The notes below the pieces were generated by a model. The model did not search any database and was not told where the DNA came from. It worked only from the letters and a program-made list of their open reading frames with translations. 64,000 bases of DNA from an uncultured Candidatus Rokubacteria bacterium. Its GTDB lineage: Bacteria; Methylomirabilota; Methylomirabilia; Rokubacteriales; DASRDR01. The DNA lies in contig CAWEXD010000008.1 of the NCBI GenBank assembly GCA_963812945.1, positions 945,107 through 1,009,106 on the forward strand, in the 5' to 3' direction. Made by a program: the position numbers and the translations under genes. The stretch's first letter is position 1. The number at the start of each line of letters is the position of its first letter. Below are positions 1-64,000 of the stretch, piece by piece.

Positions 1-123
1 GATCTTCCGATCGAGCAAGCGACGAAGTTCGAGCTGGTCATCAACCTGAAGACCGCGAAAGGCCTCGGTCTCACTATCCCGGCGTCAGTGCTAGCGCGGG
101 CGGATCAGGTCATCCATCCATGA
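1..123 (+). CDS. ABC transporter substrate-binding protein (PF04392-like), 3' end only, truncated by window start
   Basis: Frame 1 reads [40 protein letters not shown] then TGA at 121-123; same C-terminal motif as the full-length paralogs at 283-1281 and 2949-3965. Confidence 0.7.
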
Positions 124-282
124 AGTCGTGCTGCCCAACATCGCGCTTCAACGGACCGGGGGCTCGTGTTGCTCGCCCTCCGGCCGCTGAGCGCCGGCGT
201 TAGGCTTCGAGGACGAGACCAGAGGGAGGTGGGCCCAATCCGAGAAGCATCGCGCAAAGTCGTCCGAAGGCCCGGAGTCGAG

Positions 283-1281
283 ATGCTAGGGCTGAGGCTC
301 GCTCTCAGCATCACCCTTCTCCTCGGTGGGTTCTTCAACTCGGCTGCGGCTGAGGCCCAGCAGGCGGCCAAGGTCGCTCGAATAGGCTTCCTGGCGCAAA
401 GCCTGGCTGCTGCCCCCCACTCCGACGAGGCTTTCCGTCAAGGACTGCGTGACCTCGGTTACGTCGAGGGCTCCAACCTCGTGATTGAGTATCGAGATGC
501 CGAGGGGAAGTTCGAGCGGCTCCCCGCTCTCGCGGCCGAACTGGTTGCGCTCAAGGTTGATGTCATCGTGGCCCCAAACACAGTCGCCGCTCTGGCCGCC
601 AAGCAAGTGACCAGGGCCCTCCCCATTGTCTTCGCTGTTGCTGCCGATCCGGTTGCGAGCGGGCTCGTCACAAGCCTTGCGCGGCCGGGCGGCAACGTTA
701 CGGGGTTGTCCATCCTCGCCTCGGAGCTAGTCGGCAAGTGTCTTGAGTTGCTCGCGGAGGCCGTTCCGGGGGTCAGTCGGGTCGTTGTCCTCTGGACGCC
801 GGGTGTCCTCGGCGAACGCACGGATACGGACATGCTGAAGGGAGCAGAGGTCACGGGACGGGCACTGGGGGTGCGGCTTCAATTCGTTGAGGCGCGAGGT
901 CCCGCCGATGTCGACCGGGCCTTCTCGGACATGAGCAGCGCACGCGCGGGTGCTCTCACTGTGCTGCCAAGCAACGTGTTCGTCAATGAGCGCCGACGCC
1001 TCGTGGACCTGGCCGCAAAGAACCGGCTGCCGGCAGTGTACCCATGGAGGGAGTTTGTCGATGCCGGGGGCCTTATGGCCTATGGACCGAACATTGCTGA
1101 TTTGTATCGGCGCGCCGCTACTTACGTGGACAAGATTCTCAAGGGTAGAAAACCTGCCGACCTACCCGTGGAGCAGCCGACGAAGTTTGAGCTGGTCATC
1201 AACCGCAAGGCTGCCAAGGCCATCGGCCTGACGATCCCGCCGTCGGTGCTGGCGCGGGCCGACCAAGTCATCGAGAAATGA
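283..1281 (+). CDS. ABC transporter substrate-binding protein (ABC_sub_bind/PF04392-like), secreted
   Basis: ORF 166-1281; internal ATG at 283 gives signal-like N-terminus MLGLRLALSITLLLGG; motifs [27 protein letters not shown]; start choice is inference. Confidence 0.8.
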   Translation: MLGLRLALSITLLLGGFFNSAAAEAQQAAKVARIGFLAQSLAAAPHSDEAFRQGLRDLGYVEGSNLVIEYRDAEGKFERLPALAAELVALKVDVIVAPNTVAALAAKQVTRALPIVFAVAADPVASGLVTSLARPGGNVTGLSILASELVGKCLELLAEAVPGVSRVVVLWTPGVLGERTDTDMLKGAEVTGRALGVRLQFVEARGPADVDRAFSDMSSARAGALTVLPSNVFVNERRRLVDLAAKNRLPAVYPWREFVDAGGLMAYGPNIADLYRRAATYVDKILKGRKPADLPVEQPTKFELVINRKAAKAIGLTIPPSVLARADQVIEK

Positions 1282-1418
1282 GCAAGCGGGGTGGCGGCTC
1301 GAACCATAACTTCAGCTTGCAGCGGCCGGCACTTCGCGTTGCTCGGCGCCGCCGCTGAAGCTGGGTGTTCGCCGACAGATTGAGTCCGCGCCGCCTGAGG
1401 GAGAAAGGAGGGAACACC

Positions 1419-1904
1419 ATGTCCGAGACTGGGAGCGTTCCTGACCTGGGAGGCCAGGTCCGGCCACTGATTCAGGCGCTGCCTGTCGGCTTGCAGCCGC
1501 GACTCATGGTAACGCTCGAGCGGGCGGCGGCCGTCCGATATCGCGTTTGGGCCGGGGCGTGTCCAGAGCCGGTGGACGCGGAAGGCTTACGAGCCTGTGC
1601 GGCTCGAGAAGAGGAAGTCGCGGCACGAATCGAAATGGCGTTTCCGCCCCAACCTGACGAGCAGCGCCACATCGGCGGTGTACTGCCCCAGATCGCTGAA
1701 GCATTTCGTTCGGCAATGGTCCAGCGTCCAGTGATTGCGCAGTACGCAATACAAGCTGCGGCTGAACGTCGCGGAGCGGCGTTCTGGCGCACGCTAGCCT
1801 CTTCGATCACTGACGCTTCTGTTCGTGAGATCCTCTCCGATTGCGCCGAACGCGAAGAGCGCAGCGCCGAGTTTCTCGAAGCAATTGTGAACCGGCACGG
1901 TTGA
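1419..1904 (+). CDS. hypothetical protein
   Basis: ORF 1365-1904; ATG at 1419 preceded by GGAGG-containing stretch; GC-rich third positions; no family recognised. Confidence 0.5.
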   Translation: MSETGSVPDLGGQVRPLIQALPVGLQPRLMVTLERAAAVRYRVWAGACPEPVDAEGLRACAAREEEVAARIEMAFPPQPDEQRHIGGVLPQIAEAFRSAMVQRPVIAQYAIQAAAERRGAAFWRTLASSITDASVREILSDCAEREERSAEFLEAIVNRHG

Positions 1905-1920
1905 CCTGTGCGCAGGGCTC

Positions 1921-1998
1921 AACCTCAAGAGCACCAAGGCGCTTGGATTGACGATTCCCCATCGCTGCTACAGGGGCTCGGACAGGATCATTGAGTAG
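1921..1998 (+). pseudogene. remnant 3' end of a PF04392-like substrate-binding protein gene
   Basis: Reads NLKSTKALGLTIPHRCYRGSDRIIE then TAG; resembles the C-termini of the neighbouring SBPs ([14 protein letters not shown]...RADQVI) but needs a frameshift to recover PSLLQG; no upstream body of the gene. Confidence 0.45.
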
Positions 1999-2043
1999 CA
2001 GCCTGGGCGACCTGCCTAACTCAGCGCTCAGGCCGGACGGCCC

Positions 2044-2493
2044 ATGAGCAGTCGACGGCCGGTCGAAGGCCTCGAGGAGCTGTACGGCACCTGGAAGCTG
2101 GTCAGCTGGACACGGCACCTCGTGGATGCGGGCGAGACGCTCGAGCCGTTCGGCGAGGCTCCGACCGGATTCCTGAGCTACGGCCGAGACGGTCGCGTGT
2201 TCTTCATGATGACGAAGCAGGATCGGACCAGGCCGAGGGACCTGACGAAGCTGACCGACACGGACCGGGCAGATCTCTACAACACGATCGTTGCGTATGG
2301 TGGAACGTTCACGTTCGACGGCCAGCGGGCCATACACAACGTCGACATCGCGTGGAACGAGGTCTGGTCCGGTACCGCGCAAGTACGCGATCTCGCCATG
2401 GACGGGCGCCGCCTCGTCATGAGCACGACTCCCCAGGCAGGGATCGATGGGAGGCGTAGCACCGGAGTGTTCGTCTGGGAAAGGCTTGGATAA
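2044..2493 (+). CDS. lipocalin-like domain protein
   Basis: 149-aa ORF; N-terminal GTWKLVSW motif typical of bacterial lipocalin-like proteins; family assignment by motif only. Confidence 0.55.
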   Translation: MSSRRPVEGLEELYGTWKLVSWTRHLVDAGETLEPFGEAPTGFLSYGRDGRVFFMMTKQDRTRPRDLTKLTDTDRADLYNTIVAYGGTFTFDGQRAIHNVDIAWNEVWSGTAQVRDLAMDGRRLVMSTTPQAGIDGRRSTGVFVWERLG

Positions 2494-2501
2494 AGAGAAA
2501 A

Positions 2502-2924
2502 ATGCGACTATCCAATTCGATGATCGTCAGCGCCGGGTTGGTGGCTTTGGTGTTCAGCCCGACGTCGATGGCGCAAGAGCAGAGTGCGGCAAAGCCCCCG
2601 CCACCTCTTCTGAGAGAGATCGTGCAAGGCATGCCCAGGGGCGAGAGACAGGAGGTGCGAGTCCTCACGGCGACCCTCAAGCCGGGCGAGAAGACTCCGT
2701 TCCACACGCACCGCTTCCCCGTGACTGCCTACGTTCTGGAAGGCACGTTCACGCTGGAGATGGAGGGGCGCGGACCGGTCACGGTCAAAGCTGGCCAAGC
2801 GATAGTCGAACCGCCTCAGGTGAGGATGACGGGCTACAATCGCAGCAGCACCGAGCCCATGCGAGTCGTGATCTTCTACGTGAGCGATCCGGACACGCCG
2901 TTCCTGGACCCGGCGCATCATTGA
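2502..2924 (+). CDS. cupin domain protein, probably secreted
   Basis: 140-aa ORF; hydrophobic N-terminus (MIVSAGLVALVFSPTSMA); cupin-like core PFHTHRFPVTAYVLEGTF. Confidence 0.6.
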   Translation: MRLSNSMIVSAGLVALVFSPTSMAQEQSAAKPPPPLLREIVQGMPRGERQEVRVLTATLKPGEKTPFHTHRFPVTAYVLEGTFTLEMEGRGPVTVKAGQAIVEPPQVRMTGYNRSSTEPMRVVIFYVSDPDTPFLDPAHH

Positions 2925-2948
2925 TCAACTGTTGAGGCTTCGGGTGGC

Positions 2949-3965
2949 GTGGACGCCCTGGCTGGGAGGCAGTTCGTGAGATCAATGCTTGCCGGCCTCG
3001 CGATTGTCGTTGCCCTCGCGCTCTCGGGTGGCCCGCGCGGCGCTGAGGGGCAGCCGGCCGCCCGGATCTATCGGATCGGGATGCTGGAGACACGCTCTGC
3101 CGGGCTCAACGCGGCCAACATCGATGCTTTCCGCCAAGGCTTGCGCGAGCTTGGGTACGTCGAAGGTCAGAACTTCGTGATCGAGTACCGGTCGTCGGAA
3201 GGCCGTGACGAACGATTCGGTGCCCTGGCGGACGAGCTGACTCGCTCGAGCATCGACGTCATTCTCACGCGGGGAACCCCGGCGGCGCTGGCGGCAAAGA
3301 AGGCGACGCGCACCATTCCGGTGGTCATGGCCGGCGCCGGCGATCCCGTCTCGTCCGGTCTTGTGGCCCAGCTCGGTCGCCCGGGTGGGAACGTGACGGG
3401 TCTGAGCAGTCTGATTCCCGCTCTCAATGCCAAGCGCCTCGAGCTGCTCAAGGAGCTGCTTCCGAAGCTGGCCCGGATCGGAGTCATGCTGAACATGGGG
3501 AACCCTGTCATCCCGGCTCAGTGGAGCGAGATCGAATCGACCGCGCGGTCCCTCGGTATCGAGCCGCAGCTTCTCGATGTGCGTCGTCCCGAAGACGTGC
3601 GGCCGGCGTTCGAGACCGCCGTGAAGCGGCGCGCGGACGCCCTCTTCGTGGGCGTCGACGGGGTGACACAGGGTAATCTCCGGCTGATCGCCGAGCTCGT
3701 GGCCCAGCACCGGCTCCCATCGATCTATGGAGCCAGGGAGTACGTGGCCCTCGGAGGTTTGATGACGTACGGCGTGAGCGACGAATACATGTATCATCGC
3801 GCCGCCTCCTTCGTTGATCGGATCCTCAAGGGCGCCAAGCCTGCCGAGCTCCCGGTCGAGCAACCGTCGCGGTTCGAACTGTTCATCAATCTCAGGGCTG
3901 CCAAGACTCTTGGCCTCACGATTCCGCCATCGCTGCTGCTCAGGGCGGATCGAGTCGTCGAATGA
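2949..3965 (+). CDS. ABC transporter substrate-binding protein (ABC_sub_bind/PF04392-like)
   Basis: 338-aa ORF; hydrophobic N-terminus; motifs RIGML, RPGGNVTG, PVEQPSRFELFINLRAAKTLGLTIP; paralog of 283-1281. Confidence 0.8.
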   Translation: MDALAGRQFVRSMLAGLAIVVALALSGGPRGAEGQPAARIYRIGMLETRSAGLNAANIDAFRQGLRELGYVEGQNFVIEYRSSEGRDERFGALADELTRSSIDVILTRGTPAALAAKKATRTIPVVMAGAGDPVSSGLVAQLGRPGGNVTGLSSLIPALNAKRLELLKELLPKLARIGVMLNMGNPVIPAQWSEIESTARSLGIEPQLLDVRRPEDVRPAFETAVKRRADALFVGVDGVTQGNLRLIAELVAQHRLPSIYGAREYVALGGLMTYGVSDEYMYHRAASFVDRILKGAKPAELPVEQPSRFELFINLRAAKTLGLTIPPSLLLRADRVVE

Positions 3966-4052
3966 GAAGCGACGCGGCGCGGCGCGACAGCCAGGCGCAG
4001 TGAGCTCGGCGCGAGAGCGGTCAGTGACGCTGAACCCGAGAGGAGAGCGCGA

Positions 4053-5057
4053 ATGCGATTCGTGATGCTGGGGGCGGGAGCGATCGGAGGCGTGGTCGGA
4101 GGGCAGCTCGCCAAGGCGGGGCTCGACGTGCTGTTCGTCGACCCGCTGCAGGAGCACGCGGACGCGATCAACCGGGAGGGCCTCCACCTCCGCGGCGTCC
4201 ACGGCCACCACGTCCTGCGGGTGCCGGCGGTGACCGACGTCAGCGCGGTCTCGTTCCGGGAAGGTGACGTCGTCGTGTGCTCCGTGAAGTCCTACCACAT
4301 GGACGCGGCGATGCGGGCTCTTCGCCAGGCGACCCCCCTGGACATCCCGGTGTTCTGCGCCCAGAACGGGATCCGGAACGAGGAGGTGGCCGCGCGCTAC
4401 TTCCGGCGCGTGCACGGGGTGATGGTGCTGATCGGCGCCAAGCGCCTGGTTCCCGGCGAGGTGGTGCACACGGGCGCGGGCCCCCTCGGCGTCGGGCGCT
4501 GGCCCTCGGGCCTGTGCGAGGTCGCGCGCGAGGTCGTCCAGGCGGTCGCGAAGACGGACATTCCCGCCTACGCCACCGAGGAGATCGCCGTCCACAAGTG
4601 GAACAAGATGGCGATCAACCTCAACAACGCAACGTTCGGGCTCCTGGGGCTCTCAGGGCAGGAGGCCCAGGCCGACCCGGAGGTCCGGGCGTTCATGGCC
4701 GACGTCTACGAGGAAGGGGTCCGGGTCCTGCAGGCGGCCGGGATCCGGTTCGACGGGCCGCCAGGCAGCTCGATCGAGGACCGGATCCGGAGCCTCCGGG
4801 GGCCGGCGACGAACGTCACCGTTCCCGCCGACGAGGAGCCGCGGCACCGGCCGTCCCTCTGGCAGGACCTCCACCACGGCGGCGGCGAGGTCGAGGCCGA
4901 CTGGTTCAACGGCGAGATCGTGCGGCTCGGTGAGGCGCACGGCGTGCCCACGCCCTACAACCGCCTCCTGCTGGAGCTGATCACCGGGATGGCCCGGGGG
5001 CGCGAGCGCCCCGGGCGCTACACGCTGACCGACCTGCGCGCGCGGCTGTCCGGCTGA
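4053..5057 (+). CDS. 2-dehydropantoate 2-reductase family protein (ketopantoate reductase-like)
   Basis: 334-aa ORF; N-terminal Rossmann motif MLGAGAIGG; KWNK motif; ApbA/PanE-like length. Confidence 0.7.
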   Translation: MRFVMLGAGAIGGVVGGQLAKAGLDVLFVDPLQEHADAINREGLHLRGVHGHHVLRVPAVTDVSAVSFREGDVVVCSVKSYHMDAAMRALRQATPLDIPVFCAQNGIRNEEVAARYFRRVHGVMVLIGAKRLVPGEVVHTGAGPLGVGRWPSGLCEVAREVVQAVAKTDIPAYATEEIAVHKWNKMAINLNNATFGLLGLSGQEAQADPEVRAFMADVYEEGVRVLQAAGIRFDGPPGSSIEDRIRSLRGPATNVTVPADEEPRHRPSLWQDLHHGGGEVEADWFNGEIVRLGEAHGVPTPYNRLLLELITGMARGRERPGRYTLTDLRARLSG

Positions 5058-5072
5058 GCGCCCGGGAATCGC

Positions 5073-5870
5073 ATGGCGCGACCGAATCGCCTCCGAGAGA
5101 AGCTGGCCGCCGGGCGGACCTGCGTGGGTCCGCTCTTCCAGGAATTCTGGTCCCCGGAGCTCTTCGAGTTCTGTGCCCTTGCCGGGTTCGACTTCGTCAT
5201 CGCCGACGGCGAGCACGCCGGGGTGGACCCCCAGACGGTGCGCGGTCTGGCTCGCGCCGCCCAGGGGGCGGGGGCGACTGCGCTCCTGCGCGTGCCGAAC
5301 GGCGAGGCCTCGCTCGTCCTCCGCTACCTCGACGCTGGCGTCGAGGGGCTGATCCTCCCGCACTGCAACTCCGCCGCCGATGCCGAGGCGTTCGTGAGCG
5401 CCTGCCGCTATCCGCCCCGCGGGATCCGCGGCGCGGCGAGCTCGAGCCGGGCAGCGGGGTACGGCTTCACCCAGACACCCCTCGAGCATCTCGAGCAATC
5501 GGACCGCGAGGTGCTGTGCCTCGGGCTGATCGAGGAGCCCCGCGCGGTGGAGGCCCTGCCGGAGATCCTCCGGGTGGACGGGCTGGACGGGTGCTTCGTC
5601 GGAGCCGGGGACATGGCGCTCATCCTGGGCCGCCAGTACTTCGGCGGCGCCACGATGCATCCCGAGGTGCGGCGGCTGGTCGACCGGGCCATCGACCTCA
5701 CGCTCGGGGCGGGGAAGGTCGTGATGTACCCGGCGGCGACCGGCGTCGAGGCGCGCGCCATGAGTCAGCGCGGCGTCCGGCTCATCACCATGAACTTCGG
5801 GGCGTCGCTGGCCCGGCGGGCCATCTCGGAGTACCTCGGAGCGCTCCGTGGGGAGTCGGACGGCCGGTAG
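5073..5870 (+). CDS. HpcH/HpaI family aldolase
   Basis: 265-aa ORF; class II aldolase pattern (FVIADGEHAG, LRVP, RYPPRGIRG); 16 nt after upstream gene. Confidence 0.75.
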   Translation: MARPNRLREKLAAGRTCVGPLFQEFWSPELFEFCALAGFDFVIADGEHAGVDPQTVRGLARAAQGAGATALLRVPNGEASLVLRYLDAGVEGLILPHCNSAADAEAFVSACRYPPRGIRGAASSSRAAGYGFTQTPLEHLEQSDREVLCLGLIEEPRAVEALPEILRVDGLDGCFVGAGDMALILGRQYFGGATMHPEVRRLVDRAIDLTLGAGKVVMYPAATGVEARAMSQRGVRLITMNFGASLARRAISEYLGALRGESDGR

Positions 5871-5972
5871 GCGGTGCGGCTCCTCCCCGAGTGCCTCCCG
5901 AGTGCTCGTTAGTGTAATCTTGAGGGCACGGCGCGGCCGAGCCCTCGGCCCGCCAGCCCCTGGAGGAGCCGA

Positions 5973-6656
5973 ATGGACTACGTGATTCCCATGCAGCCCG
6001 TCCCATCTCTGGCCGTGGAGGGGGTCGGCGGGCGGTTCCCGGTCCACCGCATCTACTGCGTGGGGCGGAACTACGCCGAGCACGCGCGCGAGATGGGCCA
6101 TGACCCCGACCGCGAGCCGCCGTTCTTCTTCATGAAGCCCGCGGATGCCATCGTCACCGACGGGGAGTTCCGCTATCCGTCCCACAGCAGCGACGTGCAC
6201 CACGAGCTCGAGCTGGTCGTGGCGCTTGGCTCGGGCGGGGCCGGGATCCCGGCCGCGCGCGCCCTGGACCTCGTCTACGGTTACGCGGTCGGGCTCGACA
6301 TGACGCGGCGGGACCTCCAGGCCGAGGCCAAGAAGATGGGCCGGCCGTGGGACACCGGCAAGGCCTTCGACGGCTCGGCGCCCTGCTCCGCCGTGCGCCG
6401 CGCCTCGGAGATCGGCCACCCCGAGAAGGGCGCGGTGTGGCTCGAGGTGAACGGCAAGGCCCGTCAGCGGGGTGAACTGAGCCAGCTGATCTGGAAGATC
6501 CCGGAGATGATCGCCTACCTGTCCACGCTCTTCACCCTGGCGCCGGGCGACCTGATCTTCACGGGCACGCCGGCCGGCGTCGGGCCGGTCGAGCGGGGCG
6601 ACGTCCTGAAGGGCGCCGTGGAAGGCGTCGGGACGCTGGCCGTGCGCGTCGTCTAG
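5973..6656 (+). CDS. fumarylacetoacetate hydrolase (FAH) family protein
   Basis: 227-aa ORF; motifs [38 protein letters not shown]. Confidence 0.8.
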
Positions 6657-6726
6657 GAAGGACGCACGCGCTGCCGCGCAGTCGGGCGGCGGCGCCACGA
6701 ATCCACACGTCACGAGGAGGGAAGCC

Positions 6727-7719
6727 ATGCGAGTGCGGAGCCGCCGGTTGTCCATCGCCGTCGTCGCGCTGGTCGGGGTCCTCGCGATCCTGGCCGGCAG
6801 CGCCTGGAGCCAGGGACCCACGAAGATTCGCTACGCGCTGGGCGACGTCGTCGGCATCGACGACCTGCCGCTCCTCATCGCGGCCGAGCGGGCCAAGGCC
6901 CGCGGGGTCGAGGTGGAGATCACCGCGTTCAAGAGCGAGGAGCTTGCCACCCTAGCGGTCATCAACGGCCAGGCCGACGTCGGCCAGGGCACGCCGTACG
7001 CGGCGATCCAGAAGGTCAACGTGCCGATCCGGTTCTTCTACCAGCTGAGCACCCTCCAGTTCTTCCCGATCGTCAGCAAGGAGGCCTACAAGGGCTGGAA
7101 GGACCTGGACGGCCAGGAGATCGCGGTCCAGGGGCGGGGCTCCGGCACCGAGGCGATCATGGTTTTGGCGGCCAAGCAGCACGGCATCAAGTACAAGAGC
7201 GTCAGCTACGTGCCGGGATCGCAGGTGCGCGGCCTCGCGCTACTGAAGGGGACCATCAAGGCGTCGATCCTCGACGGGCCGAACACGAAGTTCGTCATGA
7301 AGGAGGCGCCGGACAAGTTCCTCGTCCTGCCGCTCGGCGAGCTGAAGGCGAGCGACGAGGCCCTCTTCGCGACCAGCGCCTTCCTCGAGAAGAACCAGGC
7401 CGCGGTCTCCGTGCTGCTGGAGGAGCTCTTGAAGGCGAACCGCGCGATCAACGCGAACCCGGGCTTCGCCGTCGAGGAGCGCAAGCGGCTCGGGCTGCTG
7501 AAGGACCTGCCCGAGAAGCTGGAGGCCGAGGTGCTGCCGTACTACGAGGAAGGGGTCAAGGGCGGCATCTTCCCGGCGGACGGCGGCGCGGCGAAAGCCG
7601 CCGCCAACGACATCGAGTTCTTCACCCTGGCCGGCCAGATCAAGGGTGACGGCGTGAAGGCCGAGGACTTCTGGAACTTCACCGCGCTGAAGGCGGCGTT
7701 GTCGAAGGTCGGGTCGTGA
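6727..7719 (+). CDS. ABC transporter substrate-binding protein, NitT/TauT (NMT1/SsuA-like) family
   Basis: 330-aa ORF; signal-like N-terminus; first gene of a four-gene ABC set. Confidence 0.7.
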   Translation: MRVRSRRLSIAVVALVGVLAILAGSAWSQGPTKIRYALGDVVGIDDLPLLIAAERAKARGVEVEITAFKSEELATLAVINGQADVGQGTPYAAIQKVNVPIRFFYQLSTLQFFPIVSKEAYKGWKDLDGQEIAVQGRGSGTEAIMVLAAKQHGIKYKSVSYVPGSQVRGLALLKGTIKASILDGPNTKFVMKEAPDKFLVLPLGELKASDEALFATSAFLEKNQAAVSVLLEELLKANRAINANPGFAVEERKRLGLLKDLPEKLEAEVLPYYEEGVKGGIFPADGGAAKAAANDIEFFTLAGQIKGDGVKAEDFWNFTALKAALSKVGS

Positions 7720-7726
7720 CGGGAGC

Positions 7727-8485
7727 GTGACCACCGGGACGGCGCGCCAGGCCCTCTGGGTCGGCGCGTCGTTCGCGCTCTTCTTTGGTCTCTGGGAGTG
7801 GGCGGGGCGGTGGCCGCTCAGCCCCGCCTTCCCGTCGTTCAGCCAGACCGTCCTGGCGCTCGGGCGCATGGCGATGGACGGCTCGCTCGTCCGGGCGTAT
7901 GCGTCCACGCTCCAGCCCCTCGTCATCGGCGTCGCCATCTCGGCGGTCATCGGGGTCGGGGCGGGGGTGGCGATGGGGCTCAGCCGCTCGGTGGAGTGGC
8001 TGACGCTGCCCGTCTTCGTGATCGCCCAGGCCGCCCCGATGGCCGCGGTCATCCCGCTGATCACGTACATCTACGGCATCGGGCTCACCGCCAAGGTCCT
8101 GGCGGTGACCGTGCTGGCGATTCCCGTGATCGCCATGAACTCGTACAAGGGCATCCGGAACACGTCGCCGTCGCTCCTCGAGATGTGCCGGGCCTTCCTG
8201 GGCACCCGGCGCCAGGCGGTGTGGAAGATCGTCCTGCCGCACGCGGCCGGCCTGATCTTCGTGGGGCTGCGGCTGGGCGTCGCGATGGGGTTCATCGGCG
8301 TGGTGATCGCCGAGCTCCTGATCACGCCCACGGGCATCGGCGACCTGATCACCTACCACTCGTCGGTGGCGGACTTCCCGGAGATGTTCGCGGCGATCGC
8401 GTCCATCGTCGCGCTCGGCGCCCTGACGATCTACGGGTTCGAGCGGCTCGAGCACCGGCTCTTCCCGCCCGAGATCCGGGGCTGA
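7727..8485 (+). CDS. ABC transporter permease
   Basis: 252-aa ORF, GTG start at 7727; polytopic hydrophobic protein; 7 nt after the SBP gene. Confidence 0.75.
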   Translation: MTTGTARQALWVGASFALFFGLWEWAGRWPLSPAFPSFSQTVLALGRMAMDGSLVRAYASTLQPLVIGVAISAVIGVGAGVAMGLSRSVEWLTLPVFVIAQAAPMAAVIPLITYIYGIGLTAKVLAVTVLAIPVIAMNSYKGIRNTSPSLLEMCRAFLGTRRQAVWKIVLPHAAGLIFVGLRLGVAMGFIGVVIAELLITPTGIGDLITYHSSVADFPEMFAAIASIVALGALTIYGFERLEHRLFPPEIRG

Positions 8486-8495
8486 CGGCGTGACG

Positions 8496-8530
8496 CCACA
8501 GGCCGGAGCTCCACAGGCCGCCACAGGCCG
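8496..8530. repeat. three copies of the 10-mer CCACAGGCCG (two in tandem) in an intra-operon spacer
   Basis: Read directly: CCACAGGCCG at 8496-8505, 8511-8520 and 8521-8530, within the 120-nt gap between permease and ATPase genes. Confidence 0.4.
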
Positions 8531-8605
8531 AAGGCCGTCCGATAAGACCCGTCCGATCAACTCCCGCGGAGCCCCGCAGGCGGAAGGTCGCTCGAGGATC
8601 GCCCC

Positions 8606-9370
8606 GTGACTGAGGCAGCGGTCGAGGTTCGGGGCGTCGGCAAGCGGTACGGGACCGGCGTCGAGGCCCTCCGCGACGTTGCCGTGAGCTTCCCGCGGGG
8701 GCGGCTGACGACCCTCCTCGGGCCGAGCGGGTGCGGCAAGACGACGCTCCTCAAGATCATCGCCGGTCTCGTCACGCCGACCGCCGGCGAGGTCCTGGTC
8801 CAGGGGCGGCGGGTCGAGGGCCCCGGCCCGGAGCGCGCGTTCGTCTTCCAGGACTTCGCCCTCCTGCCGTGGGCGACCGTGGTCCGGAACGTCGCGTTCG
8901 GCCTCGAGCTGCGCGGCGTGCCGTCGGAGGCCCGGGAGGCCGCGGCGCGCCGCTGGATCACCGAGGTCGGGCTCACCGGATTCGAGCAGAGCTACCCGCA
9001 CCAGCTCTCGGGCGGGATGCGCCAGCGGGTGGGCCTGGCGCGCGCGCTCGCGGTCGACGCGGACATCGTCCTCATGGACGAGCCCTTCTCGGCCGTGGAC
9101 GAGCAGACGCGGCGGAAGTTCCAGGAGGACCTCCTGGTCCTGCTCCGCGACCACGGCCGGACCGTGATCTTCGTGACCCACAGCATCGAGGAGGCCGTCT
9201 ACCTCTCCGACCAGATCGTGCTGCTGACCCCGCGGCCGGGGACGGTCCACCGGATCGTCCAGCCGAGCGTGGATCGGGGCCGGCGGAACCCGGACGAGAT
9301 CCGCCGCGACAAGGGCTATCTCGACGCGGTCGACGAGATCTGGCAGGAGCTCAAGCGCCATGTGGGGTGA
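8606..9370 (+). CDS. ABC transporter ATP-binding protein
   Basis: Walker A GPSGCGKTT, ABC signature LSGGMRQR, Walker B IVLMDEPFSAVD. Confidence 0.85.
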   Translation: MTEAAVEVRGVGKRYGTGVEALRDVAVSFPRGRLTTLLGPSGCGKTTLLKIIAGLVTPTAGEVLVQGRRVEGPGPERAFVFQDFALLPWATVVRNVAFGLELRGVPSEAREAAARRWITEVGLTGFEQSYPHQLSGGMRQRVGLARALAVDADIVLMDEPFSAVDEQTRRKFQEDLLVLLRDHGRTVIFVTHSIEEAVYLSDQIVLLTPRPGTVHRIVQPSVDRGRRNPDEIRRDKGYLDAVDEIWQELKRHVG

Positions 9371-10133
9371 GGCGCCGGAGATCCGTGGCGGCCGTTCCCC
9401 GCTGGTGACCCTCGCCTCGCTGGCGCTCTGGTGCGCCCTGTGGGAGGCCGTCGGACGGGCCGGGGTGTCGTCCATCATGCCGCCCTTGAGCCGGGTGGTG
9501 GCGAGCGGCGTGGCCGTCGTGGCGTCCGACAAGTTCGCGGCAGCGGCGTGGCTCTCGCTGCGGACTTTCGCGCTCGGCATGGCATTCGCCGTGACGGTCG
9601 GGATCCCGCTCGGGATCCTGATGGCGCGCTCGGAGGCGGTGGGGCGGATCCTGCGGGTCTGGGTCAATGTGTTCGTGAGCGCGCCGGTCTCGGCCCTGGT
9701 GCCGATCCTGATGGCCGTGCTCGGCATCGGCGAGACGACGGTGGTCGTCACGGTGTTCCTGTTCGCCGTGTTCGTGATCATCCTCGACACCGAGGTGGGC
9801 GTCCGGCAGGTGAGCGGCTCGCTGCTCGAGATGGCCTCCTGCTTCGGCGCCGGGCGCGCGGATCTCTACCGGAAGGTCCTGCTCCCGGCCGCGCTGCCGG
9901 AGATCCTGGCCGGCCTCCGCCTCGGCGCCATCCGTGGCGTGAAGGGGGTCGTCATCGGCCAGCTCCTGGTCGCGATCCTGGGGGTGGGCGAGCTCTTCGA
10001 GACGTACTCGAAGCACTTCCTCTTCGAGGAGTTCTGGGCGCTCGTGATCGTGGTCTTCGCGTTCGCCTATGCGGTGTCCGAGGGAGTCGCGCTCCTGGAG
10101 CGCCGCGTCGAGCATTACGCCCGCACCCGGTAG
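9360..10133 (+). CDS. ABC transporter permease
   Basis: 257-aa ORF; start overlaps ATPase gene end by 11 nt; polytopic hydrophobic protein. Confidence 0.75.
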   Translation: MWGEAPEIRGGRSPLVTLASLALWCALWEAVGRAGVSSIMPPLSRVVASGVAVVASDKFAAAAWLSLRTFALGMAFAVTVGIPLGILMARSEAVGRILRVWVNVFVSAPVSALVPILMAVLGIGETTVVVTVFLFAVFVIILDTEVGVRQVSGSLLEMASCFGAGRADLYRKVLLPAALPEILAGLRLGAIRGVKGVVIGQLLVAILGVGELFETYSKHFLFEEFWALVIVVFAFAYAVSEGVALLERRVEHYARTR

Positions 10134-10162
10134 GCCGTGACGTCCGCGCGATCGACGCGCGC

Positions 10163-10726
10163 CTACATCGGCTGTGATCCGCTGCGCCACTCCGGCTCGA
10201 GGATGGCGTAGAGGTAGGAGTCCCGCCACTCGCCTCGCCGGCGCAGGTTCTGCCGCAGATGACCCTCCCGTCGCATGCCGAGCTTCTCGAGCACCCGTGC
10301 GGAGGCGTGGTTGTCCACGTCGCAGGTGGCCCAGATCCGATGGAGCGCCAGGCGCTCGAATCCGAAGGCCACGAGGGCGCGGGCGGCCTCGGTCATGTAC
10401 CCGTGACCCCAGTGCCGGCGGTCGAGGACGTAGCCGAGGTCGCCGCTCCCGTTGGCCGCGCTACGGATCTCGATCCGACACCCGCCAATCAGGCGGTCCG
10501 TATTCTTGAGCACGATCGCCAGGTGGTAGGCGGTGCGGGGGAGGGCGTCCCGGGTCGCTCTCGCCATGGCCAGAAAGCCCGCGGTGTCCTCGGGTGTGTT
10601 CGGGCCCCAGGGGAGGTGGCGGACGACCTCGGGGTCCGCTGCGTACGCCTGAACGGCCGGAGCGTCGTTGTCGCCGAGCTCCCGCAGGACGAGGCGAGGC
10701 GTCTCGATGGCCATGTGCGAGGTCAC
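10163..10726 (-). CDS. GNAT family N-acetyltransferase (RimJ/RimL-like)
   Basis: 187-aa ORF; motifs IETPRLVLREL, RIWATCDVDNHASARVLEKLGMRREG. Confidence 0.7.
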   Translation of the reverse strand: MTSHMAIETPRLVLRELGDNDAPAVQAYAADPEVVRHLPWGPNTPEDTAGFLAMARATRDALPRTAYHLAIVLKNTDRLIGGCRIEIRSAANGSGDLGYVLDRRHWGHGYMTEAARALVAFGFERLALHRIWATCDVDNHASARVLEKLGMRREGHLRQNLRRRGEWRDSYLYAILEPEWRSGSQPM

Positions 10727-10739
10727 GCGCCTCGGGCGA

Positions 10740-11510
10740 TCATGCCGTAACCGGCGCGGCCGCCACGAGGATCAGGCGCGTGTCGCTTCCGAACGGGCCC
10801 CCCTCGAGGTTGCCGTAGCAGGCAATGTCTCCGAAGCCGGACTCGCCCAGTATCCGGACCAGCTCGGTAACGGAGTAGGCCCGCCAGTGGATGCTGCGGG
10901 TGTGCGCCGGGCCGCTTGCCGGTAGATAGGTGTGGACGAGCTCGACCGTGCCGGCGACCCGGTCGATCCGGGTCTCGGCCAGGAGGACGGCGCCGTCGCC
11001 CAGTGGGTACCACTCGCGCCACGGGCTTCGGGGCGGCAGGCGGTCGCGGTGGTTCGTCTCGATGACGAGACGGCCGCCCGGACGCAGGACGCGCCGGATC
11101 TCGCGCAGCACGCGCCGGTCCGCATCCTCGCCGGTGTAGCCCAGCGAGCTGTGGAGTGTCAGGGCCCCGTCGAACGCTCCGTCCGCCAGGGGGATCTCAC
11201 GGTAGTCACCCCGGACCAGACGTGGCTCGCGTGCGGTGTCTCGCCGGCGTCGCGCCTCGTCGAGCTGCGAAGCGGAGCGATCGAGCCCGACGACGCGGTA
11301 GCCCTCCGCGGCGAGCGGCACCGCGTGGCGGCCGTATCCGCATGGCACGTCGAGGACACGTGACCCCGGGGGAAGCTCGGCGAGCCGTGCCGCGGCGAGC
11401 ACCTCGGCGCGGGAGCGGTCGGCGGGCTGGAGGGGCGCGTAGGTGAGGACGTAGTGCGCGTCGAAGAACGCCTCCCAGGGCTCGGGAGTCACCGGGCGGT
11501 CGTGATCCAC
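10740..11510 (-). CDS. class I SAM-dependent methyltransferase
   Basis: 256-aa ORF; SAM-binding motif VLDVPCGYGRH, then LRPGGRLVI. Confidence 0.7.
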   Translation of the reverse strand: MDHDRPVTPEPWEAFFDAHYVLTYAPLQPADRSRAEVLAAARLAELPPGSRVLDVPCGYGRHAVPLAAEGYRVVGLDRSASQLDEARRRRDTAREPRLVRGDYREIPLADGAFDGALTLHSSLGYTGEDADRRVLREIRRVLRPGGRLVIETNHRDRLPPRSPWREWYPLGDGAVLLAETRIDRVAGTVELVHTYLPASGPAHTRSIHWRAYSVTELVRILGESGFGDIACYGNLEGGPFGSDTRLILVAAAPVTA

Positions 11511-11574
11511 TGGCCGTCGCGCGGCACCCGGCGGACCCGAGGCGCCGGCTGGGGCACCTCGGGTCGCGGCCGGC

Positions 11575-12408
11575 TCAGAACTTCTGGGTGTCGCCCGGGT
11601 TGATCGGGAAGACCTGCGTGGTCGTCTGGCCCAGGGCCTGCTGGTACTCCTGGGGCGTGCCCTTCAGGACCGGGAACGTTCCGTAGTGGAACGGGATGGC
11701 GAAGCGCGGCTTGAGCATCTCCTTCGTTGCGTACGCGGCGTCTCGCGGGTCCATGACGAAGTGGCCGCCGATCGGGATCATCACGAGGTCTGGCTTGTAG
11801 TACTCGCCGATCAGCCGCATGTCGCCGAACAGGCCCGTATCGCCCATGTGGTAGATCTTGAACCCGTTCTCCACCTCGACGATGAAGCCGCAGGGCTCGC
11901 CGCCGGGGTAGGTCGTGCTCTTCTTGGTGGCCGGGTCCGTCACGGTCACCTCGGACGAGTGCTCCGCGCGAACCTGGGTGATGGTGATCTGCGGCCCCAG
12001 CGGCTGGACCCGCCCGCCCTTGCCGAAGCGAACGGCCTTCTCGGCCTTGACCCAGCCGAGGTCGACCAGCGTGGCCAGGAGGCCAGCCGGCCCGAGCACG
12101 GGCGCCCCCGTCCGATCGGCGAGATCCTTGACGTCGCCGACGTGGTCGCCGTGGCCGTGCGTGACGAGGATCACGTCGACCTTGCCGAGCGCGTCCAGGT
12201 TCTTGAAGGCGGCCGGCGTCTTCGGATTGTTGGTGAGGAACGGGTCGATCACGATCACCTTGCCGCTCGGGGTCGTGATCTTCGTGGTCGCCTGACCGAG
12301 CCAGTGGATCTCTGTCTGGGCGGACTGAGCCCAGGTGGGCTCGGCCGCGAGCGCCCAGGTGAGCGCCCCGGCGCTGAGCTTGAGGAAGTCGCGTCGCTCC
12401 AGGTCCAT
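11575..12408 (-). CDS. MBL-fold metallo-hydrolase, Tat-exported
   Basis: 277-aa ORF; twin-arginine N-terminus RRDFLKLSAGAL; metal motif VTHGHGDH. Confidence 0.75.
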   Translation of the reverse strand: MDLERRDFLKLSAGALTWALAAEPTWAQSAQTEIHWLGQATTKITTPSGKVIVIDPFLTNNPKTPAAFKNLDALGKVDVILVTHGHGDHVGDVKDLADRTGAPVLGPAGLLATLVDLGWVKAEKAVRFGKGGRVQPLGPQITITQVRAEHSSEVTVTDPATKKSTTYPGGEPCGFIVEVENGFKIYHMGDTGLFGDMRLIGEYYKPDLVMIPIGGHFVMDPRDAAYATKEMLKPRFAIPFHYGTFPVLKGTPQEYQQALGQTTTQVFPINPGDTQKF

Positions 12409-12621
12409 GAAATCGCCCTCCTCTAGGTGTCGACGGTTTCAGGCAGGGTTGCGTTCACGGGATCCTCTTCCCAGCTTCATGCGGGTCTCCCGCGGGACTA
12501 TACCATCGGCCCGTCGGCGAGCCAACGAGAGGCAGGTCCTTGCCGTGGCGCCGATAGACCCTGGGCAGGGAACGCGGTACCCTCGGCCGGTCCGTCCGAC
12601 TCGCGTCGCGGGAGGTCACCC

Positions 12622-13092
12622 ATGAGCCAGGATCATCGCGCCATTGTCGCCCACATCCGCTCGGCGCCCGCCGCCCTCGCGGAGGCGGTGGCCAGCGTGC
12701 GGCCCGGCCAGGAGGACCGATCGCCCCGGGCGGGTGAGTGGTCGGTCCGGGAGACGCTGATCCACGTCCGGAACGTGGTCGTGATGGTCTACGGTCTCCG
12801 GATCCGCCGGCTGCTCTTCGAGCGGGACCCGGTCTTCGCCGACTACGACGAGGAGACCTTCCGCCGGGAGGACCTCGCGCGGCGGGAGCCCGTCGAGGAC
12901 CTCGTGCGCATGATCACCGCCGAGCACGAGCAGATCGCCCGCCTCCTCGACGGCCTGCCGGCCGATCGGTGGCCGCGGGCGGGGCGGCATCCGGAGCTCG
13001 GGCCCATGTCGATCGCATCGCTGGCGGGCCAGATCGGACCGCACACCGAGGAGCACGCCGGGCAGATCCGCGACATCGCGCGCGTCGTCTGA
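12622..13092 (+). CDS. DinB-family protein
   Basis: ORF 12427-13092; ATG at 12622 preceded by GGGAGG; helical protein with WSVRETLIHV and EEHAGQI motifs. Confidence 0.5.
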   Translation: MSQDHRAIVAHIRSAPAALAEAVASVRPGQEDRSPRAGEWSVRETLIHVRNVVVMVYGLRIRRLLFERDPVFADYDEETFRREDLARREPVEDLVRMITAEHEQIARLLDGLPADRWPRAGRHPELGPMSIASLAGQIGPHTEEHAGQIRDIARVV

Positions 13093-13104
13093 CGGCCGAC
13101 CGGG

Positions 13105-15804
13105 CTACCGGCCCGGGACGCGGGTCCCGCGCACGCACAGGAGTCGCAGCTCGGCGGCGGCGGAGCTCGCCGTCACCCGCACGTGACGAGCCGGAGTCGC
13201 CGCGAGCGCGACCTCCACCAGCCTGTCCGAGGCGGCGAAGAGCGTCCGTCCGGCCCACCCCCACGGCGGGACTGCGCGCCCGCCGTCCACGGTCTGCCAG
13301 GCCAGGCCGTCTGGCGAGACGGCGACCTGGACCACCGGCAGCCTGGCGCCGGGCTCGGCAGGGTGCCAGAGCCGCATGCCGGAGACGAGCATCTCGTCAC
13401 CGAGCGCGGCCTCCAGCACGGCGCGCTGGCCGCTCCCACCGGCGGCGGGCTCCCGCGTAGCGTCGCGGCGCGCCGCGGGGCGGCACGGGTCCGTCGACGC
13501 GAGCGGCGAGAGGACACGGACGAGCGCGTGATCACCGAGCGGCTCCGCCACGTACCGCGCTCCCGCCGCCTCGAAGCGCGCGCGTAGCTCGGGGAGATCC
13601 TCGAGCGGCACGAGCAGGCCGTCGTGGGCGCGCAAGCGGACCGGGCTGGCGAGCCACTCCGGCGGCGCCGCGCCGTGGTTGTCGACCACGCCGTTGGCGA
13701 CCAGCGTCGACACGGCGCCTCGCGTGGCCAGACTGACGCGTGCGGACGCCACGGGGTCGGCGAGGAGCCGGTCGAGCCCCTGGGCGCTCAGGCGCTCGAC
13801 GAGCCGCTCCGTGCTCACTCGGCCCGGTGGCGCGTCGGGGACGGCCTCGTAGACCTGGAGCTCGGCCACCCCCCATGGACGGTCCCGGAACGCCTCCACC
13901 GGCCCCGCGCGAAGATAGCGGAGCGGCCTGGGCCTCCCGGCGACCTCGAGCCAGCCGTTCCGGGGGCGGAACACGGGGCGGCCGTCCGCCACGAACGTGG
14001 GGCGCCGTGCGACCGTGGGGACGACGCCGAGCGTCTCCCAGCGGATCCCGTCAGCCGAGCCCGAGAGGCGGAGGGGGCGCACCTCCGTGGTCGGCACCGA
14101 CGGCCAGAAGATGACGCGGGCGACGTCGTGCGAGCGTCCGAGGTCCAGCACGAACGGGTCGAGCGGGCCGTCCGGGCGCGCGCGAGGCCAGACGGTGGCG
14201 AGGTCGCCGTCCGCCAGGGAGGGCGGCGCCGCGGGGTCTCCCGCCACGCGCCAGCCGTCTCGGGGCACCATCCGGTACCCGCGGGCAGGAACGCGGACGT
14301 CCTCGAACAGCTGCCACCCGGGGAGCGGCGTCCGCTGCCACGTGGCGCCGACGGCGGCGAGGTCCGAGGCCACCCCGTCCGCGTACGGCCCGGCCAGGAC
14401 GTCGATCCGCTGGGCCGCATCGGCCGCAACCGCATTGGGGATGTAGACGTCGCGGGCCACCACCGACACCGTGGGACGGTCCAGGAGGAAGGCCCAGCCG
14501 AGCGCTCGCATGGTGTCGTCGACGTAGAGCGCCTCGACCGGTCTGGCGGCCAGGGCGTGGCGGACACCCTCGCGCGCCGCGATCGCCTCGGCTTGCCGCG
14601 CGCGCATCACCGGGGACAGCGGCCAGAAGAACCCGGCGTTCGTCCATGTGGCGAAGAGCAGGAGGAAGGCCAGCAGGCCAGCTCCCACCGCCCGCGACCA
14701 CCGGCTCGCCCGCACGACCAGCGCGCCCGTGAAGACGAGCAGCGGGATGTAGGCCGGCAGCGCGTACCGGGAGGCGTGGCCACGGTCCCCCGCATGGCTC
14801 GAGACGTACACGGCGCCGAGCGACGCTGCGAGGGTGAGCAGCAAGAGCCCGAGCCCCCAGAATCGCGCGCTCGGCTCGGCTCGGCGGCGCCAGCGCGAGA
14901 GCTGGCCGAGGGCCCACGCGACGCCGAGGACGTAGATCACGCAGTTCAGCGCGAGCGCCGCCCGGCGCAGCGGCGTGCTGGCCGTCCAGTAGTAGGTTCC
15001 CAGCAGACGCAGGACCACCTCCGTCCAGAACTCCCGGAGGCCTGCGAGGGACAGGTCGACGCCGGCGCGGAAGAAGTAGGCGACCGACTCCGGCTTGCCC
15101 GGGGCGTGGTCCCCGTGAACGGCGTAGAAGAGCCAGGCCGGCAGCGCCCCCAGCAGAAAGCCGCCCGCCAGAAGCGCGCCGCCGCGCCCGAAGAAGCGGC
15201 GCGGGTCCCGGAGCGCGAGCAGCACCAGACCGGGCGCCAGGATTCCCACCACCTTGAGGCTCGTCCACGCGGCCAGTCCCCCGAGGAGCCCGAGGACGCC
15301 CATCGCCCGGGCCCGGGCGGGCTCGGACTGGGCGGTGAGCGCGACGAGGGCCAGGAGGAGCAGCCAGACCCCGAAGACGTTTGTCTCGAAATGAGGCTCC
15401 GCCACCGTGCTCCAGTACGTGAGGAGGAAAGGCGGCACCGCCGCCAGGGCCAGCGCCGCGCGGCCCGTGGGCTCGTCGACGATGCGCCGGCCGAGCAGAT
15501 AGAGGCCGAGCGGAAAGAGGAGCGACCAGGCGATCGCGTTCAGGCGGACCAGGAGCGCCGAAGGCCCGAACATGGAGAGCGCCGGGACGAGATGGATGCC
15601 GTTCAGGGAGCCCATGTAGGTCTGGCGGTAGAAGAAGACGGGGAAGTTCTCCCCGGCCAGGTAGTGCTTGGCGATGAGGGCGACCGTCGCGTCCTCGCCG
15701 GACAGGGTCCCGTAGAACATCGCGCTCACGCGCACGACGGCGGCGAGCGCGAGCAGGGCTCCGACCGCGGCCCAGCGCCGGCGGGCGCTCGGGCCGCTCG
15801 CCAT
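13105..15804 (-). CDS. membrane GT-C fold glycosyltransferase (PMT/ArnT-like) fused to C-terminal discoidin (F5/8 type C)-like domains
   Basis: Downstream 900 codons of the 1354-aa ORF 13105-17169; ATG at 15802-15804 with upstream GGGGGA; polytopic N-terminal half with acidic first-loop motif SGEDATV; C-terminal ADGDLATVWPRA...FVLDLGRSHDVARVIFW. Confidence 0.6.
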   Translation of the reverse strand: MASGPSARRRWAAVGALLALAAVVRVSAMFYGTLSGEDATVALIAKHYLAGENFPVFFYRQTYMGSLNGIHLVPALSMFGPSALLVRLNAIAWSLLFPLGLYLLGRRIVDEPTGRAALALAAVPPFLLTYWSTVAEPHFETNVFGVWLLLLALVALTAQSEPARARAMGVLGLLGGLAAWTSLKVVGILAPGLVLLALRDPRRFFGRGGALLAGGFLLGALPAWLFYAVHGDHAPGKPESVAYFFRAGVDLSLAGLREFWTEVVLRLLGTYYWTASTPLRRAALALNCVIYVLGVAWALGQLSRWRRRAEPSARFWGLGLLLLTLAASLGAVYVSSHAGDRGHASRYALPAYIPLLVFTGALVVRASRWSRAVGAGLLAFLLLFATWTNAGFFWPLSPVMRARQAEAIAAREGVRHALAARPVEALYVDDTMRALGWAFLLDRPTVSVVARDVYIPNAVAADAAQRIDVLAGPYADGVASDLAAVGATWQRTPLPGWQLFEDVRVPARGYRMVPRDGWRVAGDPAAPPSLADGDLATVWPRARPDGPLDPFVLDLGRSHDVARVIFWPSVPTTEVRPLRLSGSADGIRWETLGVVPTVARRPTFVADGRPVFRPRNGWLEVAGRPRPLRYLRAGPVEAFRDRPWGVAELQVYEAVPDAPPGRVSTERLVERLSAQGLDRLLADPVASARVSLATRGAVSTLVANGVVDNHGAAPPEWLASPVRLRAHDGLLVPLEDLPELRARFEAAGARYVAEPLGDHALVRVLSPLASTDPCRPAARRDATREPAAGGSGQRAVLEAALGDEMLVSGMRLWHPAEPGARLPVVQVAVSPDGLAWQTVDGGRAVPPWGWAGRTLFAASDRLVEVALAATPARHVRVTASSAAAELRLLCVRGTRVPGR

Positions 15805-16691
15805 CAGGTCCCCCGCCGGAGCCGGGGGTCCAGCAGGTCCCGCAGGCCATCGCCCAGGAGGTTGAACGCGAGCACCGTCAGCGAGATGGCCGCCGAGGGC
15901 CAGAGGAGCGGCAGGGCGGAGAGCTGCATGAACCGTCCGGACTGTTCGACCATGCGCCCCCAGGAGGGCGCGGGGGGCGGGGGCCCCAGGCCGAGGAACG
16001 ACAAGCCCGACTCGAGCAGGATGGCATGGCCCGCGGCGAGCGAGGCCTGCACGAGGATCGGCGCGACGATGTTCGGCAAGATCGCCCGGCCCACGACCCG
16101 CGCCGCCGACGCGCCCAGCGCCCGGGCGCTCTCCACGTACTCGAGCTCGCGGATGGCGAGCGTGCTCGCATGCACCACCCGGGTGAAGCGCGGCACGTAG
16201 AGGACGCCGATGACCAGGATCAGGTTGCGGAGCGAGGGGCCGAGGAACGTCACCACGAAGATGCCGAGGAGGATCGGCGGGAAGCAGAGGAGGCCGTCCA
16301 TCACCCGCATGATGCCCGTCTCGACCGGGCCACGGCTGTAAGCGGCGACGCTGCCGAGGAGCGTGCCCGCCGTGGCCGCGACGGCCACGCTCGACAGCCC
16401 CACCGCCAGGGTGATGCGCGCCCCGCGGAGGAGCCGGCTCCACAGGTCCCTCCCGAACTCGTCGGTCCCGAGCAGATGGGCGAAGCTCGGGGGCTGGGCC
16501 TTGGCGCGCGGGTTCAGCGCGTTGGGGTCCGCCGGCGCCAGGACGGGGGCGAAGACGGCCGCCAGGAGCAGGAGCGCCACCGCCGGGCCGGCGACCAGCA
16601 CCTGGCGCGAGCGTAGCCAGACTCGCCGGGGCCTGCTCGCGGCCTCCGCGCGCAGCGGCGCGGCGGTGAGGGTGGACGGAGTCGTGCTCAC
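15804..16691 (-). CDS. peptide/nickel-type ABC transporter permease (DppC/OppC-like)
   Basis: 295-aa ORF; polytopic; stop TGA overlaps the ATG of the downstream glycosyltransferase gene (TGATG). Confidence 0.8.
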   Translation of the reverse strand: MSTTPSTLTAAPLRAEAASRPRRVWLRSRQVLVAGPAVALLLLAAVFAPVLAPADPNALNPRAKAQPPSFAHLLGTDEFGRDLWSRLLRGARITLAVGLSSVAVAATAGTLLGSVAAYSRGPVETGIMRVMDGLLCFPPILLGIFVVTFLGPSLRNLILVIGVLYVPRFTRVVHASTLAIRELEYVESARALGASAARVVGRAILPNIVAPILVQASLAAGHAILLESGLSFLGLGPPPPAPSWGRMVEQSGRFMQLSALPLLWPSAAISLTVLAFNLLGDGLRDLLDPRLRRGT

Positions 16692-16703
16692 GGGGATGGC
16701 GCG

Positions 16704-17657
16704 TCAGCCATAGCGGATGCGGGGGTTCAGGAGGGCGTAGCAGAGATCGGTCAGGAGGTTCACGGCCACGAAAAGCGTGGATCCGAGCAGGACCACCCCC
16801 TGGATCACCGGGTAGTCCCGGGTGCCGAGGGCGCTCAGGAGGAGCGCGTTCATTCCCGGCCAGCTGAAGATGTACTCCACCAGCACCGCGCCCGCGAACA
16901 TCGAGCCGACCTGGAGCCCGACGATGGAGGCGACCGGGAGGAGCGCGTTCCGGAGGACGTGGCGCCACGCCACGGCCCGCTCGGCGAGCCCCTTGGCCCG
17001 GGCCGTGCGCGCGAAGTCTCGCGCGGCCTCCTCCAGGTAACTCGACCGGGTCATCCGCATCACGGTGGCCAAGGGCGCGACGGCCAGCGCGAGCGCCGGT
17101 AGCGCCAGGTGACGCAGGAACCCGGCGGGATTCTCGCCGAGCGGGACGTAGCCCGCCGGCGGGAGCCACCCGAAGCGGAGCGAGAAGACGAGGACCAGCA
17201 GCATGCCGACGACGAAGACCGGCATCGAGAAGCCGGTCAAGGCGAGGGCCGAGGCCGCCGGATCTGCGAGCTGCCCGCGGCGCCGGCCGGCGAACATCCC
17301 CAGGGGAACGCCGATGGTCACCGCCAGCGCCGTGGCCGGGACCACCAGCTGGAGCGTGCGTGGAAGCCGGTTGGCGAGGTCGCGCGCGACGGAACGGTCG
17401 TCGAGGAGCGAGGTGCCCAGGTCGCCCCGGCCGACGCGGGCGAGCCAGGACAGGTACTGGGCGACCAGCGGGCGGTCCAGCCCGAGTCGCGCGCGGACGC
17501 GGGCCAGCTGCTCCGGGCTCGCCTGGGCGGAATCCCCCCCCAGGATGAGGATCGCCGGGTCACCCGGGAGGAGGTGGATCGAGAAGAAGAGGACCGTCGC
17601 GACGACCCACAGGAGGACGAGCGCCAGCCCGAGCCGGCGCAGGAGGTAGATCCACAC
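16704..17657 (-). CDS. peptide/nickel-type ABC transporter permease (DppB/OppB-like)
   Basis: 317-aa ORF; N-terminus MWIYLLRRLGLALVLLWVV; C-terminal LNPRIRYG typical of this permease family. Confidence 0.8.
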   Translation of the reverse strand: MWIYLLRRLGLALVLLWVVATVLFFSIHLLPGDPAILILGGDSAQASPEQLARVRARLGLDRPLVAQYLSWLARVGRGDLGTSLLDDRSVARDLANRLPRTLQLVVPATALAVTIGVPLGMFAGRRRGQLADPAASALALTGFSMPVFVVGMLLVLVFSLRFGWLPPAGYVPLGENPAGFLRHLALPALALAVAPLATVMRMTRSSYLEEAARDFARTARAKGLAERAVAWRHVLRNALLPVASIVGLQVGSMFAGAVLVEYIFSWPGMNALLLSALGTRDYPVIQGVVLLGSTLFVAVNLLTDLCYALLNPRIRYG

Positions 17658-17679
17658 GAGGCGGGAGTGGCCCCGGGGC

Positions 17680-18051
17680 CTAGATCACGCCTTTCCGGAA
17701 CGAGCGCTTGGCCGCGATGCGCCCGTCCCGGAGGGCGAGGACGTCGCAGCCGTAGACCTCGTAGCGCGTGCCGCCGTGGGGGGTGCCGCTCGTGATCCAC
17801 TCGACCACGGCCAGCTCGGGATGGGCGAAGTGGCGGATCTCGTCCCAGCGCACGTCGGGGATCCGCGTGAACATGCCGTGCAGGAACTCGCGCACGGCCG
17901 GCTTGCCCACGATCCGGGTGCCCCAGAGCTCCTTGCCGAACGACGCCTCGAACACCACGTCGTCCGTCATCATCGCGAGGATCCCGTCCATGTCGTGCCC
18001 GTTCCAGACGGTGTTGAAGCGGTCGACGAAGGCCTCGCCGTCGAATCCCAT
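17680..18051 (-). CDS. SnoaL-like / NTF2-like domain protein
   Basis: 123-aa ORF; motifs FVDRFNTVWNGHDMDGILAMMTDDVVFE; sits between SBP and permease genes on the same strand. Confidence 0.6.
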   Translation of the reverse strand: MGFDGEAFVDRFNTVWNGHDMDGILAMMTDDVVFEASFGKELWGTRIVGKPAVREFLHGMFTRIPDVRWDEIRHFAHPELAVVEWITSGTPHGGTRYEVYGCDVLALRDGRIAAKRSFRKGVI

Positions 18052-18054
18052 CGA

Positions 18055-19599
18055 TCAGCCCTCCCGGTACACGTACTTGAGCCCCCCGAGGCTCTTGTTG
18101 CCGAGCGCGCCGGGGAGCCGCGCGTAGCCTCCGAACGTGGCGAGATGCGCCTCGGCCTGGGGCCGCCAGTGGAGGAATACCCACGGGGCCAGCTCCACGA
18201 TCCGCTGCTCCGCCTGCGCGTAGACCGCCGCGCGCTTCGCCTGGTCCCCCGTGCCTCGGCCTTCGGCGAGGAGCTTGTCCAGCGCCGCGTCGCTGAACTC
18301 GACGGCCCGGGCATACGACGCGCCCCCGGTGCCGAAGAAGGCCGTGTAGTAGTCGGGATCGGGCCAGGGCAGGCTGAACCCGTCCATCATCATCTGGTAC
18401 TCGCCGGACACGCGCTTCCGCTGCTGGGTCGGGACGTCCATCGGCTTCAGCTCGACCTGCGTGAACCCCGCCTTCTGGAGCTGGGTCACGATGATCTGGG
18501 CCGAGTCCATGTGGACGGAGAGCGTCGTCGAGTCGAACACGATCTTGGTCGCGCCGGGGTTGACACCGGCCTCGGCGAGGAGGCGCTTGCCCCTCGCGGG
18601 GTCGTGGGACCAGGTTCCCTGGAGCGCCTTCGGGAACGCCCAGTGCCCGTCGGGGATCAGCCCCGCGCCGAACGGGCGGCCGATGCCGCCCCAGGCCAGC
18701 TCGATGATCTCCTTGCGGTCGACGAGATAGTTCAGCGCCTGGCGGACCTTCACGTTGTCGAAGGGCGGGCGCTTTGGATTCATGCGGATGACGTTGAACG
18801 TGTCGTAGCCCACGTGGACCTTGATCTGGGCGTTCTTCTCGAGGCCCTTGATCTCCTGCCAGGGGATGTACTCCGCGAGGTCCACGCTTCCCGTCACGAG
18901 CGCCTGGACGCGAACGTCGTCCTTGGCCACGGTCGCGAGCTCGATCCGGTCGAGGTAGGGATACGGGGACTCCCAGTAGTCGGGGTTCTTGACGAGGGCG
19001 TAGCGCACCCCGGTCTCGAAGGGGCCCAGCTTGAAGGGCCCGGTGCCGCTGGCCGCCTTCTTGAGGTCTCCGCCGCCCGCAACCCACTTGCTGTCGGCGA
19101 TGACGGCTTCACCCGCGGCGAGGAGCTCGAGGAACGGCGCGCTGGGCTGCTTGAGCGCGATCCGGACCGTGGAGGGGTCGACGACCGTGACGGCCTCGAC
19201 GACCTCGAACTCCTTGGACCGCGTCGCGTTGGTGGCCGGCGCCTGGATCCGCTCGATGTTCCACTTGACGTCGTCCGCGGTGAACGGGTTGCCGCTGTGG
19301 AACCGGACGCCCTTCCGGAGATGGAGGACGAAGGTCGTCGGGTTCGGCGTTTCCCAGCGTACGGCGAGCCCCGGCTCCAGCACGCCCTTCGTCGAGTACC
19401 GGAGGAGACCCTCGTAGACGTTGGCCTGGAACGAGTAGGTCGTGGCGCCGTAGTTGATGTGCGGGTCCCAGCCCGTCGGGTCGCGGAGGAGCGCAACCTT
19501 CAGGGTGCCCCCGGGCTTCGGGGCCGCCTCGCCGGGCTGTCCGGCGGATCCGAGGAGACACAGCAGGGCCCCGAGGGCCCCCAGCGTGCGCACTCGCAT
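18055..19599 (-). CDS. peptide/nickel ABC transporter substrate-binding protein (family 5 SBP)
   Basis: ORF 18055-19722; internal ATG at 19597-19599 preceded by GGACGGAGG gives signal peptide MRVRTLGALGALLCLLGSAG; about 510 aa mature. Confidence 0.8.
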   Translation of the reverse strand: MRVRTLGALGALLCLLGSAGQPGEAAPKPGGTLKVALLRDPTGWDPHINYGATTYSFQANVYEGLLRYSTKGVLEPGLAVRWETPNPTTFVLHLRKGVRFHSGNPFTADDVKWNIERIQAPATNATRSKEFEVVEAVTVVDPSTVRIALKQPSAPFLELLAAGEAVIADSKWVAGGGDLKKAASGTGPFKLGPFETGVRYALVKNPDYWESPYPYLDRIELATVAKDDVRVQALVTGSVDLAEYIPWQEIKGLEKNAQIKVHVGYDTFNVIRMNPKRPPFDNVKVRQALNYLVDRKEIIELAWGGIGRPFGAGLIPDGHWAFPKALQGTWSHDPARGKRLLAEAGVNPGATKIVFDSTTLSVHMDSAQIIVTQLQKAGFTQVELKPMDVPTQQRKRVSGEYQMMMDGFSLPWPDPDYYTAFFGTGGASYARAVEFSDAALDKLLAEGRGTGDQAKRAAVYAQAEQRIVELAPWVFLHWRPQAEAHLATFGGYARLPGALGNKSLGGLKYVYREG

Positions 19600-19742
19600 G
19601 ACGTCGACCTCCGTCCGAGGAGTCGAGCCGGCGACCTCGCGAGGCGCGGGCCGGCGGTCTGTTGCCGAGCCTATCGGGACAATACGCGCCCCGTCAAGGG
19701 CACCGGACCTGCTGATTCGCATGTGTGGGTGCCACGCGCTTT

Positions 19743-19769
19743 TTGGCGGTCGACGTTGTGCGATATACT
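19743..19769 (+). promoter_or_regulatory. candidate sigma70-like promoter (TTGGCG / TATACT) upstream of 19860-22553
   Basis: TTGGCG at 19743-19748 and TATACT at 19764-19769 in the divergent intergenic region; spacer 15 nt is shorter than optimal. Confidence 0.2.
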
Positions 19770-19859
19770 GGCCGCCATCGGGCGTGCCGTGGGAGAGTCC
19801 ACCAGGCGGCTGCTCGGGGGGCTCCGCTGCCCCGCCACTGAATTCGGCTTCTCGTTCGC

Positions 19860-22553
19860 GTGATGACCTGGCCCATCCTCGGTGCTCTGACGCTGGGAGC
19901 GCTGGTTCGTCTCGCGCTCCTTGCCATCCCGGGCGCCTGGTTCGACGAGGCGACGACGGGCCTCATGGGGCTGGCCGTCCTCCGTGGCCAGTTTCCTGTC
20001 TACTTTTTCGGTCAGCCGTTCATGGGAGCCCTCGACGCCTACCTCGCGGCACCGGTATACCTGGTCCTTGGCACCTCGTTCGCCACCCTGAAGCTGCTGC
20101 CGGTGCTGCTGTCCATCGCCTGGATGGGGTTGGCTGCGCGTCTGGCGTGGCATGTGGCTGGGCCCTGTGCGGCGTGGTGGACGGCGATCCTCCTGGTGAT
20201 ACCTCCCGACTTTCTGCTCTATTGGGCACACCAGGCCCGCACCCACTACCCTCTCGGGCTTGTTCTCGGCACACTCGCCCTTCTCCTCGCACACCGGGCC
20301 GCATCGGCGCCATGGCCGCGCGCCGCCTTTCTCTTCTGGCTCTTGGGCCTGGTGCTCGGACTCGGCTTCTGGACGAACTTCCTCGTGCTCGTGTTTTTCC
20401 CGTCGGTGGCCGTCCTCGCGACCCGCGGCGGGGTGCGTCGGTTCGTGGCGGGCGCGCTCCGTGTGATTCCGGCGTTCGCCCTGGGGAGCCTCCCGCACTG
20501 GCTGTACGGACTCCCCCACGGCACCGCGATCCCGCCGGCTGGCGAGACGCTGCCGCTCGGGGCCATGCTCTCGCACCTCGACGTGTTCCGCCGGGTCTCC
20601 TGGCCCATTTTGGTCGGTGTGCCGGCTGGTCTGCGTCTCACGTGGGCAGGGGCCGCCCTGGCCGTGGCCCTCGCCATGCTGTACGGTGCCGCCTTGTTCG
20701 ACGCCGTGCGCCGTAACCGAGATCGAGCCCCTGCGGGGCAGTGGTTGGGCGTGGCGCTCGTGGTTTTGGCGGCCGTCAACCTCACCGCGGTCGTGGGAAC
20801 GGTCTATGGACGGATCCTAGACGACCACGACCAGCGGTATCTTCTCCCGGCCTATTGTGCGCTGATGCCGCTCCTGGGAGCCTGGCTCGCCCGGCTTCGC
20901 ACCGCCCGAGCGATCCTGCTTGGCGCCGCCGTGGTCTTCGTGCACGTGGGAGGCGCAGCGACGCGAACGCTCGAGAGCTTTGCCCCGACGCTCGCCGCAA
21001 CCGAGGCCGCTCGGGCGGAAGCGTGGCAGAGGGCGGCGGGCAAACTCGCTGCGGAGGGGCCCCGTCACATCTACGATCAGAAGCAGTCGAGCCGCCTACT
21101 CACGTTCCTGTCCGGGGGACGTGTGATCTTCTCGAACCCGTACGAGGAGATCGTAACCGAGCAAGCCCTCGCCGTCGACGGGATGCCGAGAGTCGGCTGG
21201 TCGGTGGGATCCCGAGCGCTGGAAGCGAGCTTGGGCGCCTTGGGAGTGCGGTTTCTGCGTCGAGAGCTCGATCCCCGGAGGGCCGTCTACGTCGATTTCG
21301 AGGTGGCGGATCATCGCCTGGTGGAGCTTGACCCGAGTCTGTTCCGTGTCGACGCGAGCGAAGCTTCGGACACGAGCAACTCGGTGGCGGACCGCCGTGC
21401 GGATACGCTCTGGAGGACAGCGGGCCTGCAGCAGGGGGGTGAGTGGTTGCGTGCCGACCTCGGTACGACCGCCCAGGTCGCTCTCATCCGCTGGATACCT
21501 GGCACCTTCCAGGAGGTTCCCCGCGGCATCCGGCTGGAAGCGTCCGTCGACGGTATCGCTTGGCGCGTGCTGGTCGAGCTACCGGAGTACCAAGGGCCGC
21601 TCTATTGGTCGGCTGGCCGGCCCATGCAGCGCGTCCGGAGCGGCCGTGTCGAGCTGCGGGTGCCGCCGACGCCAGCGCGCCACCTGCGGATCACGCAGAC
21701 CGGGCGGGATGAGCGATGGGGCTGGACGGTCCGCGAAGTCTTCGTCTACGCCGACGCGCAAGGGCCTCCATCCGCCGACGGCACCGTGGAGGGCCAGGTC
21801 CTTGCACGAGGCTTGCGCGATGCCGGCGTCACGCGGCTCTACGCCGATCACGGCTGGGCCAGCCGGGTAGCGCTCGCCGAGCCTTCGATCCGCATCCCCC
21901 CGGCGAATCTCTACCTCGATAACCATGGCTTCGTGGGTCCGGCCGCGGACGTGCTCCCGCCGTTCCACTGGGCGCCGGGGACTGGCGTCCTCCTCGAGCC
22001 GGCGGACGCTCCGGGCTTCGTGCTCGCTGCGCGCCGCGCTGGTCTCCAGTTCAGCGCCCGATCGCTCGCGGGCCTCGAGCTGTTCGTTCCCGCACCGTCA
22101 CCCCCGCTCCCGATCCGGCCGCTGGAGGCGCGGGCGCTGACGGTCACGGCATCCCAGCGCGCCGAGCGGGCCTCCCGGGCGGTGGACGGTGACTCCTGGA
22201 CCCGCTGGGCCACCAAGGGACCGCGGGCGGCGGGGGATTGGTTCCGCATCGACCTTGCGGCCCCACGGCGACTCCACACCGTTCGGTTCACCGCGACCAA
22301 CCCCTCGCACCTTCCCGAAACGCTCGAGATCGAGGTCTCCGCGGACGGCACGAGCTGGCGGAAGGTGCCCGCGACCACCCACGTCGAGCGCACGCTTCGC
22401 TGGGGTGGTATCGCGCTCCTGGCCGATTCTGCCGTCGCCGTGCGTCTGGACGTGGAGGGCGTCACCGCCCGGGCGGTCCGTCTCGTACTCTCCGAGGGTC
22501 ACCCGGAGGCCGCCTGGTCGATCCACGAGCTCGAGCTCCGTGCGTCCGACTGA
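19860..22553 (+). CDS. membrane GT-C fold glycosyltransferase (PMT/ArnT-like) fused to two C-terminal discoidin (F5/8 type C)-like domains; paralog of 13105-15804
   Basis: 897-aa ORF (GTG 19860 or ATG 19863); polytopic N-terminal half with first-loop motif AWFDEATTG; C-terminal RADTLWRTA...WLRADLG and AVDGDSWTRWAT...WFRIDLAAPRRLHTVRF. Confidence 0.6.
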   Translation: MMTWPILGALTLGALVRLALLAIPGAWFDEATTGLMGLAVLRGQFPVYFFGQPFMGALDAYLAAPVYLVLGTSFATLKLLPVLLSIAWMGLAARLAWHVAGPCAAWWTAILLVIPPDFLLYWAHQARTHYPLGLVLGTLALLLAHRAASAPWPRAAFLFWLLGLVLGLGFWTNFLVLVFFPSVAVLATRGGVRRFVAGALRVIPAFALGSLPHWLYGLPHGTAIPPAGETLPLGAMLSHLDVFRRVSWPILVGVPAGLRLTWAGAALAVALAMLYGAALFDAVRRNRDRAPAGQWLGVALVVLAAVNLTAVVGTVYGRILDDHDQRYLLPAYCALMPLLGAWLARLRTARAILLGAAVVFVHVGGAATRTLESFAPTLAATEAARAEAWQRAAGKLAAEGPRHIYDQKQSSRLLTFLSGGRVIFSNPYEEIVTEQALAVDGMPRVGWSVGSRALEASLGALGVRFLRRELDPRRAVYVDFEVADHRLVELDPSLFRVDASEASDTSNSVADRRADTLWRTAGLQQGGEWLRADLGTTAQVALIRWIPGTFQEVPRGIRLEASVDGIAWRVLVELPEYQGPLYWSAGRPMQRVRSGRVELRVPPTPARHLRITQTGRDERWGWTVREVFVYADAQGPPSADGTVEGQVLARGLRDAGVTRLYADHGWASRVALAEPSIRIPPANLYLDNHGFVGPAADVLPPFHWAPGTGVLLEPADAPGFVLAARRAGLQFSARSLAGLELFVPAPSPPLPIRPLEARALTVTASQRAERASRAVDGDSWTRWATKGPRAAGDWFRIDLAAPRRLHTVRFTATNPSHLPETLEIEVSADGTSWRKVPATTHVERTLRWGGIALLADSAVAVRLDVEGVTARAVRLVLSEGHPEAAWSIHELELRASD

Positions 22554-22571
22554 CCGTCGACGGGGACGGCG

Positions 22572-23636
22572 TTAGGCGTGCCGCTCGCGGAGGCGCGCGG
22601 CGGCCAGGCACATGACCTTGAGCTTCTCGTAGGCCTCGTCGAGGTCCATGGGGTTCTGGACCGACGGGGCAAAGCCGCAGTCCGGGTGGAGGACGATCCG
22701 ATCCCCGTCGACGTGGCGCATGGCCGCCTCGACGCGGGCGACGACCTGGTCGACGGTCTCGACCTGTCGCTCGCAGTGGTCGATGCACCCCAGGCCGAGC
22801 CGGGGCGCGGCGGGGAAATGGGCCAGGGCCGCGAGCCCGCCGGCGGCCGGGGTGGCCAGCTCGAGCGAGATCGTGCCGACGCGAACCCGCGCGAGGGCGG
22901 GCATGATGAGGTCGTAGGACCCTTCGGTCTTGTGCTGGCGCGCGAAGTGGGCGTGACAGAGGTGGACGGATGTCTCGATGCCGGTGAGACCGTCCAGCGT
23001 CTGGTTCAGGAGGTCCGCGCACAGGTCCATCTCGTAGCGGACGTCGTCGATGCCCTCCTCGGCCCGGAACCGCGGGTCGACCAGGGTGGCGAGCCACGGC
23101 TCGTCCAGCTGCACGGTGTCGGCGCCGGCGGCGCGAACGGCCTGGATCTCCCGCCGGAGCACGCCGACGCAGTCGGCCATGAGCTTCTCGCGCGTCGGGT
23201 ACGCGGCGCGTGAGTGGTCGGGGTGCCACATCCGCCGCCCGATGATGTAGGGCGACGGGAGCGTTGCCTTGACGCGGCGGTCCGTCCGCGCCCGGAGGTA
23301 GCGGATCTCCGGCGCCGCGATCTCGCGGTGGTACTCGATGGGGGCGACGACGGCCGGGTAGGGGAGGCCGCCGCTCGGGTTGATGTCAGGCCGGAACCCG
23401 CGAACGCGCTCCGCGAAGACCTTGACGTAGCTCTCGCGGCGCCACTCGCCGTCCGTGACCTCGTCCAGGCCCGCGCGCTCCTGGAGCCTGGCGGCGGTGT
23501 CGACCGCCGCGTCCAGGAGACGGTCGGCCTCGGCCTCGGCGAGCCGGCCTGCCTTCCGGTCGAGGATGACGTCACGCACCCAGGCGGGGCGCGGCAGGCT
23601 GCCGATCACGGTGGTCGGGAAGGGGTGTGCGGGCAT
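22572..23636 (-). CDS. cobalamin-independent methionine synthase family protein (MetE C-terminal domain-like)
   Basis: 354-aa ORF; N-terminus PTTVIGSLPRP; putative metal ligands in SVHLCHAHF and HPDCGF. Confidence 0.6.
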   Translation of the reverse strand: MPAHPFPTTVIGSLPRPAWVRDVILDRKAGRLAEAEADRLLDAAVDTAARLQERAGLDEVTDGEWRRESYVKVFAERVRGFRPDINPSGGLPYPAVVAPIEYHREIAAPEIRYLRARTDRRVKATLPSPYIIGRRMWHPDHSRAAYPTREKLMADCVGVLRREIQAVRAAGADTVQLDEPWLATLVDPRFRAEEGIDDVRYEMDLCADLLNQTLDGLTGIETSVHLCHAHFARQHKTEGSYDLIMPALARVRVGTISLELATPAAGGLAALAHFPAAPRLGLGCIDHCERQVETVDQVVARVEAAMRHVDGDRIVLHPDCGFAPSVQNPMDLDEAYEKLKVMCLAAARLRERHA

Positions 23637-23703
23637 GGGTCCTCTCGGTCCCCGTCGCAGGCTCTGTCAGACGCCCGGGCTCGCGCTCCCGCCGCGGCTC
23701 GCG

Positions 23704-24825
23704 TCAGGCGCGGGCCGGGCGGCGGAGGAGCTCCTCCCGGAGGCGGCGGGCCACGACGGTGGCCTCGTCACCGCGCAGGCAGTGTGGGTCCACGAGGAGC
23801 TCGCCGCGGCTGACGCGGACCATGATCGGCGGCTCGCCCCGCCGGAGCGCGTGCATCACCTCGTCGGGCGTCAGGCCGGTGGCGGCGCGGTCGATGCCGA
23901 GCAGCAGGGTGGGGGCCGTGTACACGCCGCGGTCCTCCTCCAGACGAGCCGCGACTCCCGGGATCCCGGTGACGGCGCCCAGGATCCGGCGCGCCTCGTC
24001 CTGGTGCCGCGCCCACTCCGCGTCGTGGTCGTCCTGGAGGAAGAGCTCGAGGGCGGTGACCAGGCCGATGATCGCCTCCTTGCTGACCTTGCACGGCCGC
24101 CCGATGGCGGAATTGGGCGCGCCGTTGGCCGCGGCGGCCCGGATGAGGTCCGCGCGGCCGACCAGGAGGCCGGTGTTCTGCGGTCCGCGGATCCCCTTGC
24201 CCCCGCTCACGATCACGAGGTCCGCGCCGGTCTTCGTCCAGCGCGTGAGGTGGCCGACCGGCGGGAGGGTCGACGCCGCGTCGATGATCAGCGGCAGCCC
24301 GTGGGCGTGGGCGATGACGGCCATCCGCGCGGGCCCCACGCCGCGGTCGGCGAGCCCCGGCGAGACGATGTAGATGAGCGCGGCCGTCCGCTCCCCGAGG
24401 ACCGCCTCGATCGCCTCCGGCGTGCAGGCGTCGGCGTCGCCGACCTCGACCATCACGGCGCCGGCCGCGCGGAGGGCCTGGTCGTAGTGGATGCGGTCGC
24501 ACCGCTGGATGACGATCTCGTTGCGCATGCCGGCCGTGTCCGGAAGCCGCCGGATGCGGTCCGGGTCGTCGCCGGCGATGCACGCGGCGGCGGCGAGGAG
24601 GAGTCCGCCCGCCGAGCCCGAGGTCACGTGAGCGCCGTCGACGCCGACCAGGCGCGCGATGTGCGCGCCGGCCCGGGCGTTGAGCTCGCCCATGTCCACG
24701 AACGCGCCGGCCGCCTCGGTCATGGCGTCGAGCACGGGCTTCGGCATGAGCGAGCCGCTCGCCATCGTGTTCATGCCTCGGGCGTTGATGATGGGCCGCA
24801 CACCGAGCCGCGCGTAGACGTCCAT
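23704..24825 (-). CDS. SelA-like PLP-dependent enzyme family protein
   Basis: ORF 23704-24879; ATG at 24823-24825 preceded by GGGAGG; N-terminus MDVYARLGVRPIINARG and a GGKG motif, as in SelA-like enzymes. Confidence 0.5.
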   Translation of the reverse strand: MDVYARLGVRPIINARGMNTMASGSLMPKPVLDAMTEAAGAFVDMGELNARAGAHIARLVGVDGAHVTSGSAGGLLLAAAACIAGDDPDRIRRLPDTAGMRNEIVIQRCDRIHYDQALRAAGAVMVEVGDADACTPEAIEAVLGERTAALIYIVSPGLADRGVGPARMAVIAHAHGLPLIIDAASTLPPVGHLTRWTKTGADLVIVSGGKGIRGPQNTGLLVGRADLIRAAAANGAPNSAIGRPCKVSKEAIIGLVTALELFLQDDHDAEWARHQDEARRILGAVTGIPGVAARLEEDRGVYTAPTLLLGIDRAATGLTPDEVMHALRRGEPPIMVRVSRGELLVDPHCLRGDEATVVARRLREELLRRPARA

Positions 24826-24875
24826 GTGGGTCCTCCCGCGGGATATTTTGGGCGGACCGTGCGCCCAGTCAAGGG

Positions 24876-24892
24876 CCAATCGGTACGATTGG
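24876..24892. promoter_or_regulatory. perfect 7-3-7 palindrome CCAATCGgtaCGATTGG in divergent promoter region
   Basis: Read directly at 24876-24892 between divergently transcribed 23704-24825 and 25004-26443. Confidence 0.3.
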
Positions 24893-25003
24893 CGTCGGGC
24901 CCCGTCGGGTCCGGACCACCCCGCGCCGGGCCGCTGCGCCGTCGGCTGCTACAATGAACAGCTGTGCCGGGCGTCCGCGGAGCCCGCGTAGAGGAGATAC
25001 TTC

Positions 25004-26443
25004 GTGCCCGATCGTGATCTCTGCTTCACGCCGGCGACCGAGCTCGCCCGGCTGTACCGGGCCCGGAAGGTCTCCCCCCTCGAGGTCATGCAGGCGGTCC
25101 TGGCCCGGATCGACGCCGTCAATCCGCGGGTCAACGCGTACGTCACGCTGGCCCGGGAGTCCGCCCTCGCCGCCGCGCGGCGGGCGACGGCGGCCCTCCG
25201 CCGGGGTGGGACGCTCCCGCCGCTCTTCGGGATCCCGCTGTCGATCAAGGACCTCACGCCCACGAAGGGCATCCGCACCACCTGGGGCTCGAAGATCTTC
25301 GAGCATCACGTGCCGTCCGAGGACGCGCTGGCGGTCGCGCGCCTGAAGGCGGCCGGCGCCATCGTCGTCGGCAAGACCAACACCCCGGAGTTCGGGGCCG
25401 GGGGGAACACCTTCAACGCGGTGTTCGGCGTGACGCGCAATCCCTGGAACCTCGCGCTCACGTGCGGTGGGTCGAGCGGCGGCGCGGCGGTTGCCCTGGC
25501 CACCGGGATGGGTCCGCTCGCGCAAGGCTCGGACCTGGGTGGGTCACTGCGCACGCCGGCGGCCTTCTGCGGCGTGGTGGGGTTCCGCACGACGCCCGGG
25601 CTCGTCCCGGTCTACCCGCGGGAGCTGGCGTGGGACTCGCTGGCGGTGTCGGGACCGATGGCGCGTACGGTCGCCGACACGGCGCTGATGCTGTCGGTCA
25701 TGGCCGGACCGGACGACCGCGCCCCGCTCTCCTACGACGTCGACACGCGCGCGTTTCCGGCGGCGGTCCGCCGGCCCTCGGTCCGAGGCTGGCGCGTGGC
25801 CTGGACGCCCGATCTCGGCGGGCTCATCCCGGTGGACGCCGAGGTCGCCCGGGTGGCCGCCGGCGCGAGCCGCGTGTTCCGGTCGCTCGGCGCCCGGGTG
25901 GCCACCGCGTCGCCGTCCTTCGCGGAGCTCCACGACGTCGTGCTCGGCACGCGCGGTCTGTTCATGGCGGCGCTCCACGCCGACCGCCTCGAACGGTGGC
26001 GCGGAGAGATGCAAAAGGGGCTGGTCTGGAACATCGAGCAGGGCCTCGGGCTCACCGCGCGCGACATCGGCCGCGCCGAGAAGCTTCGAACCGCGCTGTG
26101 GGATCGGGTGCGGCGCTTCATGGAGCGGTACGAGCTCCTGGTGCTGCCGACGGTGGCGGTCAAGCCATTCCCGGTCGAGCAGCCCCATCCGACGGAGCTC
26201 GACGGGAAGTTGATGGCGGACTACACGCAGTGGTTCTTCCTCACGTACGCGATCACGGTGACGGGCCTGCCGGTGATCTCCGTTCCGGCCGGCTTCACCC
26301 GCGACGGCCTCCCGGTGGGGATCCAGATCGTCGGGCGCCGGCGCCAGGAGGCGGCGGTGCTGCGCGCGGCGGCGGCGTTCGAGGCGGCCGCACCCTGGGC
26401 GCACGGGATCCCGCCCGTCGTCGCGGAGAGCGCGAGGGCATGA
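25004..26443 (+). CDS. amidase (amidase-signature family, GatA-like)
   Basis: 479-aa ORF; GTG start after GAGGAG; motifs GIPLSIKD, GGSSGGAAVALA. Confidence 0.8.
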   Translation: MPDRDLCFTPATELARLYRARKVSPLEVMQAVLARIDAVNPRVNAYVTLARESALAAARRATAALRRGGTLPPLFGIPLSIKDLTPTKGIRTTWGSKIFEHHVPSEDALAVARLKAAGAIVVGKTNTPEFGAGGNTFNAVFGVTRNPWNLALTCGGSSGGAAVALATGMGPLAQGSDLGGSLRTPAAFCGVVGFRTTPGLVPVYPRELAWDSLAVSGPMARTVADTALMLSVMAGPDDRAPLSYDVDTRAFPAAVRRPSVRGWRVAWTPDLGGLIPVDAEVARVAAGASRVFRSLGARVATASPSFAELHDVVLGTRGLFMAALHADRLERWRGEMQKGLVWNIEQGLGLTARDIGRAEKLRTALWDRVRRFMERYELLVLPTVAVKPFPVEQPHPTELDGKLMADYTQWFFLTYAITVTGLPVISVPAGFTRDGLPVGIQIVGRRRQEAAVLRAAAAFEAAAPWAHGIPPVVAESARA

Positions 26444-27138
26444 GGCCGCGCGGGCTCCGGATCCTCTCCGCCAACCTCGCGAACGGCCGGGCCGACGTCG
26501 ATGGGTTCGCGGCCCTGGTGGAGGCGGTCGATCCCGACGTGGTCACGGCTCAGGAGCTCGTTCCCGAGCACGCCGACGCGCTCGCCCGGCTCCTCCCGTT
26601 CGGCAAGCTGGAGCCGGCGCGCGACCACAATGGCATGGGGATCGCGCTGAAGGCGCCCGGGAGCGTGCGGCTGTTCGAGCTGCCGTACCGCTCGGCGTAC
26701 GTCGCCGAGCTGCCCTGGTCCGGGGACGGCGGGGACGGCGAGCCGATCGAGGTCCTGAACGTGCATCTCGCGGCCCCGCACGTGCACCCGATCGTCCAGC
26801 GGCTGTGGGATCGCCGGGGCCAGATTCGCGCGATCGTCGCGCATCTCGAGGCGACGCCTCGGCGCCGCCGCGTGTTGATGGGGGATCTCAATGCCACGCC
26901 CCTCTGGCCTGCGTACCGGCGACTCCGGGAGCGGCTGGACGACGGGGCGGTGCAGGCGGCCCGCCGCAGCGGGCGCCGGCCGGGACGCACGTGGGGCCCG
27001 TGGTCCGGGTCGGTGCGGCTCCTCCGGATCGACCACGTCCTGCTGCAGGGGCTCGTCGCCACGGAGACGCGCGTCCTGCCCCTCCGGGGCAGCGACCACA
27101 GCGCCCTCGTCGCGGACCTCGCGCCTACCGAGCCGTAG
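26440..27138 (+). CDS. endonuclease/exonuclease/phosphatase (EEP) family protein
   Basis: In-frame segment of ORF 25462-27138 starting MRPRGLRILSANL; ATG overlaps amidase stop (ATGA); terminal RGSDHSALVADL. Confidence 0.6.
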   Translation: MRPRGLRILSANLANGRADVDGFAALVEAVDPDVVTAQELVPEHADALARLLPFGKLEPARDHNGMGIALKAPGSVRLFELPYRSAYVAELPWSGDGGDGEPIEVLNVHLAAPHVHPIVQRLWDRRGQIRAIVAHLEATPRRRRVLMGDLNATPLWPAYRRLRERLDDGAVQAARRSGRRPGRTWGPWSGSVRLLRIDHVLLQGLVATETRVLPLRGSDHSALVADLAPTEP

Positions 27139-27161
27139 CGGTCTTCGCCGGCCGGATGGCG

Positions 27162-29093
27162 TCAGGCCGTCGGCGCGGGACCGAGACCCGGCCCGCGGGC
27201 GAAGAGCTCGTCCCAGAGCTGCAGGGACAGGACGCCGAACAGCCTCAGCCCGCGCTTGGCGCGGCCGGAGCGATGGAGCGCGAGGGCCGAACCGACCGCC
27301 GCGGGATCGAAGTAGCCGGTCCGCCGGAGCTCGGCGGGCGAAAGCAGGGCTGCCGCGAAGGGCGGGAGCGGCTCGCGGAACCACTGCTGGATCGGGACGG
27401 CGAGCCCGCGCTTCGGGCGCCTGCGGATCTCGTCGGGCAGGACGTCGCGTAGCGCCTCACGCAGCACGCGCTTCTCCATCCGCCACCACAGCTTGACGCC
27501 CGCCGGCATCGCCGTGGCGAGCGCGATCACCTCGGGGTCCAGGAACGGGACCCGTGCTTCGACCCCGCGAGCCATCGATGGCCGGTCGAGCGCCGGCAGG
27601 ATCAGTCCCGGGAGCCGCGTGGTCAGCTCGACGTACTGGTGCTGGGCGGTCCGGCTCCAGCGCGAGAAGCGGTCGGGGAGTGGAGCCGGCTCGAGCGGCT
27701 CCTGTCGTGTCAGCGCCTCGCGGAGGTCGGGCGAGAGGACCGCCATCGACTCGCCCTCGCGGAAGAGTCGAATCAGCTCGGCGTGACGCGCCGGGGCCGG
27801 CAGCCCAGCCGCGGCGAGCGCCCGGTAGAGGTGTGGGCGCCAGGCCCGGAGGCCGAGCGCCGTGCCGAGGACGCGGCGGACCGGTGCAGGCACTGGCGCG
27901 AGCGGGCCGACCCAGCGGTCATGCCGGAACCACGGGTAGCCCCCGAACAACTCGTCCGACCCCTCCCCGGTGAGGACCGCCTTGACCTGCCGGGCGGTCG
28001 CCTCGGCCAGGACAAGTCGCGGGATCTCGAGCCCCGACATCGAGGGTGTCTCGGCATGCCAGACGGCTCCGGGCAGGCGCGCCAGGGCATCGCGCCCGCA
28101 CAAGACGCGCTGACTGGCCAGGCCGAAGGTCGGGAAGCGGTCGAGCGTGGTCCGGCGCCCGATCTCGTCTACCTCCGGGTATGCGAAGCCCACCGAGAAG
28201 GCCGGAACCGGCGGCGGTACCGCGCCCCGTATGAGGCTTGCCACACCGCTCGAGTCCACCCCGGCGCTGAGCCAGATGCCGATCGGGACGTCGCTCCGCG
28301 CGTGGAGCCGCACGCTGGCGTCGAGCGTGGCCCGAAGCGCGTCGGCCCAGCCGGCCAGTCCCATGGGGCGGCCGGGGTCCCGGGCGTCCGGGAACTCGAG
28401 GTCCCACCACCGCCGGAATGTTGCCTGCCCGCGCTCCCAGACGAGGTAGTGGCCCGGCGGCACCTGGCGTATCCCGGCGAACAGGGTGCGCGGGTCGCGG
28501 ACGAATCCCAGTGTGAACAGGTCGCGCACGGCTTCGAGGTCCAGGCGGCGGTCGAGGGTGGCGCCTCCGTCGTCGTCACCGACCCGGTCCGCTGCGAGCA
28601 GGGCCTTCTGCTCCGAGCCGAACCAGAGACCGCTCCGGTCGATCGCATAGTGGAGGGGCTTGATGCCGAGGCGGTCCCGGGCCAGGAGGAGGCGCCGCGC
28701 GGGGGCGTCCCAGAGGGCCAGGGCGAACATCCCGCGCAGCGCCGCCAGGCACTCGATCCCGCGCTCCTCGTAGAGGTGGACGATCACCTCGACATCCGAG
28801 CCAGTCCGGAACCGGTGTCCACGGGCGGCGAGCGCGTCCCGCTGGGCCTCGAATCCGTAGATCTCGCCGTTGCAGATTACGACCACGGTCCCGTCCTCGT
28901 TCGCGATCGGCTGCTGCCCGCCGGCCGGGTCGATGATCGCGAGTCGGCGGACACCGAGCCCGACGCCGGGCCCGCGCCAGAAACCCACGCCGTCGGGTCC
29001 GCGGTGGCGCACGGCCTCCGTCATGCGCCCCAGCAGGCCCTCGGGGGCCGGGCGCTGCGGATCCGACCAGGCGACCCCTGCAATCCCGCACAC
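27162..29093 (-). CDS. asnB: asparagine synthase (glutamine-hydrolysing)
   Basis: 643-aa ORF; N-terminus M-CGIAG with Cys2 nucleophile (GTG start after AGGAGG); motifs SAGVDSS, TGEGSDELFGGY. Confidence 0.8.
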   Translation of the reverse strand: MCGIAGVAWSDPQRPAPEGLLGRMTEAVRHRGPDGVGFWRGPGVGLGVRRLAIIDPAGGQQPIANEDGTVVVICNGEIYGFEAQRDALAARGHRFRTGSDVEVIVHLYEERGIECLAALRGMFALALWDAPARRLLLARDRLGIKPLHYAIDRSGLWFGSEQKALLAADRVGDDDGGATLDRRLDLEAVRDLFTLGFVRDPRTLFAGIRQVPPGHYLVWERGQATFRRWWDLEFPDARDPGRPMGLAGWADALRATLDASVRLHARSDVPIGIWLSAGVDSSGVASLIRGAVPPPVPAFSVGFAYPEVDEIGRRTTLDRFPTFGLASQRVLCGRDALARLPGAVWHAETPSMSGLEIPRLVLAEATARQVKAVLTGEGSDELFGGYPWFRHDRWVGPLAPVPAPVRRVLGTALGLRAWRPHLYRALAAAGLPAPARHAELIRLFREGESMAVLSPDLREALTRQEPLEPAPLPDRFSRWSRTAQHQYVELTTRLPGLILPALDRPSMARGVEARVPFLDPEVIALATAMPAGVKLWWRMEKRVLREALRDVLPDEIRRRPKRGLAVPIQQWFREPLPPFAAALLSPAELRRTGYFDPAAVGSALALHRSGRAKRGLRLFGVLSLQLWDELFARGPGLGPAPTA

Positions 29094-29180
29094 GTGACCG
29101 GTTCCTCCTTCGGGGCAGCCGGTTTTGACGCCGCTCGTCGCTCCGTGGCATAGTACTGCCCACGCGAAAGGGGGGACACC

Positions 29181-29321
29181 ATGTCAACGGAACCCCAGAC
29201 CGACACCACCCCGCCGGAGCCCAGCCGCTACGAGCCGCCGCGCATCGAGATTCAGCTCACGGCCGATGCGCTCGAGCGCGAGATCCTGTACGCGGGTGAG
29301 CCATCCGGCCCGGAGCCCTGA
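29181..29321 (+). CDS. small hypothetical protein (46 aa), candidate
   Basis: ATG at 29181 preceded by AAAGGGGGGA; reads MSTEPQTDTTPPEPSRYEPPRIEIQLTADALEREILYAGEPSGPEP; GC-rich third positions; below the ORF-track length cutoff. Confidence 0.3.
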   Translation: MSTEPQTDTTPPEPSRYEPPRIEIQLTADALEREILYAGEPSGPEP

Positions 29322-29726
29322 TCCCGGGCGAGGCGTGACCGCCGGGGGCACCAGCCGACCGCGAGCGGGCACGGCGGCTGTCAGGGAGTGAGCTTGGCCG
29401 GGCTCCTCATGGCCCGTAGCGCGGCCACGGTCTCGGCGGCCTCCCGACCCTTGGCCTCGATGAGGTCGAGCAGCTCTTCCGGGGTGCGGCGGTCCTCCTG
29501 GCTGCGGGCGTTGGGATTGACCGCCTTGAGGTCGTGGTTCCGCGTTGCCCTTCTGTTGGCGGGGTGAAAACAGGCCCAGCTCGCTATTCGCGTGCACAGC
29601 CAGACGCGATGATAGCGTGGCCACCGGTTCTCGAGCGCCGAGCTCCCCGCTGAACGCTTGTCGCGGCGGCGCGGCGGGCGGGCTACCGTCGGGATGGTCC
29701 GGCCTGATGCCTGCGGCGGGGCCTCG

Positions 29727-31040
29727 TCACTCGACCGCGGGCGGCCGAGTGGTGCCCGCGAGGCGCTCGCGGACCATGGCGATGTGGAGCCGGAGCGTGT
29801 AGAGCGAGTCGCTGTAGTAGAGCGGAACCTGGAGGTGGCGGGCCTTGTCCTCCAGCCGCTCGAGCCCCGCGTTCAGCGCTTCCCGCGAGGTCCCATCCTT
29901 TTCGAGATCAATGAGGTCTCGGTACATCCGGACGATGCGCCGGCGGACGTTCCAGGCGTACAGGGCGGGCATGAGGCGGAACAGGGGATACATCAGGCCG
30001 ACGACGGGGATGAGGAAGACGAGGGCCCGGCCGATCGCGACCGCGAGCCAGAAGGGCAGGTGACGCTGAAGGAACGGCCGGCCTGAGCGGAAGTACTGGC
30101 GCGCCTCGTCGGTCAGGGGCAGGTCGACCGCTTCCGCGGCCGGAAATTGCCTCGTCTGGTGGAAGATTCCCGGCCCGGAATGGACCTGCTCCGCCGCATC
30201 GAGGAGCAAGGACTGGATCGCGGGGTGCAAGTCCTTGCGCACCACCAGGCTGGCCTTCGGCGCGAAGAGGGTGGCCGCCGCCGGCGGCCGGTTCTTCGCC
30301 ATGTCTCCCGCGCCTGCGGGCACCGTGAGCTTGCTGAGGAAGGGGTACAGCGCCACGTACGTGTCGGCGCGGGGGAAGCTCACGAGCGTGATGCCGTCCT
30401 CGGTGAGCAGCTGGCGGACGGCGGGGGAGTCCCAGGCCGCCAGCATGAGTGCCGCGTCGATCTCGCCGCGGATCAGCGCGTCGGCGGCCGCCTGGTGGGA
30501 GAGCGCGAGCAGCTGGGCGAAGCCCTGGCTCAGCCGCTGCCGCGCCAGCAGCTGGAGCACGAGCGCCCGGGTGCCGCTCCCCTCGGGTCCGATCGAGATC
30601 TTCTTCCCCCGCAGCGCCTCCAGGTCCCTGCCTTCGAGCGCGCCTCGGTGGAAGAACCAGAGCGGCTCGTAGAACACGGTGGCGAGTGCCCCGAGATCGG
30701 GCGACTCCTTCTGGTTCGTGAGGCCGCCTTGGACCAGCCCGATGCCGACACCCGAGCGAGGGTCGCGCAAGAGCGTCAGGTTCTCCATCGCCCCCGCGGT
30801 CGGGCGCAGCTCGAGCGTGATGCCGTGACGGCCAAGGACCTCCTGGTAGCGCTTGCCCACCTCTTGATAGGCGCCCCCGTCGGGGCCGGTGGCCATGGTC
30901 ACGGTGCGCGGCGGCAGCGGGCTCAGCGCGCTGGTGGTGTACCAGATGGCCGCGATGACGAGGGCGGCCGCCACCGGGATCAGGAAACGGGATCGATGCG
31001 CGGCGGAGGACTGCCGGGCGCTGCCGGCGGGCGGTGTCAC
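29727..31040 (-). CDS. TAXI-family TRAP-type solute-binding protein homolog with N- and C-terminal hydrophobic segments
   Basis: 437-aa ORF; N-terminal hydrophobic segment, TAXI-like core (VTMATGPDGGAYQEVG), C-terminal hydrophobic stretch LPFWLAVAIGRALVFLIPVVGLMYPLF then charged tail. Confidence 0.5.
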   Translation of the reverse strand: MTPPAGSARQSSAAHRSRFLIPVAAALVIAAIWYTTSALSPLPPRTVTMATGPDGGAYQEVGKRYQEVLGRHGITLELRPTAGAMENLTLLRDPRSGVGIGLVQGGLTNQKESPDLGALATVFYEPLWFFHRGALEGRDLEALRGKKISIGPEGSGTRALVLQLLARQRLSQGFAQLLALSHQAAADALIRGEIDAALMLAAWDSPAVRQLLTEDGITLVSFPRADTYVALYPFLSKLTVPAGAGDMAKNRPPAAATLFAPKASLVVRKDLHPAIQSLLLDAAEQVHSGPGIFHQTRQFPAAEAVDLPLTDEARQYFRSGRPFLQRHLPFWLAVAIGRALVFLIPVVGLMYPLFRLMPALYAWNVRRRIVRMYRDLIDLEKDGTSREALNAGLERLEDKARHLQVPLYYSDSLYTLRLHIAMVRERLAGTTRPPAVE

Positions 31041-31078
31041 GCTCGGCCGGCGAGTGCCATCACGGGTGTGGACGGCCG

Positions 31079-32296
31079 TTACCGGCCGTACATCCGGGTC
31101 GCGGCCGAGTAGCCGGGGAGGCGACCGGGCTCCCAGACGTGCTTTCGCGCGACAGCCTCCACCAGGTCGGCGCCCCAGCCGGGACGCGTCGGGAGGACGA
31201 CCTCACCCCGCTCGATGACGGGCGGCGCGTCCACCAGCTCGTCCTTCCACGGCACGTCGTCCACGTCGATCTCCATGATCCGCACGTTGGGGACGCTCGC
31301 GCAGAGGTGGAGGGAGTGGAGGGTGGAGAGGTGGCTGTAGTAGTTGTGCGGGGCGACGTTCAGCTCGTAGGTCTCGGCCAGCTCCGCCACCTTGCGCGAC
31401 TGGGCGAAGCCATTCCAGGGCACGTCGACCATGACGACGTCCATCGCCCGGGCCTCGAAGAACGGGCGGTAGCCGCGGAGGCCGTAGAGGTTCTCGCCGG
31501 AGCAGATCGGCATCGGCGCCTCGTCCTTGACCTCGCGAAGCGCGCGCTCGTCGTACATGTCGATCTCGACCCACATCATGTCCAGGCCCGCCAGGGCGCG
31601 GCACACGCGGATCGCCGCCTCGGGCTTCATGTTGAAGTTGAGGTCGAGGGCGAGGCCGACGTCCGGGCCCACGGCGCGCCGGAAGGTCCCCAGGAGCAGC
31701 TCGATGTGGCGGACCATCTCCGACGTCACCGTCTGGTCGGTGGTCCCGGGCCCTCCGCCGAAGCCGGGGAAGTGGACGCGCGCGGGGTCTCCGGGGTAGA
31801 CGATGTTCGTCTTGAGCGCCCGGTAGCCGCGCCGGACGACTTCCTCGCCGAGCCGGTGGACGTCGTCCATCGTGCGGAGGGGCGGGACCCCGATGATGGC
31901 GGCGTTCATGGCGCGCGAGGTGCCGCAGTGGGACCAGTAGACGGGCTGGCGGAGGCGGAACGGCCCGCCGAAGAGCTCCGTCACCGGCAGCCCGAGAGAC
32001 TTCGCCTTCAGGTCCCAGAGCGCGAGCTCGATCCCGGCGATCGCCTTGGCGGCGATCCCGCCCGGGCTCTGCCGCGCCATCCGGTAGAGGTCCCAGTAGA
32101 TCCGCTCGACCGGCCGTGGGTCCTGGCCGACGAGGATCGGCTCGAAGTCCCGCACCGCGCCCACGACGCCGTAGGGGTTCCGGCCGTCCGAGCACTCGCC
32201 GTAGCCGGTCAGGCCCTCGTCGGTGCGCACGGCGACGAACTGCCAGGGCCGCCACCCCGCGTCGACGACGAACGTCTCGATCTCGGTGATCTTCAT
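31079..32296 (-). CDS. mandelate racemase/muconate lactonizing enzyme family protein (enolase superfamily dehydratase-like)
   Basis: In-frame segment of ORF 31079-32536 starting MKITEIETFVVDAGWRPW; ATG at 32294-32296. Confidence 0.7.
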   Translation of the reverse strand: MKITEIETFVVDAGWRPWQFVAVRTDEGLTGYGECSDGRNPYGVVGAVRDFEPILVGQDPRPVERIYWDLYRMARQSPGGIAAKAIAGIELALWDLKAKSLGLPVTELFGGPFRLRQPVYWSHCGTSRAMNAAIIGVPPLRTMDDVHRLGEEVVRRGYRALKTNIVYPGDPARVHFPGFGGGPGTTDQTVTSEMVRHIELLLGTFRRAVGPDVGLALDLNFNMKPEAAIRVCRALAGLDMMWVEIDMYDERALREVKDEAPMPICSGENLYGLRGYRPFFEARAMDVVMVDVPWNGFAQSRKVAELAETYELNVAPHNYYSHLSTLHSLHLCASVPNVRIMEIDVDDVPWKDELVDAPPVIERGEVVLPTRPGWGADLVEAVARKHVWEPGRLPGYSAATRMYGR

Positions 32297-32300
32297 CCGA

Positions 32301-33080
32301 TCAGACCCGGTAGACGTACTGCTTGCCCGGCTCCCGCTCCACGTCGGGCGGGTAGTTGCGGCGCTTCTCCGCGTAGTAGCGGGCCCGGTGATCGCCGTCG
32401 GCGAGCCGGTTGTACGTGACGTAGAGGACGCGGCGCGGCTCGTCGGAGGGGTTCGGGCCCGAGCGATGCGGGACGTACGAGTCGAAGAAGACCGCGTCGC
32501 CCGGCGCGGTCGGGTAAGGGACGAACTCGACGCCACGCAGATCCTCGTCGGACAGCGGCGCCCACTCGCGGCCGATCAATCCCCGGGTGTGCTGGCCGGC
32601 CGCCAGCTCGAGGCAGCCGTTCGCCTCGGTGGCCTCGTCGATGGCGACCAGGGCCGTCACGAAGAGCGGCGCGTAGACGCTCCAGCCGGCCTGCTGGTCC
32701 TGATGCGGCTTGAAGCCGTCGCCGCCGGCGAGCTTGAAGTTGATCTTGTCCTTGAACAGCACCGCCGGCTCCCCGAACAGGTCGCCGATCCGCCCGAGGA
32801 GCTTGTCTCCGTCGAAGATGGCCTTGAACCCCGGGTGATGCGGATAGAAGTTCTCGATGCGGTTGATCAGTCGCCGGCCAGGCTCGCGGAGGCTCTGCTC
32901 GCCGTACACCATCCACGCGCCGGGCAGCTCCGGCCAGGCCTGGATCTCGTCGGTGGCGCGCCGGAGCTCGGCAACCTCGTCGCCGGCGAAGAGACCGCGG
33001 CAGACGAGGAAGCCGTCGCGACGGTAGTCGGCGAGCTCGGGCTCGGACAGGAATCGCGGCGCCTGGGCTCGGTTCGTCAT
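32301..33080 (-). CDS. phytanoyl-CoA dioxygenase (PhyH) family protein
   Basis: 259-aa segment of ORF 32301-33938 starting MTNRAQAPRFLSEPELADYRRDGFLV; ATG overlaps stop of upstream oxidoreductase gene (ATGA at 33077-33080). Confidence 0.7.
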   Translation of the reverse strand: MTNRAQAPRFLSEPELADYRRDGFLVCRGLFAGDEVAELRRATDEIQAWPELPGAWMVYGEQSLREPGRRLINRIENFYPHHPGFKAIFDGDKLLGRIGDLFGEPAVLFKDKINFKLAGGDGFKPHQDQQAGWSVYAPLFVTALVAIDEATEANGCLELAAGQHTRGLIGREWAPLSDEDLRGVEFVPYPTAPGDAVFFDSYVPHRSGPNPSDEPRRVLYVTYNRLADGDHRARYYAEKRRNYPPDVEREPGKQYVYRV

Positions 33081-34051
33081 GGGACCAGGACCACCTTTCC
33101 ATGGGACTCGCGCGTGGCCAGCGCGTCGAGCGCGGCGGCCGCCTCGCGGAGGGGATACGTCCGGTAGATCACGGGGCGGATGCGCCCTTGACCGTAGAGC
33201 TTCAACAGGGCGTCCATCCACTCCTGGACGAGGGGCGAGCCGCGCCGCTGGTAGTAGCCCCAGTGGACCCCGACCACGCTGATGTTCTTGAGGAGGACGC
33301 GATTGATGGCGAGGGTCGGGATGCGGCCGCCGGCGAAGCCGATGCTGAGGAGCCGCCCCTCGAACGCGATGCACTTGGTGGAGCCGTCGAAGACGTCGCC
33401 ACCGACGGGATCGTAGATCACGTCCGCGCCCTCGCCGCCGGTGACCGCCTTCACGCGCTCGATCCAGTCCTCCGTCCGGTAGTCGATCAGGACGTCGGCG
33501 CCGGCCTGTCGCGCGACCTCGAGCTTCGCCGGAGTGCTGGCGGTGGCGATCACGCGCGCGCCGAGCGCCTTGCCGATCTGGACCGCGGCGACCCCCACCC
33601 CCCCGGCCGCGCCGTGGACGAGGAGCGACTCCCCCGGCTGGAGCGCGGCGCGCTGGACGAGCGCGCAGTAGCCCGTCTGGTACACGACGAAGAACGCCGC
33701 TGCCTCGTCGAACGGCATGCTGTCGGGAATCGGATGGACGCGCTCGGCCTTCGCGACGGCGCGCTCTGCGTATCCACCCCACTCGAGGTTCGCGATCACG
33801 CGCTGTCCGGCCCGGACGCGCGTGACCCCGGACCCGACCGCGCGAACGACGCCCGAGATCTCGTGGCCCGGGCTGAACGGGAGGGGAGGCTTGACCTGGT
33901 ACTTCCCCTGGACCATCAGGATGTCGGGAAAGTTGCACCCGATGGCCCGGGTGTCGATCACCACCTGGCCGGGTTCGGGCGCGGGATCGGGTACGTCCGC
34001 GTACTCGAGCTCCGACGGCTCACCCCACCGGGTCGCGACGATGGCCTTCAT
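33077..34051 (-). CDS. NADPH:quinone oxidoreductase / zinc-binding dehydrogenase family protein
   Basis: 324-aa ORF; MDR pattern MKAIV..GEPS..PGQVVID, nucleotide-binding LVHGAAGGVG. Confidence 0.75.
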   Translation of the reverse strand: MKAIVATRWGEPSELEYADVPDPAPEPGQVVIDTRAIGCNFPDILMVQGKYQVKPPLPFSPGHEISGVVRAVGSGVTRVRAGQRVIANLEWGGYAERAVAKAERVHPIPDSMPFDEAAAFFVVYQTGYCALVQRAALQPGESLLVHGAAGGVGVAAVQIGKALGARVIATASTPAKLEVARQAGADVLIDYRTEDWIERVKAVTGGEGADVIYDPVGGDVFDGSTKCIAFEGRLLSIGFAGGRIPTLAINRVLLKNISVVGVHWGYYQRRGSPLVQEWMDALLKLYGQGRIRPVIYRTYPLREAAAALDALATRESHGKVVLVP

Positions 34052-34296
34052 GAGGGTAGATCATACCAGCGGGTCAGCGCTTGGCCACTGGCCGGTACAC
34101 GCGGACTCCGCCCGCCTTCCAGGCCTCGACGAACGCCGTGCCTTCCCAGGCGACGCCGGCGTCCAGCCGGCGCTCGGCCACGAGCAGGGCGCACGGCAGG
34201 CCCGGCGACCCGGCGGGCTGCCGCGCGGTCCGGTTCTGGACCAGCGGCCCACGGCCGTCGTGCTGATGCTGCGCGAGACGCGGGGACGGCTGGCGG

Positions 34297-34767
34297 CTAC
34301 TTCTTGCTCGGGTCGTCCGCCGGATTCACGTAGGTGAAGGCGAGCGGCCCCGTACCCGTCACCTGGATCCGTGCCGGCTCCTTCGTCAGGACGAAGTGGT
34401 TCGTCTTGGCCGGCGCGACCACGACGCTGCCGGCGGGGAACGCCTTCGCCTTGCCGGGGTCGAGCTTGTCGCCCATCCCGACCAGGAGCGTCCCGCGCAG
34501 CACGGTGACGACCTCGTCCGTCGGATGGGAGTGCGCCGGGATCCGGTAGTTGGCCGGCATCTGGACCTGGATGACGAACAGACCTTCCTTGGCGGGGTCA
34601 CCGTACAGCACCGCGGTCTTCGAGCCCTTCGGGACGAACGGCGGAGGGTCACCCCACTTGATGGCGTCGGGCGTGTACATGCCGTGCGGGGCGTCCGCCG
34701 CCCACGCCGTCAGAATGCCACCCAGCAAGACCGCAATCGAGAGCCACCGCATGAACCGTACCGTCAT
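34297..34767 (-). CDS. cupin domain protein, secreted
   Basis: ORF 34297-34827; ATG at 34765-34767 preceded by AAGGAGG; signal-like MTVRFMRWLSIAVLLGGILTAWA; cupin core PAHSHPTDEVVTVLRGTL. Confidence 0.55.
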   Translation of the reverse strand: MTVRFMRWLSIAVLLGGILTAWAADAPHGMYTPDAIKWGDPPPFVPKGSKTAVLYGDPAKEGLFVIQVQMPANYRIPAHSHPTDEVVTVLRGTLLVGMGDKLDPGKAKAFPAGSVVVAPAKTNHFVLTKEPARIQVTGTGPLAFTYVNPADDPSKK

Positions 34768-34920
34768 CGTGAGCCTCCTTCGTGACCGGCGCGCGGGCCG
34801 GTGCGGCCCCCTGACGCTCACGGACACGCGCGGCCGGCCCCCGCGTTTCGGGTTGAGAGATCGTCCAGTCGATGATACCAGGAGGAACCGGCCCGCGTTC
34901 CGGGTGGCTGGCGGAGCCCC

Positions 34921-35520
34921 TCAGAAGCGGACTCCCAGGAACAACGCCGGGATGACGTTCGTGTGGAGATCCACCTGGCGGCCTCCCGCGGAGACGACCT
35001 CGCCGAGCGAGGTGACGTTCAGGATGAAGTCGGCCGTGACGGCGACCCGCGGGGATACGGCATAGTCCACGCCGATGCCCAGCGGGATCACGAACGACGC
35101 GTCGGTGACGGCCGCGCCGGTGTCCGAGTCCTCGATGTCCGCCACGATGACGCCGATGCCACCCTGGACCACGAGCCGGGCATTGCCGCGGGCCAGGATG
35201 CTCCACCAGCGCTTGGCCTGGAAGGACACCGCCGCGACGACGTCGTTACCGACGCCGCCGTACTGGACCAGGGGGCCGACGGAAAGTCGCGGTGCCACGA
35301 CGTAGTCGACGTACCCGGCGAGGCCGAGCTCCGGCCCATCGGGCGTGTTGGCCAGGAAGCCGACTCCGGCCCCGCCCGACCACTGACCGGGCCTCGGGTC
35401 GCTGACGTCGCCATGGGCCACACCGGCCGCGATCAGGCCGGCGACCGAGAGCAGGGACACGGCCCGAAGGGTCAGCGCACGGGAGGAGGACCGGGCCCTA
35501 CGGCGCCACGCGCTTCTCAT
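34921..35520 (-). CDS. putative outer-membrane beta-barrel protein
   Basis: 199-aa ORF; Arg-rich then hydrophobic signal-like N-terminus; Gly-rich alternating pattern; C-terminal Phe (LFLGVRF). Confidence 0.45.
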   Translation of the reverse strand: MRSAWRRRARSSSRALTLRAVSLLSVAGLIAAGVAHGDVSDPRPGQWSGGAGVGFLANTPDGPELGLAGYVDYVVAPRLSVGPLVQYGGVGNDVVAAVSFQAKRWWSILARGNARLVVQGGIGVIVADIEDSDTGAAVTDASFVIPLGIGVDYAVSPRVAVTADFILNVTSLGEVVSAGGRQVDLHTNVIPALFLGVRF

Positions 35521-35959
35521 AGCAGCGGCTGACGGGGTCGTCCCGGTAGGGCCCGAACGGCGGGATCCGGCGGAAGCCGCTGCGCTCGTAGAGCGCGATC
35601 GCCTCCTGCTGATGAATGCCGGTCTCGAGCCGGATCACGGTGGAGCCGCGCTCCGTCGCGTGTGCGACGAGGTGGTCCAGCATGCGGTGGCCGAGGCCGC
35701 GGCCGCGGAAGGCCGGGCGCACGTACATGCGCTTGATCTCCGCGTATGCCTGCTCCACGAGCAGGACGCCGCCGCAGCCCGCCGGGCGCCCGTCGTCTCG
35801 CGAGACGAAGAAGGCCACGCCGTCGCGCAGCAGCTTCTCGACGCTGAAGCCGTGACGGCTCTCGATGGCGTACAGCGACGCCAGATGCGCGTCGAGCTCG
35901 GCGATGAGCGCGGCCGCGTCCGGCGTGTCCGCGCGCTCCTCGGATATGACGATCGCCAA
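35498..35959 (-). CDS. GNAT family N-acetyltransferase
   Basis: Last 153 codons of ORF 35498-37564; no in-frame ATG, proposed TTG start at 35957-35959 after GGGAGG; motifs VRPAFRGRGLGHRML, ALYERSGF. Confidence 0.5.
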   Translation of the reverse strand: MAIVISEERADTPDAAALIAELDAHLASLYAIESRHGFSVEKLLRDGVAFFVSRDDGRPAGCGGVLLVEQAYAEIKRMYVRPAFRGRGLGHRMLDHLVAHATERGSTVIRLETGIHQQEAIALYERSGFRRIPPFGPYRDDPVSRCYEKRVAP

Positions 35960-36015
35960 CTCAGCCTCCCGGCATGCTGGCCGGCGCGCCGGCGGCGCGG
36001 GCCGCGACGATGCGA

Positions 36016-37722
36016 CTAGTCCACCACCGGCAGGAGGATCCGCGATGGCCGCGTCGCGTCGTGGAAGACCGTGTTGAGCGCGACCTGGCCGGCCGCCTCC
36101 ATGGCGACCGGCCCGCCGGTGTTCAGGTTCCGGTCGAAGCGCGGGAAGCTCGACGATGTCACGGCGACGCGGATCCGGTGCCCCTTCCGGAACGTGTTGG
36201 CCGTCGCCCAGAGGTCGACCGTCAGCTCGTAGACCTGTCCGGGCCGGAGCGGCGCCGGGTGGCTCGCCGAATCGCGGTAGCGAGCGCGCAGGATGCCGTC
36301 GCAGAGGAGCCGCGAGAAGCCGTCCGGATGGACGTCCGTCAGCCGGACGACGAAGTCGGTGTCCGGGGCCGTCGACATGGCGTGGAGCACGCAGCGCACG
36401 TCGCCGATCACGGTCACGTCCCGCTCGAGGGTGGGGCTCGTGTAGGTGAGGCAGCGCCCCTCGATCGGGCGCTGATCGAAGGCGCCCCCCGGGATGTTGA
36501 GCGTCGCCCCGCCCAGGGTCGGCACGGGATCCTCGGGGTCGTACCGGTGCTCGTCGGCCGCCTCGGCGCCCGCCGGCGCTTCGCGCGTCAGGCGGCCGCC
36601 CTCGCGGAGGTGCCACGCGGTCTCGCGCGCCCCCGGCCACGGGTAAGCGTCGGCGGTGCGCCAGCGGTTCTCGCCCATCACGAAGAGCTGGACGCGCGGC
36701 TCGTCGGGGACGCCATTCCGGGTGCCGCGAAGCCAGTGATCGAACCAGGGCACCCGGATCGCGTTGTAGTCGCGGATCGCCTCCGGCCCGAAGTCCACCT
36801 CGCCCTGCGCGCTCTTCGCCATGTTCCAGGGCCCGTGGATCCACGGCCCGATGACGAGGCGCTGGGCGTCCCGCGCCGCCTGGGTGCGCGCCTTCGCGCG
36901 GGTGCCGACGAAGTTCTTGATCGTCCCCGCGAGGAAGATGTCGAACCAGCCGCCCATGTGGACGATGGGCGTCTCGATCTCGCCGTGCTGGTGGCCGATG
37001 TTCCAGCGCCACCAGAAGGGGCCGTCCTCGGGGTGGGCCAGGAAGTCGTTGTACCAGTCGTCGAGGCCCTCGACGAGCGGGTTCGGGGCGAGCGGCAGCG
37101 CCCGGTGCCAGGTCGGGAGCTCCTCGAGCGCCTTCGCGAGCACGCCCTTCCGCTGCGCGAGCTCCTCGGGGCTCCGGGCCAGGCGCGCGAGGTTGTTGTG
37201 AGTCCACCGGACGGTCCACTCCACCATGAAGCCCAGCTCGAAGGCGCCCCCGTGGTAGACCCACTCCGCCCAGTAGTCGGCGGAGGACTCCCGCACGTAC
37301 ATGGCGCGGAGATGCGGCGGCCGCGTCGGCGCCATGCGGTACTGCGTCACCCCGGCGTACGAGCCGCCGATCGTGCCGACGTTGCCGTCGCACCAGGGCT
37401 GGGCGGCGATCCACTCGACCGTGTCGTAGCCGTCGCGGTTCTCCCCCCAGCCGTCGTCGTGGAAGGGGATGAAGCGCCCCTCCGAGGCGAAGCGCCCCCG
37501 GACGTCCTGGATCACCACGGCGTAGCCCTGCGACGCGAAGAACGGCGGCGAGCCCACCTGGCACTCGGGGGAGTTGTCCTTGCTGTAGGGCGTCCGCTCG
37601 AGGAGCGCGGGGAAGGGGCCCTTGCCCTTCGGCATGTAGACGTCGGCGCGGAGCACCGTCCCGTCGCGCATGGGCTGGGGCACGTCACGGAGAACGGTGA
37701 ACTCGGAGTTCCGGCTGGTCAT
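36016..37722 (-). CDS. CocE/NonD family hydrolase (S15 X-Pro dipeptidyl-peptidase family)
   Basis: 568-aa ORF; nucleophile motif GGSYAG; family-typical length. Confidence 0.8.
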   Translation of the reverse strand: MTSRNSEFTVLRDVPQPMRDGTVLRADVYMPKGKGPFPALLERTPYSKDNSPECQVGSPPFFASQGYAVVIQDVRGRFASEGRFIPFHDDGWGENRDGYDTVEWIAAQPWCDGNVGTIGGSYAGVTQYRMAPTRPPHLRAMYVRESSADYWAEWVYHGGAFELGFMVEWTVRWTHNNLARLARSPEELAQRKGVLAKALEELPTWHRALPLAPNPLVEGLDDWYNDFLAHPEDGPFWWRWNIGHQHGEIETPIVHMGGWFDIFLAGTIKNFVGTRAKARTQAARDAQRLVIGPWIHGPWNMAKSAQGEVDFGPEAIRDYNAIRVPWFDHWLRGTRNGVPDEPRVQLFVMGENRWRTADAYPWPGARETAWHLREGGRLTREAPAGAEAADEHRYDPEDPVPTLGGATLNIPGGAFDQRPIEGRCLTYTSPTLERDVTVIGDVRCVLHAMSTAPDTDFVVRLTDVHPDGFSRLLCDGILRARYRDSASHPAPLRPGQVYELTVDLWATANTFRKGHRIRVAVTSSSFPRFDRNLNTGGPVAMEAAGQVALNTVFHDATRPSRILLPVVD

Positions 37723-37833
37723 GTGAGGCTCCTGGAGGCGACCCCGGGCGCGAGCGACGTCCGGCGCGCCGCGTGCGCGTGGGTGGCGGTGATCTCGATC
37801 AACTCGAACCTCAAAGAGTGAGCCATAAATACG

Positions 37834-38637
37834 CTATTCACCGAGCATTCTGAGCCATCCGTCGGCGACGCTCCATTCCTCGATGAGCTGCGGCGGGAGC
37901 TCGCCCGCGTGGTCGCGCACGATGGCGCCCACCAAGTCCGCGCGTACCATGAGCTGCCTCGCGACCGGGACGACCTCTGGCTTCCTGCCCGACTTGACCC
38001 GGGCCAGATCGCCGAGGCCGGTCGAGAATCCGGCCAGCTCGCCGTCCAGCGCCTTCGTCCAGGGCGCCTCGGTCCGACGCGCCGCCGAGCCCCGCCACGA
38101 CCTCACCACCGTCTCGAACCGCTTCTGGACCTGCTCGATCTTGAACGAGGCGTCGTAGTCGTCATCCGGGGGTTTCGCCGGCGACAGCGTGCGCGTGGGC
38201 GTGGCTTCCTTGGCGTAGACGGATGCGGCGGGCTTGCCCCGGTACTCGGCCAGGAGCGTGTTGAGCGTATCGGTTAGCGGGCGCCAGCTCTCCTGGACGG
38301 GCCTGCTCGTCCGCCCGGCCAGCTGCTGGATGATCGACGACCCGGCGACGCGCGCCTTCTCGAGCTCGGTCGTGAATTGCCCGCGTTGCGTTTGGAGGTC
38401 CTGCGCCATCGCGTTCGCGGCGTTGGCCAGCTCGCCGATCTGGAAGTCCACGGGGCCGTAGCCGCCCTTTCGCTGGGGCTCCCAGGTGGCCTTGAAGTTC
38501 GCGATGTCCTGCTGGAGACGCCGGACCAGCGTGGACGGCCGCACGTCCCCGATGGGGTCGTACTGGAGTTCGAGCATGTCGGCGCAGCCGGCGGCGAGCC
38601 AGAGCACGGGCACCAGCAACGCGGCGCGTCGTCTCAC
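37834..38637 (-). CDS. hypothetical lipoprotein
   Basis: 267-aa ORF; signal peptide with lipobox-like LAAGC; no family recognised. Confidence 0.5.
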   Translation of the reverse strand: MRRRAALLVPVLWLAAGCADMLELQYDPIGDVRPSTLVRRLQQDIANFKATWEPQRKGGYGPVDFQIGELANAANAMAQDLQTQRGQFTTELEKARVAGSSIIQQLAGRTSRPVQESWRPLTDTLNTLLAEYRGKPAASVYAKEATPTRTLSPAKPPDDDYDASFKIEQVQKRFETVVRSWRGSAARRTEAPWTKALDGELAGFSTGLGDLARVKSGRKPEVVPVARQLMVRADLVGAIVRDHAGELPPQLIEEWSVADGWLRMLGE

Positions 38638-38654
38638 GGTCGCTCCGCTCGGCC

Positions 38655-39656
38655 CTACTCGGCGCCGGGTGTGATGGCGGTCTTGAGCCCGCGTCCGGCC
38701 GCCGCGTGCGCGAAGGCTTCGGCGATGCGGGCGAGGGGATACCGGTCGGTCACCAGGCTGCCGGCGCCGATCCGGGTCAGGAGCGGGAGCACGCGGCGGA
38801 AGGCCGTGCCGCGGCCGTAGGCGCCGGTGAGGGTCAGCTCGCGGAAGTGGAAGTCGAAGAGGTCGACGGGCAGCGTGCTCCCCTTCGGGCAGACGCCCAC
38901 GAGCTGCACGACCCCGCGCGGGCGCACGAGCCGCGCGGCCGACGCCAGGAGCTCAGGCTTCCCGACCGCCTCGCAGGCGAGATCGACACCGCGGCCGGAT
39001 GTCGCGCGGTCCACCACCCGGGCGAGGTCCTCGGAGGTCGGATCCACCGTGAGATCGGCGCCGAGGCGCCCGGCGGCCTCGCGGCGGCTCGCCACCGGAT
39101 CCGAGAGGATCGCCGTTCTCGCCCCGCGGGCCTTCGCGAGCGCCAGGGTGAGGAGCCCCATGATGCCGCCCCCGATCACGACCACCATGGCTCCGCGGCG
39201 CATCCGGGCCATCAGGAGACCCTCGAGGCAGCACGCTGCCGGTTCCGCGAGGGCCGCCGTCGCGAGGTCGAGCCCCTCCGGGAGGGCGTGCACGCAGTGC
39301 CGGGGGAGCACGACCCGCTCCGCGAAGCCGCCGACGCGCACGGCCTGCACGCACTGGCTCACGCGGCCCTCGAGACAGGCGCCGCACGCGCCGCACCCGT
39401 AGTTCGGCTCGCAGGCGACCGCGCGCCCGACGAGGCTCCGGCTCACGCCACGGCCGACCGCCAGGACCGTGCCGCTGTACTCGTGCCCCATCACCCGAGG
39501 CGGCGTCAGCGGGAACAGCCCCTGCGTGGCGTGAACATCACTGCCGCAGATGCCCGCCGTGTGAACGGCCAGGAGGACCTGACCCGGGCCCGGGGCGGGC
39601 TCGGGCACGTCGTCGACGGTGAAGCGTGACTCTCCGTGCCAGGTCGCGGCGCGCAT
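38655..39656 (-). CDS. zinc-dependent alcohol dehydrogenase family protein
   Basis: ORF 38655-39827; ATG at 39654-39656; motifs GICGSDVH, GHEYSG, Cys cluster CEPNYGCGACGAC, VIGGGIMG. Confidence 0.75.
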   Translation of the reverse strand: MRAATWHGESRFTVDDVPEPAPGPGQVLLAVHTAGICGSDVHATQGLFPLTPPRVMGHEYSGTVLAVGRGVSRSLVGRAVACEPNYGCGACGACLEGRVSQCVQAVRVGGFAERVVLPRHCVHALPEGLDLATAALAEPAACCLEGLLMARMRRGAMVVVIGGGIMGLLTLALAKARGARTAILSDPVASRREAAGRLGADLTVDPTSEDLARVVDRATSGRGVDLACEAVGKPELLASAARLVRPRGVVQLVGVCPKGSTLPVDLFDFHFRELTLTGAYGRGTAFRRVLPLLTRIGAGSLVTDRYPLARIAEAFAHAAAGRGLKTAITPGAE

Positions 39657-39672
39657 GCCCGGTCTCCCGATT

Positions 39673-40488
39673 CTAGGCGACCCGCTTTCGGGCCACGACG
39701 AAGATCCGACGACTGTGGGCAAGGTAGTCAGTGCCGTCGGTGAGGCCGAGGGTCGCCTTGGCCTCGAACAGTAGCTTCTGGGCGCCCTCGCCCCCCATCT
39801 CCTCGACGAGCGCTGGCTCCGCGGCAACTACCCGCTCGTAGAAGGCGCGTCGCTTGTCCTCAGCCTCTGTCTGGATCTCGTAGACCTCCACCTCGAAACC
39901 GGCCTGCCCCAGCAGCGGTCGGTGATCGCTGAGCGGCGGCGGATAGCCGGGCGGCGAGAGGTCGCGATCCCAGTTGGTGAAGGCGAACCGAGCACCGGGC
40001 TTCAGGATCCGCGCGGCCTCGCGAAGCGCGCCCCCTCTGTCCGTCACCGCCCAGAGCGTGTCCACGCTCATGGCGCCGTCGCAGGTCGCCTCCGACAGGC
40101 CGGTCGAGACGATGTCGGCAGTCCGGAAACGGGCGCGGTCGGCAAGGCCGAGCTCCTGAGCGCGCTCGCGGGCCCGGGTGATCCCGATGTCGGACAGGTC
40201 GATCCCCACCAAGGCTGCGCCGGTCTCCCGCGCGACCCAGAGGCCGGGCCCGCCCTGGCCACAGCCCAGGTCGGCAAGCGTGTCTGCCGGTCCGATACGG
40301 AGCTCTCGGGTGATGCGCCGCAGCTCGGTCCACGTCAGGTAGCTGCGCGGGTCGACTTCGGCCGGATACTCGTCTCCGTAGACCTCACGTCGGATCCTCG
40401 CGCGCGTGGGGCTTTCGACGTGGGACGACCACTTCGCGGCATAGGTGTCGCTCGCGGTCTGGCTGTGCTCGTGCTGGTCACGGCTCAT
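39673..40488 (-). CDS. class I SAM-dependent methyltransferase
   Basis: 271-aa ORF; SAM-binding motif LADLGCGQGGPG; LKPGARFAF. Confidence 0.65.
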   Translation of the reverse strand: MSRDQHEHSQTASDTYAAKWSSHVESPTRARIRREVYGDEYPAEVDPRSYLTWTELRRITRELRIGPADTLADLGCGQGGPGLWVARETGAALVGIDLSDIGITRARERAQELGLADRARFRTADIVSTGLSEATCDGAMSVDTLWAVTDRGGALREAARILKPGARFAFTNWDRDLSPPGYPPPLSDHRPLLGQAGFEVEVYEIQTEAEDKRRAFYERVVAAEPALVEEMGGEGAQKLLFEAKATLGLTDGTDYLAHSRRIFVVARKRVA

Positions 40489-40512
40489 GCCCGGATCTCC
40501 GAGGTCGGCATC

Positions 40513-41277
40513 CTACGCGCGCAGGACCTGGAGGAAGCTCCGCGCCGCGTTCACGATGAGCGGTCCCGTGACGATCAGGAGCGCCTGGTAGCCCTCGGCC
40601 AGGAGGCGCCGACCGTCCTCGTGGTCGAGGGCGACGATCATGGCGGGCTTGCCGGCCGCGCGGGCGGCGGCGTGGATCCGGGTCACCTCCGTCTGGACGC
40701 GGGGGTCCTTCCAGCCGCCCGGGATGCCCATGGACAGGGAGAGATCGCCGGGACCGATCACGACCACGTCGAGGTCGGGGACCCTGACGGCGGCGTCGAG
40801 CTCGCCGAGCACGGTGTGGTTCTCGAAGATCGCGCAGCAGAGGATCTCCTCGTCCGCCTGCCGGTAGTACGCGGCGCCCGCCTGCGGCACCCCGTAGAAG
40901 GCGGCGCGGGACATCGCCATGGCGCCCCGGACGCCGCGGGTCGGGTACCGCGTCGCCTTTGCGGCGGCCTCCACCTCGGCCCGGCTCGTCACGTCGGGGA
41001 CGATGACGCCGCCGGCGCCCTGGTCGAGGTACGCGAGGATCTCCGCCGGATCGTTCTTCCGCACGCGCACCAGCGGGGTCATACCCGTCAGCTCGGCCGC
41101 GCGGATCAGCTCGCGCGCGGTCTCGACGCCGAGGCCCCCGTGCTGGCCGTCGATGAAGACGAAGTCGTAGCCGAGATGACCGAAGGTCTCCACCAGCTCC
41201 GGGCTGTTGATCGTGATCAGGGCGCCGACCACGCGCTGGCCGGCCCGCAGCTTCGCCTTGAGGCTGTTTGGACGCAC
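40513..41277 (-). CDS. HpcH/HpaI family aldolase
   Basis: 254-aa ORF; FVFIDGQHGG, LVRV, RYPTRGVRG; paralog of 5073-5870. Confidence 0.75.
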   Translation of the reverse strand: MRPNSLKAKLRAGQRVVGALITINSPELVETFGHLGYDFVFIDGQHGGLGVETARELIRAAELTGMTPLVRVRKNDPAEILAYLDQGAGGVIVPDVTSRAEVEAAAKATRYPTRGVRGAMAMSRAAFYGVPQAGAAYYRQADEEILCCAIFENHTVLGELDAAVRVPDLDVVVIGPGDLSLSMGIPGGWKDPRVQTEVTRIHAAARAAGKPAMIVALDHEDGRRLLAEGYQALLIVTGPLIVNAARSFLQVLRA

Positions 41278-41309
41278 GGGGCCTCCCTCAGATGGTGTCG
41301 GGGCCCGGC

Positions 41310-42191
41310 TCAGGGCCGGGCGTGGTTGGCGATGATGAAGCCCGCGATTGAGTGCCGCGAGGGCCCGGTCGGGAGCTTGTCGCAGTCGAACCAGCGGGCG
41401 TCCTCGAGCTCGTCCTTGTCGATCGCGATCTCGCCGCCCGCGTAGCGGGCGACGAAGCCGATCATGAGCTGGCTCGGGAACGGCCAGTTCTGGCTGCCGA
41501 CGTACTGGATGTCGGTCACGTCGACGCCGACCTCTTCCTTGACCTCGCGCGCGACCGCGCCCTCGAGCGACTCACCGTTGTCGACGAAGCCGGCAACCAG
41601 CGCGTAGCGCCCCGGGGCCCAGCCGGCCTTGCGGGCCAGGAGCACGCGCGAGCCGTCGCGGACGAGCGTGATCACGGCGGGGTGGAGGTGGGGATAGTGC
41701 TCGTAGCGGCAGCGGGCGCACTGCTTGCCCCACTCGCCGGAGATGCGCGCCATCGGTTCACCGCAGCGCGGGCAGTGGCCGCTGGTCGACTCCCACCAGA
41801 GGAGCTGCATCGCCATCCCGCCCAGCGAGAGGAGCTCGTCCGGGAGCCGCGTGCCCTGCATCGGCACCAGGGTCTCGCGGGTGAGCGTCGAGGGGACGGG
41901 CGCGCTCTTGGCGAGGCCCATCACCCAGCAGGGTGTCTCCCCGAGCGTCCCGAGCCAGATGGGGTCGCCGGCGGCGCCGTCGAGCCCGGCCGGCCGCTCG
42001 CCCTCCGGGAGGCGGAACCGATCCCCTTCAGGGACGACCAGCAGCGCCTGATCCTGGACGAGCAGCCAGTGCCCGCGGGGCTCCGGTGGCGTGGCGCCGG
42101 TCTTGGCCGGGACGAAGGCGTCGCGGAGGCAGTCCCGGTTGAACGGGAGGTACACGGTCAGGGGGGTCGGCCGATGGGTCGCCGGCGCCAT
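41310..42191 (-). CDS. nudC: NAD(+) diphosphatase (NADH pyrophosphatase, Nudix)
   Basis: 293-aa ORF; zinc-ribbon CPRCG...CARC followed by Nudix box GFVDNGESLEGAVAREVKEEVGV. Confidence 0.7.
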   Translation of the reverse strand: MAPATHRPTPLTVYLPFNRDCLRDAFVPAKTGATPPEPRGHWLLVQDQALLVVPEGDRFRLPEGERPAGLDGAAGDPIWLGTLGETPCWVMGLAKSAPVPSTLTRETLVPMQGTRLPDELLSLGGMAMQLLWWESTSGHCPRCGEPMARISGEWGKQCARCRYEHYPHLHPAVITLVRDGSRVLLARKAGWAPGRYALVAGFVDNGESLEGAVAREVKEEVGVDVTDIQYVGSQNWPFPSQLMIGFVARYAGGEIAIDKDELEDARWFDCDKLPTGPSRHSIAGFIIANHARP

Positions 42192-42199
42192 GCGCGGTC

Positions 42200-43291
42200 T
42201 CAGAAGACGATCAGGCCGCGCGCCAGCGCGCCGGCCGCGAGGTCCTTGAACGCCTGGTCGGCCTCGTCGATCGAGTAGCGGCGCGTGATCAGATCGTCGA
42301 GCCGCAGCTTCCCGGCCATGTAGAGCTCCACGAGGCGAGGGAAGTCCTCGCGCGTCCGGGCGCCACCGTAGCTCGAGCCGCGGATCACGCGCTCCTGGCT
42401 CACGACCGGCCGGACGTCGAGCGGCACCGTGGCGCCCGTCGGCGGCACGCCGATCAGGACGGCCGTGCCCCCGGGCGCCAGGGCGTCGATGGCCTGGCCC
42501 ATCGCGCGCACGTCGCCGACCGCCGCGAACGTGTAGTCCGCCCCGCGCCGCGTGATGGCGCGGATGGCCGCCACCGGGTCCTCGCGCGTGGCGTCGACCA
42601 GGTGCGTGGCGCCCATCGCCTGCGCCTGTTCCAGGCGCTCGGCCCGGACGTCCACCGCGACGATCGGATGCGCGGTGACCAGCGCCCCGCCCTGGACCAC
42701 GTTGAGCCCGATGCCCCCCGCGCCGAAGACCGCCATGCTGGCGCCCGGCGGCACCTGGGCCGTGTTGATGACCGCCCCCACCCCCGTCATCACGGAGCAG
42801 CCGATCAGGGCCGCGCGGTCGAGCGGCATGTCGGGCCGGATCGGGATCGCGCTCGACTCCGCCACCACGGTGGCCGACGCGTAGGTGGCCACGTGACCGT
42901 ACTGGTAGACGGGCCGCCCGTGGAGCGACAGCCGGGTGGTGCCGTCGAGGAGCACCCCTCGCCCCGGCTGGCGGTTCTCGCAGAGGTTCGGGCGGCCGAT
43001 GACGCAGTAGTGGCAGCGCCCGCAGGTGGGCGCCCAGGAGAGGACCACGTGGTCGCCCGGCCGGAGATGGCGGACCCCGGGCCCCACGGCGTCGACGATG
43101 CCCGATCCCTCGTCGCCGAGCACGATCGGGAGCGGGATGCCCTGCCAGCTGCCGTCGGCCGCGTGGAGGCAGCTGTGGCAGACGCCGCTCGCCACCATGC
43201 GCACCAGGACCTCGCCTTCGCGCGGGGCCTCCACCTCGAGCTCCTCGACGCGGAGCGGGGCGCGCTGCTCGAACAGGACCGGGGCCTTCAT
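42200..43291 (-). CDS. zinc-dependent alcohol dehydrogenase family protein
   Basis: 363-aa ORF; GVCHSCLH, GDEGSGIV, Cys cluster CGRCHYC, FGAGGIG. Confidence 0.75.
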   Translation of the reverse strand: MKAPVLFEQRAPLRVEELEVEAPREGEVLVRMVASGVCHSCLHAADGSWQGIPLPIVLGDEGSGIVDAVGPGVRHLRPGDHVVLSWAPTCGRCHYCVIGRPNLCENRQPGRGVLLDGTTRLSLHGRPVYQYGHVATYASATVVAESSAIPIRPDMPLDRAALIGCSVMTGVGAVINTAQVPPGASMAVFGAGGIGLNVVQGGALVTAHPIVAVDVRAERLEQAQAMGATHLVDATREDPVAAIRAITRRGADYTFAAVGDVRAMGQAIDALAPGGTAVLIGVPPTGATVPLDVRPVVSQERVIRGSSYGGARTREDFPRLVELYMAGKLRLDDLITRRYSIDEADQAFKDLAAGALARGLIVF

Positions 43292-43310
43292 CGGGCTCCT
43301 TTCGGCCTCG

Positions 43311-44264
43311 TCAGTCCCCGTATCGGATCCGGGGCTCCAGGTAACCGTACAACAGATCGACGGCCAGGTTCACGGCCATGAAGAGACCGGCGACGAACAG
43401 GATGGTGCTCTGCGTGACCGGGTAGTCCCGCTGGTAGATGGACCAGAGGACCAGGCGGCCGACCCCGGGCAGGGTGAAGACCTCCTCCACGACGACCGTC
43501 CCGCCGAGCAGGATGCCGAGCTGGAGCCCCACCACCGTCACCACCGGGATCATCGCGTTCTTCAGCGCATGCTTCAGCACGATGGCCTTGCCGGCCAGGC
43601 CCTTGGCGAGGGCGGTCCGCACGTAGTCGGAGCCGAGCACGTCGAGCATGCAGGAGCGCGTCGTCCGGGCCACGTTCGCGGCGGCCGCCGTGCCGAGGCA
43701 GAGGGCCGGGAGGACCATGATGGTGAGGTTCCGCCTGGGGTCCGTGAAGAGGTCGACCCACATGATCGGCGGCATCCAGCGGAGGTAGAGAGAGAAGAAC
43801 AGGATCAGCATCGTCCCCTGCCAGAAGACGGGCACCGACAGCCCGAGGAGCGTGCCGACCCGCGTGACGTGGTCGAGCGGCCGGTCGCGCCAGACGGCCG
43901 AGAGGATCCCGGCCGTCACCCCCAGGAGGAGCGAGAAGGCGACCGCGAGCACGGTCAGCTCGACGGTGACCGGCAGGCGTTCGAGGATCAGCGAGAGGAC
44001 CGGCTTGCCGGTGCGCCACGAGGTGCCGAGGTCGCCCCGGAGCAGCTGGCCGAGCCAGCGCCCGTACTGGACGTACCAGGGCTGGTCCAGGCCGAAGAAG
44101 CGCTTCAGCTGGTCGACCATCTGCTGGCTCACGACCGCGTCGGCGCCGATCATCTGCTCCACCACGGTGCCCGGGATGAGGTGGAGCATGAGGAAGACGA
44201 GGACGGTCAGCCCGAGCAGGGTGAGCGCCATCGAGTAGAGGCGGACGACGAGGTACCGGCCCAT
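43311..44264 (-). CDS. peptide/nickel-type ABC transporter permease (DppB/OppB-like)
   Basis: 317-aa ORF; polytopic; C-terminal LEPRIRYG. Confidence 0.8.
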   Translation of the reverse strand: MGRYLVVRLYSMALTLLGLTVLVFLMLHLIPGTVVEQMIGADAVVSQQMVDQLKRFFGLDQPWYVQYGRWLGQLLRGDLGTSWRTGKPVLSLILERLPVTVELTVLAVAFSLLLGVTAGILSAVWRDRPLDHVTRVGTLLGLSVPVFWQGTMLILFFSLYLRWMPPIMWVDLFTDPRRNLTIMVLPALCLGTAAAANVARTTRSCMLDVLGSDYVRTALAKGLAGKAIVLKHALKNAMIPVVTVVGLQLGILLGGTVVVEEVFTLPGVGRLVLWSIYQRDYPVTQSTILFVAGLFMAVNLAVDLLYGYLEPRIRYGD

Positions 44265-44360
44265 CAGCGCGTCACAGAGAGGAGGGGCCGGGGCCCCGAC
44301 ACTCGGCCCCCGGACGGGCGAGTGCCGGAGCTCCGGCCCGGGCCTCCCGGCGGGATCTCG

Positions 44361-45947
44361 CTACGCCTTGTCGAGCCAGACCTGCTCGAAGCCGTAGAGC
44401 AGGGTCGTCGGATGCTGCTTCCAGTTCTTCACGGTGCCCTGCGTGAAGTCGATGTGGTCGGCCGAGAAGAGCCAGAGGTGCGGTACGTTCTCGAGGATCA
44501 TGATCTGGGCCCGGTCGTAGATGTCCTTTCGCTTCTTCACGTCGAATGTCCGGCGACCTTCCTCGAGGAGCGTGTCGAGCTCCGGCACGCTCCAGCTGTT
44601 CCAGTTCTGGCCCTTCGTGGAATGCAGCGCCCGGAAGAACGCGACGTCCGGATCGCCGTAGCCGGGCGTCGTGTTCATGGTCATGTCGAAGTCCTTGGCG
44701 AGCCACCGCTTGATCCAGACCGCGTACTCGACGTTCTCGATCTCGGCGTTGATACCGATGCGCTTGAGGTTCGCGGCGACGACGGGCGCGCCGTTGACCA
44801 TGGTCGGGAAGGTGGGGATGACCCCGAGCTTCACGGTGAAGCCGTTGGCCTGGCCGGCGTCGGCCATGAGCTTCTTCGCCTTGTCGACGTCGGGCTTGTA
44901 GTACTTCATCCACTGCTCCTCGGGGAGCAGCCACTGCTTCATCGGCGCGGTGCAGGGGGCCGTGAGGCGGCCGAAGCCGGCGGCGGCCACCTTGAGGACC
45001 GCGGCGCGGTCGACGGCGTAGCTGATCGCCTGGCGCACGCGGACGTCCTTGAGCGGGCCCCGGCTCGCGTTGATGTTGAGGAAGTCGAAGCCGAGGCGCG
45101 AGGAGCGGTAGCCCGTGAGCGCCTTCTCCTCCTTCAGGAGGGTCCAGTTCTTGTTGTCCTCGATGAAGGCGTGGTGGATCTGGCCGGTCCGGAGCGCGGC
45201 GACCGAGTTCGCCTCGTCCGGGATCGTGCGTATGACCACCTCGTCGACGTGGGGCAGGCCCTTCTTGAAGTAGTTCGGGTTCTTCTTGAACACCATCTGC
45301 TGCTCGACCTTCCAGTCGGCCAGCATGAACGGGCCGGTCCCCATCGTCGTCTTGTTCAGGTCGCCGCCGCCCTTGGCGACGCCCGCCTCGCTGATGATGA
45401 AGGCGTAGAACCCGGCGAGGGCGGGGATGAGGGACGCGAACGGCTCCTTCGTGTGGAACTTGACCTCGTGCTTTCCGGACGGCTCGACCTTGTCGACGGC
45501 GATGAAGTCGGCCTTCCCCGCCGCGGACTTCTCGAGCAGCCGGTCGAACGTGAACTTCACGTCGGCGGAGGTGAGCTCCTGGCCGTCATGCCACTTGACG
45601 CCCTGTCGGAGCTTGAACGTCCAGGTGAGCCCGTTGGCGCTCACCGCCCAGGACTCGGCCAGCTCCGGCTGCGGCGTCATGGCCTCGTCGAAGCGGACGA
45701 GCTGGTTGTACGTGAGCGGGGAGCGCCGGCTCCGAGAGAACGCGGGGACCAGCTGGGGATCGAGCCCGGTCGCCTCGTTGTTCTGGGCCGAGATGATGGT
45801 CCCGCCGTCCTTCGGGGCCTGGGCGGACGCGGACCGGCCGAGGGCCAGCGTGCCCAGGACGGCGCCGCCGGCCTTCAGGACGTCGCGGCGGCTGGGCGCG
45901 CCAGCGCGGGTGGCGTCGTGGTCGAGCTGTCGGTCACGCATGCTCAT
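44361..45947 (-). CDS. peptide/nickel ABC transporter substrate-binding protein (family 5 SBP), Tat-exported
   Basis: ORF 44361-46637; ATG at 45945-45947 preceded by AGGAGG; twin-arginine motif [14 protein letters not shown]. Confidence 0.8.
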
Positions 45948-45973
45948 GGGATCCTCCTGAACGCGAGGGTTGG

Positions 45974-46861
45974 TCACTGGGAACGCGGGTCGAGGACGTC
46001 GCGGAGGCCGTCGCCGAGCAGGTTGAAGGCGAGCACCGCCGCCACGATGGCGAGGCCGGGGAAGACCGAGATCCAGGGGGCCGTCTCGAGGTAGGTGCGG
46101 CCCTCGTTGAGCATGTTGCCCCAGGACGGCGTCGGGGGCTGGGCCGAGAGCCCGAGGTAACTCAGCGAGGCCTCGATCAGGATTGCCTGCGAGAACGCCA
46201 CCGTGCCCTGGACGACGAAGGGCGAGAGCACGTTCGGCAGCACGTGGCGGAGCGCGACCTTCGCGCGGCCGGCCCCGAGCGCGCGCACCGCCTCGACGTA
46301 CTCCTTCTCCCGCTCCGCGAGAACGGGGCCTCGCATCACACGGGCGAAGATCGGCGTGTAGACGATGGCGATGGCGATCACCGCGCTGTTGACGCCGGGC
46401 CCTCGCATCGCGGCGATGCCGACCGAGAGCAAGAGGCCGGGGACGCTGAAGAACACGTCCATCACGCGGCTGACCAGGTTGTCCCAGCGCCCGCCCAGGT
46501 AGCCGGCGGTGAGCCCGAGCGCGCCGCCGATCAGCATGGCCGAGCCGATGGAAACCGAGGCGACGTAGAGGGAGATGCGCGACCCGTGGATCACCCGGCT
46601 CAGCACGTCGCGACCCAGGCGGTCGGTGCCGAGCCACGCCTGGCGGCCCGGCGGTGTCTCCAGGAGGTCGAAGTTCTGCTCGTCGGGCTCCACGGGCGCG
46701 ATGAGGCCGGCGAGGACGGCGACCAGGACGATCAGGACGGCGACGACCAGACCGCCGAGGACGACCGAGCTCCGGAGGGCACGCCGGATCCGCCGGCCGA
46801 GGCGCGGCGCTTCACGCCGCGTACCGGGAGCCACGAGCACCGCTTCGCGTGTGAGCTCCAA
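45974..46861 (-). CDS. peptide/nickel-type ABC transporter permease (DppC/OppC-like)
   Basis: 295-aa ORF; polytopic; C-terminal [13 protein letters not shown]. Confidence 0.8.
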
Positions 46862-46898
46862 CGTCGCGATGCTAGGCGGGCCCGTCGGGGGCTGTCAA

Positions 46899-46931
46899 GC
46901 CCGGCGCGACGCACCGAGGCCCGCGCCGGGC
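46899..46931. repeat. GC-rich inverted repeat, 10-bp arms (GCCCGGCGCG ... CGCGCCGGGC) with 13-nt spacer
   Basis: Read directly in the divergent intergenic region between 45974-46861 (minus) and 46939-47928 (plus). Confidence 0.3.
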
Positions 46932-46938
46932 TCGCGGA

Positions 46939-47928
46939 GTGGCCGGCGCGGTGTGGCTCGCGTACCATGGCAACGTGCTTGCGCGACCGCCGTTGCCGCC
47001 TGGGGCCGCTGAGCACGCTTCCCGCTCCCTGACCGATCCGCCGGGCCGCCCTCCGATCGCGCTCACGTGGGCGGACGGCTGGGCATTGCTCGCCGTCTTC
47101 GTCTGGGGGGTGAGCTTTCCCGTCCTGAAGGGCATCATGACCGTGCTGCATCCGCTCGCGCTGATGCTCCTCCAGGGCCTGATCTCGCTGGCCGTGCTCG
47201 CGGTGGCGCTCCGGTGCACGGGCGGATGGCGCGCGCCGGCCCGAGAGGACCTGCCGAGGCTCCTGGCCACGGGGCTCATCGGCTACACGCTGAACCAGAT
47301 CCTGTACTCGTGGGGGCTCCATCTCACGACGGCGTCCCATTCGGGGCTCATCTTCACGGTGACGCCGCTCTTCGTGTTCGGCGCGAGCCAGGCGCTCGGC
47401 CACGTGCGCCTGGGCCGCCGCGATGCGCTGGGACTGGCCCTGGGCGTGGGTGGAGCCATGCTGATCATCGGCTGGCCGGCCAGTGGCGCGGCGGGCGAGG
47501 CGACCGTGCTCGGCGACCTGCTCACCCTCGGGGCTGCCATCACCTGGGGCGTGTGGACGATCCTCTCCGGCCCCATCCTCCAGCGACGCGGCGCGCTCGC
47601 CGGCACGTTCTGGATCATGCTGACGGGGACGCTCGGGCTCGTGCCCTTCGCCCTCCCGGGCCTCGTGGCCCAGGACTGGGCGCTGCCGTGGTGGACGTAC
47701 GCCGGCATCCTCTACGCCGGCGTGGTCAGCGGGGCGCTCGGGGGCCTCCTCTGGTTCGCGGCCGTGCGGCGCCTCGGCGCCGCGCGCACGGCGATCTATG
47801 CCAACATGGAGGCGTTCTTCGCCGTGCTGGCGGCCTCGCTCCTGCTCGGAGAGCGGGTCGCAGTGATCTCCCTGGTGGGCGGGGTGGTCGTGGTGGCGGG
47901 CGTGCTGCTCACGCGCCGGGGGGCCTAG
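46939..47928 (+). CDS. EamA family transporter (DMT superfamily)
   Basis: 329-aa ORF, GTG start; about 10 hydrophobic segments; start position uncertain. Confidence 0.6.
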   Translation: MAGAVWLAYHGNVLARPPLPPGAAEHASRSLTDPPGRPPIALTWADGWALLAVFVWGVSFPVLKGIMTVLHPLALMLLQGLISLAVLAVALRCTGGWRAPAREDLPRLLATGLIGYTLNQILYSWGLHLTTASHSGLIFTVTPLFVFGASQALGHVRLGRRDALGLALGVGGAMLIIGWPASGAAGEATVLGDLLTLGAAITWGVWTILSGPILQRRGALAGTFWIMLTGTLGLVPFALPGLVAQDWALPWWTYAGILYAGVVSGALGGLLWFAAVRRLGAARTAIYANMEAFFAVLAASLLLGERVAVISLVGGVVVVAGVLLTRRGA

Positions 47929-47961
47929 CGGACCGAGCGCCTGCCGCGTCGGCGCGGCACG

Positions 47962-48945
47962 ATGTCCGGGATCAAGAGCGGCCAGCTGGTGGGGGGAGCG
48001 ATGGCGTCCATCATGACGGTGACCGGGCCGGTGGCGGCCCGGGACCTCGGCTTCACGCTCATGCACGAGCACATCTTCCTGGATCTCACGCGAGACGTTC
48101 TCGGCCGGAACAGCCTGCTGAACGACCCCGAGCTCGCGTACCGCGAGCTGGCCCTGTACAAGAAGGCCGGCGGCGTGACGCTGGTGGACCAGACGACGGG
48201 TGGCCTCCGGGGCCACGACCACGACATCACGCCCACGAAGCACGCGCTCGCGATCCGGGAGATGGCGCAGCGGGTGGGTCTCCAGATCGTCCTCGGGGCG
48301 GGCTGGTACCGCGAGCCGTACTACGAGCGGCGGCTGTGGCGGGCCAAGACGGACCAGATCGCGGAGGAGCTCGAGCGCGACGTCACCCGCGGGATCGACG
48401 GCACCGACGTCCGGGCGGGTTTGCTCGGCGAGATCGGCTCCCACTTCACGTGGATCTCTCCCGTCGAGGAGCGGGTGTTCCGCGCCGTCGCCCGCGCGCA
48501 CCGGCGCACCGGCGTGTCGATCGCCACGCACGCGCTCAACTCGCCCGTCGGGCTCGATCAGCTCGACATCCTGCAGGAGGAGGGCGTGGATCCGCGGCGG
48601 GTCATCGTCGGCCACGCCCACTCGTACCCGGTCCACGAGTACCACGTGGCGCTGGCGCGGCGGGGCGCCTACCTGTCGTTCGACCGGATGGGGTACCCGC
48701 AGCCCTACGAGCACGAGCGGATGCTCCAGGGCATCAAGGAGCTGGTGGAGGCGGGGCTGGTCGGGCACCTCGTGCTGTCGCAGGACGTGTGCTGGCGGAC
48801 GGACTACGTCGCGTACGGGGGCCGCGGCTACGCGTTCGTGGCCGGCGGGCTCCGCGAGGAGCTGCGGAGCCTCGGCATCGGCGACGAGCTCTACGATCGG
48901 ATGACGGTCGACAACCCGCGGCGCGCGCTGTCCGGCGAGCCGTGA
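47962..48945 (+). CDS. phosphotriesterase-related protein (PTE family, amidohydrolase superfamily)
   Basis: 327-aa ORF; metal-binding motif GFTLMHEHIFLD, then IATHA and GHAHS. Confidence 0.75.
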   Translation: MSGIKSGQLVGGAMASIMTVTGPVAARDLGFTLMHEHIFLDLTRDVLGRNSLLNDPELAYRELALYKKAGGVTLVDQTTGGLRGHDHDITPTKHALAIREMAQRVGLQIVLGAGWYREPYYERRLWRAKTDQIAEELERDVTRGIDGTDVRAGLLGEIGSHFTWISPVEERVFRAVARAHRRTGVSIATHALNSPVGLDQLDILQEEGVDPRRVIVGHAHSYPVHEYHVALARRGAYLSFDRMGYPQPYEHERMLQGIKELVEAGLVGHLVLSQDVCWRTDYVAYGGRGYAFVAGGLREELRSLGIGDELYDRMTVDNPRRALSGEP

Positions 48946-48956
48946 CGGCGGCCCCG

Positions 48957-49778
48957 ATGTCTGGCGCAGGAGGATCCGGCGAGCACCTGCGGGCACACCG
49001 GGCGTTCCTCGACACCGCGGAGGGCCAGATCCACTACGTGACGGCCGGGACCGGCGCGCCGGTGCTCCTGCTGCACCAGACGCCACGCTCGTGGGACGAG
49101 TACCGCGACGTCATCCCGATTCTCGCGCGCGAGCGGCGGGTGATCGCGATGGATACGATCGGCTATGGGGACTCCTACAAGCCGGCGCGGCGGTGCGACA
49201 TCGAGGACTACGCGCGCGGGGCGATCGCGCTGCTGGACGGGCTCGGCGTCCGGTCGACCGCGGTGATCGGCCACCACACCGGCGCCGTCATCGCCATGGA
49301 GCTCGCGGCGTCGTACCCTGATCGGGTCGAGCGCCTGGTCCTCTCCGCGAGCCCTTTCGTCGACGCGAGCGACCGGGAGCGACGGCGGACGGGGGGCCAT
49401 CGAGTCGACCACGTCGAGGCGAAGCCGGACGGCACGCACCTCGCCGAGCTCTGGCAGGGGCGACAGCGCTTCTATCCGAAGGACCGGCCCGACCTCCTGG
49501 CCCGCTTCGTGGCCGACGCCCTCCGCGCCGGAGAGAAGCTGGTCGAGGGCCACGGGGCCTGCAGCCGGTACCGCATGGAAGAGAAGATCGACCGGGTCCG
49601 CTGCCCGACGCTCGTGACGTGCGGGACGGAGGATCCGTTCTCGTTCCCCAAGGCCGCGCTGGTCGCGGGACGAATCCCGGGTAGCCGGCTCGCGCCGATT
49701 CCCGGCGGCACCGTCGCGGTCGTCGACGAGATGCCGGAGGCCTTCGCCCGTCTCGTGCTCGAGTTTCTGCGACCGTAG
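48957..49778 (+). CDS. alpha/beta hydrolase fold protein
   Basis: In-frame segment of ORF 47067-49778; ATG 48957 (alternative GTG 48942 overlapping upstream stop); VLLLHQTPRS, nucleophile-elbow-like GHHTG. Confidence 0.6.
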   Translation: MSGAGGSGEHLRAHRAFLDTAEGQIHYVTAGTGAPVLLLHQTPRSWDEYRDVIPILARERRVIAMDTIGYGDSYKPARRCDIEDYARGAIALLDGLGVRSTAVIGHHTGAVIAMELAASYPDRVERLVLSASPFVDASDRERRRTGGHRVDHVEAKPDGTHLAELWQGRQRFYPKDRPDLLARFVADALRAGEKLVEGHGACSRYRMEEKIDRVRCPTLVTCGTEDPFSFPKAALVAGRIPGSRLAPIPGGTVAVVDEMPEAFARLVLEFLRP

Positions 49779-49781
49779 CGA

Positions 49782-52112
49782 TCAGGCGCGGCGGTGGCGC
49801 GCGGCCTCGAGGAGGGCGAAGAGGCGCGCGGACGTGACCGGCACCTCGCGGATCGTGACGCCGAGGTCGGCGACGGCATCCTCGACCGCGTTGGCGATCG
49901 CCGCCGCACCCGGGATTGCGCCGCTCTCCCCGACGCCCTTGATGCCGAGCTCGTTCACCACCGAGGGGTGGTCGAGCAGGGCCACCGGGACCGGCGGCAG
50001 CTGGTCGGCCTTGGGAAGCCCGTAGTCCATCAGGCTCCCGGTCACGAGCTGCCCCGAGCCGTCGTAGACGAGATCTTCCCAGAGCCCGGCGCCGATGCCT
50101 TGCGCCGCGCCGCCCTGGAGCTGACCCTCGACGATGGCGGGGTTGATCGCGCGCCCGCTGTCGTGCGCCACGGCGTAGGCGAGGAGCCGGATCTCGCACG
50201 TCTCCAGGTCGACCTCCACGGCCGCCGCCTGGGCGCCGAACGCCCACGTGACGGTGTCCGGATAGAAGTAGGTGCAGCGCTGGAGGCCGGGCTCGCCGGT
50301 CTTGCGAAGGGCCTTCGACCGGATCGCGGCGTGAGCCACACGGCCCAGGGAGAGCGCCCGTCCCGGGACCCCGGCGACGAAGACGCGACCCGCCTCGATC
50401 CGCACGTCCTCGGGCGCGCACTCGAGGAGCTCCGCGGCGACCTCCTGGGCGCGCGCCCGCACCTCGCGCGCGGTGCGGGCAACGGCGGGCCCGGTGTTGG
50501 CGGCGACCCGGCTGCCGCCCGTGCCCATGCCGATCGGGAACCGGTCCGTGTCGCCGGCCACGATGACGACGTCCTCGAGCGGGACCCCGAGCTCGGCGGC
50601 GCAGATCTGGGCAAGGGTCGTCCGGTGCCCCTGGCCCTGAGCGGCGACCCCGACGGTGACGTAGACGGTGCCGCTCGGGTCGACGCGGACCTCGGCGCCC
50701 TCGTAGGGGCCGAGCCCGGAGCCCTGCGCGTAGCAGGCCACGCCCACCCCGATGCGCCGCATGGTCCGCGCCTGTGCCGCCTGGCGCGCGCGGTACTCGG
50801 AGAAGCGGACGAGCTCGAGCGCGCGCTCGAACGCGGCCGGGAAGTCACCCGGGTCGTACGCGATGGGCACGCCGTCCTTGTAGGTGAGGCCGGACCGGTA
50901 CGGCATCTCGCCGGGCCGCACGAGATTGCGCCGCCGGAGGTCCACCGGATCGAGGCCGAGCCGCCGGGCGCCGATGTCGAGCAGGCGCTCCATCACGAAC
51001 GCTGCCTCCGGGCGCCCCGCGCCCCGGTACGCCGCGTTCTGGGTCTTGTTGGTCACGTAGCTCGTGCCCACGTTCCGGTAGTGCGGCACCCGATAGGGGC
51101 CGGGCAGGTGGTTCACGGTGTTGAGCGTGAGCCCGGTTCCCTCGACGGGATAGGCGCCGACGTCCGCCTGGAAGGCGTCGTCGAGGGCGACGATGGTGCC
51201 GTCCCGCCGGAAGCCGATCCGGGCCGCGTGGACCTGCTCGCGGTCGTGTCCCGTGGCGACGAAGTGCTCGCGCCGCCCCTCGACCCACTTCACCGGCCGT
51301 CCGAGGCGACGGGCGACGGCGGGGACCAGGATCTCCTCGTGGTAGACGGAGCCCTTCGGGCCGAAGCCACCGCCCACGTCGGGCGCGAGGACGCGGACCT
51401 CCTCGGCCGAGAGCCCGAGCGCCACGGCGACGGCGTCCCGGACCAGGTAGGGATTCTGGGTCGACGACCAGACCACCAGCGACCCCGACTCCGGATCCGG
51501 GTAGGCGAAGACCCCGCGTGGCTCGATCGGCACGGCGGTGATCCGCGGGTGGCGAAGACGCTCCTCCACGACGAGGTCGGCCGACGCGAGCGCGGACTCG
51601 ACCTCCCCGGTCGACCCCCGGGCCACGACGGCGGCGTTGTCGGGCCAGTCCGCGTGGACCCGATCGTCCCCCCGGGCAGCAGCGTCGAGCGTGGTCACGG
51701 GCGGCAGCGGCGCGTAGTCGACGGTGACCGCGTCCATGGCGTCCGCGAGGCGGTACGGGTCGTCCGCCACGACGACGGCGACCGGCTCGCCGACATAGCG
51801 GACCACTCCACGGGCGAGCACGGCCTGGACGTACGGCCGCGTGTTCGGCGTCCCCCCGAACGGGGCCGGGATGCCCTCCGCCACTTCCGGGAGGTCGCGC
51901 GCGGTGAACACGCTGACACCCGGCAGCGCCCGCGCGGCATCCGCGGCGATCCCGGTGACGCGGGCGTGCGCGTGCGGGCTCCGGACCACGCCGAGGTGCG
52001 CTGCGCCCGGCCGGCGGAGGTCGTCGAGAAAGCGGCCACGGCCCGCGAGAAGCGGCGCGTCTTCCTTGCGGCGGGGCGACGCCCCGATCGGGCTGGGCGG
52101 AGTCGGTGGCAT
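49782..52112 (-). CDS. xanthine dehydrogenase family molybdopterin-binding subunit (CoxL/aldehyde oxidoreductase-like)
   Basis: 776-aa ORF; N-terminal RRKEDAPLLAGRGRFLDD, VGGGFGPKG; no adjacent FAD or 2Fe-2S subunit genes. Confidence 0.8.
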   Translation of the reverse strand: MPPTPPSPIGASPRRKEDAPLLAGRGRFLDDLRRPGAAHLGVVRSPHAHARVTGIAADAARALPGVSVFTARDLPEVAEGIPAPFGGTPNTRPYVQAVLARGVVRYVGEPVAVVVADDPYRLADAMDAVTVDYAPLPPVTTLDAAARGDDRVHADWPDNAAVVARGSTGEVESALASADLVVEERLRHPRITAVPIEPRGVFAYPDPESGSLVVWSSTQNPYLVRDAVAVALGLSAEEVRVLAPDVGGGFGPKGSVYHEEILVPAVARRLGRPVKWVEGRREHFVATGHDREQVHAARIGFRRDGTIVALDDAFQADVGAYPVEGTGLTLNTVNHLPGPYRVPHYRNVGTSYVTNKTQNAAYRGAGRPEAAFVMERLLDIGARRLGLDPVDLRRRNLVRPGEMPYRSGLTYKDGVPIAYDPGDFPAAFERALELVRFSEYRARQAAQARTMRRIGVGVACYAQGSGLGPYEGAEVRVDPSGTVYVTVGVAAQGQGHRTTLAQICAAELGVPLEDVVIVAGDTDRFPIGMGTGGSRVAANTGPAVARTAREVRARAQEVAAELLECAPEDVRIEAGRVFVAGVPGRALSLGRVAHAAIRSKALRKTGEPGLQRCTYFYPDTVTWAFGAQAAAVEVDLETCEIRLLAYAVAHDSGRAINPAIVEGQLQGGAAQGIGAGLWEDLVYDGSGQLVTGSLMDYGLPKADQLPPVPVALLDHPSVVNELGIKGVGESGAIPGAAAIANAVEDAVADLGVTIREVPVTSARLFALLEAARHRRA

Positions 52113-52119
52113 CCGGCGG

Positions 52120-53082
52120 TTAGGGGAGATAGCGCTTGGGCAGCTCGGCGCCGGCGACGTAGCTCAGCTTGCCCACACGGCACATCTGATACACGTTGAT
52201 CCGGAAGTCCGGGCAGGTGCTGACCAGGCAGTAGGCGTCGGTCGGCGTGAAGCCGTGGTCGGTCACGAGCCAGTCGATGAGGTTCAGCGTGGCCGTCTCG
52301 ACGGCGACCTCCAGCGGGCGGTAGGCGTAGACCGAGACGATCGACGCCGGCTTGTCGATCCGCATCCAGGGGACGGGCCGCCCCTTGACGAGGTCGAGGT
52401 GGAGCCGCACGGTCGACTGCGTCTCGGCGGCCGTCCCGGTGAACTCGGTGTCGCCCTGGCTGGCGTGGACGTCGCCCAGGTAGAGCCGCGCGCCGGCGTG
52501 GAAGACGGGCAAGTGGATCCGGTGACCCGGGGCGACGTCGCGGATGTCGAGGTTCCCGCCCCACTCGCCCTGGCCGTCGAGGCTGGTCGTCACCTCGCGG
52601 TCCGGCGCCACGCCGATCGTGCCGATGAACGGCGTGATGGGCCAGCTGATCCGGTCGCTGAAGTGGAGCGTGCCGTCGCGGGTCGTCCCGCTCGGCCCGG
52701 GCGTGTGGCGGAAGATCTTGGTGGTGTAGCGCCCGGAGAGCTCGGGGTAGCGGGCGGACTCGCCGAGCGGGCCACGCCGGGGACCGACCGCGATCCACGA
52801 GTGGTCTTCGACCCGGATGTCCTCGATCGAGACGACCAGCGTGTCGCCCCGCTCGGCGCCTTCCAGCCATACGGGGCCGCCGATCGGGTTCGCGAGGGGC
52901 GGCACGCGGTCGAACCCGGGCCGCCGCGCGGGGACCGCGAGGTCCTCCGGCGTCCGGAAATAGCCCGTGCTGGCGTCATAGGTCTCGATCTCGAAGCTCT
53001 CGCCGGGCTTTACCCGGAGGAGCGGCTCGTCCCGCCAGTCGAAGGCGTACTTCCGGGCCAGCTCGCGCGTGATCCGCTGCAC
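52120..53082 (-). CDS. acetamidase/formamidase family protein
   Basis: 320-aa ORF; FmdA/AmdA-like length and motifs. Confidence 0.65.
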   Translation of the reverse strand: MQRITRELARKYAFDWRDEPLLRVKPGESFEIETYDASTGYFRTPEDLAVPARRPGFDRVPPLANPIGGPVWLEGAERGDTLVVSIEDIRVEDHSWIAVGPRRGPLGESARYPELSGRYTTKIFRHTPGPSGTTRDGTLHFSDRISWPITPFIGTIGVAPDREVTTSLDGQGEWGGNLDIRDVAPGHRIHLPVFHAGARLYLGDVHASQGDTEFTGTAAETQSTVRLHLDLVKGRPVPWMRIDKPASIVSVYAYRPLEVAVETATLNLIDWLVTDHGFTPTDAYCLVSTCPDFRINVYQMCRVGKLSYVAGAELPKRYLP

Positions 53083-53159
53083 GGTTTCGATGTCCCCCTA
53101 GCTCGGGATCAGGATGGCGCGGGGCTCATGGCTGGTTTTGCGCCGGGCGACGGGTGACC

Positions 53160-54356
53160 TCATCCCGGCCGTCGGCGCCGGGCGGCGCGACCGCGGCGGG
53201 ACAGGCGGGTGGCTACGGACTCGGCCTCGCGCATGACCCGGAGGATGTTGCCTCGCGAGAGCTTCGCGAGGTCGCGGTCCGACCACCCGCGCCGAACGAG
53301 CTCCGCGAAGAGCAGGGGATAGGTCGACACGTCCTCCATCCCGACCGGCCACTCGTCGTTGCCGTCGTAGTCGCCGCCGGTGCCGACGTGGTCGACCCCG
53401 GCGAGGCGACGGGCGTGCTCGACGTGGTCGGCGACGTCGCCGACGGTCGCCTTCGGGAGCCGCTGCCGTCGGACATGGTCCCGCTCGAGACGGTAGCGCT
53501 CCCGCTGGTCCGTGACGCCGTCGAGCCGCGGTCTGATCTCGGCGACCGCCCGGGCTCGGGCCTCGGCTGCCGCTTGCGAGACGAACGGGCCGACGAACGT
53601 GATCATGATGACGCCGCCGTTCCGGGGCAGGCGGCGGAGAACCGCGTCGGGGAAGTTGCGGGTCACGTCGGTGAGCGCGCGGCAGGACGAGTGGGACGAG
53701 ATGAGCGGCGCCACGGCGACGTCGAGGGCATGGCCCATCGTCTCGGGCGAGGCGTGGGCGAGGTCGACCAGCATGCCGAGCCGGTTCATCTCGCGGACGA
53801 CCTCTTTCCCGAAGGCCGTGAGCCCGCCGTGGCGGCGGACGTCGTTGCAGGAGTCCGCCCAGTCGAGCGTCACGTTGTGCGTGAGCGTCATGTACCGGAC
53901 CCCGAGGTCGTAGTAGGCGCGGAGCGCGCCCAGCGATCCCTCGATGGCGTGGCCGCCCTCGATGCCGAGGAGCGACGCGATGCGCCCCCGCCGCCGGGCC
54001 TGCTCCACGTCGGCGGCCGTGAGGGCCGGCGCGAGGCGTTCGGGGTAGCGTGCGATCACGCGGCGGGCGAGGTCGATCTGCTCGAGCTGGGCGCGGGCGA
54101 AGCGGCCTCCGGGGAGATCGCCCGGGATGTACACCGACCAGAACTGGCCGCCGACGCCGCCGGCCCGGAGGCGCGCGAGATCGGTGTCGCCCGGGGTGGG
54201 CCGGCGAAGGTCGTACGCCGCCGGGTCGCCTCGCGCTTTCCGATCGTTCCGGATGGTCCAGGCGAGATCGTTGTGCCCGTCGATGACCGGGTGCCGGGCG
54301 AGGAGCCGGCGCGCGTGGCGGAGGGCAGCGGCGTCGATCGGGGAGGTGGCGGGCAC
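53160..54356 (-). CDS. membrane dipeptidase (peptidase M19 family)
   Basis: 398-aa ORF; VIDGHNDLAW, MTLTHNV, DLAHAS. Confidence 0.75.
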   Translation of the reverse strand: MPATSPIDAAALRHARRLLARHPVIDGHNDLAWTIRNDRKARGDPAAYDLRRPTPGDTDLARLRAGGVGGQFWSVYIPGDLPGGRFARAQLEQIDLARRVIARYPERLAPALTAADVEQARRRGRIASLLGIEGGHAIEGSLGALRAYYDLGVRYMTLTHNVTLDWADSCNDVRRHGGLTAFGKEVVREMNRLGMLVDLAHASPETMGHALDVAVAPLISSHSSCRALTDVTRNFPDAVLRRLPRNGGVIMITFVGPFVSQAAAEARARAVAEIRPRLDGVTDQRERYRLERDHVRRQRLPKATVGDVADHVEHARRLAGVDHVGTGGDYDGNDEWPVGMEDVSTYPLLFAELVRRGWSDRDLAKLSRGNILRVMREAESVATRLSRRGRAARRRRPG

Positions 54357-54366
54357 GACGGTCAGA

Positions 54367-55155
54367 CTACCAGACGCTCCATCCGCCGTCGACCACGAGG
54401 TTGTGGCCGGTGATCCACGCGCCCGCGTCGGAGGCGAGGAGCGCGATCGCGCCCTTCAGGTCTTCCGGCACGCCGGTGCGGGCGAGCGGGTTCGCGAGGC
54501 GGCAGCGCTCCACGAAGCCTGGGTCCGTCCCCGGCTGAGGGATCTGGCCGGGCGACAGGCAGTTGACCGTGATCCCGTGCTCGGCCAGCTCCGTCGCGAG
54601 CGCGCGGGTCAGGTTGACGACGGCGCCCTTCGCGGCCTGGTAGGGCGGGCCCGATCGCTGGTAGTCGAGACCGGCGTAGAGGCGCTTGTCCGCGCCCAGC
54701 GTGCCGTGGATCGAGCCGAGGGTGATGATGCGGCCGCCGCGGCGGGGGATCATGACGCGCGCCGCGGCCTGCGCGCACACGTAGGTCCCGGTGACGTTCA
54801 GGTCGAGCGTCCGCCGGAGGTCGTCGATCGAGGCGTCGGGCAGGTTCGTCGTGGTGAACGCGCCGCCGGCGTTGCACACCATGACGTCGAGCCGGCCCCT
54901 CTCGGCGATCACCCGGTTGACGAGCGCGTCCACCTGCGGCTTCACGACGACGTCGCAGCCGAGGCCCACCGCGTCGAGGCCCGCCCCGCGGAGCTCCGCG
55001 GCGACGCGCTCGCAGCGCGCCTCGTCCCGGCTGGCGAGGTAGACCGCCGCGCCGAGCTCCGCGAGCGACTCCGCCATCGAGCGGCCGAGATGCGTCGCGC
55101 CGCCGGTCACGACCGCGACGCGGCCCGTGAGGTTGAAGAGCGACTGGATTCGCAT
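54367..55155 (-). CDS. SDR family oxidoreductase
   Basis: ORF 54367-55167 (start 55155 or 55167); VAVVTGGATHLG, NAGG, catalytic Y..AAK. Confidence 0.75.
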   Translation of the reverse strand: MRIQSLFNLTGRVAVVTGGATHLGRSMAESLAELGAAVYLASRDEARCERVAAELRGAGLDAVGLGCDVVVKPQVDALVNRVIAERGRLDVMVCNAGGAFTTTNLPDASIDDLRRTLDLNVTGTYVCAQAAARVMIPRRGGRIITLGSIHGTLGADKRLYAGLDYQRSGPPYQAAKGAVVNLTRALATELAEHGITVNCLSPGQIPQPGTDPGFVERCRLANPLARTGVPEDLKGAIALLASDAGAWITGHNLVVDGGWSVW

Positions 55156-55211
55156 GATGGCGACCATTCAAGCATGGGGGCGGGGCCGGCGGAAGGCAGG
55201 CCTCTCATGCG

Positions 55212-56228
55212 ATGATCCGTGTCATGCAGCCGGTGCGGGTCGCCGTGATCGGGGCCGGGTTCATGGGGGAGCGCCACGCGCGGATCTACGCCGGCATGTC
55301 GGACGTCGAGCTGGTGGCGGTCTGCGATGTGCGAGATCAGACGGCGCGCGAGCTGGGGGCGCGAACGGGCGCCGCGACGTACACGGACTACCGGGAGCTC
55401 CTCCGCCGGGACGATCTCGACGCCGTCAGCGTGTGCACGCCGGACGGGCTCCACCGGGAGCCGTGTGACCTGGCCCTGCGAGCGGGCCGCCACGTGCTCC
55501 TCGAGAAGCCGATCGCCACCACCGTGGCCGACGCGGAGGCGATCGCGGAAGCCGCCGTTCGCGCGGGCGTGGTGCTCCTGGTCGGGCACTGCCTCCGCTT
55601 CGACCCGCGCTATGATCAGGCGCGGCAGGCCGTCGAGCGGGGCGAGCTGGGCACGGTCCAGACGATCTACACGCGCCGGGCCAATACCGTGGCGGCCCAG
55701 GATCGGCTGGGCGGGCGGTGCCCGCTCCCGCTGTTCCTCGGCGTCCACGACTACGACGTGATGCGCTGGCTCGCCGGGAGCGAGGTGGAGCGGGTGACGG
55801 CGGAATCCAAGTGGGGGCTCCTCCGCGAGCAGGGCTTTCCGGTCGAGGACGCCAACTGCGCGCTCCTCCGGTTCGCGAGCGGGGCGCTCGGTATCGCGGA
55901 GCTCTCCTGGATCCTCCCCCGGGGTTTTCCGGCCGCGGGCGACCACCGCCTCGACGTGGTGGGCAGCGCCGGATCCCTGTCGATCGCGACGCTCGAGACG
56001 GGCCTCCGGCGCGCGGACGGCCAGCGGGCGGTGCAGGTGGACACGGCCTCGGCGCCGTCGGTTCAGGGGCATCCGGGCGGCATGTTCTACTTCGAGCTGC
56101 GACACTTCGTCGACTGCGTGCGCGGGCGCGCCACGCCGGCCGTCACGCCCGCCGACGCCGTCATGGCGCTACGGATCGCGCTCGCGGTCGAGCGCGCGGC
56201 GGCTACGGGAGCCCCGGCCGTTCCCTGA
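55212..56228 (+). CDS. Gfo/Idh/MocA family oxidoreductase
   Basis: 338-aa ORF; N-terminal Rossmann VAVIGAGFMGERHA; EKP motif (LLEKPIATT). Confidence 0.75.
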   Translation: MIRVMQPVRVAVIGAGFMGERHARIYAGMSDVELVAVCDVRDQTARELGARTGAATYTDYRELLRRDDLDAVSVCTPDGLHREPCDLALRAGRHVLLEKPIATTVADAEAIAEAAVRAGVVLLVGHCLRFDPRYDQARQAVERGELGTVQTIYTRRANTVAAQDRLGGRCPLPLFLGVHDYDVMRWLAGSEVERVTAESKWGLLREQGFPVEDANCALLRFASGALGIAELSWILPRGFPAAGDHRLDVVGSAGSLSIATLETGLRRADGQRAVQVDTASAPSVQGHPGGMFYFELRHFVDCVRGRATPAVTPADAVMALRIALAVERAAATGAPAVP

Positions 56229-56266
56229 GCGGCCCTCATCATGAACGCGTTCGAGGAGGTCGAGCC

Positions 56267-57613
56267 ATGACCGACCCAGCTCTGACCGGGCAGACGGTGG
56301 AGCTGCTCCAGCAGCTCATCCGCAACCAGTGCGTGAACGACGGCACGACCGCGTCCGGCCAGGAAGCGCGCACGGCCGACGTGCTCCGCAGCTATCTCAC
56401 CGGGAGCGGCCTGGACCTGGAGGTCTACGAGCCGGCCTGGGCGCCGGGGCGCGCGAGCCTGGTCGCGCGCATCGAGGGCAGCGATCCGACGGCGCCCACG
56501 CTCTGCCTCATGGGCCACACCGACGTCGTGCCGGTCAACCTCGCGACCTGGACGCGGGACCCGTTCGGCGGCGAGCTGGTCAACGGCGAGGTGTGGGGGC
56601 GCGGCGCGATCGACATGCTGAACATCACGGCGTCCCAGGCGGTGGTGCTCCGGGCGCTCGCCCGGCGCGGCTGGCGGCCGCGGGGCACTCTCGTGTACCT
56701 GGCGTGCGCCGACGAGGAGGCTGGCGGCGCGCTCGGGGCGGGCTACGTGTGCGACCGGCACTGGGACTCGATCCGGGCGGACTACCTCCTGACCGAGAAC
56801 GGGGGCCAGGTCAGCCAGGCGACTGATGGTGGCCTGAACGTCACCGTGCACGTGGGGGAGAAGGGCGTGGCCTGGCGCCGCCTGCGGGTCCGCGGGACGC
56901 CCGGCCACGGCTCCATGCCGTACGGCGTCGACAACGCGCTGGTCAAGGCGGCCAAGGTGGTGGCGCGGCTGGCGGACTACCGCCCGGCGCCGTACGTGGA
57001 CGAGCTGTGGCGGCGCTTCGTCGACACGCTCGGCCTCGATCCCGCCCTGAAGGCCGCGCTGGTCGACCCGGCGCGCGTGGACGACGCGATCGCCCGGCTT
57101 CCCCCCAACGTGGCCCGGATGGCCTGGTCGTCCACCCACACGACCTTCTCGCCGAACCAGTGCCGGGGCGGCGTGAAGACCAACGTGATCCCGGACATGG
57201 TCGACGTCGAGGTCGACATCCGCACGGTCCCGGGCGACAGCGACGACGAGGTCCGCCGGCACCTCGACAAGGCGCTGGCCGACCTGTCGGACGAGGTGGA
57301 GGTCGAGCCCCTCTTCTCCAAGCCGGCGTCGGTCTCGCCCACCGGCACCCCGCTCTGGGACGTGCTCGGCCGGGTCGTCGACCGGCACTACCCGGGCGCG
57401 CAGCTTCTGCCTCGGCTCATCGTCGGGTTCACCGACGCCCCGTACTTCCGGGCCCGCGGCGCGGTCTCCTACGGATTCAGCCTCTTCTCGCGCACACTGA
57501 CGGCCGAAGCGATGGCCCCCCGGTTCCACGGCAACGACGAGCGCGTCGACGTGGAATCCCTGGCCCTGACGACCCAGGCGTGGCTCGACGTGTGCGAGCT
57601 GCTGCTCGAGTAG
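56267..57613 (+). CDS. M20 family metallopeptidase (ArgE/DapE/CPG2-like)
   Basis: In-frame segment of ORF 55718-57613 starting MTDPALTGQ; ATG preceded by GAGGAGG; GHTDVVP, DEEAGG. Confidence 0.75.
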   Translation: MTDPALTGQTVELLQQLIRNQCVNDGTTASGQEARTADVLRSYLTGSGLDLEVYEPAWAPGRASLVARIEGSDPTAPTLCLMGHTDVVPVNLATWTRDPFGGELVNGEVWGRGAIDMLNITASQAVVLRALARRGWRPRGTLVYLACADEEAGGALGAGYVCDRHWDSIRADYLLTENGGQVSQATDGGLNVTVHVGEKGVAWRRLRVRGTPGHGSMPYGVDNALVKAAKVVARLADYRPAPYVDELWRRFVDTLGLDPALKAALVDPARVDDAIARLPPNVARMAWSSTHTTFSPNQCRGGVKTNVIPDMVDVEVDIRTVPGDSDDEVRRHLDKALADLSDEVEVEPLFSKPASVSPTGTPLWDVLGRVVDRHYPGAQLLPRLIVGFTDAPYFRARGAVSYGFSLFSRTLTAEAMAPRFHGNDERVDVESLALTTQAWLDVCELLLE

Positions 57614-57655
57614 CGCCGGGCCGCGCGCGTCGGCTCGCCGGGCCGAGGCGCTCCG

Positions 57656-58129
57656 TCAGCGCGGGTACAGCAGGAGCTGGGTGCAGCGGAAGAGGGCGAT
57701 GGCGCGTCCGGTCGCCTCGTCGGTGACCCGAGCGTCCCAGACCTGCGTCGTCCGGCCGCCGTGGGCGAGCGTGGCCTCGCAGGCGATCACGCCCTCGAGG
57801 ACCGTTCCGAGGAAGTTCGCCTTGAGCTCCACGGTGGTGAACCCGCGGGCGCCATCCGGGAAGCTGGCCACGGTTCCGTAGCCGCACGAGCTGTCGGCCA
57901 GCGCGACCACCGTTGCCGCATGGAGGTAGCCGTTCGGCGCCAGGTGGTCTCGGCGGATGGGCAGGCGACTCGTGACACGCCCCTGGGCCACGTCCAGGAA
58001 CTCGATGCCGATGAGGCCCGGAAGGTACCCATCCCCGAACCGCCGCCAGTGGTCGGCCGAGCCCGGCGCCCGCACCTCGCGGGACAGGGGCGCCTCTCCC
58101 GTGCCGCCCGCGCCGCTCGCGGAGCTCAA
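57656..58129 (-). CDS. PaaI-family (hotdog fold) thioesterase
   Basis: 157-aa ORF; GYLHAATVVALADSSCGYG hotdog pattern; start overlaps upstream stop (ATGA). Confidence 0.6.
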   Translation of the reverse strand: MSSASGAGGTGEAPLSREVRAPGSADHWRRFGDGYLPGLIGIEFLDVAQGRVTSRLPIRRDHLAPNGYLHAATVVALADSSCGYGTVASFPDGARGFTTVELKANFLGTVLEGVIACEATLAHGGRTTQVWDARVTDEATGRAIALFRCTQLLLYPR

Positions 58130-58809
58130 GGTGTCGCCACCAGGTCGACGTGGAGGGTGACCTCGTCCTTGTTCCGGATCGCGCCGAGGAGCGCGCTGTA
58201 GGGGCGGTACCCGAAGCTCGACTGGAGGAACGTCACCGTCGCCCGGCCCCGAAGCGCGCCAGACTCGAGCGCCACGGTCGCCGGGAACGTGACCTCCTGG
58301 GTCACTCCGCGGAGGGTGAGGCGCCCCGTCACCTGAAGCCGGCCCTGGCCCTCGGCGACGACGCGTGTCGAGACGAAGCGAATCGTAGGGTACCGCGCGA
58401 CGTCGAGCTGGTCCGGCGCGCGCATCGCCTTGCCCACGTCGGTGCGCTGGCTCTCGGAGAGATCACCCTCCACACCGAGCCGCCGGCGCGCCGCGGGGTC
58501 GTCGACCCGGAGCGATGCGGTGCGGACCTCGACGACGATGGCGCTGGCCTCCGGCCGGGCAGGGTCGTACTCGACGGTGCCGCCGACCTCGGTGGCTTCC
58601 ACCACGTGATCGTGAGCGAGCGCGCTGCCGACGCCCTGACGGAAGAGCTGGAGGGCAAGTCGCGTCTGGCCGGGGTCGATGCGCAGCGTGGCGCCCCGGG
58701 CCACCCCGGCGCCGGCGAGGAGCCAGGCCGTCGCCAGCCCGCACGCGATCCAGCGGCGGGCCGGGCGTCCCGAGTACCGCGGCTCGGCGGTCGACCGGAC
58801 GAGGGACAC
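58126..58809 (-). CDS. YceI family protein, secreted
   Basis: 227-aa ORF; hydrophobic N-terminus; YceI-like size and pattern; low-confidence family call. Confidence 0.5.
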   Translation of the reverse strand: MSLVRSTAEPRYSGRPARRWIACGLATAWLLAGAGVARGATLRIDPGQTRLALQLFRQGVGSALAHDHVVEATEVGGTVEYDPARPEASAIVVEVRTASLRVDDPAARRRLGVEGDLSESQRTDVGKAMRAPDQLDVARYPTIRFVSTRVVAEGQGRLQVTGRLTLRGVTQEVTFPATVALESGALRGRATVTFLQSSFGYRPYSALLGAIRNKDEVTLHVDLVATP

Positions 58810-58842
58810 GACGCCGATGATAGACGAGGGGCCGCAGGCCGG

Positions 58843-59877
58843 CTACTGCCCGCGCAGCCTGGGGTCGAGCACGTCGCGAAGGGCGTCGCCCAGCATGTTG
58901 AACCCGAAGACCGCGAGCGAGATCGCGACGCCGGGCCAGACGGCCATCCAGGGAGCGCGGAGCATGTGCGTCCGCCCGGAGCCGGAGAGCATGCCTCCCC
59001 ATGAGGGATAGGGCGGGGGCACACCGAAGCCGAGGAAGGAGAGTGCCGACTCGGCCAGGATCACGCCCCCGAGGCCGATCGTCGCCAGGATCAGGATGGT
59101 CGGCACGACGTTCGGCAGGACGTGCCGGAGCACGACGCGAAGCTGGCCAGCCCCCACCGCTCGCGCCGCCTCGACGTGTGGCTGCTGCGCGACCGTGATG
59201 GTCGCTCCGCGGATCACCCGGGAGCTGGTCGCGGCGGTGATGATGGCGAGAGCAAGGATGACGTTCAGCAGGCCGGGGCCGAGAACCGCCATGACCGACA
59301 GGACGATGACCAGGTAGGGGAACGACATCCAGGCGTCCACGATGCGTTGCACGACGAGGTCGTACGCTCCGCCGAGGTAGCCGCTCGAGACGCCGATCGC
59401 GGTCGCGAGCAGGGTCCCGAGGGCGATCGTCGCGAACCCCACGGTGACCGAGATGCGAGCCCCGTACACGATCCGGCTCCAGAGGTCGCGGCCGAGGTTG
59501 TCGGTGCCGAGCCAGTGGACGGAGCCCGGCGGCCGGAAGCGCGCGCCTCGGATCGTGTCCTCGTAGCCGTAGGGCGCGAGGCCGTCGGCGAAGGCGGCCA
59601 TCAGCAGCATGCCGGCGACGATCAGCCCGCCCAGGGCGCCGAGGGGTTTCCGCCGCGCGAACCGGGCGACCGCGCGGATGGCGTGGCCGAGGGGCCCTCG
59701 GAGCGCGGCCGGACCGGGGGCGCCCGGGCGCGGGGGCCGGGCGCCGTCATCCTGGTTGCGGAGCGCTGGGTGAGCGCCGTCGGCGGTCGCCCGTCTCCCC
59801 GTTTTCGCGGCGGACCCCGCCGGCGCCGGTGCGCCCTCGGACCGCCTAGTACCGGATGCGGGGGTCCAGGAGGGCAT
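58843..59877 (-). CDS. peptide/nickel-type ABC transporter permease (DppC/OppC-like), start uncertain
   Basis: 344-aa ORF; about 60 extra Pro/Ala/Arg-rich N-terminal residues versus paralogs; annotated ATG overlaps upstream permease gene by 32 nt, true start may be internal. Confidence 0.7.
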   Translation of the reverse strand: MPSWTPASGTRRSEGAPAPAGSAAKTGRRATADGAHPALRNQDDGARPPRPGAPGPAALRGPLGHAIRAVARFARRKPLGALGGLIVAGMLLMAAFADGLAPYGYEDTIRGARFRPPGSVHWLGTDNLGRDLWSRIVYGARISVTVGFATIALGTLLATAIGVSSGYLGGAYDLVVQRIVDAWMSFPYLVIVLSVMAVLGPGLLNVILALAIITAATSSRVIRGATITVAQQPHVEAARAVGAGQLRVVLRHVLPNVVPTILILATIGLGGVILAESALSFLGFGVPPPYPSWGGMLSGSGRTHMLRAPWMAVWPGVAISLAVFGFNMLGDALRDVLDPRLRGQ

Positions 59878-60787
59878 AGAACGCGTCCACGGCCAGGTTG
59901 ACCAGCACGATCACCGACACGACGACGAGGTTGATGCCCTGGATGACGGGGTAGTCCCGCTGCGTGATGGCCTCGAACAGGAAACGGCCCATGCCCGGAA
60001 GGCCGAAGATCGACTCGATGATGACCGTGCCGCCCAGCACCTGGGCGAGCTGGATGCCGAGCACGGTGACGACCGGGATCACCGCGTTGCGGAGCCCGTG
60101 CTTGAGGACGACCACGCGCTCGCGGAGCCCCTTGGCCCACCCGGTCCGCACGTAGTCCTGGCGCAGCACCTCGAGGAGCATCCCGCGCGTCAGGCGCATG
60201 AGCGCGGCGGCGGCGGCGATCCCGAGGATGAGGGCGGGGAGGAGAAGCTGCGTCACGTGGGCCAGCGGCGCTTCGCGGAACTCGACGTACGTCGAGACGG
60301 GGCGCCAGCCCCACCAGAGCGCCGGCAGGATGACGACCAGCGTCGCCAGCCAGAAGCCCGGCACCGAGAGGCCGATGACGGCGGCGCTCCGGGCGACGTA
60401 GTCGCGGGCGGTGTCCTGGCGGGTCGCCGAGAGCACCCCGATGGGCAGGCCGATGAGGAGAGCGAACACGATGGCGAGGAGCCCGAGCTCCACCGTGACC
60501 GGCAGGCGCCTGGCGAGCTCCTCGGCGACCGGCCGCCGGGTCCAGAGCGACTCGCCGAGATCGCCCCGGGCGGCCCGGCCGAGCCACTCGAGGTACTGCA
60601 CGTGCAAGGGGCGGTCGAGGCCGAGCTTGGCGCGCAGCTCCTGGAGGTCCCGGGCGTATGCCTTCTCCTCCAGCATGAGGGCGACGACGTCGCCTGGGAT
60701 CAGCCGGGGCAGGGTGAAGACGATGAGCGACGCGATCAGCAGCGACGGAACCGCGACCACGAGGCGCCGGGCGAGGTAGCGGCGCAT
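59846..60787 (-). CDS. peptide/nickel-type ABC transporter permease (DppB/OppB-like)
   Basis: 313-aa ORF; N-terminus MRRYLARRLVVAVPSLLIASLIVF; C-terminal LLDPRIRY. Confidence 0.8.
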   Translation of the reverse strand: MRRYLARRLVVAVPSLLIASLIVFTLPRLIPGDVVALMLEEKAYARDLQELRAKLGLDRPLHVQYLEWLGRAARGDLGESLWTRRPVAEELARRLPVTVELGLLAIVFALLIGLPIGVLSATRQDTARDYVARSAAVIGLSVPGFWLATLVVILPALWWGWRPVSTYVEFREAPLAHVTQLLLPALILGIAAAAALMRLTRGMLLEVLRQDYVRTGWAKGLRERVVVLKHGLRNAVIPVVTVLGIQLAQVLGGTVIIESIFGLPGMGRFLFEAITQRDYPVIQGINLVVVSVIVLVNLAVDAFYALLDPRIRY

Positions 60788-60824
60788 CCTCAGGCTCCGC
60801 GGTCCCGGGCGAGCCGGCTCCCTC

Positions 60825-62450
60825 CTACCGGTCCAGCCACGCGGCCATCAGCCGCCCCCCGTAGTCGTAGCCGAGGTTCGGCTGGTAGTTCTTCACCGCG
60901 CCCTCCCAGACGCCGATCGCCATGGCGGAGGGGAGCTGCACGTAGTACTGCTGCTTGGCGAGGTGGCGCTGGATGTCGTGCACGACATCGCGGCGCTTGG
61001 CGGCGTCCATCGTCCGCCGCTGGCGGACGAGGAGGTCCGCGACGACCGGGTCGTTGATGTGGCTCTGGTTCTTCGTCTCGCCCGGGTAGTACTGGCCGAA
61101 GAGGAAGTTGTCGGGATCGAGGAACGGCGTCTGGGGGCCCAAGGCGCCGGTGTCGAACTTCCCGTAGAAGCACGTCGAGATGTACGCGCCGTACTCCTTC
61201 TGGTCGATCCGCGCGTTGATGCCCACGTCGCGGAGGTACTTCACGACGAGCTGGGCGGAGTCGACGATGACCGTCGAGCCGTAGTCGGTGAAGCAGAGGC
61301 TCATCGGGAAGCCGCCCGGATGGCCGGCGGCCGCGAGGAGCCGCTTGGCCTCGGCGGGATCGTGCTTGTAGTAGCGCGCGCCCTCGCCCAGCTGGTCCAT
61401 GGGCAGGGACCACTCGCGGAGGGCGCCCGGCACCGGCGGGTTCATGACGCCGACCCCTTCGAGGACCGAGTCGATGATCCCCTGGCGGTCGATGGCCAGC
61501 GACATCGCGTGCCGGACCCGCACGTCGTTGAACGGCGCCTGGTCGGTTCGCATGGACACGTGGGACATCACGTTTGAAGGAAACTCGAGGACACCTAGGT
61601 TTGGCCGCCGCTGCTTGAGGGTGTCCTTGATCTGGACCCAGTCGGTCCGGTTGATCGCGCCCTGGTACTCCCAGCCGAGGTCGTACTTGCCGGCCAGGAA
61701 CGCCGCCATCCGGGAGGCGTTGTCCTCGTCGACGTAGAGCTCGACACGGTCGATGTGGGGGAGGCCGGGCACGAAGTACTGAGGGTTGCGCACGAACGTC
61801 ATCCCGACGTTCGGCCGGTAGCTGTCGAGCATCCAGGGCCCGGTGCCGACGACCGCCTCGGGCTTCTTGAGGTCCCCGAACTTCTCCACGCACTCCTTGG
61901 CCACGATGGCCACCGCGAGCGGGTTCGCCAGCATGTCGGGAAACCAGGCGAAGGGCTCCTTGAGCGTGAACTTCACGGTGTGGCGGTCCACCGCCTCGAC
62001 CTTGTCCACCGCGCGGAGCATGTAGGCGTTCGCGTTGCCCTTGACCTGGAGGAACCGCTCGACCGAGTAGACGACGTCTTCTGCGGTCAGCTCGCGGCCG
62101 TTCACCGGCGGCTTCGGATGCCAGCGCACCCCGCGCCGGAGCTTGAAGACGTAGGTCGTCTCGTTGGGCTGGGTCCACGACTCCGCGAGGTCCCCCTCGA
62201 TGGGGAACGTGCCGGGCGTGACGCCCGGCCCCGCTCGGTGCTTGAGGAGCCGACTGTGCGTGAAGGACAGCGCCACGTGCGTCTTGTAAGACACCGTGAG
62301 CATCGGGTCGAAGTGGGGCGGATCCCAGGCCCGGACGCTGAGGACACCGCCGCGCTTGGGCGTCTGGGCGCGGGTCGATGTCGGAGCGAGCGTCGCCCCG
62401 GCCAGGGTCAGGCCACCGAGAGTCAGGAGGTCGCGTCGGCTGAGGGTCAT
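60825..62450 (-). CDS. peptide/nickel ABC transporter substrate-binding protein (family 5 SBP), Tat-exported
   Basis: 541-aa ORF; twin-arginine motif SRRDLLTLGGLTLAGA. Confidence 0.8.
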   Translation of the reverse strand: MTLSRRDLLTLGGLTLAGATLAPTSTRAQTPKRGGVLSVRAWDPPHFDPMLTVSYKTHVALSFTHSRLLKHRAGPGVTPGTFPIEGDLAESWTQPNETTYVFKLRRGVRWHPKPPVNGRELTAEDVVYSVERFLQVKGNANAYMLRAVDKVEAVDRHTVKFTLKEPFAWFPDMLANPLAVAIVAKECVEKFGDLKKPEAVVGTGPWMLDSYRPNVGMTFVRNPQYFVPGLPHIDRVELYVDEDNASRMAAFLAGKYDLGWEYQGAINRTDWVQIKDTLKQRRPNLGVLEFPSNVMSHVSMRTDQAPFNDVRVRHAMSLAIDRQGIIDSVLEGVGVMNPPVPGALREWSLPMDQLGEGARYYKHDPAEAKRLLAAAGHPGGFPMSLCFTDYGSTVIVDSAQLVVKYLRDVGINARIDQKEYGAYISTCFYGKFDTGALGPQTPFLDPDNFLFGQYYPGETKNQSHINDPVVADLLVRQRRTMDAAKRRDVVHDIQRHLAKQQYYVQLPSAMAIGVWEGAVKNYQPNLGYDYGGRLMAAWLDR

Positions 62451-62678
62451 GGCGTCATCCTCCGTGTGTTCGGTCGGCTCAGGCCATCGTGGCTCCTCGG
62501 TCGGGATCTCGCGTCAGTCGTTGCGCGTCAGCGCGCCGGTGGATCCGGCGGCGGCCACTGGCCGGCCCGGCGCTCCGGGGGGCCGCCGTGCCGCGATCGG
62601 TCGGTCGAGGGGCATGCCGCCGATGATAGTCGATCGGCCGGGAGATGGCGTCGTCGACGTCCGTCCGGAGGGCTCACG

Positions 62679-63878
62679 TCACTCGGACGGGGTAATCGGC
62701 CCCGGCACGGTCGTTTCCCCCACCATGTTGCAGCCCTGTTCCTCGCTGCCGCAGCCGCACCAGTTGCCGCCGTCGTTCCCGAACAGGGGTTCGACGAAGG
62801 GAGGCACTGGGGCGGGCGGCTGGTTCGGGCCGAGGTGGCCGGCCGGCAACGTCAACCCGGCCAAATGGATCCCATGGCAGTTCAGCGTGTCCCAGCCGAG
62901 CAACGCGGTGCTGCCCACGAGCTTGATCCCGGTATCGAAGTTCTGGTCGAGCTCGGCGTTGACGATCTGGTGGAGCACGGACCCGAACGCCAGGATGCCG
63001 ACACCGTCGGGGGCGGCCGTCTCCAGGATCTGGGTCCCGTCCACGATGGCCCCCGACTGCTGGAAGTAGATGCCGACGTGGTGATTCGCGAACAGGACGC
63101 CGCCGTAGATGCAGACGCCGCTCCGGAAGACCCCGATGCCGCCCTGCTGAGCCGCGAAGGAGCCCGGATTCACCAGCTGGTTCTGACACCCAACGGACGG
63201 AGTATCGAAGATGAGATGCCCCCAGCCGCCCACGAGGGCAGCCAGCACGTTGACGATCTTGACGGACGCGGCCGCGAGAGGCTTGAAGACGAGGCCATGG
63301 TGCATCATGTTGCTGATCCGCGTGTCCTCGACCACGAGGTCGGCGGGTGCGCGCCACAGGATGCCGCGCCCCGAGTGGCTCAGCTGCATGTGGCGGATCG
63401 TGAGGGCGTGCGCTCGCGATTCGGGAACGGGCACCTCGCCGCCCGGTCGGTCGCTGGGCGGCTGGCCGACGATGCCGTTCGGGCAGCCCCTGAGCTGGAA
63501 CCCTTCGAGGACGCCGCCCCCGCCCTCCAGGTAGGTGACGCACCCGACTGCGCGATCTGCGGGATCCACAGCTCGGGGCGGCTCACCGACGAGCGCGGCC
63601 CGGCCGCCGCCACTGAGGCGCAGCCGCTTGCCGACTATGGTCGGCATCTCTCGGTACACTCCGGGGAGGACGAAGATCGAGTCGCCGTCCTCGGAAGCGT
63701 CGATGGCTTGCTGGATCGTCGGTTTGTCGCGGGGCACGACCAGGTCGGCGCGTTGTCTGGGGCCGTTCCGGTCGCGTCGAGGGTGCGCGCCGAGGCCTTC
63801 GGTCGCACCGAGCGGTAGAGGTGGTAGCGCGCACAGGACGAGAGCCACGATGGTCACCCAGTGCCGTGAGGTCCGCAT
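62679..63878 (-). CDS. secreted right-handed parallel beta-helix repeat protein with Cys-rich C-terminus
   Basis: 399-aa ORF; signal-like VTIVALVLCALPPLPLGA; repeated Gly/Asn/His-rich beta-helix-like segments; C-terminal GNWCGCGSEEQGCNM. Confidence 0.45.
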   Translation of the reverse strand: MRTSRHWVTIVALVLCALPPLPLGATEGLGAHPRRDRNGPRQRADLVVPRDKPTIQQAIDASEDGDSIFVLPGVYREMPTIVGKRLRLSGGGRAALVGEPPRAVDPADRAVGCVTYLEGGGGVLEGFQLRGCPNGIVGQPPSDRPGGEVPVPESRAHALTIRHMQLSHSGRGILWRAPADLVVEDTRISNMMHHGLVFKPLAAASVKIVNVLAALVGGWGHLIFDTPSVGCQNQLVNPGSFAAQQGGIGVFRSGVCIYGGVLFANHHVGIYFQQSGAIVDGTQILETAAPDGVGILAFGSVLHQIVNAELDQNFDTGIKLVGSTALLGWDTLNCHGIHLAGLTLPAGHLGPNQPPAPVPPFVEPLFGNDGGNWCGCGSEEQGCNMVGETTVPGPITPSE

Positions 63879-64000
63879 GGGTCTGCCTCCAGTGATTCGG
63901 AGACGCGTTTCGGAGTGCCTGTTCCCGGGTGGCGCGTAGGTTCGACGGGGGCGCTCGATTCTCGGGGCTCCACTGGTACGATCGGCCGAGGGCCATGGGT

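What the first reader, a model, noticed from the sequence alone, without database searches (positions are those of the whole stretch)
29727..31040. TAXI-type solute-binding domain flanked by hydrophobic segments, without TRAP permease genes
The 437-aa protein has an N-terminal hydrophobic anchor, a TAXI-like binding core and a C-terminal hydrophobic segment followed by a charged helical tail. No TRAP membrane component (DctQ/DctM-like) is encoded nearby. A membrane-tethered binding domain with a cytoplasmic tail could be a sensor or receptor rather than a transport subunit.
Basis: partly seen in the sequence, partly recalled or inferred. Interest (0 to 1): 0.45.

Follow-up and report, generated by a model that had tools for sequence, protein, structure and literature searches.

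The report
Two-pass membrane TAXI receptor, no permease
This gene encodes a solute-binding domain of the TAXI type held in the membrane at both ends, with a conserved cytoplasmic three-helix tail; it belongs to a large family found in many bacterial phyla that is never encoded next to the transporter such domains normally serve, so it probably acts as a receptor, though its ligand and partner are unknown.

Summary
Window 29727-31040 (-) encodes a real 437-aa protein: N-terminal hydrophobic helix (~18-40), TAXI-type binding core (47-318), a second hydrophobic helix (330-362) and a helical charged tail (363-429). The 64-kb window has no TRAP permease gene.

The architecture defines a large family. 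The TM2+tail module alone finds 1313 cluster representatives, nearly always at the C-terminus of 430-470-aa proteins, in at least nine phyla including cultured Bradyrhizobium and Caldimonas. TM2 (53% mean identity), the juxtamembrane motif (78%) and the tail helices (44-50%) are about as conserved as the binding core (57%). TM1 (20%) behaves like a generic anchor.

About 90 loci from diverse lineages show no recurrent DctQ/DctM gene. The only recurring neighbours are sulfatases (17 of 79 loci, 9 adjacent) and PF13557 outer-membrane barrels, and neither occurs in this window.

The tail is a generic three-helix bundle with no detectable HAMP or other output domain.

Best reading: a stand-alone transmembrane solute receptor, or a docking subunit for an unlinked partner. 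Public annotation is generic, and I found no published description.

The parts
29727..31040 (-). Whole gene: 437-aa two-pass TAXI-like membrane protein (GTG start at 31040, stop at 29727-29729)
   Evidence: identical protein P0001; more than 3000 homologs
30990..31040 (-). Residues 1-17: short, poorly conserved, positively charged N-terminus, inferred to be cytoplasmic
   Evidence: 19% mean identity; net charge about +1.8 before TM1
30921..30989 (-). Residues 18-40: TM1, a signal-anchor (or possibly a cleavable signal peptide); hydrophobic but not conserved in sequence
   Evidence: 20% mean identity; 0 of 23 columns at 80% or more
30903..30920 (-). Residues 41-46: conserved proline-rich linker P-L-P-P-R-T between TM1 and the first strand
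   Evidence: P41, P43 and P44 invariant in A1; 66% mean identity
30087..30902 (-). Residues 47-318: periplasmic TAXI-type two-lobed solute-binding core
   Evidence: top seven PDB fold hits are all TAXI SBPs; target TM-score 0.71-0.76
30054..30086 (-). Residues 319-329: juxtamembrane motif S-G-R-P-F-L-Q-R-H-L-P, the most conserved segment of the protein
   Evidence: 78% mean pairwise identity across phyla
29955..30053 (-). Residues 330-362: TM2, with conserved F330, W331, I344-P345, P352 and P358
   Evidence: 53% mean identity; 11 of 33 columns at 80% or more
29754..29954 (-). Residues 363-429: cytoplasmic module. The TM2 helix extends to about residue 382, and helices 386-401 and 407-429 pack with it into an antiparallel three-helix bundle.
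   Evidence: tail-only model pLDDT 81.7; the module is specific to this family
31079..32296 (-). Upstream same-strand neighbour, 38 nt away: enolase-superfamily (MR_MLE) acid-sugar-dehydratase-like gene. Syntenic in Rokubacteria relatives and possibly co-transcribed. It is context, not a proven part of the system.

Best explanation
The gene encodes a stand-alone transmembrane solute receptor built on a TAXI binding domain.

Shown: a poorly conserved N-terminal hydrophobic helix puts a TAXI-type Venus-flytrap domain in the periplasm. A very conserved juxtamembrane motif (GRPFLQRxLPFW) leads into a conserved second TM helix. That helix runs unbroken into the cytoplasm and packs with two further helices into a roughly 70-residue three-helix bundle. 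The whole arrangement is conserved in a large family spanning many phyla, and the family is not genetically linked to TRAP permeases.

Inferred: the binding cleft is intact and binds one common small ligand, because the domain stays about 57% identical across phyla. Ligand-induced closure is passed through the rigid juxtamembrane/TM2 helix to the cytoplasmic bundle. The bundle then acts by protein-protein contact on a partner encoded elsewhere, either a regulator or a membrane protein.

In some lineages the gene sits in same-strand clusters with a periplasmic sulfatase and a PF13557 outer-membrane barrel. This suggests a role in sensing or handling sulfated organic compounds or their products, at least in those lineages.
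For: The architecture is real and conserved. The core has the TAXI fold, and the TAXI signature cleft positions are kept: Y58, Q104, E125 and G156 correspond to VcGluP Y45, Q93, E125 and G156. The TM2+tail module finds 1313 representatives, 599 of them at E<=1e-10, almost always at the C-terminus of 430-470-aa proteins. The family occurs in Methylomirabilota, Nitrospirota, Alpha-, Beta-, Gamma- and Deltaproteobacteria, Planctomycetota, Acidobacteriota, Gemmatimonadota, Brocadiia and Myxococcota. Mean pairwise identity is 78% for the pre-TM2 motif, 53% for TM2, 44-50% for the tail helices, 57% for the SBP core and 20% for TM1. No DctQ/DctM lies in the window and none recurs in about 90 homologous loci. 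Sulfatases lie within 10 kb in 17 of 79 loci and within 1.5 kb in 9 of those (binomial p about 9e-4, 7 of 9 on the same strand), scattered over the family tree. The trio PF13557, TAXI-TM and sulfatase occurs in L032 and L057.
Against: The tail has no recognisable output domain: no HAMP, kinase, GGDEF or DNA-binding module, and its fold is a generic three-helix bundle. No conserved partner gene was found, and no fusion of the tail to an output domain exists among the representatives examined. Sequence-specific conservation of a TM helix is more typical of subunits that dock into membrane complexes than of sensors. The segment just before TM2 is as positively charged as the segment after it, so the positive-inside rule alone does not fix the orientation. 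The sulfatase link is absent from this window and from the Rokubacteria and Burkholderiales clades. Whole genomes were not searched for unlinked TRAP-QM genes.
Confidence: 0.42

Rival explanations
1. It is a doubly anchored binding subunit of a transporter encoded elsewhere, either a TAXI-type DctQM permease or another secondary carrier as in the TAXI-GltS system. The conserved TM2 and tail would dock it permanently to that membrane partner and raise its local concentration.
For: The core is a true TAXI fold with the signature cleft residues. Membrane tethering of TAXI SBPs is common, as cited in PMC11574862 and PMC12344293. TAXI SBPs can pair with non-TRAP carriers (PMC12344293). Strong sequence conservation of TM2 and the juxtamembrane motif fits an intramembrane docking interface. 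In the Rokubacteria clade the gene follows catabolic enzyme genes (MR_MLE, PhyH, ADH), as transport SBP genes often do.
Against: No permease of any single family recurs next to the gene in about 90 loci from at least nine phyla. TAXI SBPs were reported as always associated with fused DctQM (PMC5812351). A first anchor already tethers the protein, so a second TM plus a conserved 70-residue cytoplasmic bundle is more than tethering needs.
Confidence: 0.3
2. It is an accessory component of periplasmic hydrolase systems. It would capture a sulfated or lipid-like substrate or product near the inner membrane for sulfatases and outer-membrane PF13557 channels, without signalling or transport of its own.
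For: Sulfatases are enriched and adjacent. Same-strand trios of PF13557, TAXI-TM and sulfatase occur in L032 and L057. P0222 reads from the tail directly into a sulfatase N-terminus. Patatin, PLA1 and LssY_C genes appear among immediate neighbours.
Against: Only about 20% of loci show the link. It is absent from this window and from the Burkholderiales context. A purely periplasmic helper would not need a conserved cytoplasmic module.
Confidence: 0.12
3. It assembles into a homo-oligomeric ligand-gated channel or self-sufficient transporter, with the two TM helices of several subunits lining a pore.
For: It has two TM helices per subunit flanking a ligand-binding domain. TM2 carries conserved prolines and a glycine. 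Ion-channel and exchanger genes (MscS, bestrophin-like, NhaA) occur sporadically nearby.
Against: TM1 is not conserved in sequence (20% identity), which is unlike a pore-forming helix. There is no P-loop or polar pore-lining pattern. No fold match to any channel was specific.
Confidence: 0.04
4. It is an ordinary soluble TAXI TRAP binding protein, and the C-terminal hydrophobic segment and tail are an annotation or assembly artefact.
For: Public annotation calls family members 'TAXI family TRAP transporter solute-binding subunit'.
Against: The same C-terminal module is present and conserved in more than a thousand cluster representatives from independent assemblies, including complete genomes of cultured bacteria. 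Coding-frame GC3 signal is maintained over the whole ORF.
Confidence: 0.01

Closest known systems
Characterised TAXI solute-binding proteins (Thermus thermophilus GluBP 1US4/1US5/8U79; Vibrio cholerae VcGluP 8S4J/9IBO; VCA0144 9IBP; Ehrlichia 4DDD)
   Same: It has the same two-lobed fold (Foldseek E 1e-18 to 1e-16, target TM-score 0.71-0.76). It shares the signature motifs GxxGxxY, Q, EP and GSGTR, and the positions equivalent to VcGluP Y45, Q93, E125 and G156 are kept.
   Different: Identity is only about 21%, and the protein falls just below the TIGR02122 cutoff. Characterised TAXI SBPs are 300-350-aa soluble or lipid-anchored proteins encoded with a DctQM permease. This protein has a second TM helix, a conserved cytoplasmic three-helix bundle and no permease gene nearby. 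Three of the six VcGluP ligand contacts differ (S75, Y200, M201).
Membrane-anchored TAXI SBPs (Roden et al. 2023, Biol Chem 404:715; known to me only through citations in PMC11574862 and PMC12344293)
   Same: The TAXI domain is tethered to the cytoplasmic membrane at its N-terminus.
   Different: Those are described as lipoproteins or N-terminally anchored subunits of secondary TAXI transporters. Here there is no lipobox cysteine, there is an additional conserved C-terminal TM and cytoplasmic module, and no transporter gene is linked. I could not read the paper itself, so I cannot exclude that it mentions C-terminal helices.
BP0403-GltS, the TAXI-GltS system of Bordetella pertussis (PMC12344293)
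   Same: It is a TAXI domain with an unconventional, elongated architecture and no TRAP membrane gene in its neighbourhood, which shows that TAXI domains have been recruited outside TRAP systems.
   Different: BP0403 is a lipoprotein with an extra N-terminal globular domain and a helical dimerisation domain, and it is translationally coupled to gltS. This protein has no N-terminal domain, has a C-terminal TM plus tail, and has no GltS or other constant carrier next to it.
Orphan TTT binding proteins (Bug/TctC family), including BctC, which takes part in signal transduction (Antoine et al. 2005, cited in PMC5812351)
   Same: These are SBPs of a secondary-transporter family encoded without a membrane partner, and at least one has a signalling role.
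   Different: They belong to a different SBP family, are soluble periplasmic proteins, and have no TM helix or cytoplasmic module.
Sensor proteins with periplasmic SBP-fold domains between two TM helices (for example histidine-kinase sensor domain 3H7M, or BvgS-type Venus-flytrap sensors)
   Same: The topology is the same: TM1, periplasmic SBP-fold domain, TM2, then cytoplasmic helices. The fold search lists 3H7M among distant hits.
   Different: Those proteins continue into HAMP, PAS, kinase or other output domains. Here the protein ends after a roughly 70-residue three-helix bundle with no detectable similarity to HAMP or any Pfam or PDB entry.

Membership tests
TAXI-type solute-binding protein (fold and sequence family) | Match to the Pfam family model NMT1_3 (PF16868) above its gathering score | tested here: met
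   75.5 bits against a cutoff of 27, covering residues 49-318 and nearly the whole model
TAXI-type solute-binding protein (fold and sequence family) | Match to NCBIfam TIGR02122 (TRAP_TAXI) above its curated cutoff | tested here: not met
   82.2 bits against a cutoff of 84.35 for the window protein. Distant family members score 65.5 (Bradyrhizobium, L076) and 74.8 (Myxococcaceae, L073). These are near misses, so the three members tested sit at the edge of the model.
TAXI-type solute-binding protein (fold and sequence family) | Two-lobed alpha/beta Venus-flytrap fold closest to solved TAXI structures | tested here: met
   The top seven Foldseek PDB hits are all TAXI SBPs (E 1e-18 to 3e-16, target TM-score 0.71-0.76). 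The next hits (TauA, SsuA) are eight orders of magnitude weaker.
TAXI-type solute-binding protein (fold and sequence family) | Export to the periplasm by an N-terminal signal or anchor | tested here: met
   An N-terminal hydrophobic helix at residues 18-40 is preceded by basic residues. No signal-peptide predictor was available, so cleavage versus retention is not decided.
TAXI-type solute-binding protein (fold and sequence family) | Conserved ligand-cleft residues | tested here: inconclusive
   Positions equivalent to VcGluP Y45, Q93, E125 and G156 are kept, while S75, Y200 and M201 are not. The kept positions are also present in the other TAXI structures aligned, so they do not identify the ligand.
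TAXI-TRAP transporter (as its binding subunit) | [quoted passage not shown] | tested here: not met
   None is present in the 64-kb window. None appears among recurrent families in 271 flanking genes and 98 polytopic membrane proteins of 79 loci. None is present in ten further Pfam-annotated contexts. An unlinked permease elsewhere in the genome was not testable.
TAXI-TRAP transporter (as its binding subunit) | SBP of 300-350 aa composed solely of two alpha/beta domains and a hinge (PMC12344293) | tested here: not met
   The protein is 437 aa, with an additional TM helix and a cytoplasmic three-helix bundle.
TAXI-TRAP transporter (as its binding subunit) | Delivers substrate to the membrane component for uptake | not testable with these tools
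   This requires transport assays or genetics.
Two-TM sensor with HAMP linker | HAMP domain (two amphipathic helices and a connector) directly after TM2, followed by an output domain | tested here: not met
   There is no Pfam HAMP hit for the protein or for 33 tails. The tail profile against PDB sequences gives only Aer2 at E=5. The model is an antiparallel three-helix bundle in a monomer prediction. No output domain follows.
TAXI-GltS type system (BP0403-like) | N-terminal globular domain, a helical dimerisation domain, and an adjacent gltS gene | tested here: not met
   The TAXI core starts seven residues after TM1. All multi-TM neighbours in the window are ABC permeases or EamA. No recurrent carrier family occurs near homologs.

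The most novel reading that the evidence does not exclude
This family is a previously unrecognised class of bacterial transmembrane receptor. A TAXI Venus-flytrap domain would be coupled through a conserved juxtamembrane-TM2 helix to a new cytoplasmic three-helix output module. It would work independently of TRAP transport and signal periplasmic availability of one common ligand (possibly sulfate, a sulfate ester or its product) to an unlinked cytoplasmic or membrane partner. It is widespread across at least nine phyla.
Probability: 0.3. Interest if true: 0.7.

Novelty: new variant of a known kind. Interest (0 to 1): 0.52.

Why it matters
TAXI proteins are the least understood branch of TRAP transport, and only a few have a known ligand. 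The field currently treats them as 300-350-aa soluble or lipid-anchored subunits encoded with a DctQM permease. A 2025 paper on one departure from that rule (BP0403-GltS) was presented as a new transporter class.

This analysis points to a second departure that appears to be much larger. Thousands of proteins annotated as 'TAXI family TRAP transporter solute-binding subunit' or 'C4-dicarboxylate ABC transporter substrate-binding protein' are integral membrane proteins with a conserved cytoplasmic module and no linked permease.

If they are receptors, they define a new input-output design for bacterial sensing, and automated metabolic reconstructions miscount them as transporters. If they instead dock to an unlinked carrier, they would reveal a new way of assembling SBP-dependent secondary transport. 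Either way the family is experimentally tractable, because members occur in cultured Bradyrhizobium and Caldimonas.

Tried and rejected

2. A 'Rosetta stone' fusion of the tail to an output domain: rejected. Representatives whose tail match stops short of the C-terminus carry R/S/P-rich frameshift read-through. The one exception, P0222, runs into a sulfatase N-terminus and is probably a frameshift or chimera.

3. A conserved operon partner: rejected. All-against-all clustering of 5649 ORFs from 79 loci and bulk Pfam scans found no universal neighbour. The patatin, PLA1, MlaE, PqiA, MscS and PHO4 hits are few or confined to single clades.

4. Ligand inference from VcGluP contacts: not possible. 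The residues that are kept are also present in the other TAXI structures aligned, so they do not discriminate between ligands.

5. Searches that failed or returned nothing: the exact-protein context look-up for P0001 had no record; the afdb50 fold library was not installed; Roden et al. 2023 is not in the held library; Rfam and tRNA scans of the window found nothing.

6. Promoter and terminator scan around the gene: nothing useful. No clear Shine-Dalgarno sequence precedes the GTG start, but the N-terminus is shared with close homologs.

7. Lasso-peptide reading of the neighbouring AsnB-like gene and small ORF: not supported by NCBIfam. The lasso cyclase model scores 176 bits against a cutoff of 525, and the small ORF has no hit.

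Full report
**1. The observation.** The ORF listing shows a 437-aa ORF at 29727-31040 on the minus strand with a GTG start. Its codon-position GC (0.73/0.52/0.88) is that of a real gene in this roughly 72% GC genome. An identical 437-aa protein is on record from a 4.05-Mb contig, and more than 3000 homologs were scored; the top 120 are nearly all 390-485 aa, with one 277-aa fragment. Pfam NMT1_3 (PF16868) covers residues 49-318 (E 7e-21). NCBIfam TIGR02122 (TAXI) scores 82.2 bits, just below its 84.35 cutoff. Only two segments are strongly hydrophobic, at about residues 18-40 and 330-362. An AlphaFold2 model (33-sequence alignment, mean pLDDT 75.9) gives a helix at 11-39, an alpha/beta core at 46-327, one long helix at 330-382, and helices at 386-401 and 407-429.

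**2. No TRAP permease.** I called genes across all 64 kb by frame-specific GC3 and counted hydrophobic segments. The nine polytopic proteins are eight ABC permeases (BPD_transp_1) and one EamA transporter. The nearest genes are as follows:
- Upstream on the same strand: an MR_MLE enolase-superfamily dehydratase-like gene whose stop is 38 nt from the GTG, a PhyH dioxygenase, and a PIG3-type quinone oxidoreductase.
- Downstream: an AsnB-type amidotransferase, an Exo_endo_phos protein and an amidase.

No Rfam family, tRNA or convincing promoter or terminator lies around the gene.

**3. The fold.** Foldseek of the model against the PDB returns TAXI proteins as the top seven hits: 1US4, 9IBO, 8S4J, 8U79, 9IBP and 4DDD (E 1e-18 to 3e-16, target TM-score 0.71-0.76, about 21% identity). 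The next hits, TauA and SsuA, are eight orders of magnitude weaker. Sequence and profile searches of PDB sequences find the same set.

I mapped the published glutamate contacts of VcGluP (PMC11574862) through the profile alignment. Y45, Q93, E125 and G156 correspond to Y58, Q104, E125 and G156 here, and Q104 and E125 are at least 90% conserved in the family. S75, Y200 and M201 are replaced. The retained positions are also present in the other TAXI structures aligned. They therefore argue for an intact TAXI-type cleft but do not name the ligand.

**4. The architecture defines a family.**
- *Close homologs.* An alignment of 33 homologs at 58-90% identity shows invariant residues throughout, including P329-F330-W331, I344-P345, P352 and P358 in TM2, and L376, E397, Y414 and R424 in the tail.
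- *The tail module.* Using only residues 318-437 as query against 1.84 billion cluster representatives gave 1313 hits at E<=1e-3 and 599 at E<=1e-10. In full-length proteins the match sits at the C-terminus of a 430-470-aa protein.
- *Taxonomic range.* A scan of one genome per species found 152 relatives. The 79 loci kept come from Rokubacteria/Methylomirabilota (the window's clade, up to 95% identity), Nitrospirota, Alpha-, Beta-, Gamma- and Deltaproteobacteria, Planctomycetota, Acidobacteriota, Gemmatimonadota, Brocadiia and Myxococcota, at 45-66% identity outside that clade. A more distant branch reaches cultured Burkholderiales such as Caldimonas, Eleftheria and Ideonella.
- *Annotation.* Public names are generic: 'TAXI family TRAP transporter solute-binding subunit' or 'C4-dicarboxylate ABC transporter substrate-binding protein'.
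- *Conservation by region*, over 80 members:

| Region | Mean pairwise identity |
|---|---|
| N-terminus | 19% |
| TM1 | 20% (0 of 23 columns at 80% or more) |
| PLPP linker | 66% |
| SBP core | 57% |
| Pre-TM2 motif | 78% |
| TM2 | 53% (11 of 33 columns) |
| Tail helices | 44-50% |
| Loop between tail helices 1 and 2 | 19% |

TM1 behaves as a generic anchor or signal. The juxtamembrane motif, TM2 and the tail are constrained as strongly as the binding domain.

**6. Genomic context across the family.**
- *Pfam-annotated contexts of ten homologs* show no DctQ/DctM.
- *Systematic analysis of the 79 reference loci.* I clustered 5649 ORFs all against all and bulk-scanned 271 flanking genes and 98 polytopic membrane proteins against Pfam. 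No TRAP family is among the recurrent ones, and no neighbour is universal.
- *Sulfatases are the one clear signal* (PF00884). They lie within 10 kb in 17 of 79 loci, or 17 intact genes in 1.31 Mb of flank. In 9 loci they are within 1.5 kb, where about 3 would be expected if placement within the flanks were uniform (p about 9e-4). Seven of those 9 are on the same strand. The linked loci are scattered over the family tree.
- *A repeated trio.* L032 (Deltaproteobacteria) and L057 (Rhizobiales) both have the order PF13557 outer-membrane barrel, TAXI-TM, sulfatase on one strand.
- *Clades without the link.* The window has no sulfatase (tblastn). Its clade instead keeps the MR_MLE-PhyH-ADH genes upstream. 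In Burkholderiales the gene sits between an Aminotran_4 gene plus a small zf-CHCC gene and a Formyl_trans_N gene.

**7. Interpretation.**
- *Shown:* a conserved two-hydrophobic-helix TAXI protein family with a specific TM2-plus-tail module and no genetic link to TRAP permeases.
- *Inferred:* the topology is N-terminus in, binding domain out, tail in. This rests on the need to export an SBP fold, the basic residues before TM1 and after TM2, and the continuous TM2 helix in both models. The pre-TM2 segment is also basic, so the charge rule alone is not decisive.
- *Single ligand:* the binding domain stays about 57% identical across phyla, so I infer one common ligand and not a diversifying nutrient specificity.
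- *Function of TM2 and tail:* TM1 already tethers the protein, yet TM2 and the tail are under strong selection. I infer that they transmit or dock, and are not merely an anchor.

My preferred mechanism (confidence about 0.4) is a stand-alone receptor whose cytoplasmic bundle acts on an unlinked partner. The main rival (about 0.3) is a permanently docked binding subunit of a carrier encoded elsewhere. TM-helix conservation fits this rival well, and the TAXI-GltS precedent makes it credible (PMC12344293). A helper role in sulfatase/PF13557 systems may apply in the linked lineages.

**8. Comparison with what is known.** Reviews and recent papers describe TAXI SBPs as 300-350-aa two-domain proteins. 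They are soluble, lipoprotein or N-terminally anchored, and are encoded with a fused DctQM (PMC5812351; PMC12344293; PMC11574862). The one published exception, BP0403, has a different added architecture and a GltS partner. Four full-text searches found no description of a TAXI with a C-terminal TM helix and cytoplasmic module. Roden et al. 2023 could not be read. I file this protein as a TAXI-fold protein, because the fold and Pfam criteria are met. I do not file it as a TAXI-TRAP transporter subunit, because linkage to DctQM and the canonical architecture were both tested and not met.

**9. Verdict.** The sensor interpretation is partly supported. The feature is a new variant of a known kind. 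It is of moderate to good interest to transport and signalling specialists, and it is testable in cultured hosts.

Noticed in passing
window 29181-29321 (+) and 27162-29093 (-): A 46-aa ORF (MSTEPQTDTTPPEPSRYEPPRIEIQLTADALEREILYAGEPSGPEP) with a G-rich RBS-like stretch lies divergent from an AsnB-type amidotransferase gene. That gene is absent from the syntenic relative L001, so it is an insertion here. The 'YEPPxI' motif recalls RiPP/lasso leader peptides. NCBIfam gives no hit for the peptide. The enzyme passes the ordinary asparagine synthase model (403.9 bits against a cutoff of 267.1) and also matches the XrtA/PEP-CTERM amidotransferase model (429.6 bits, below its 816.9 cutoff). The lasso cyclase model is far below its cutoff (176 against 525).
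   Followed up: partly
window ~29381-29520 (-): The 630-nt gap downstream of the TAXI gene contains a high-GC3 reading frame ending in ...EDRRTPEELLDLIEAKGREAAETVAALRAMRSPAKLTP* with no ATG, GTG or TTG start in frame. It may be a gene remnant or an unusual small gene.
   Followed up: no
L032:8512-13960, L057:8869-14297; also L024, L040, L049, L061, L076: Same-strand clusters of a PF13557 (Phenol_MetA_deg) outer-membrane barrel, the TAXI-TM gene and a sulfatase recur in unrelated classes. Some loci add a small secreted protein with two weak CusF-like repeats, which occurs in 9 loci. This looks like an undescribed envelope module for sulfated compounds.
   Followed up: partly
protein P0222 (metagenomic, 264 aa): The family tail is truncated in its last helix and reads straight into a sulfatase N-terminus with the CxPSR signature. 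This is either a frameshift or assembly chimera of adjacent genes, or a rare true fusion.
   Followed up: no
L087, L088, L089 (Caldimonas brevitalea, Eleftheria terrae, Caldimonas thermodepolymerans): In these Burkholderiales the family gene sits in a conserved housekeeping-like string: Aminotran_4 (ilvE-like), a 68-72-aa zf-CHCC protein 22-68 nt upstream, the TAXI-TM gene, then Formyl_trans_N (purU-like). The tiny zinc-ribbon protein immediately upstream is a possible partner candidate.
   Followed up: no
window 6667-10133 (+): A separate NMT1/THI5-like binding protein (6667-7719) lies with two BPD_transp_1 permeases (7703-8485 and 9351-10133). This is an ordinary NitT/TauT-type ABC importer, showing that the genome also uses this SBP clan conventionally.
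   Followed up: partly
window 15804-17666, 43311-46876, 58843-60838: Three pairs of Opp/Dpp-type ABC permease genes (BPD_transp_1 with OppC_N or BPD_transp_1_N) fall within 64 kb, an unusually high density of peptide-type ABC importers.
   Followed up: no
window 1-4000: GC content is 0.63-0.64 here against 0.69-0.74 in most of the window (0.675 at 44001-46000), and the frame-specific GC3 signal is weaker. This may be a recently acquired segment.
   Followed up: no
L034 and L067 (same contig DATENC010000018.1); L016 and L027 (same MAG): Some genomes carry two paralogous copies of the family. In one Burkholderiales MAG they are about 38 kb apart on one contig.
   Followed up: no
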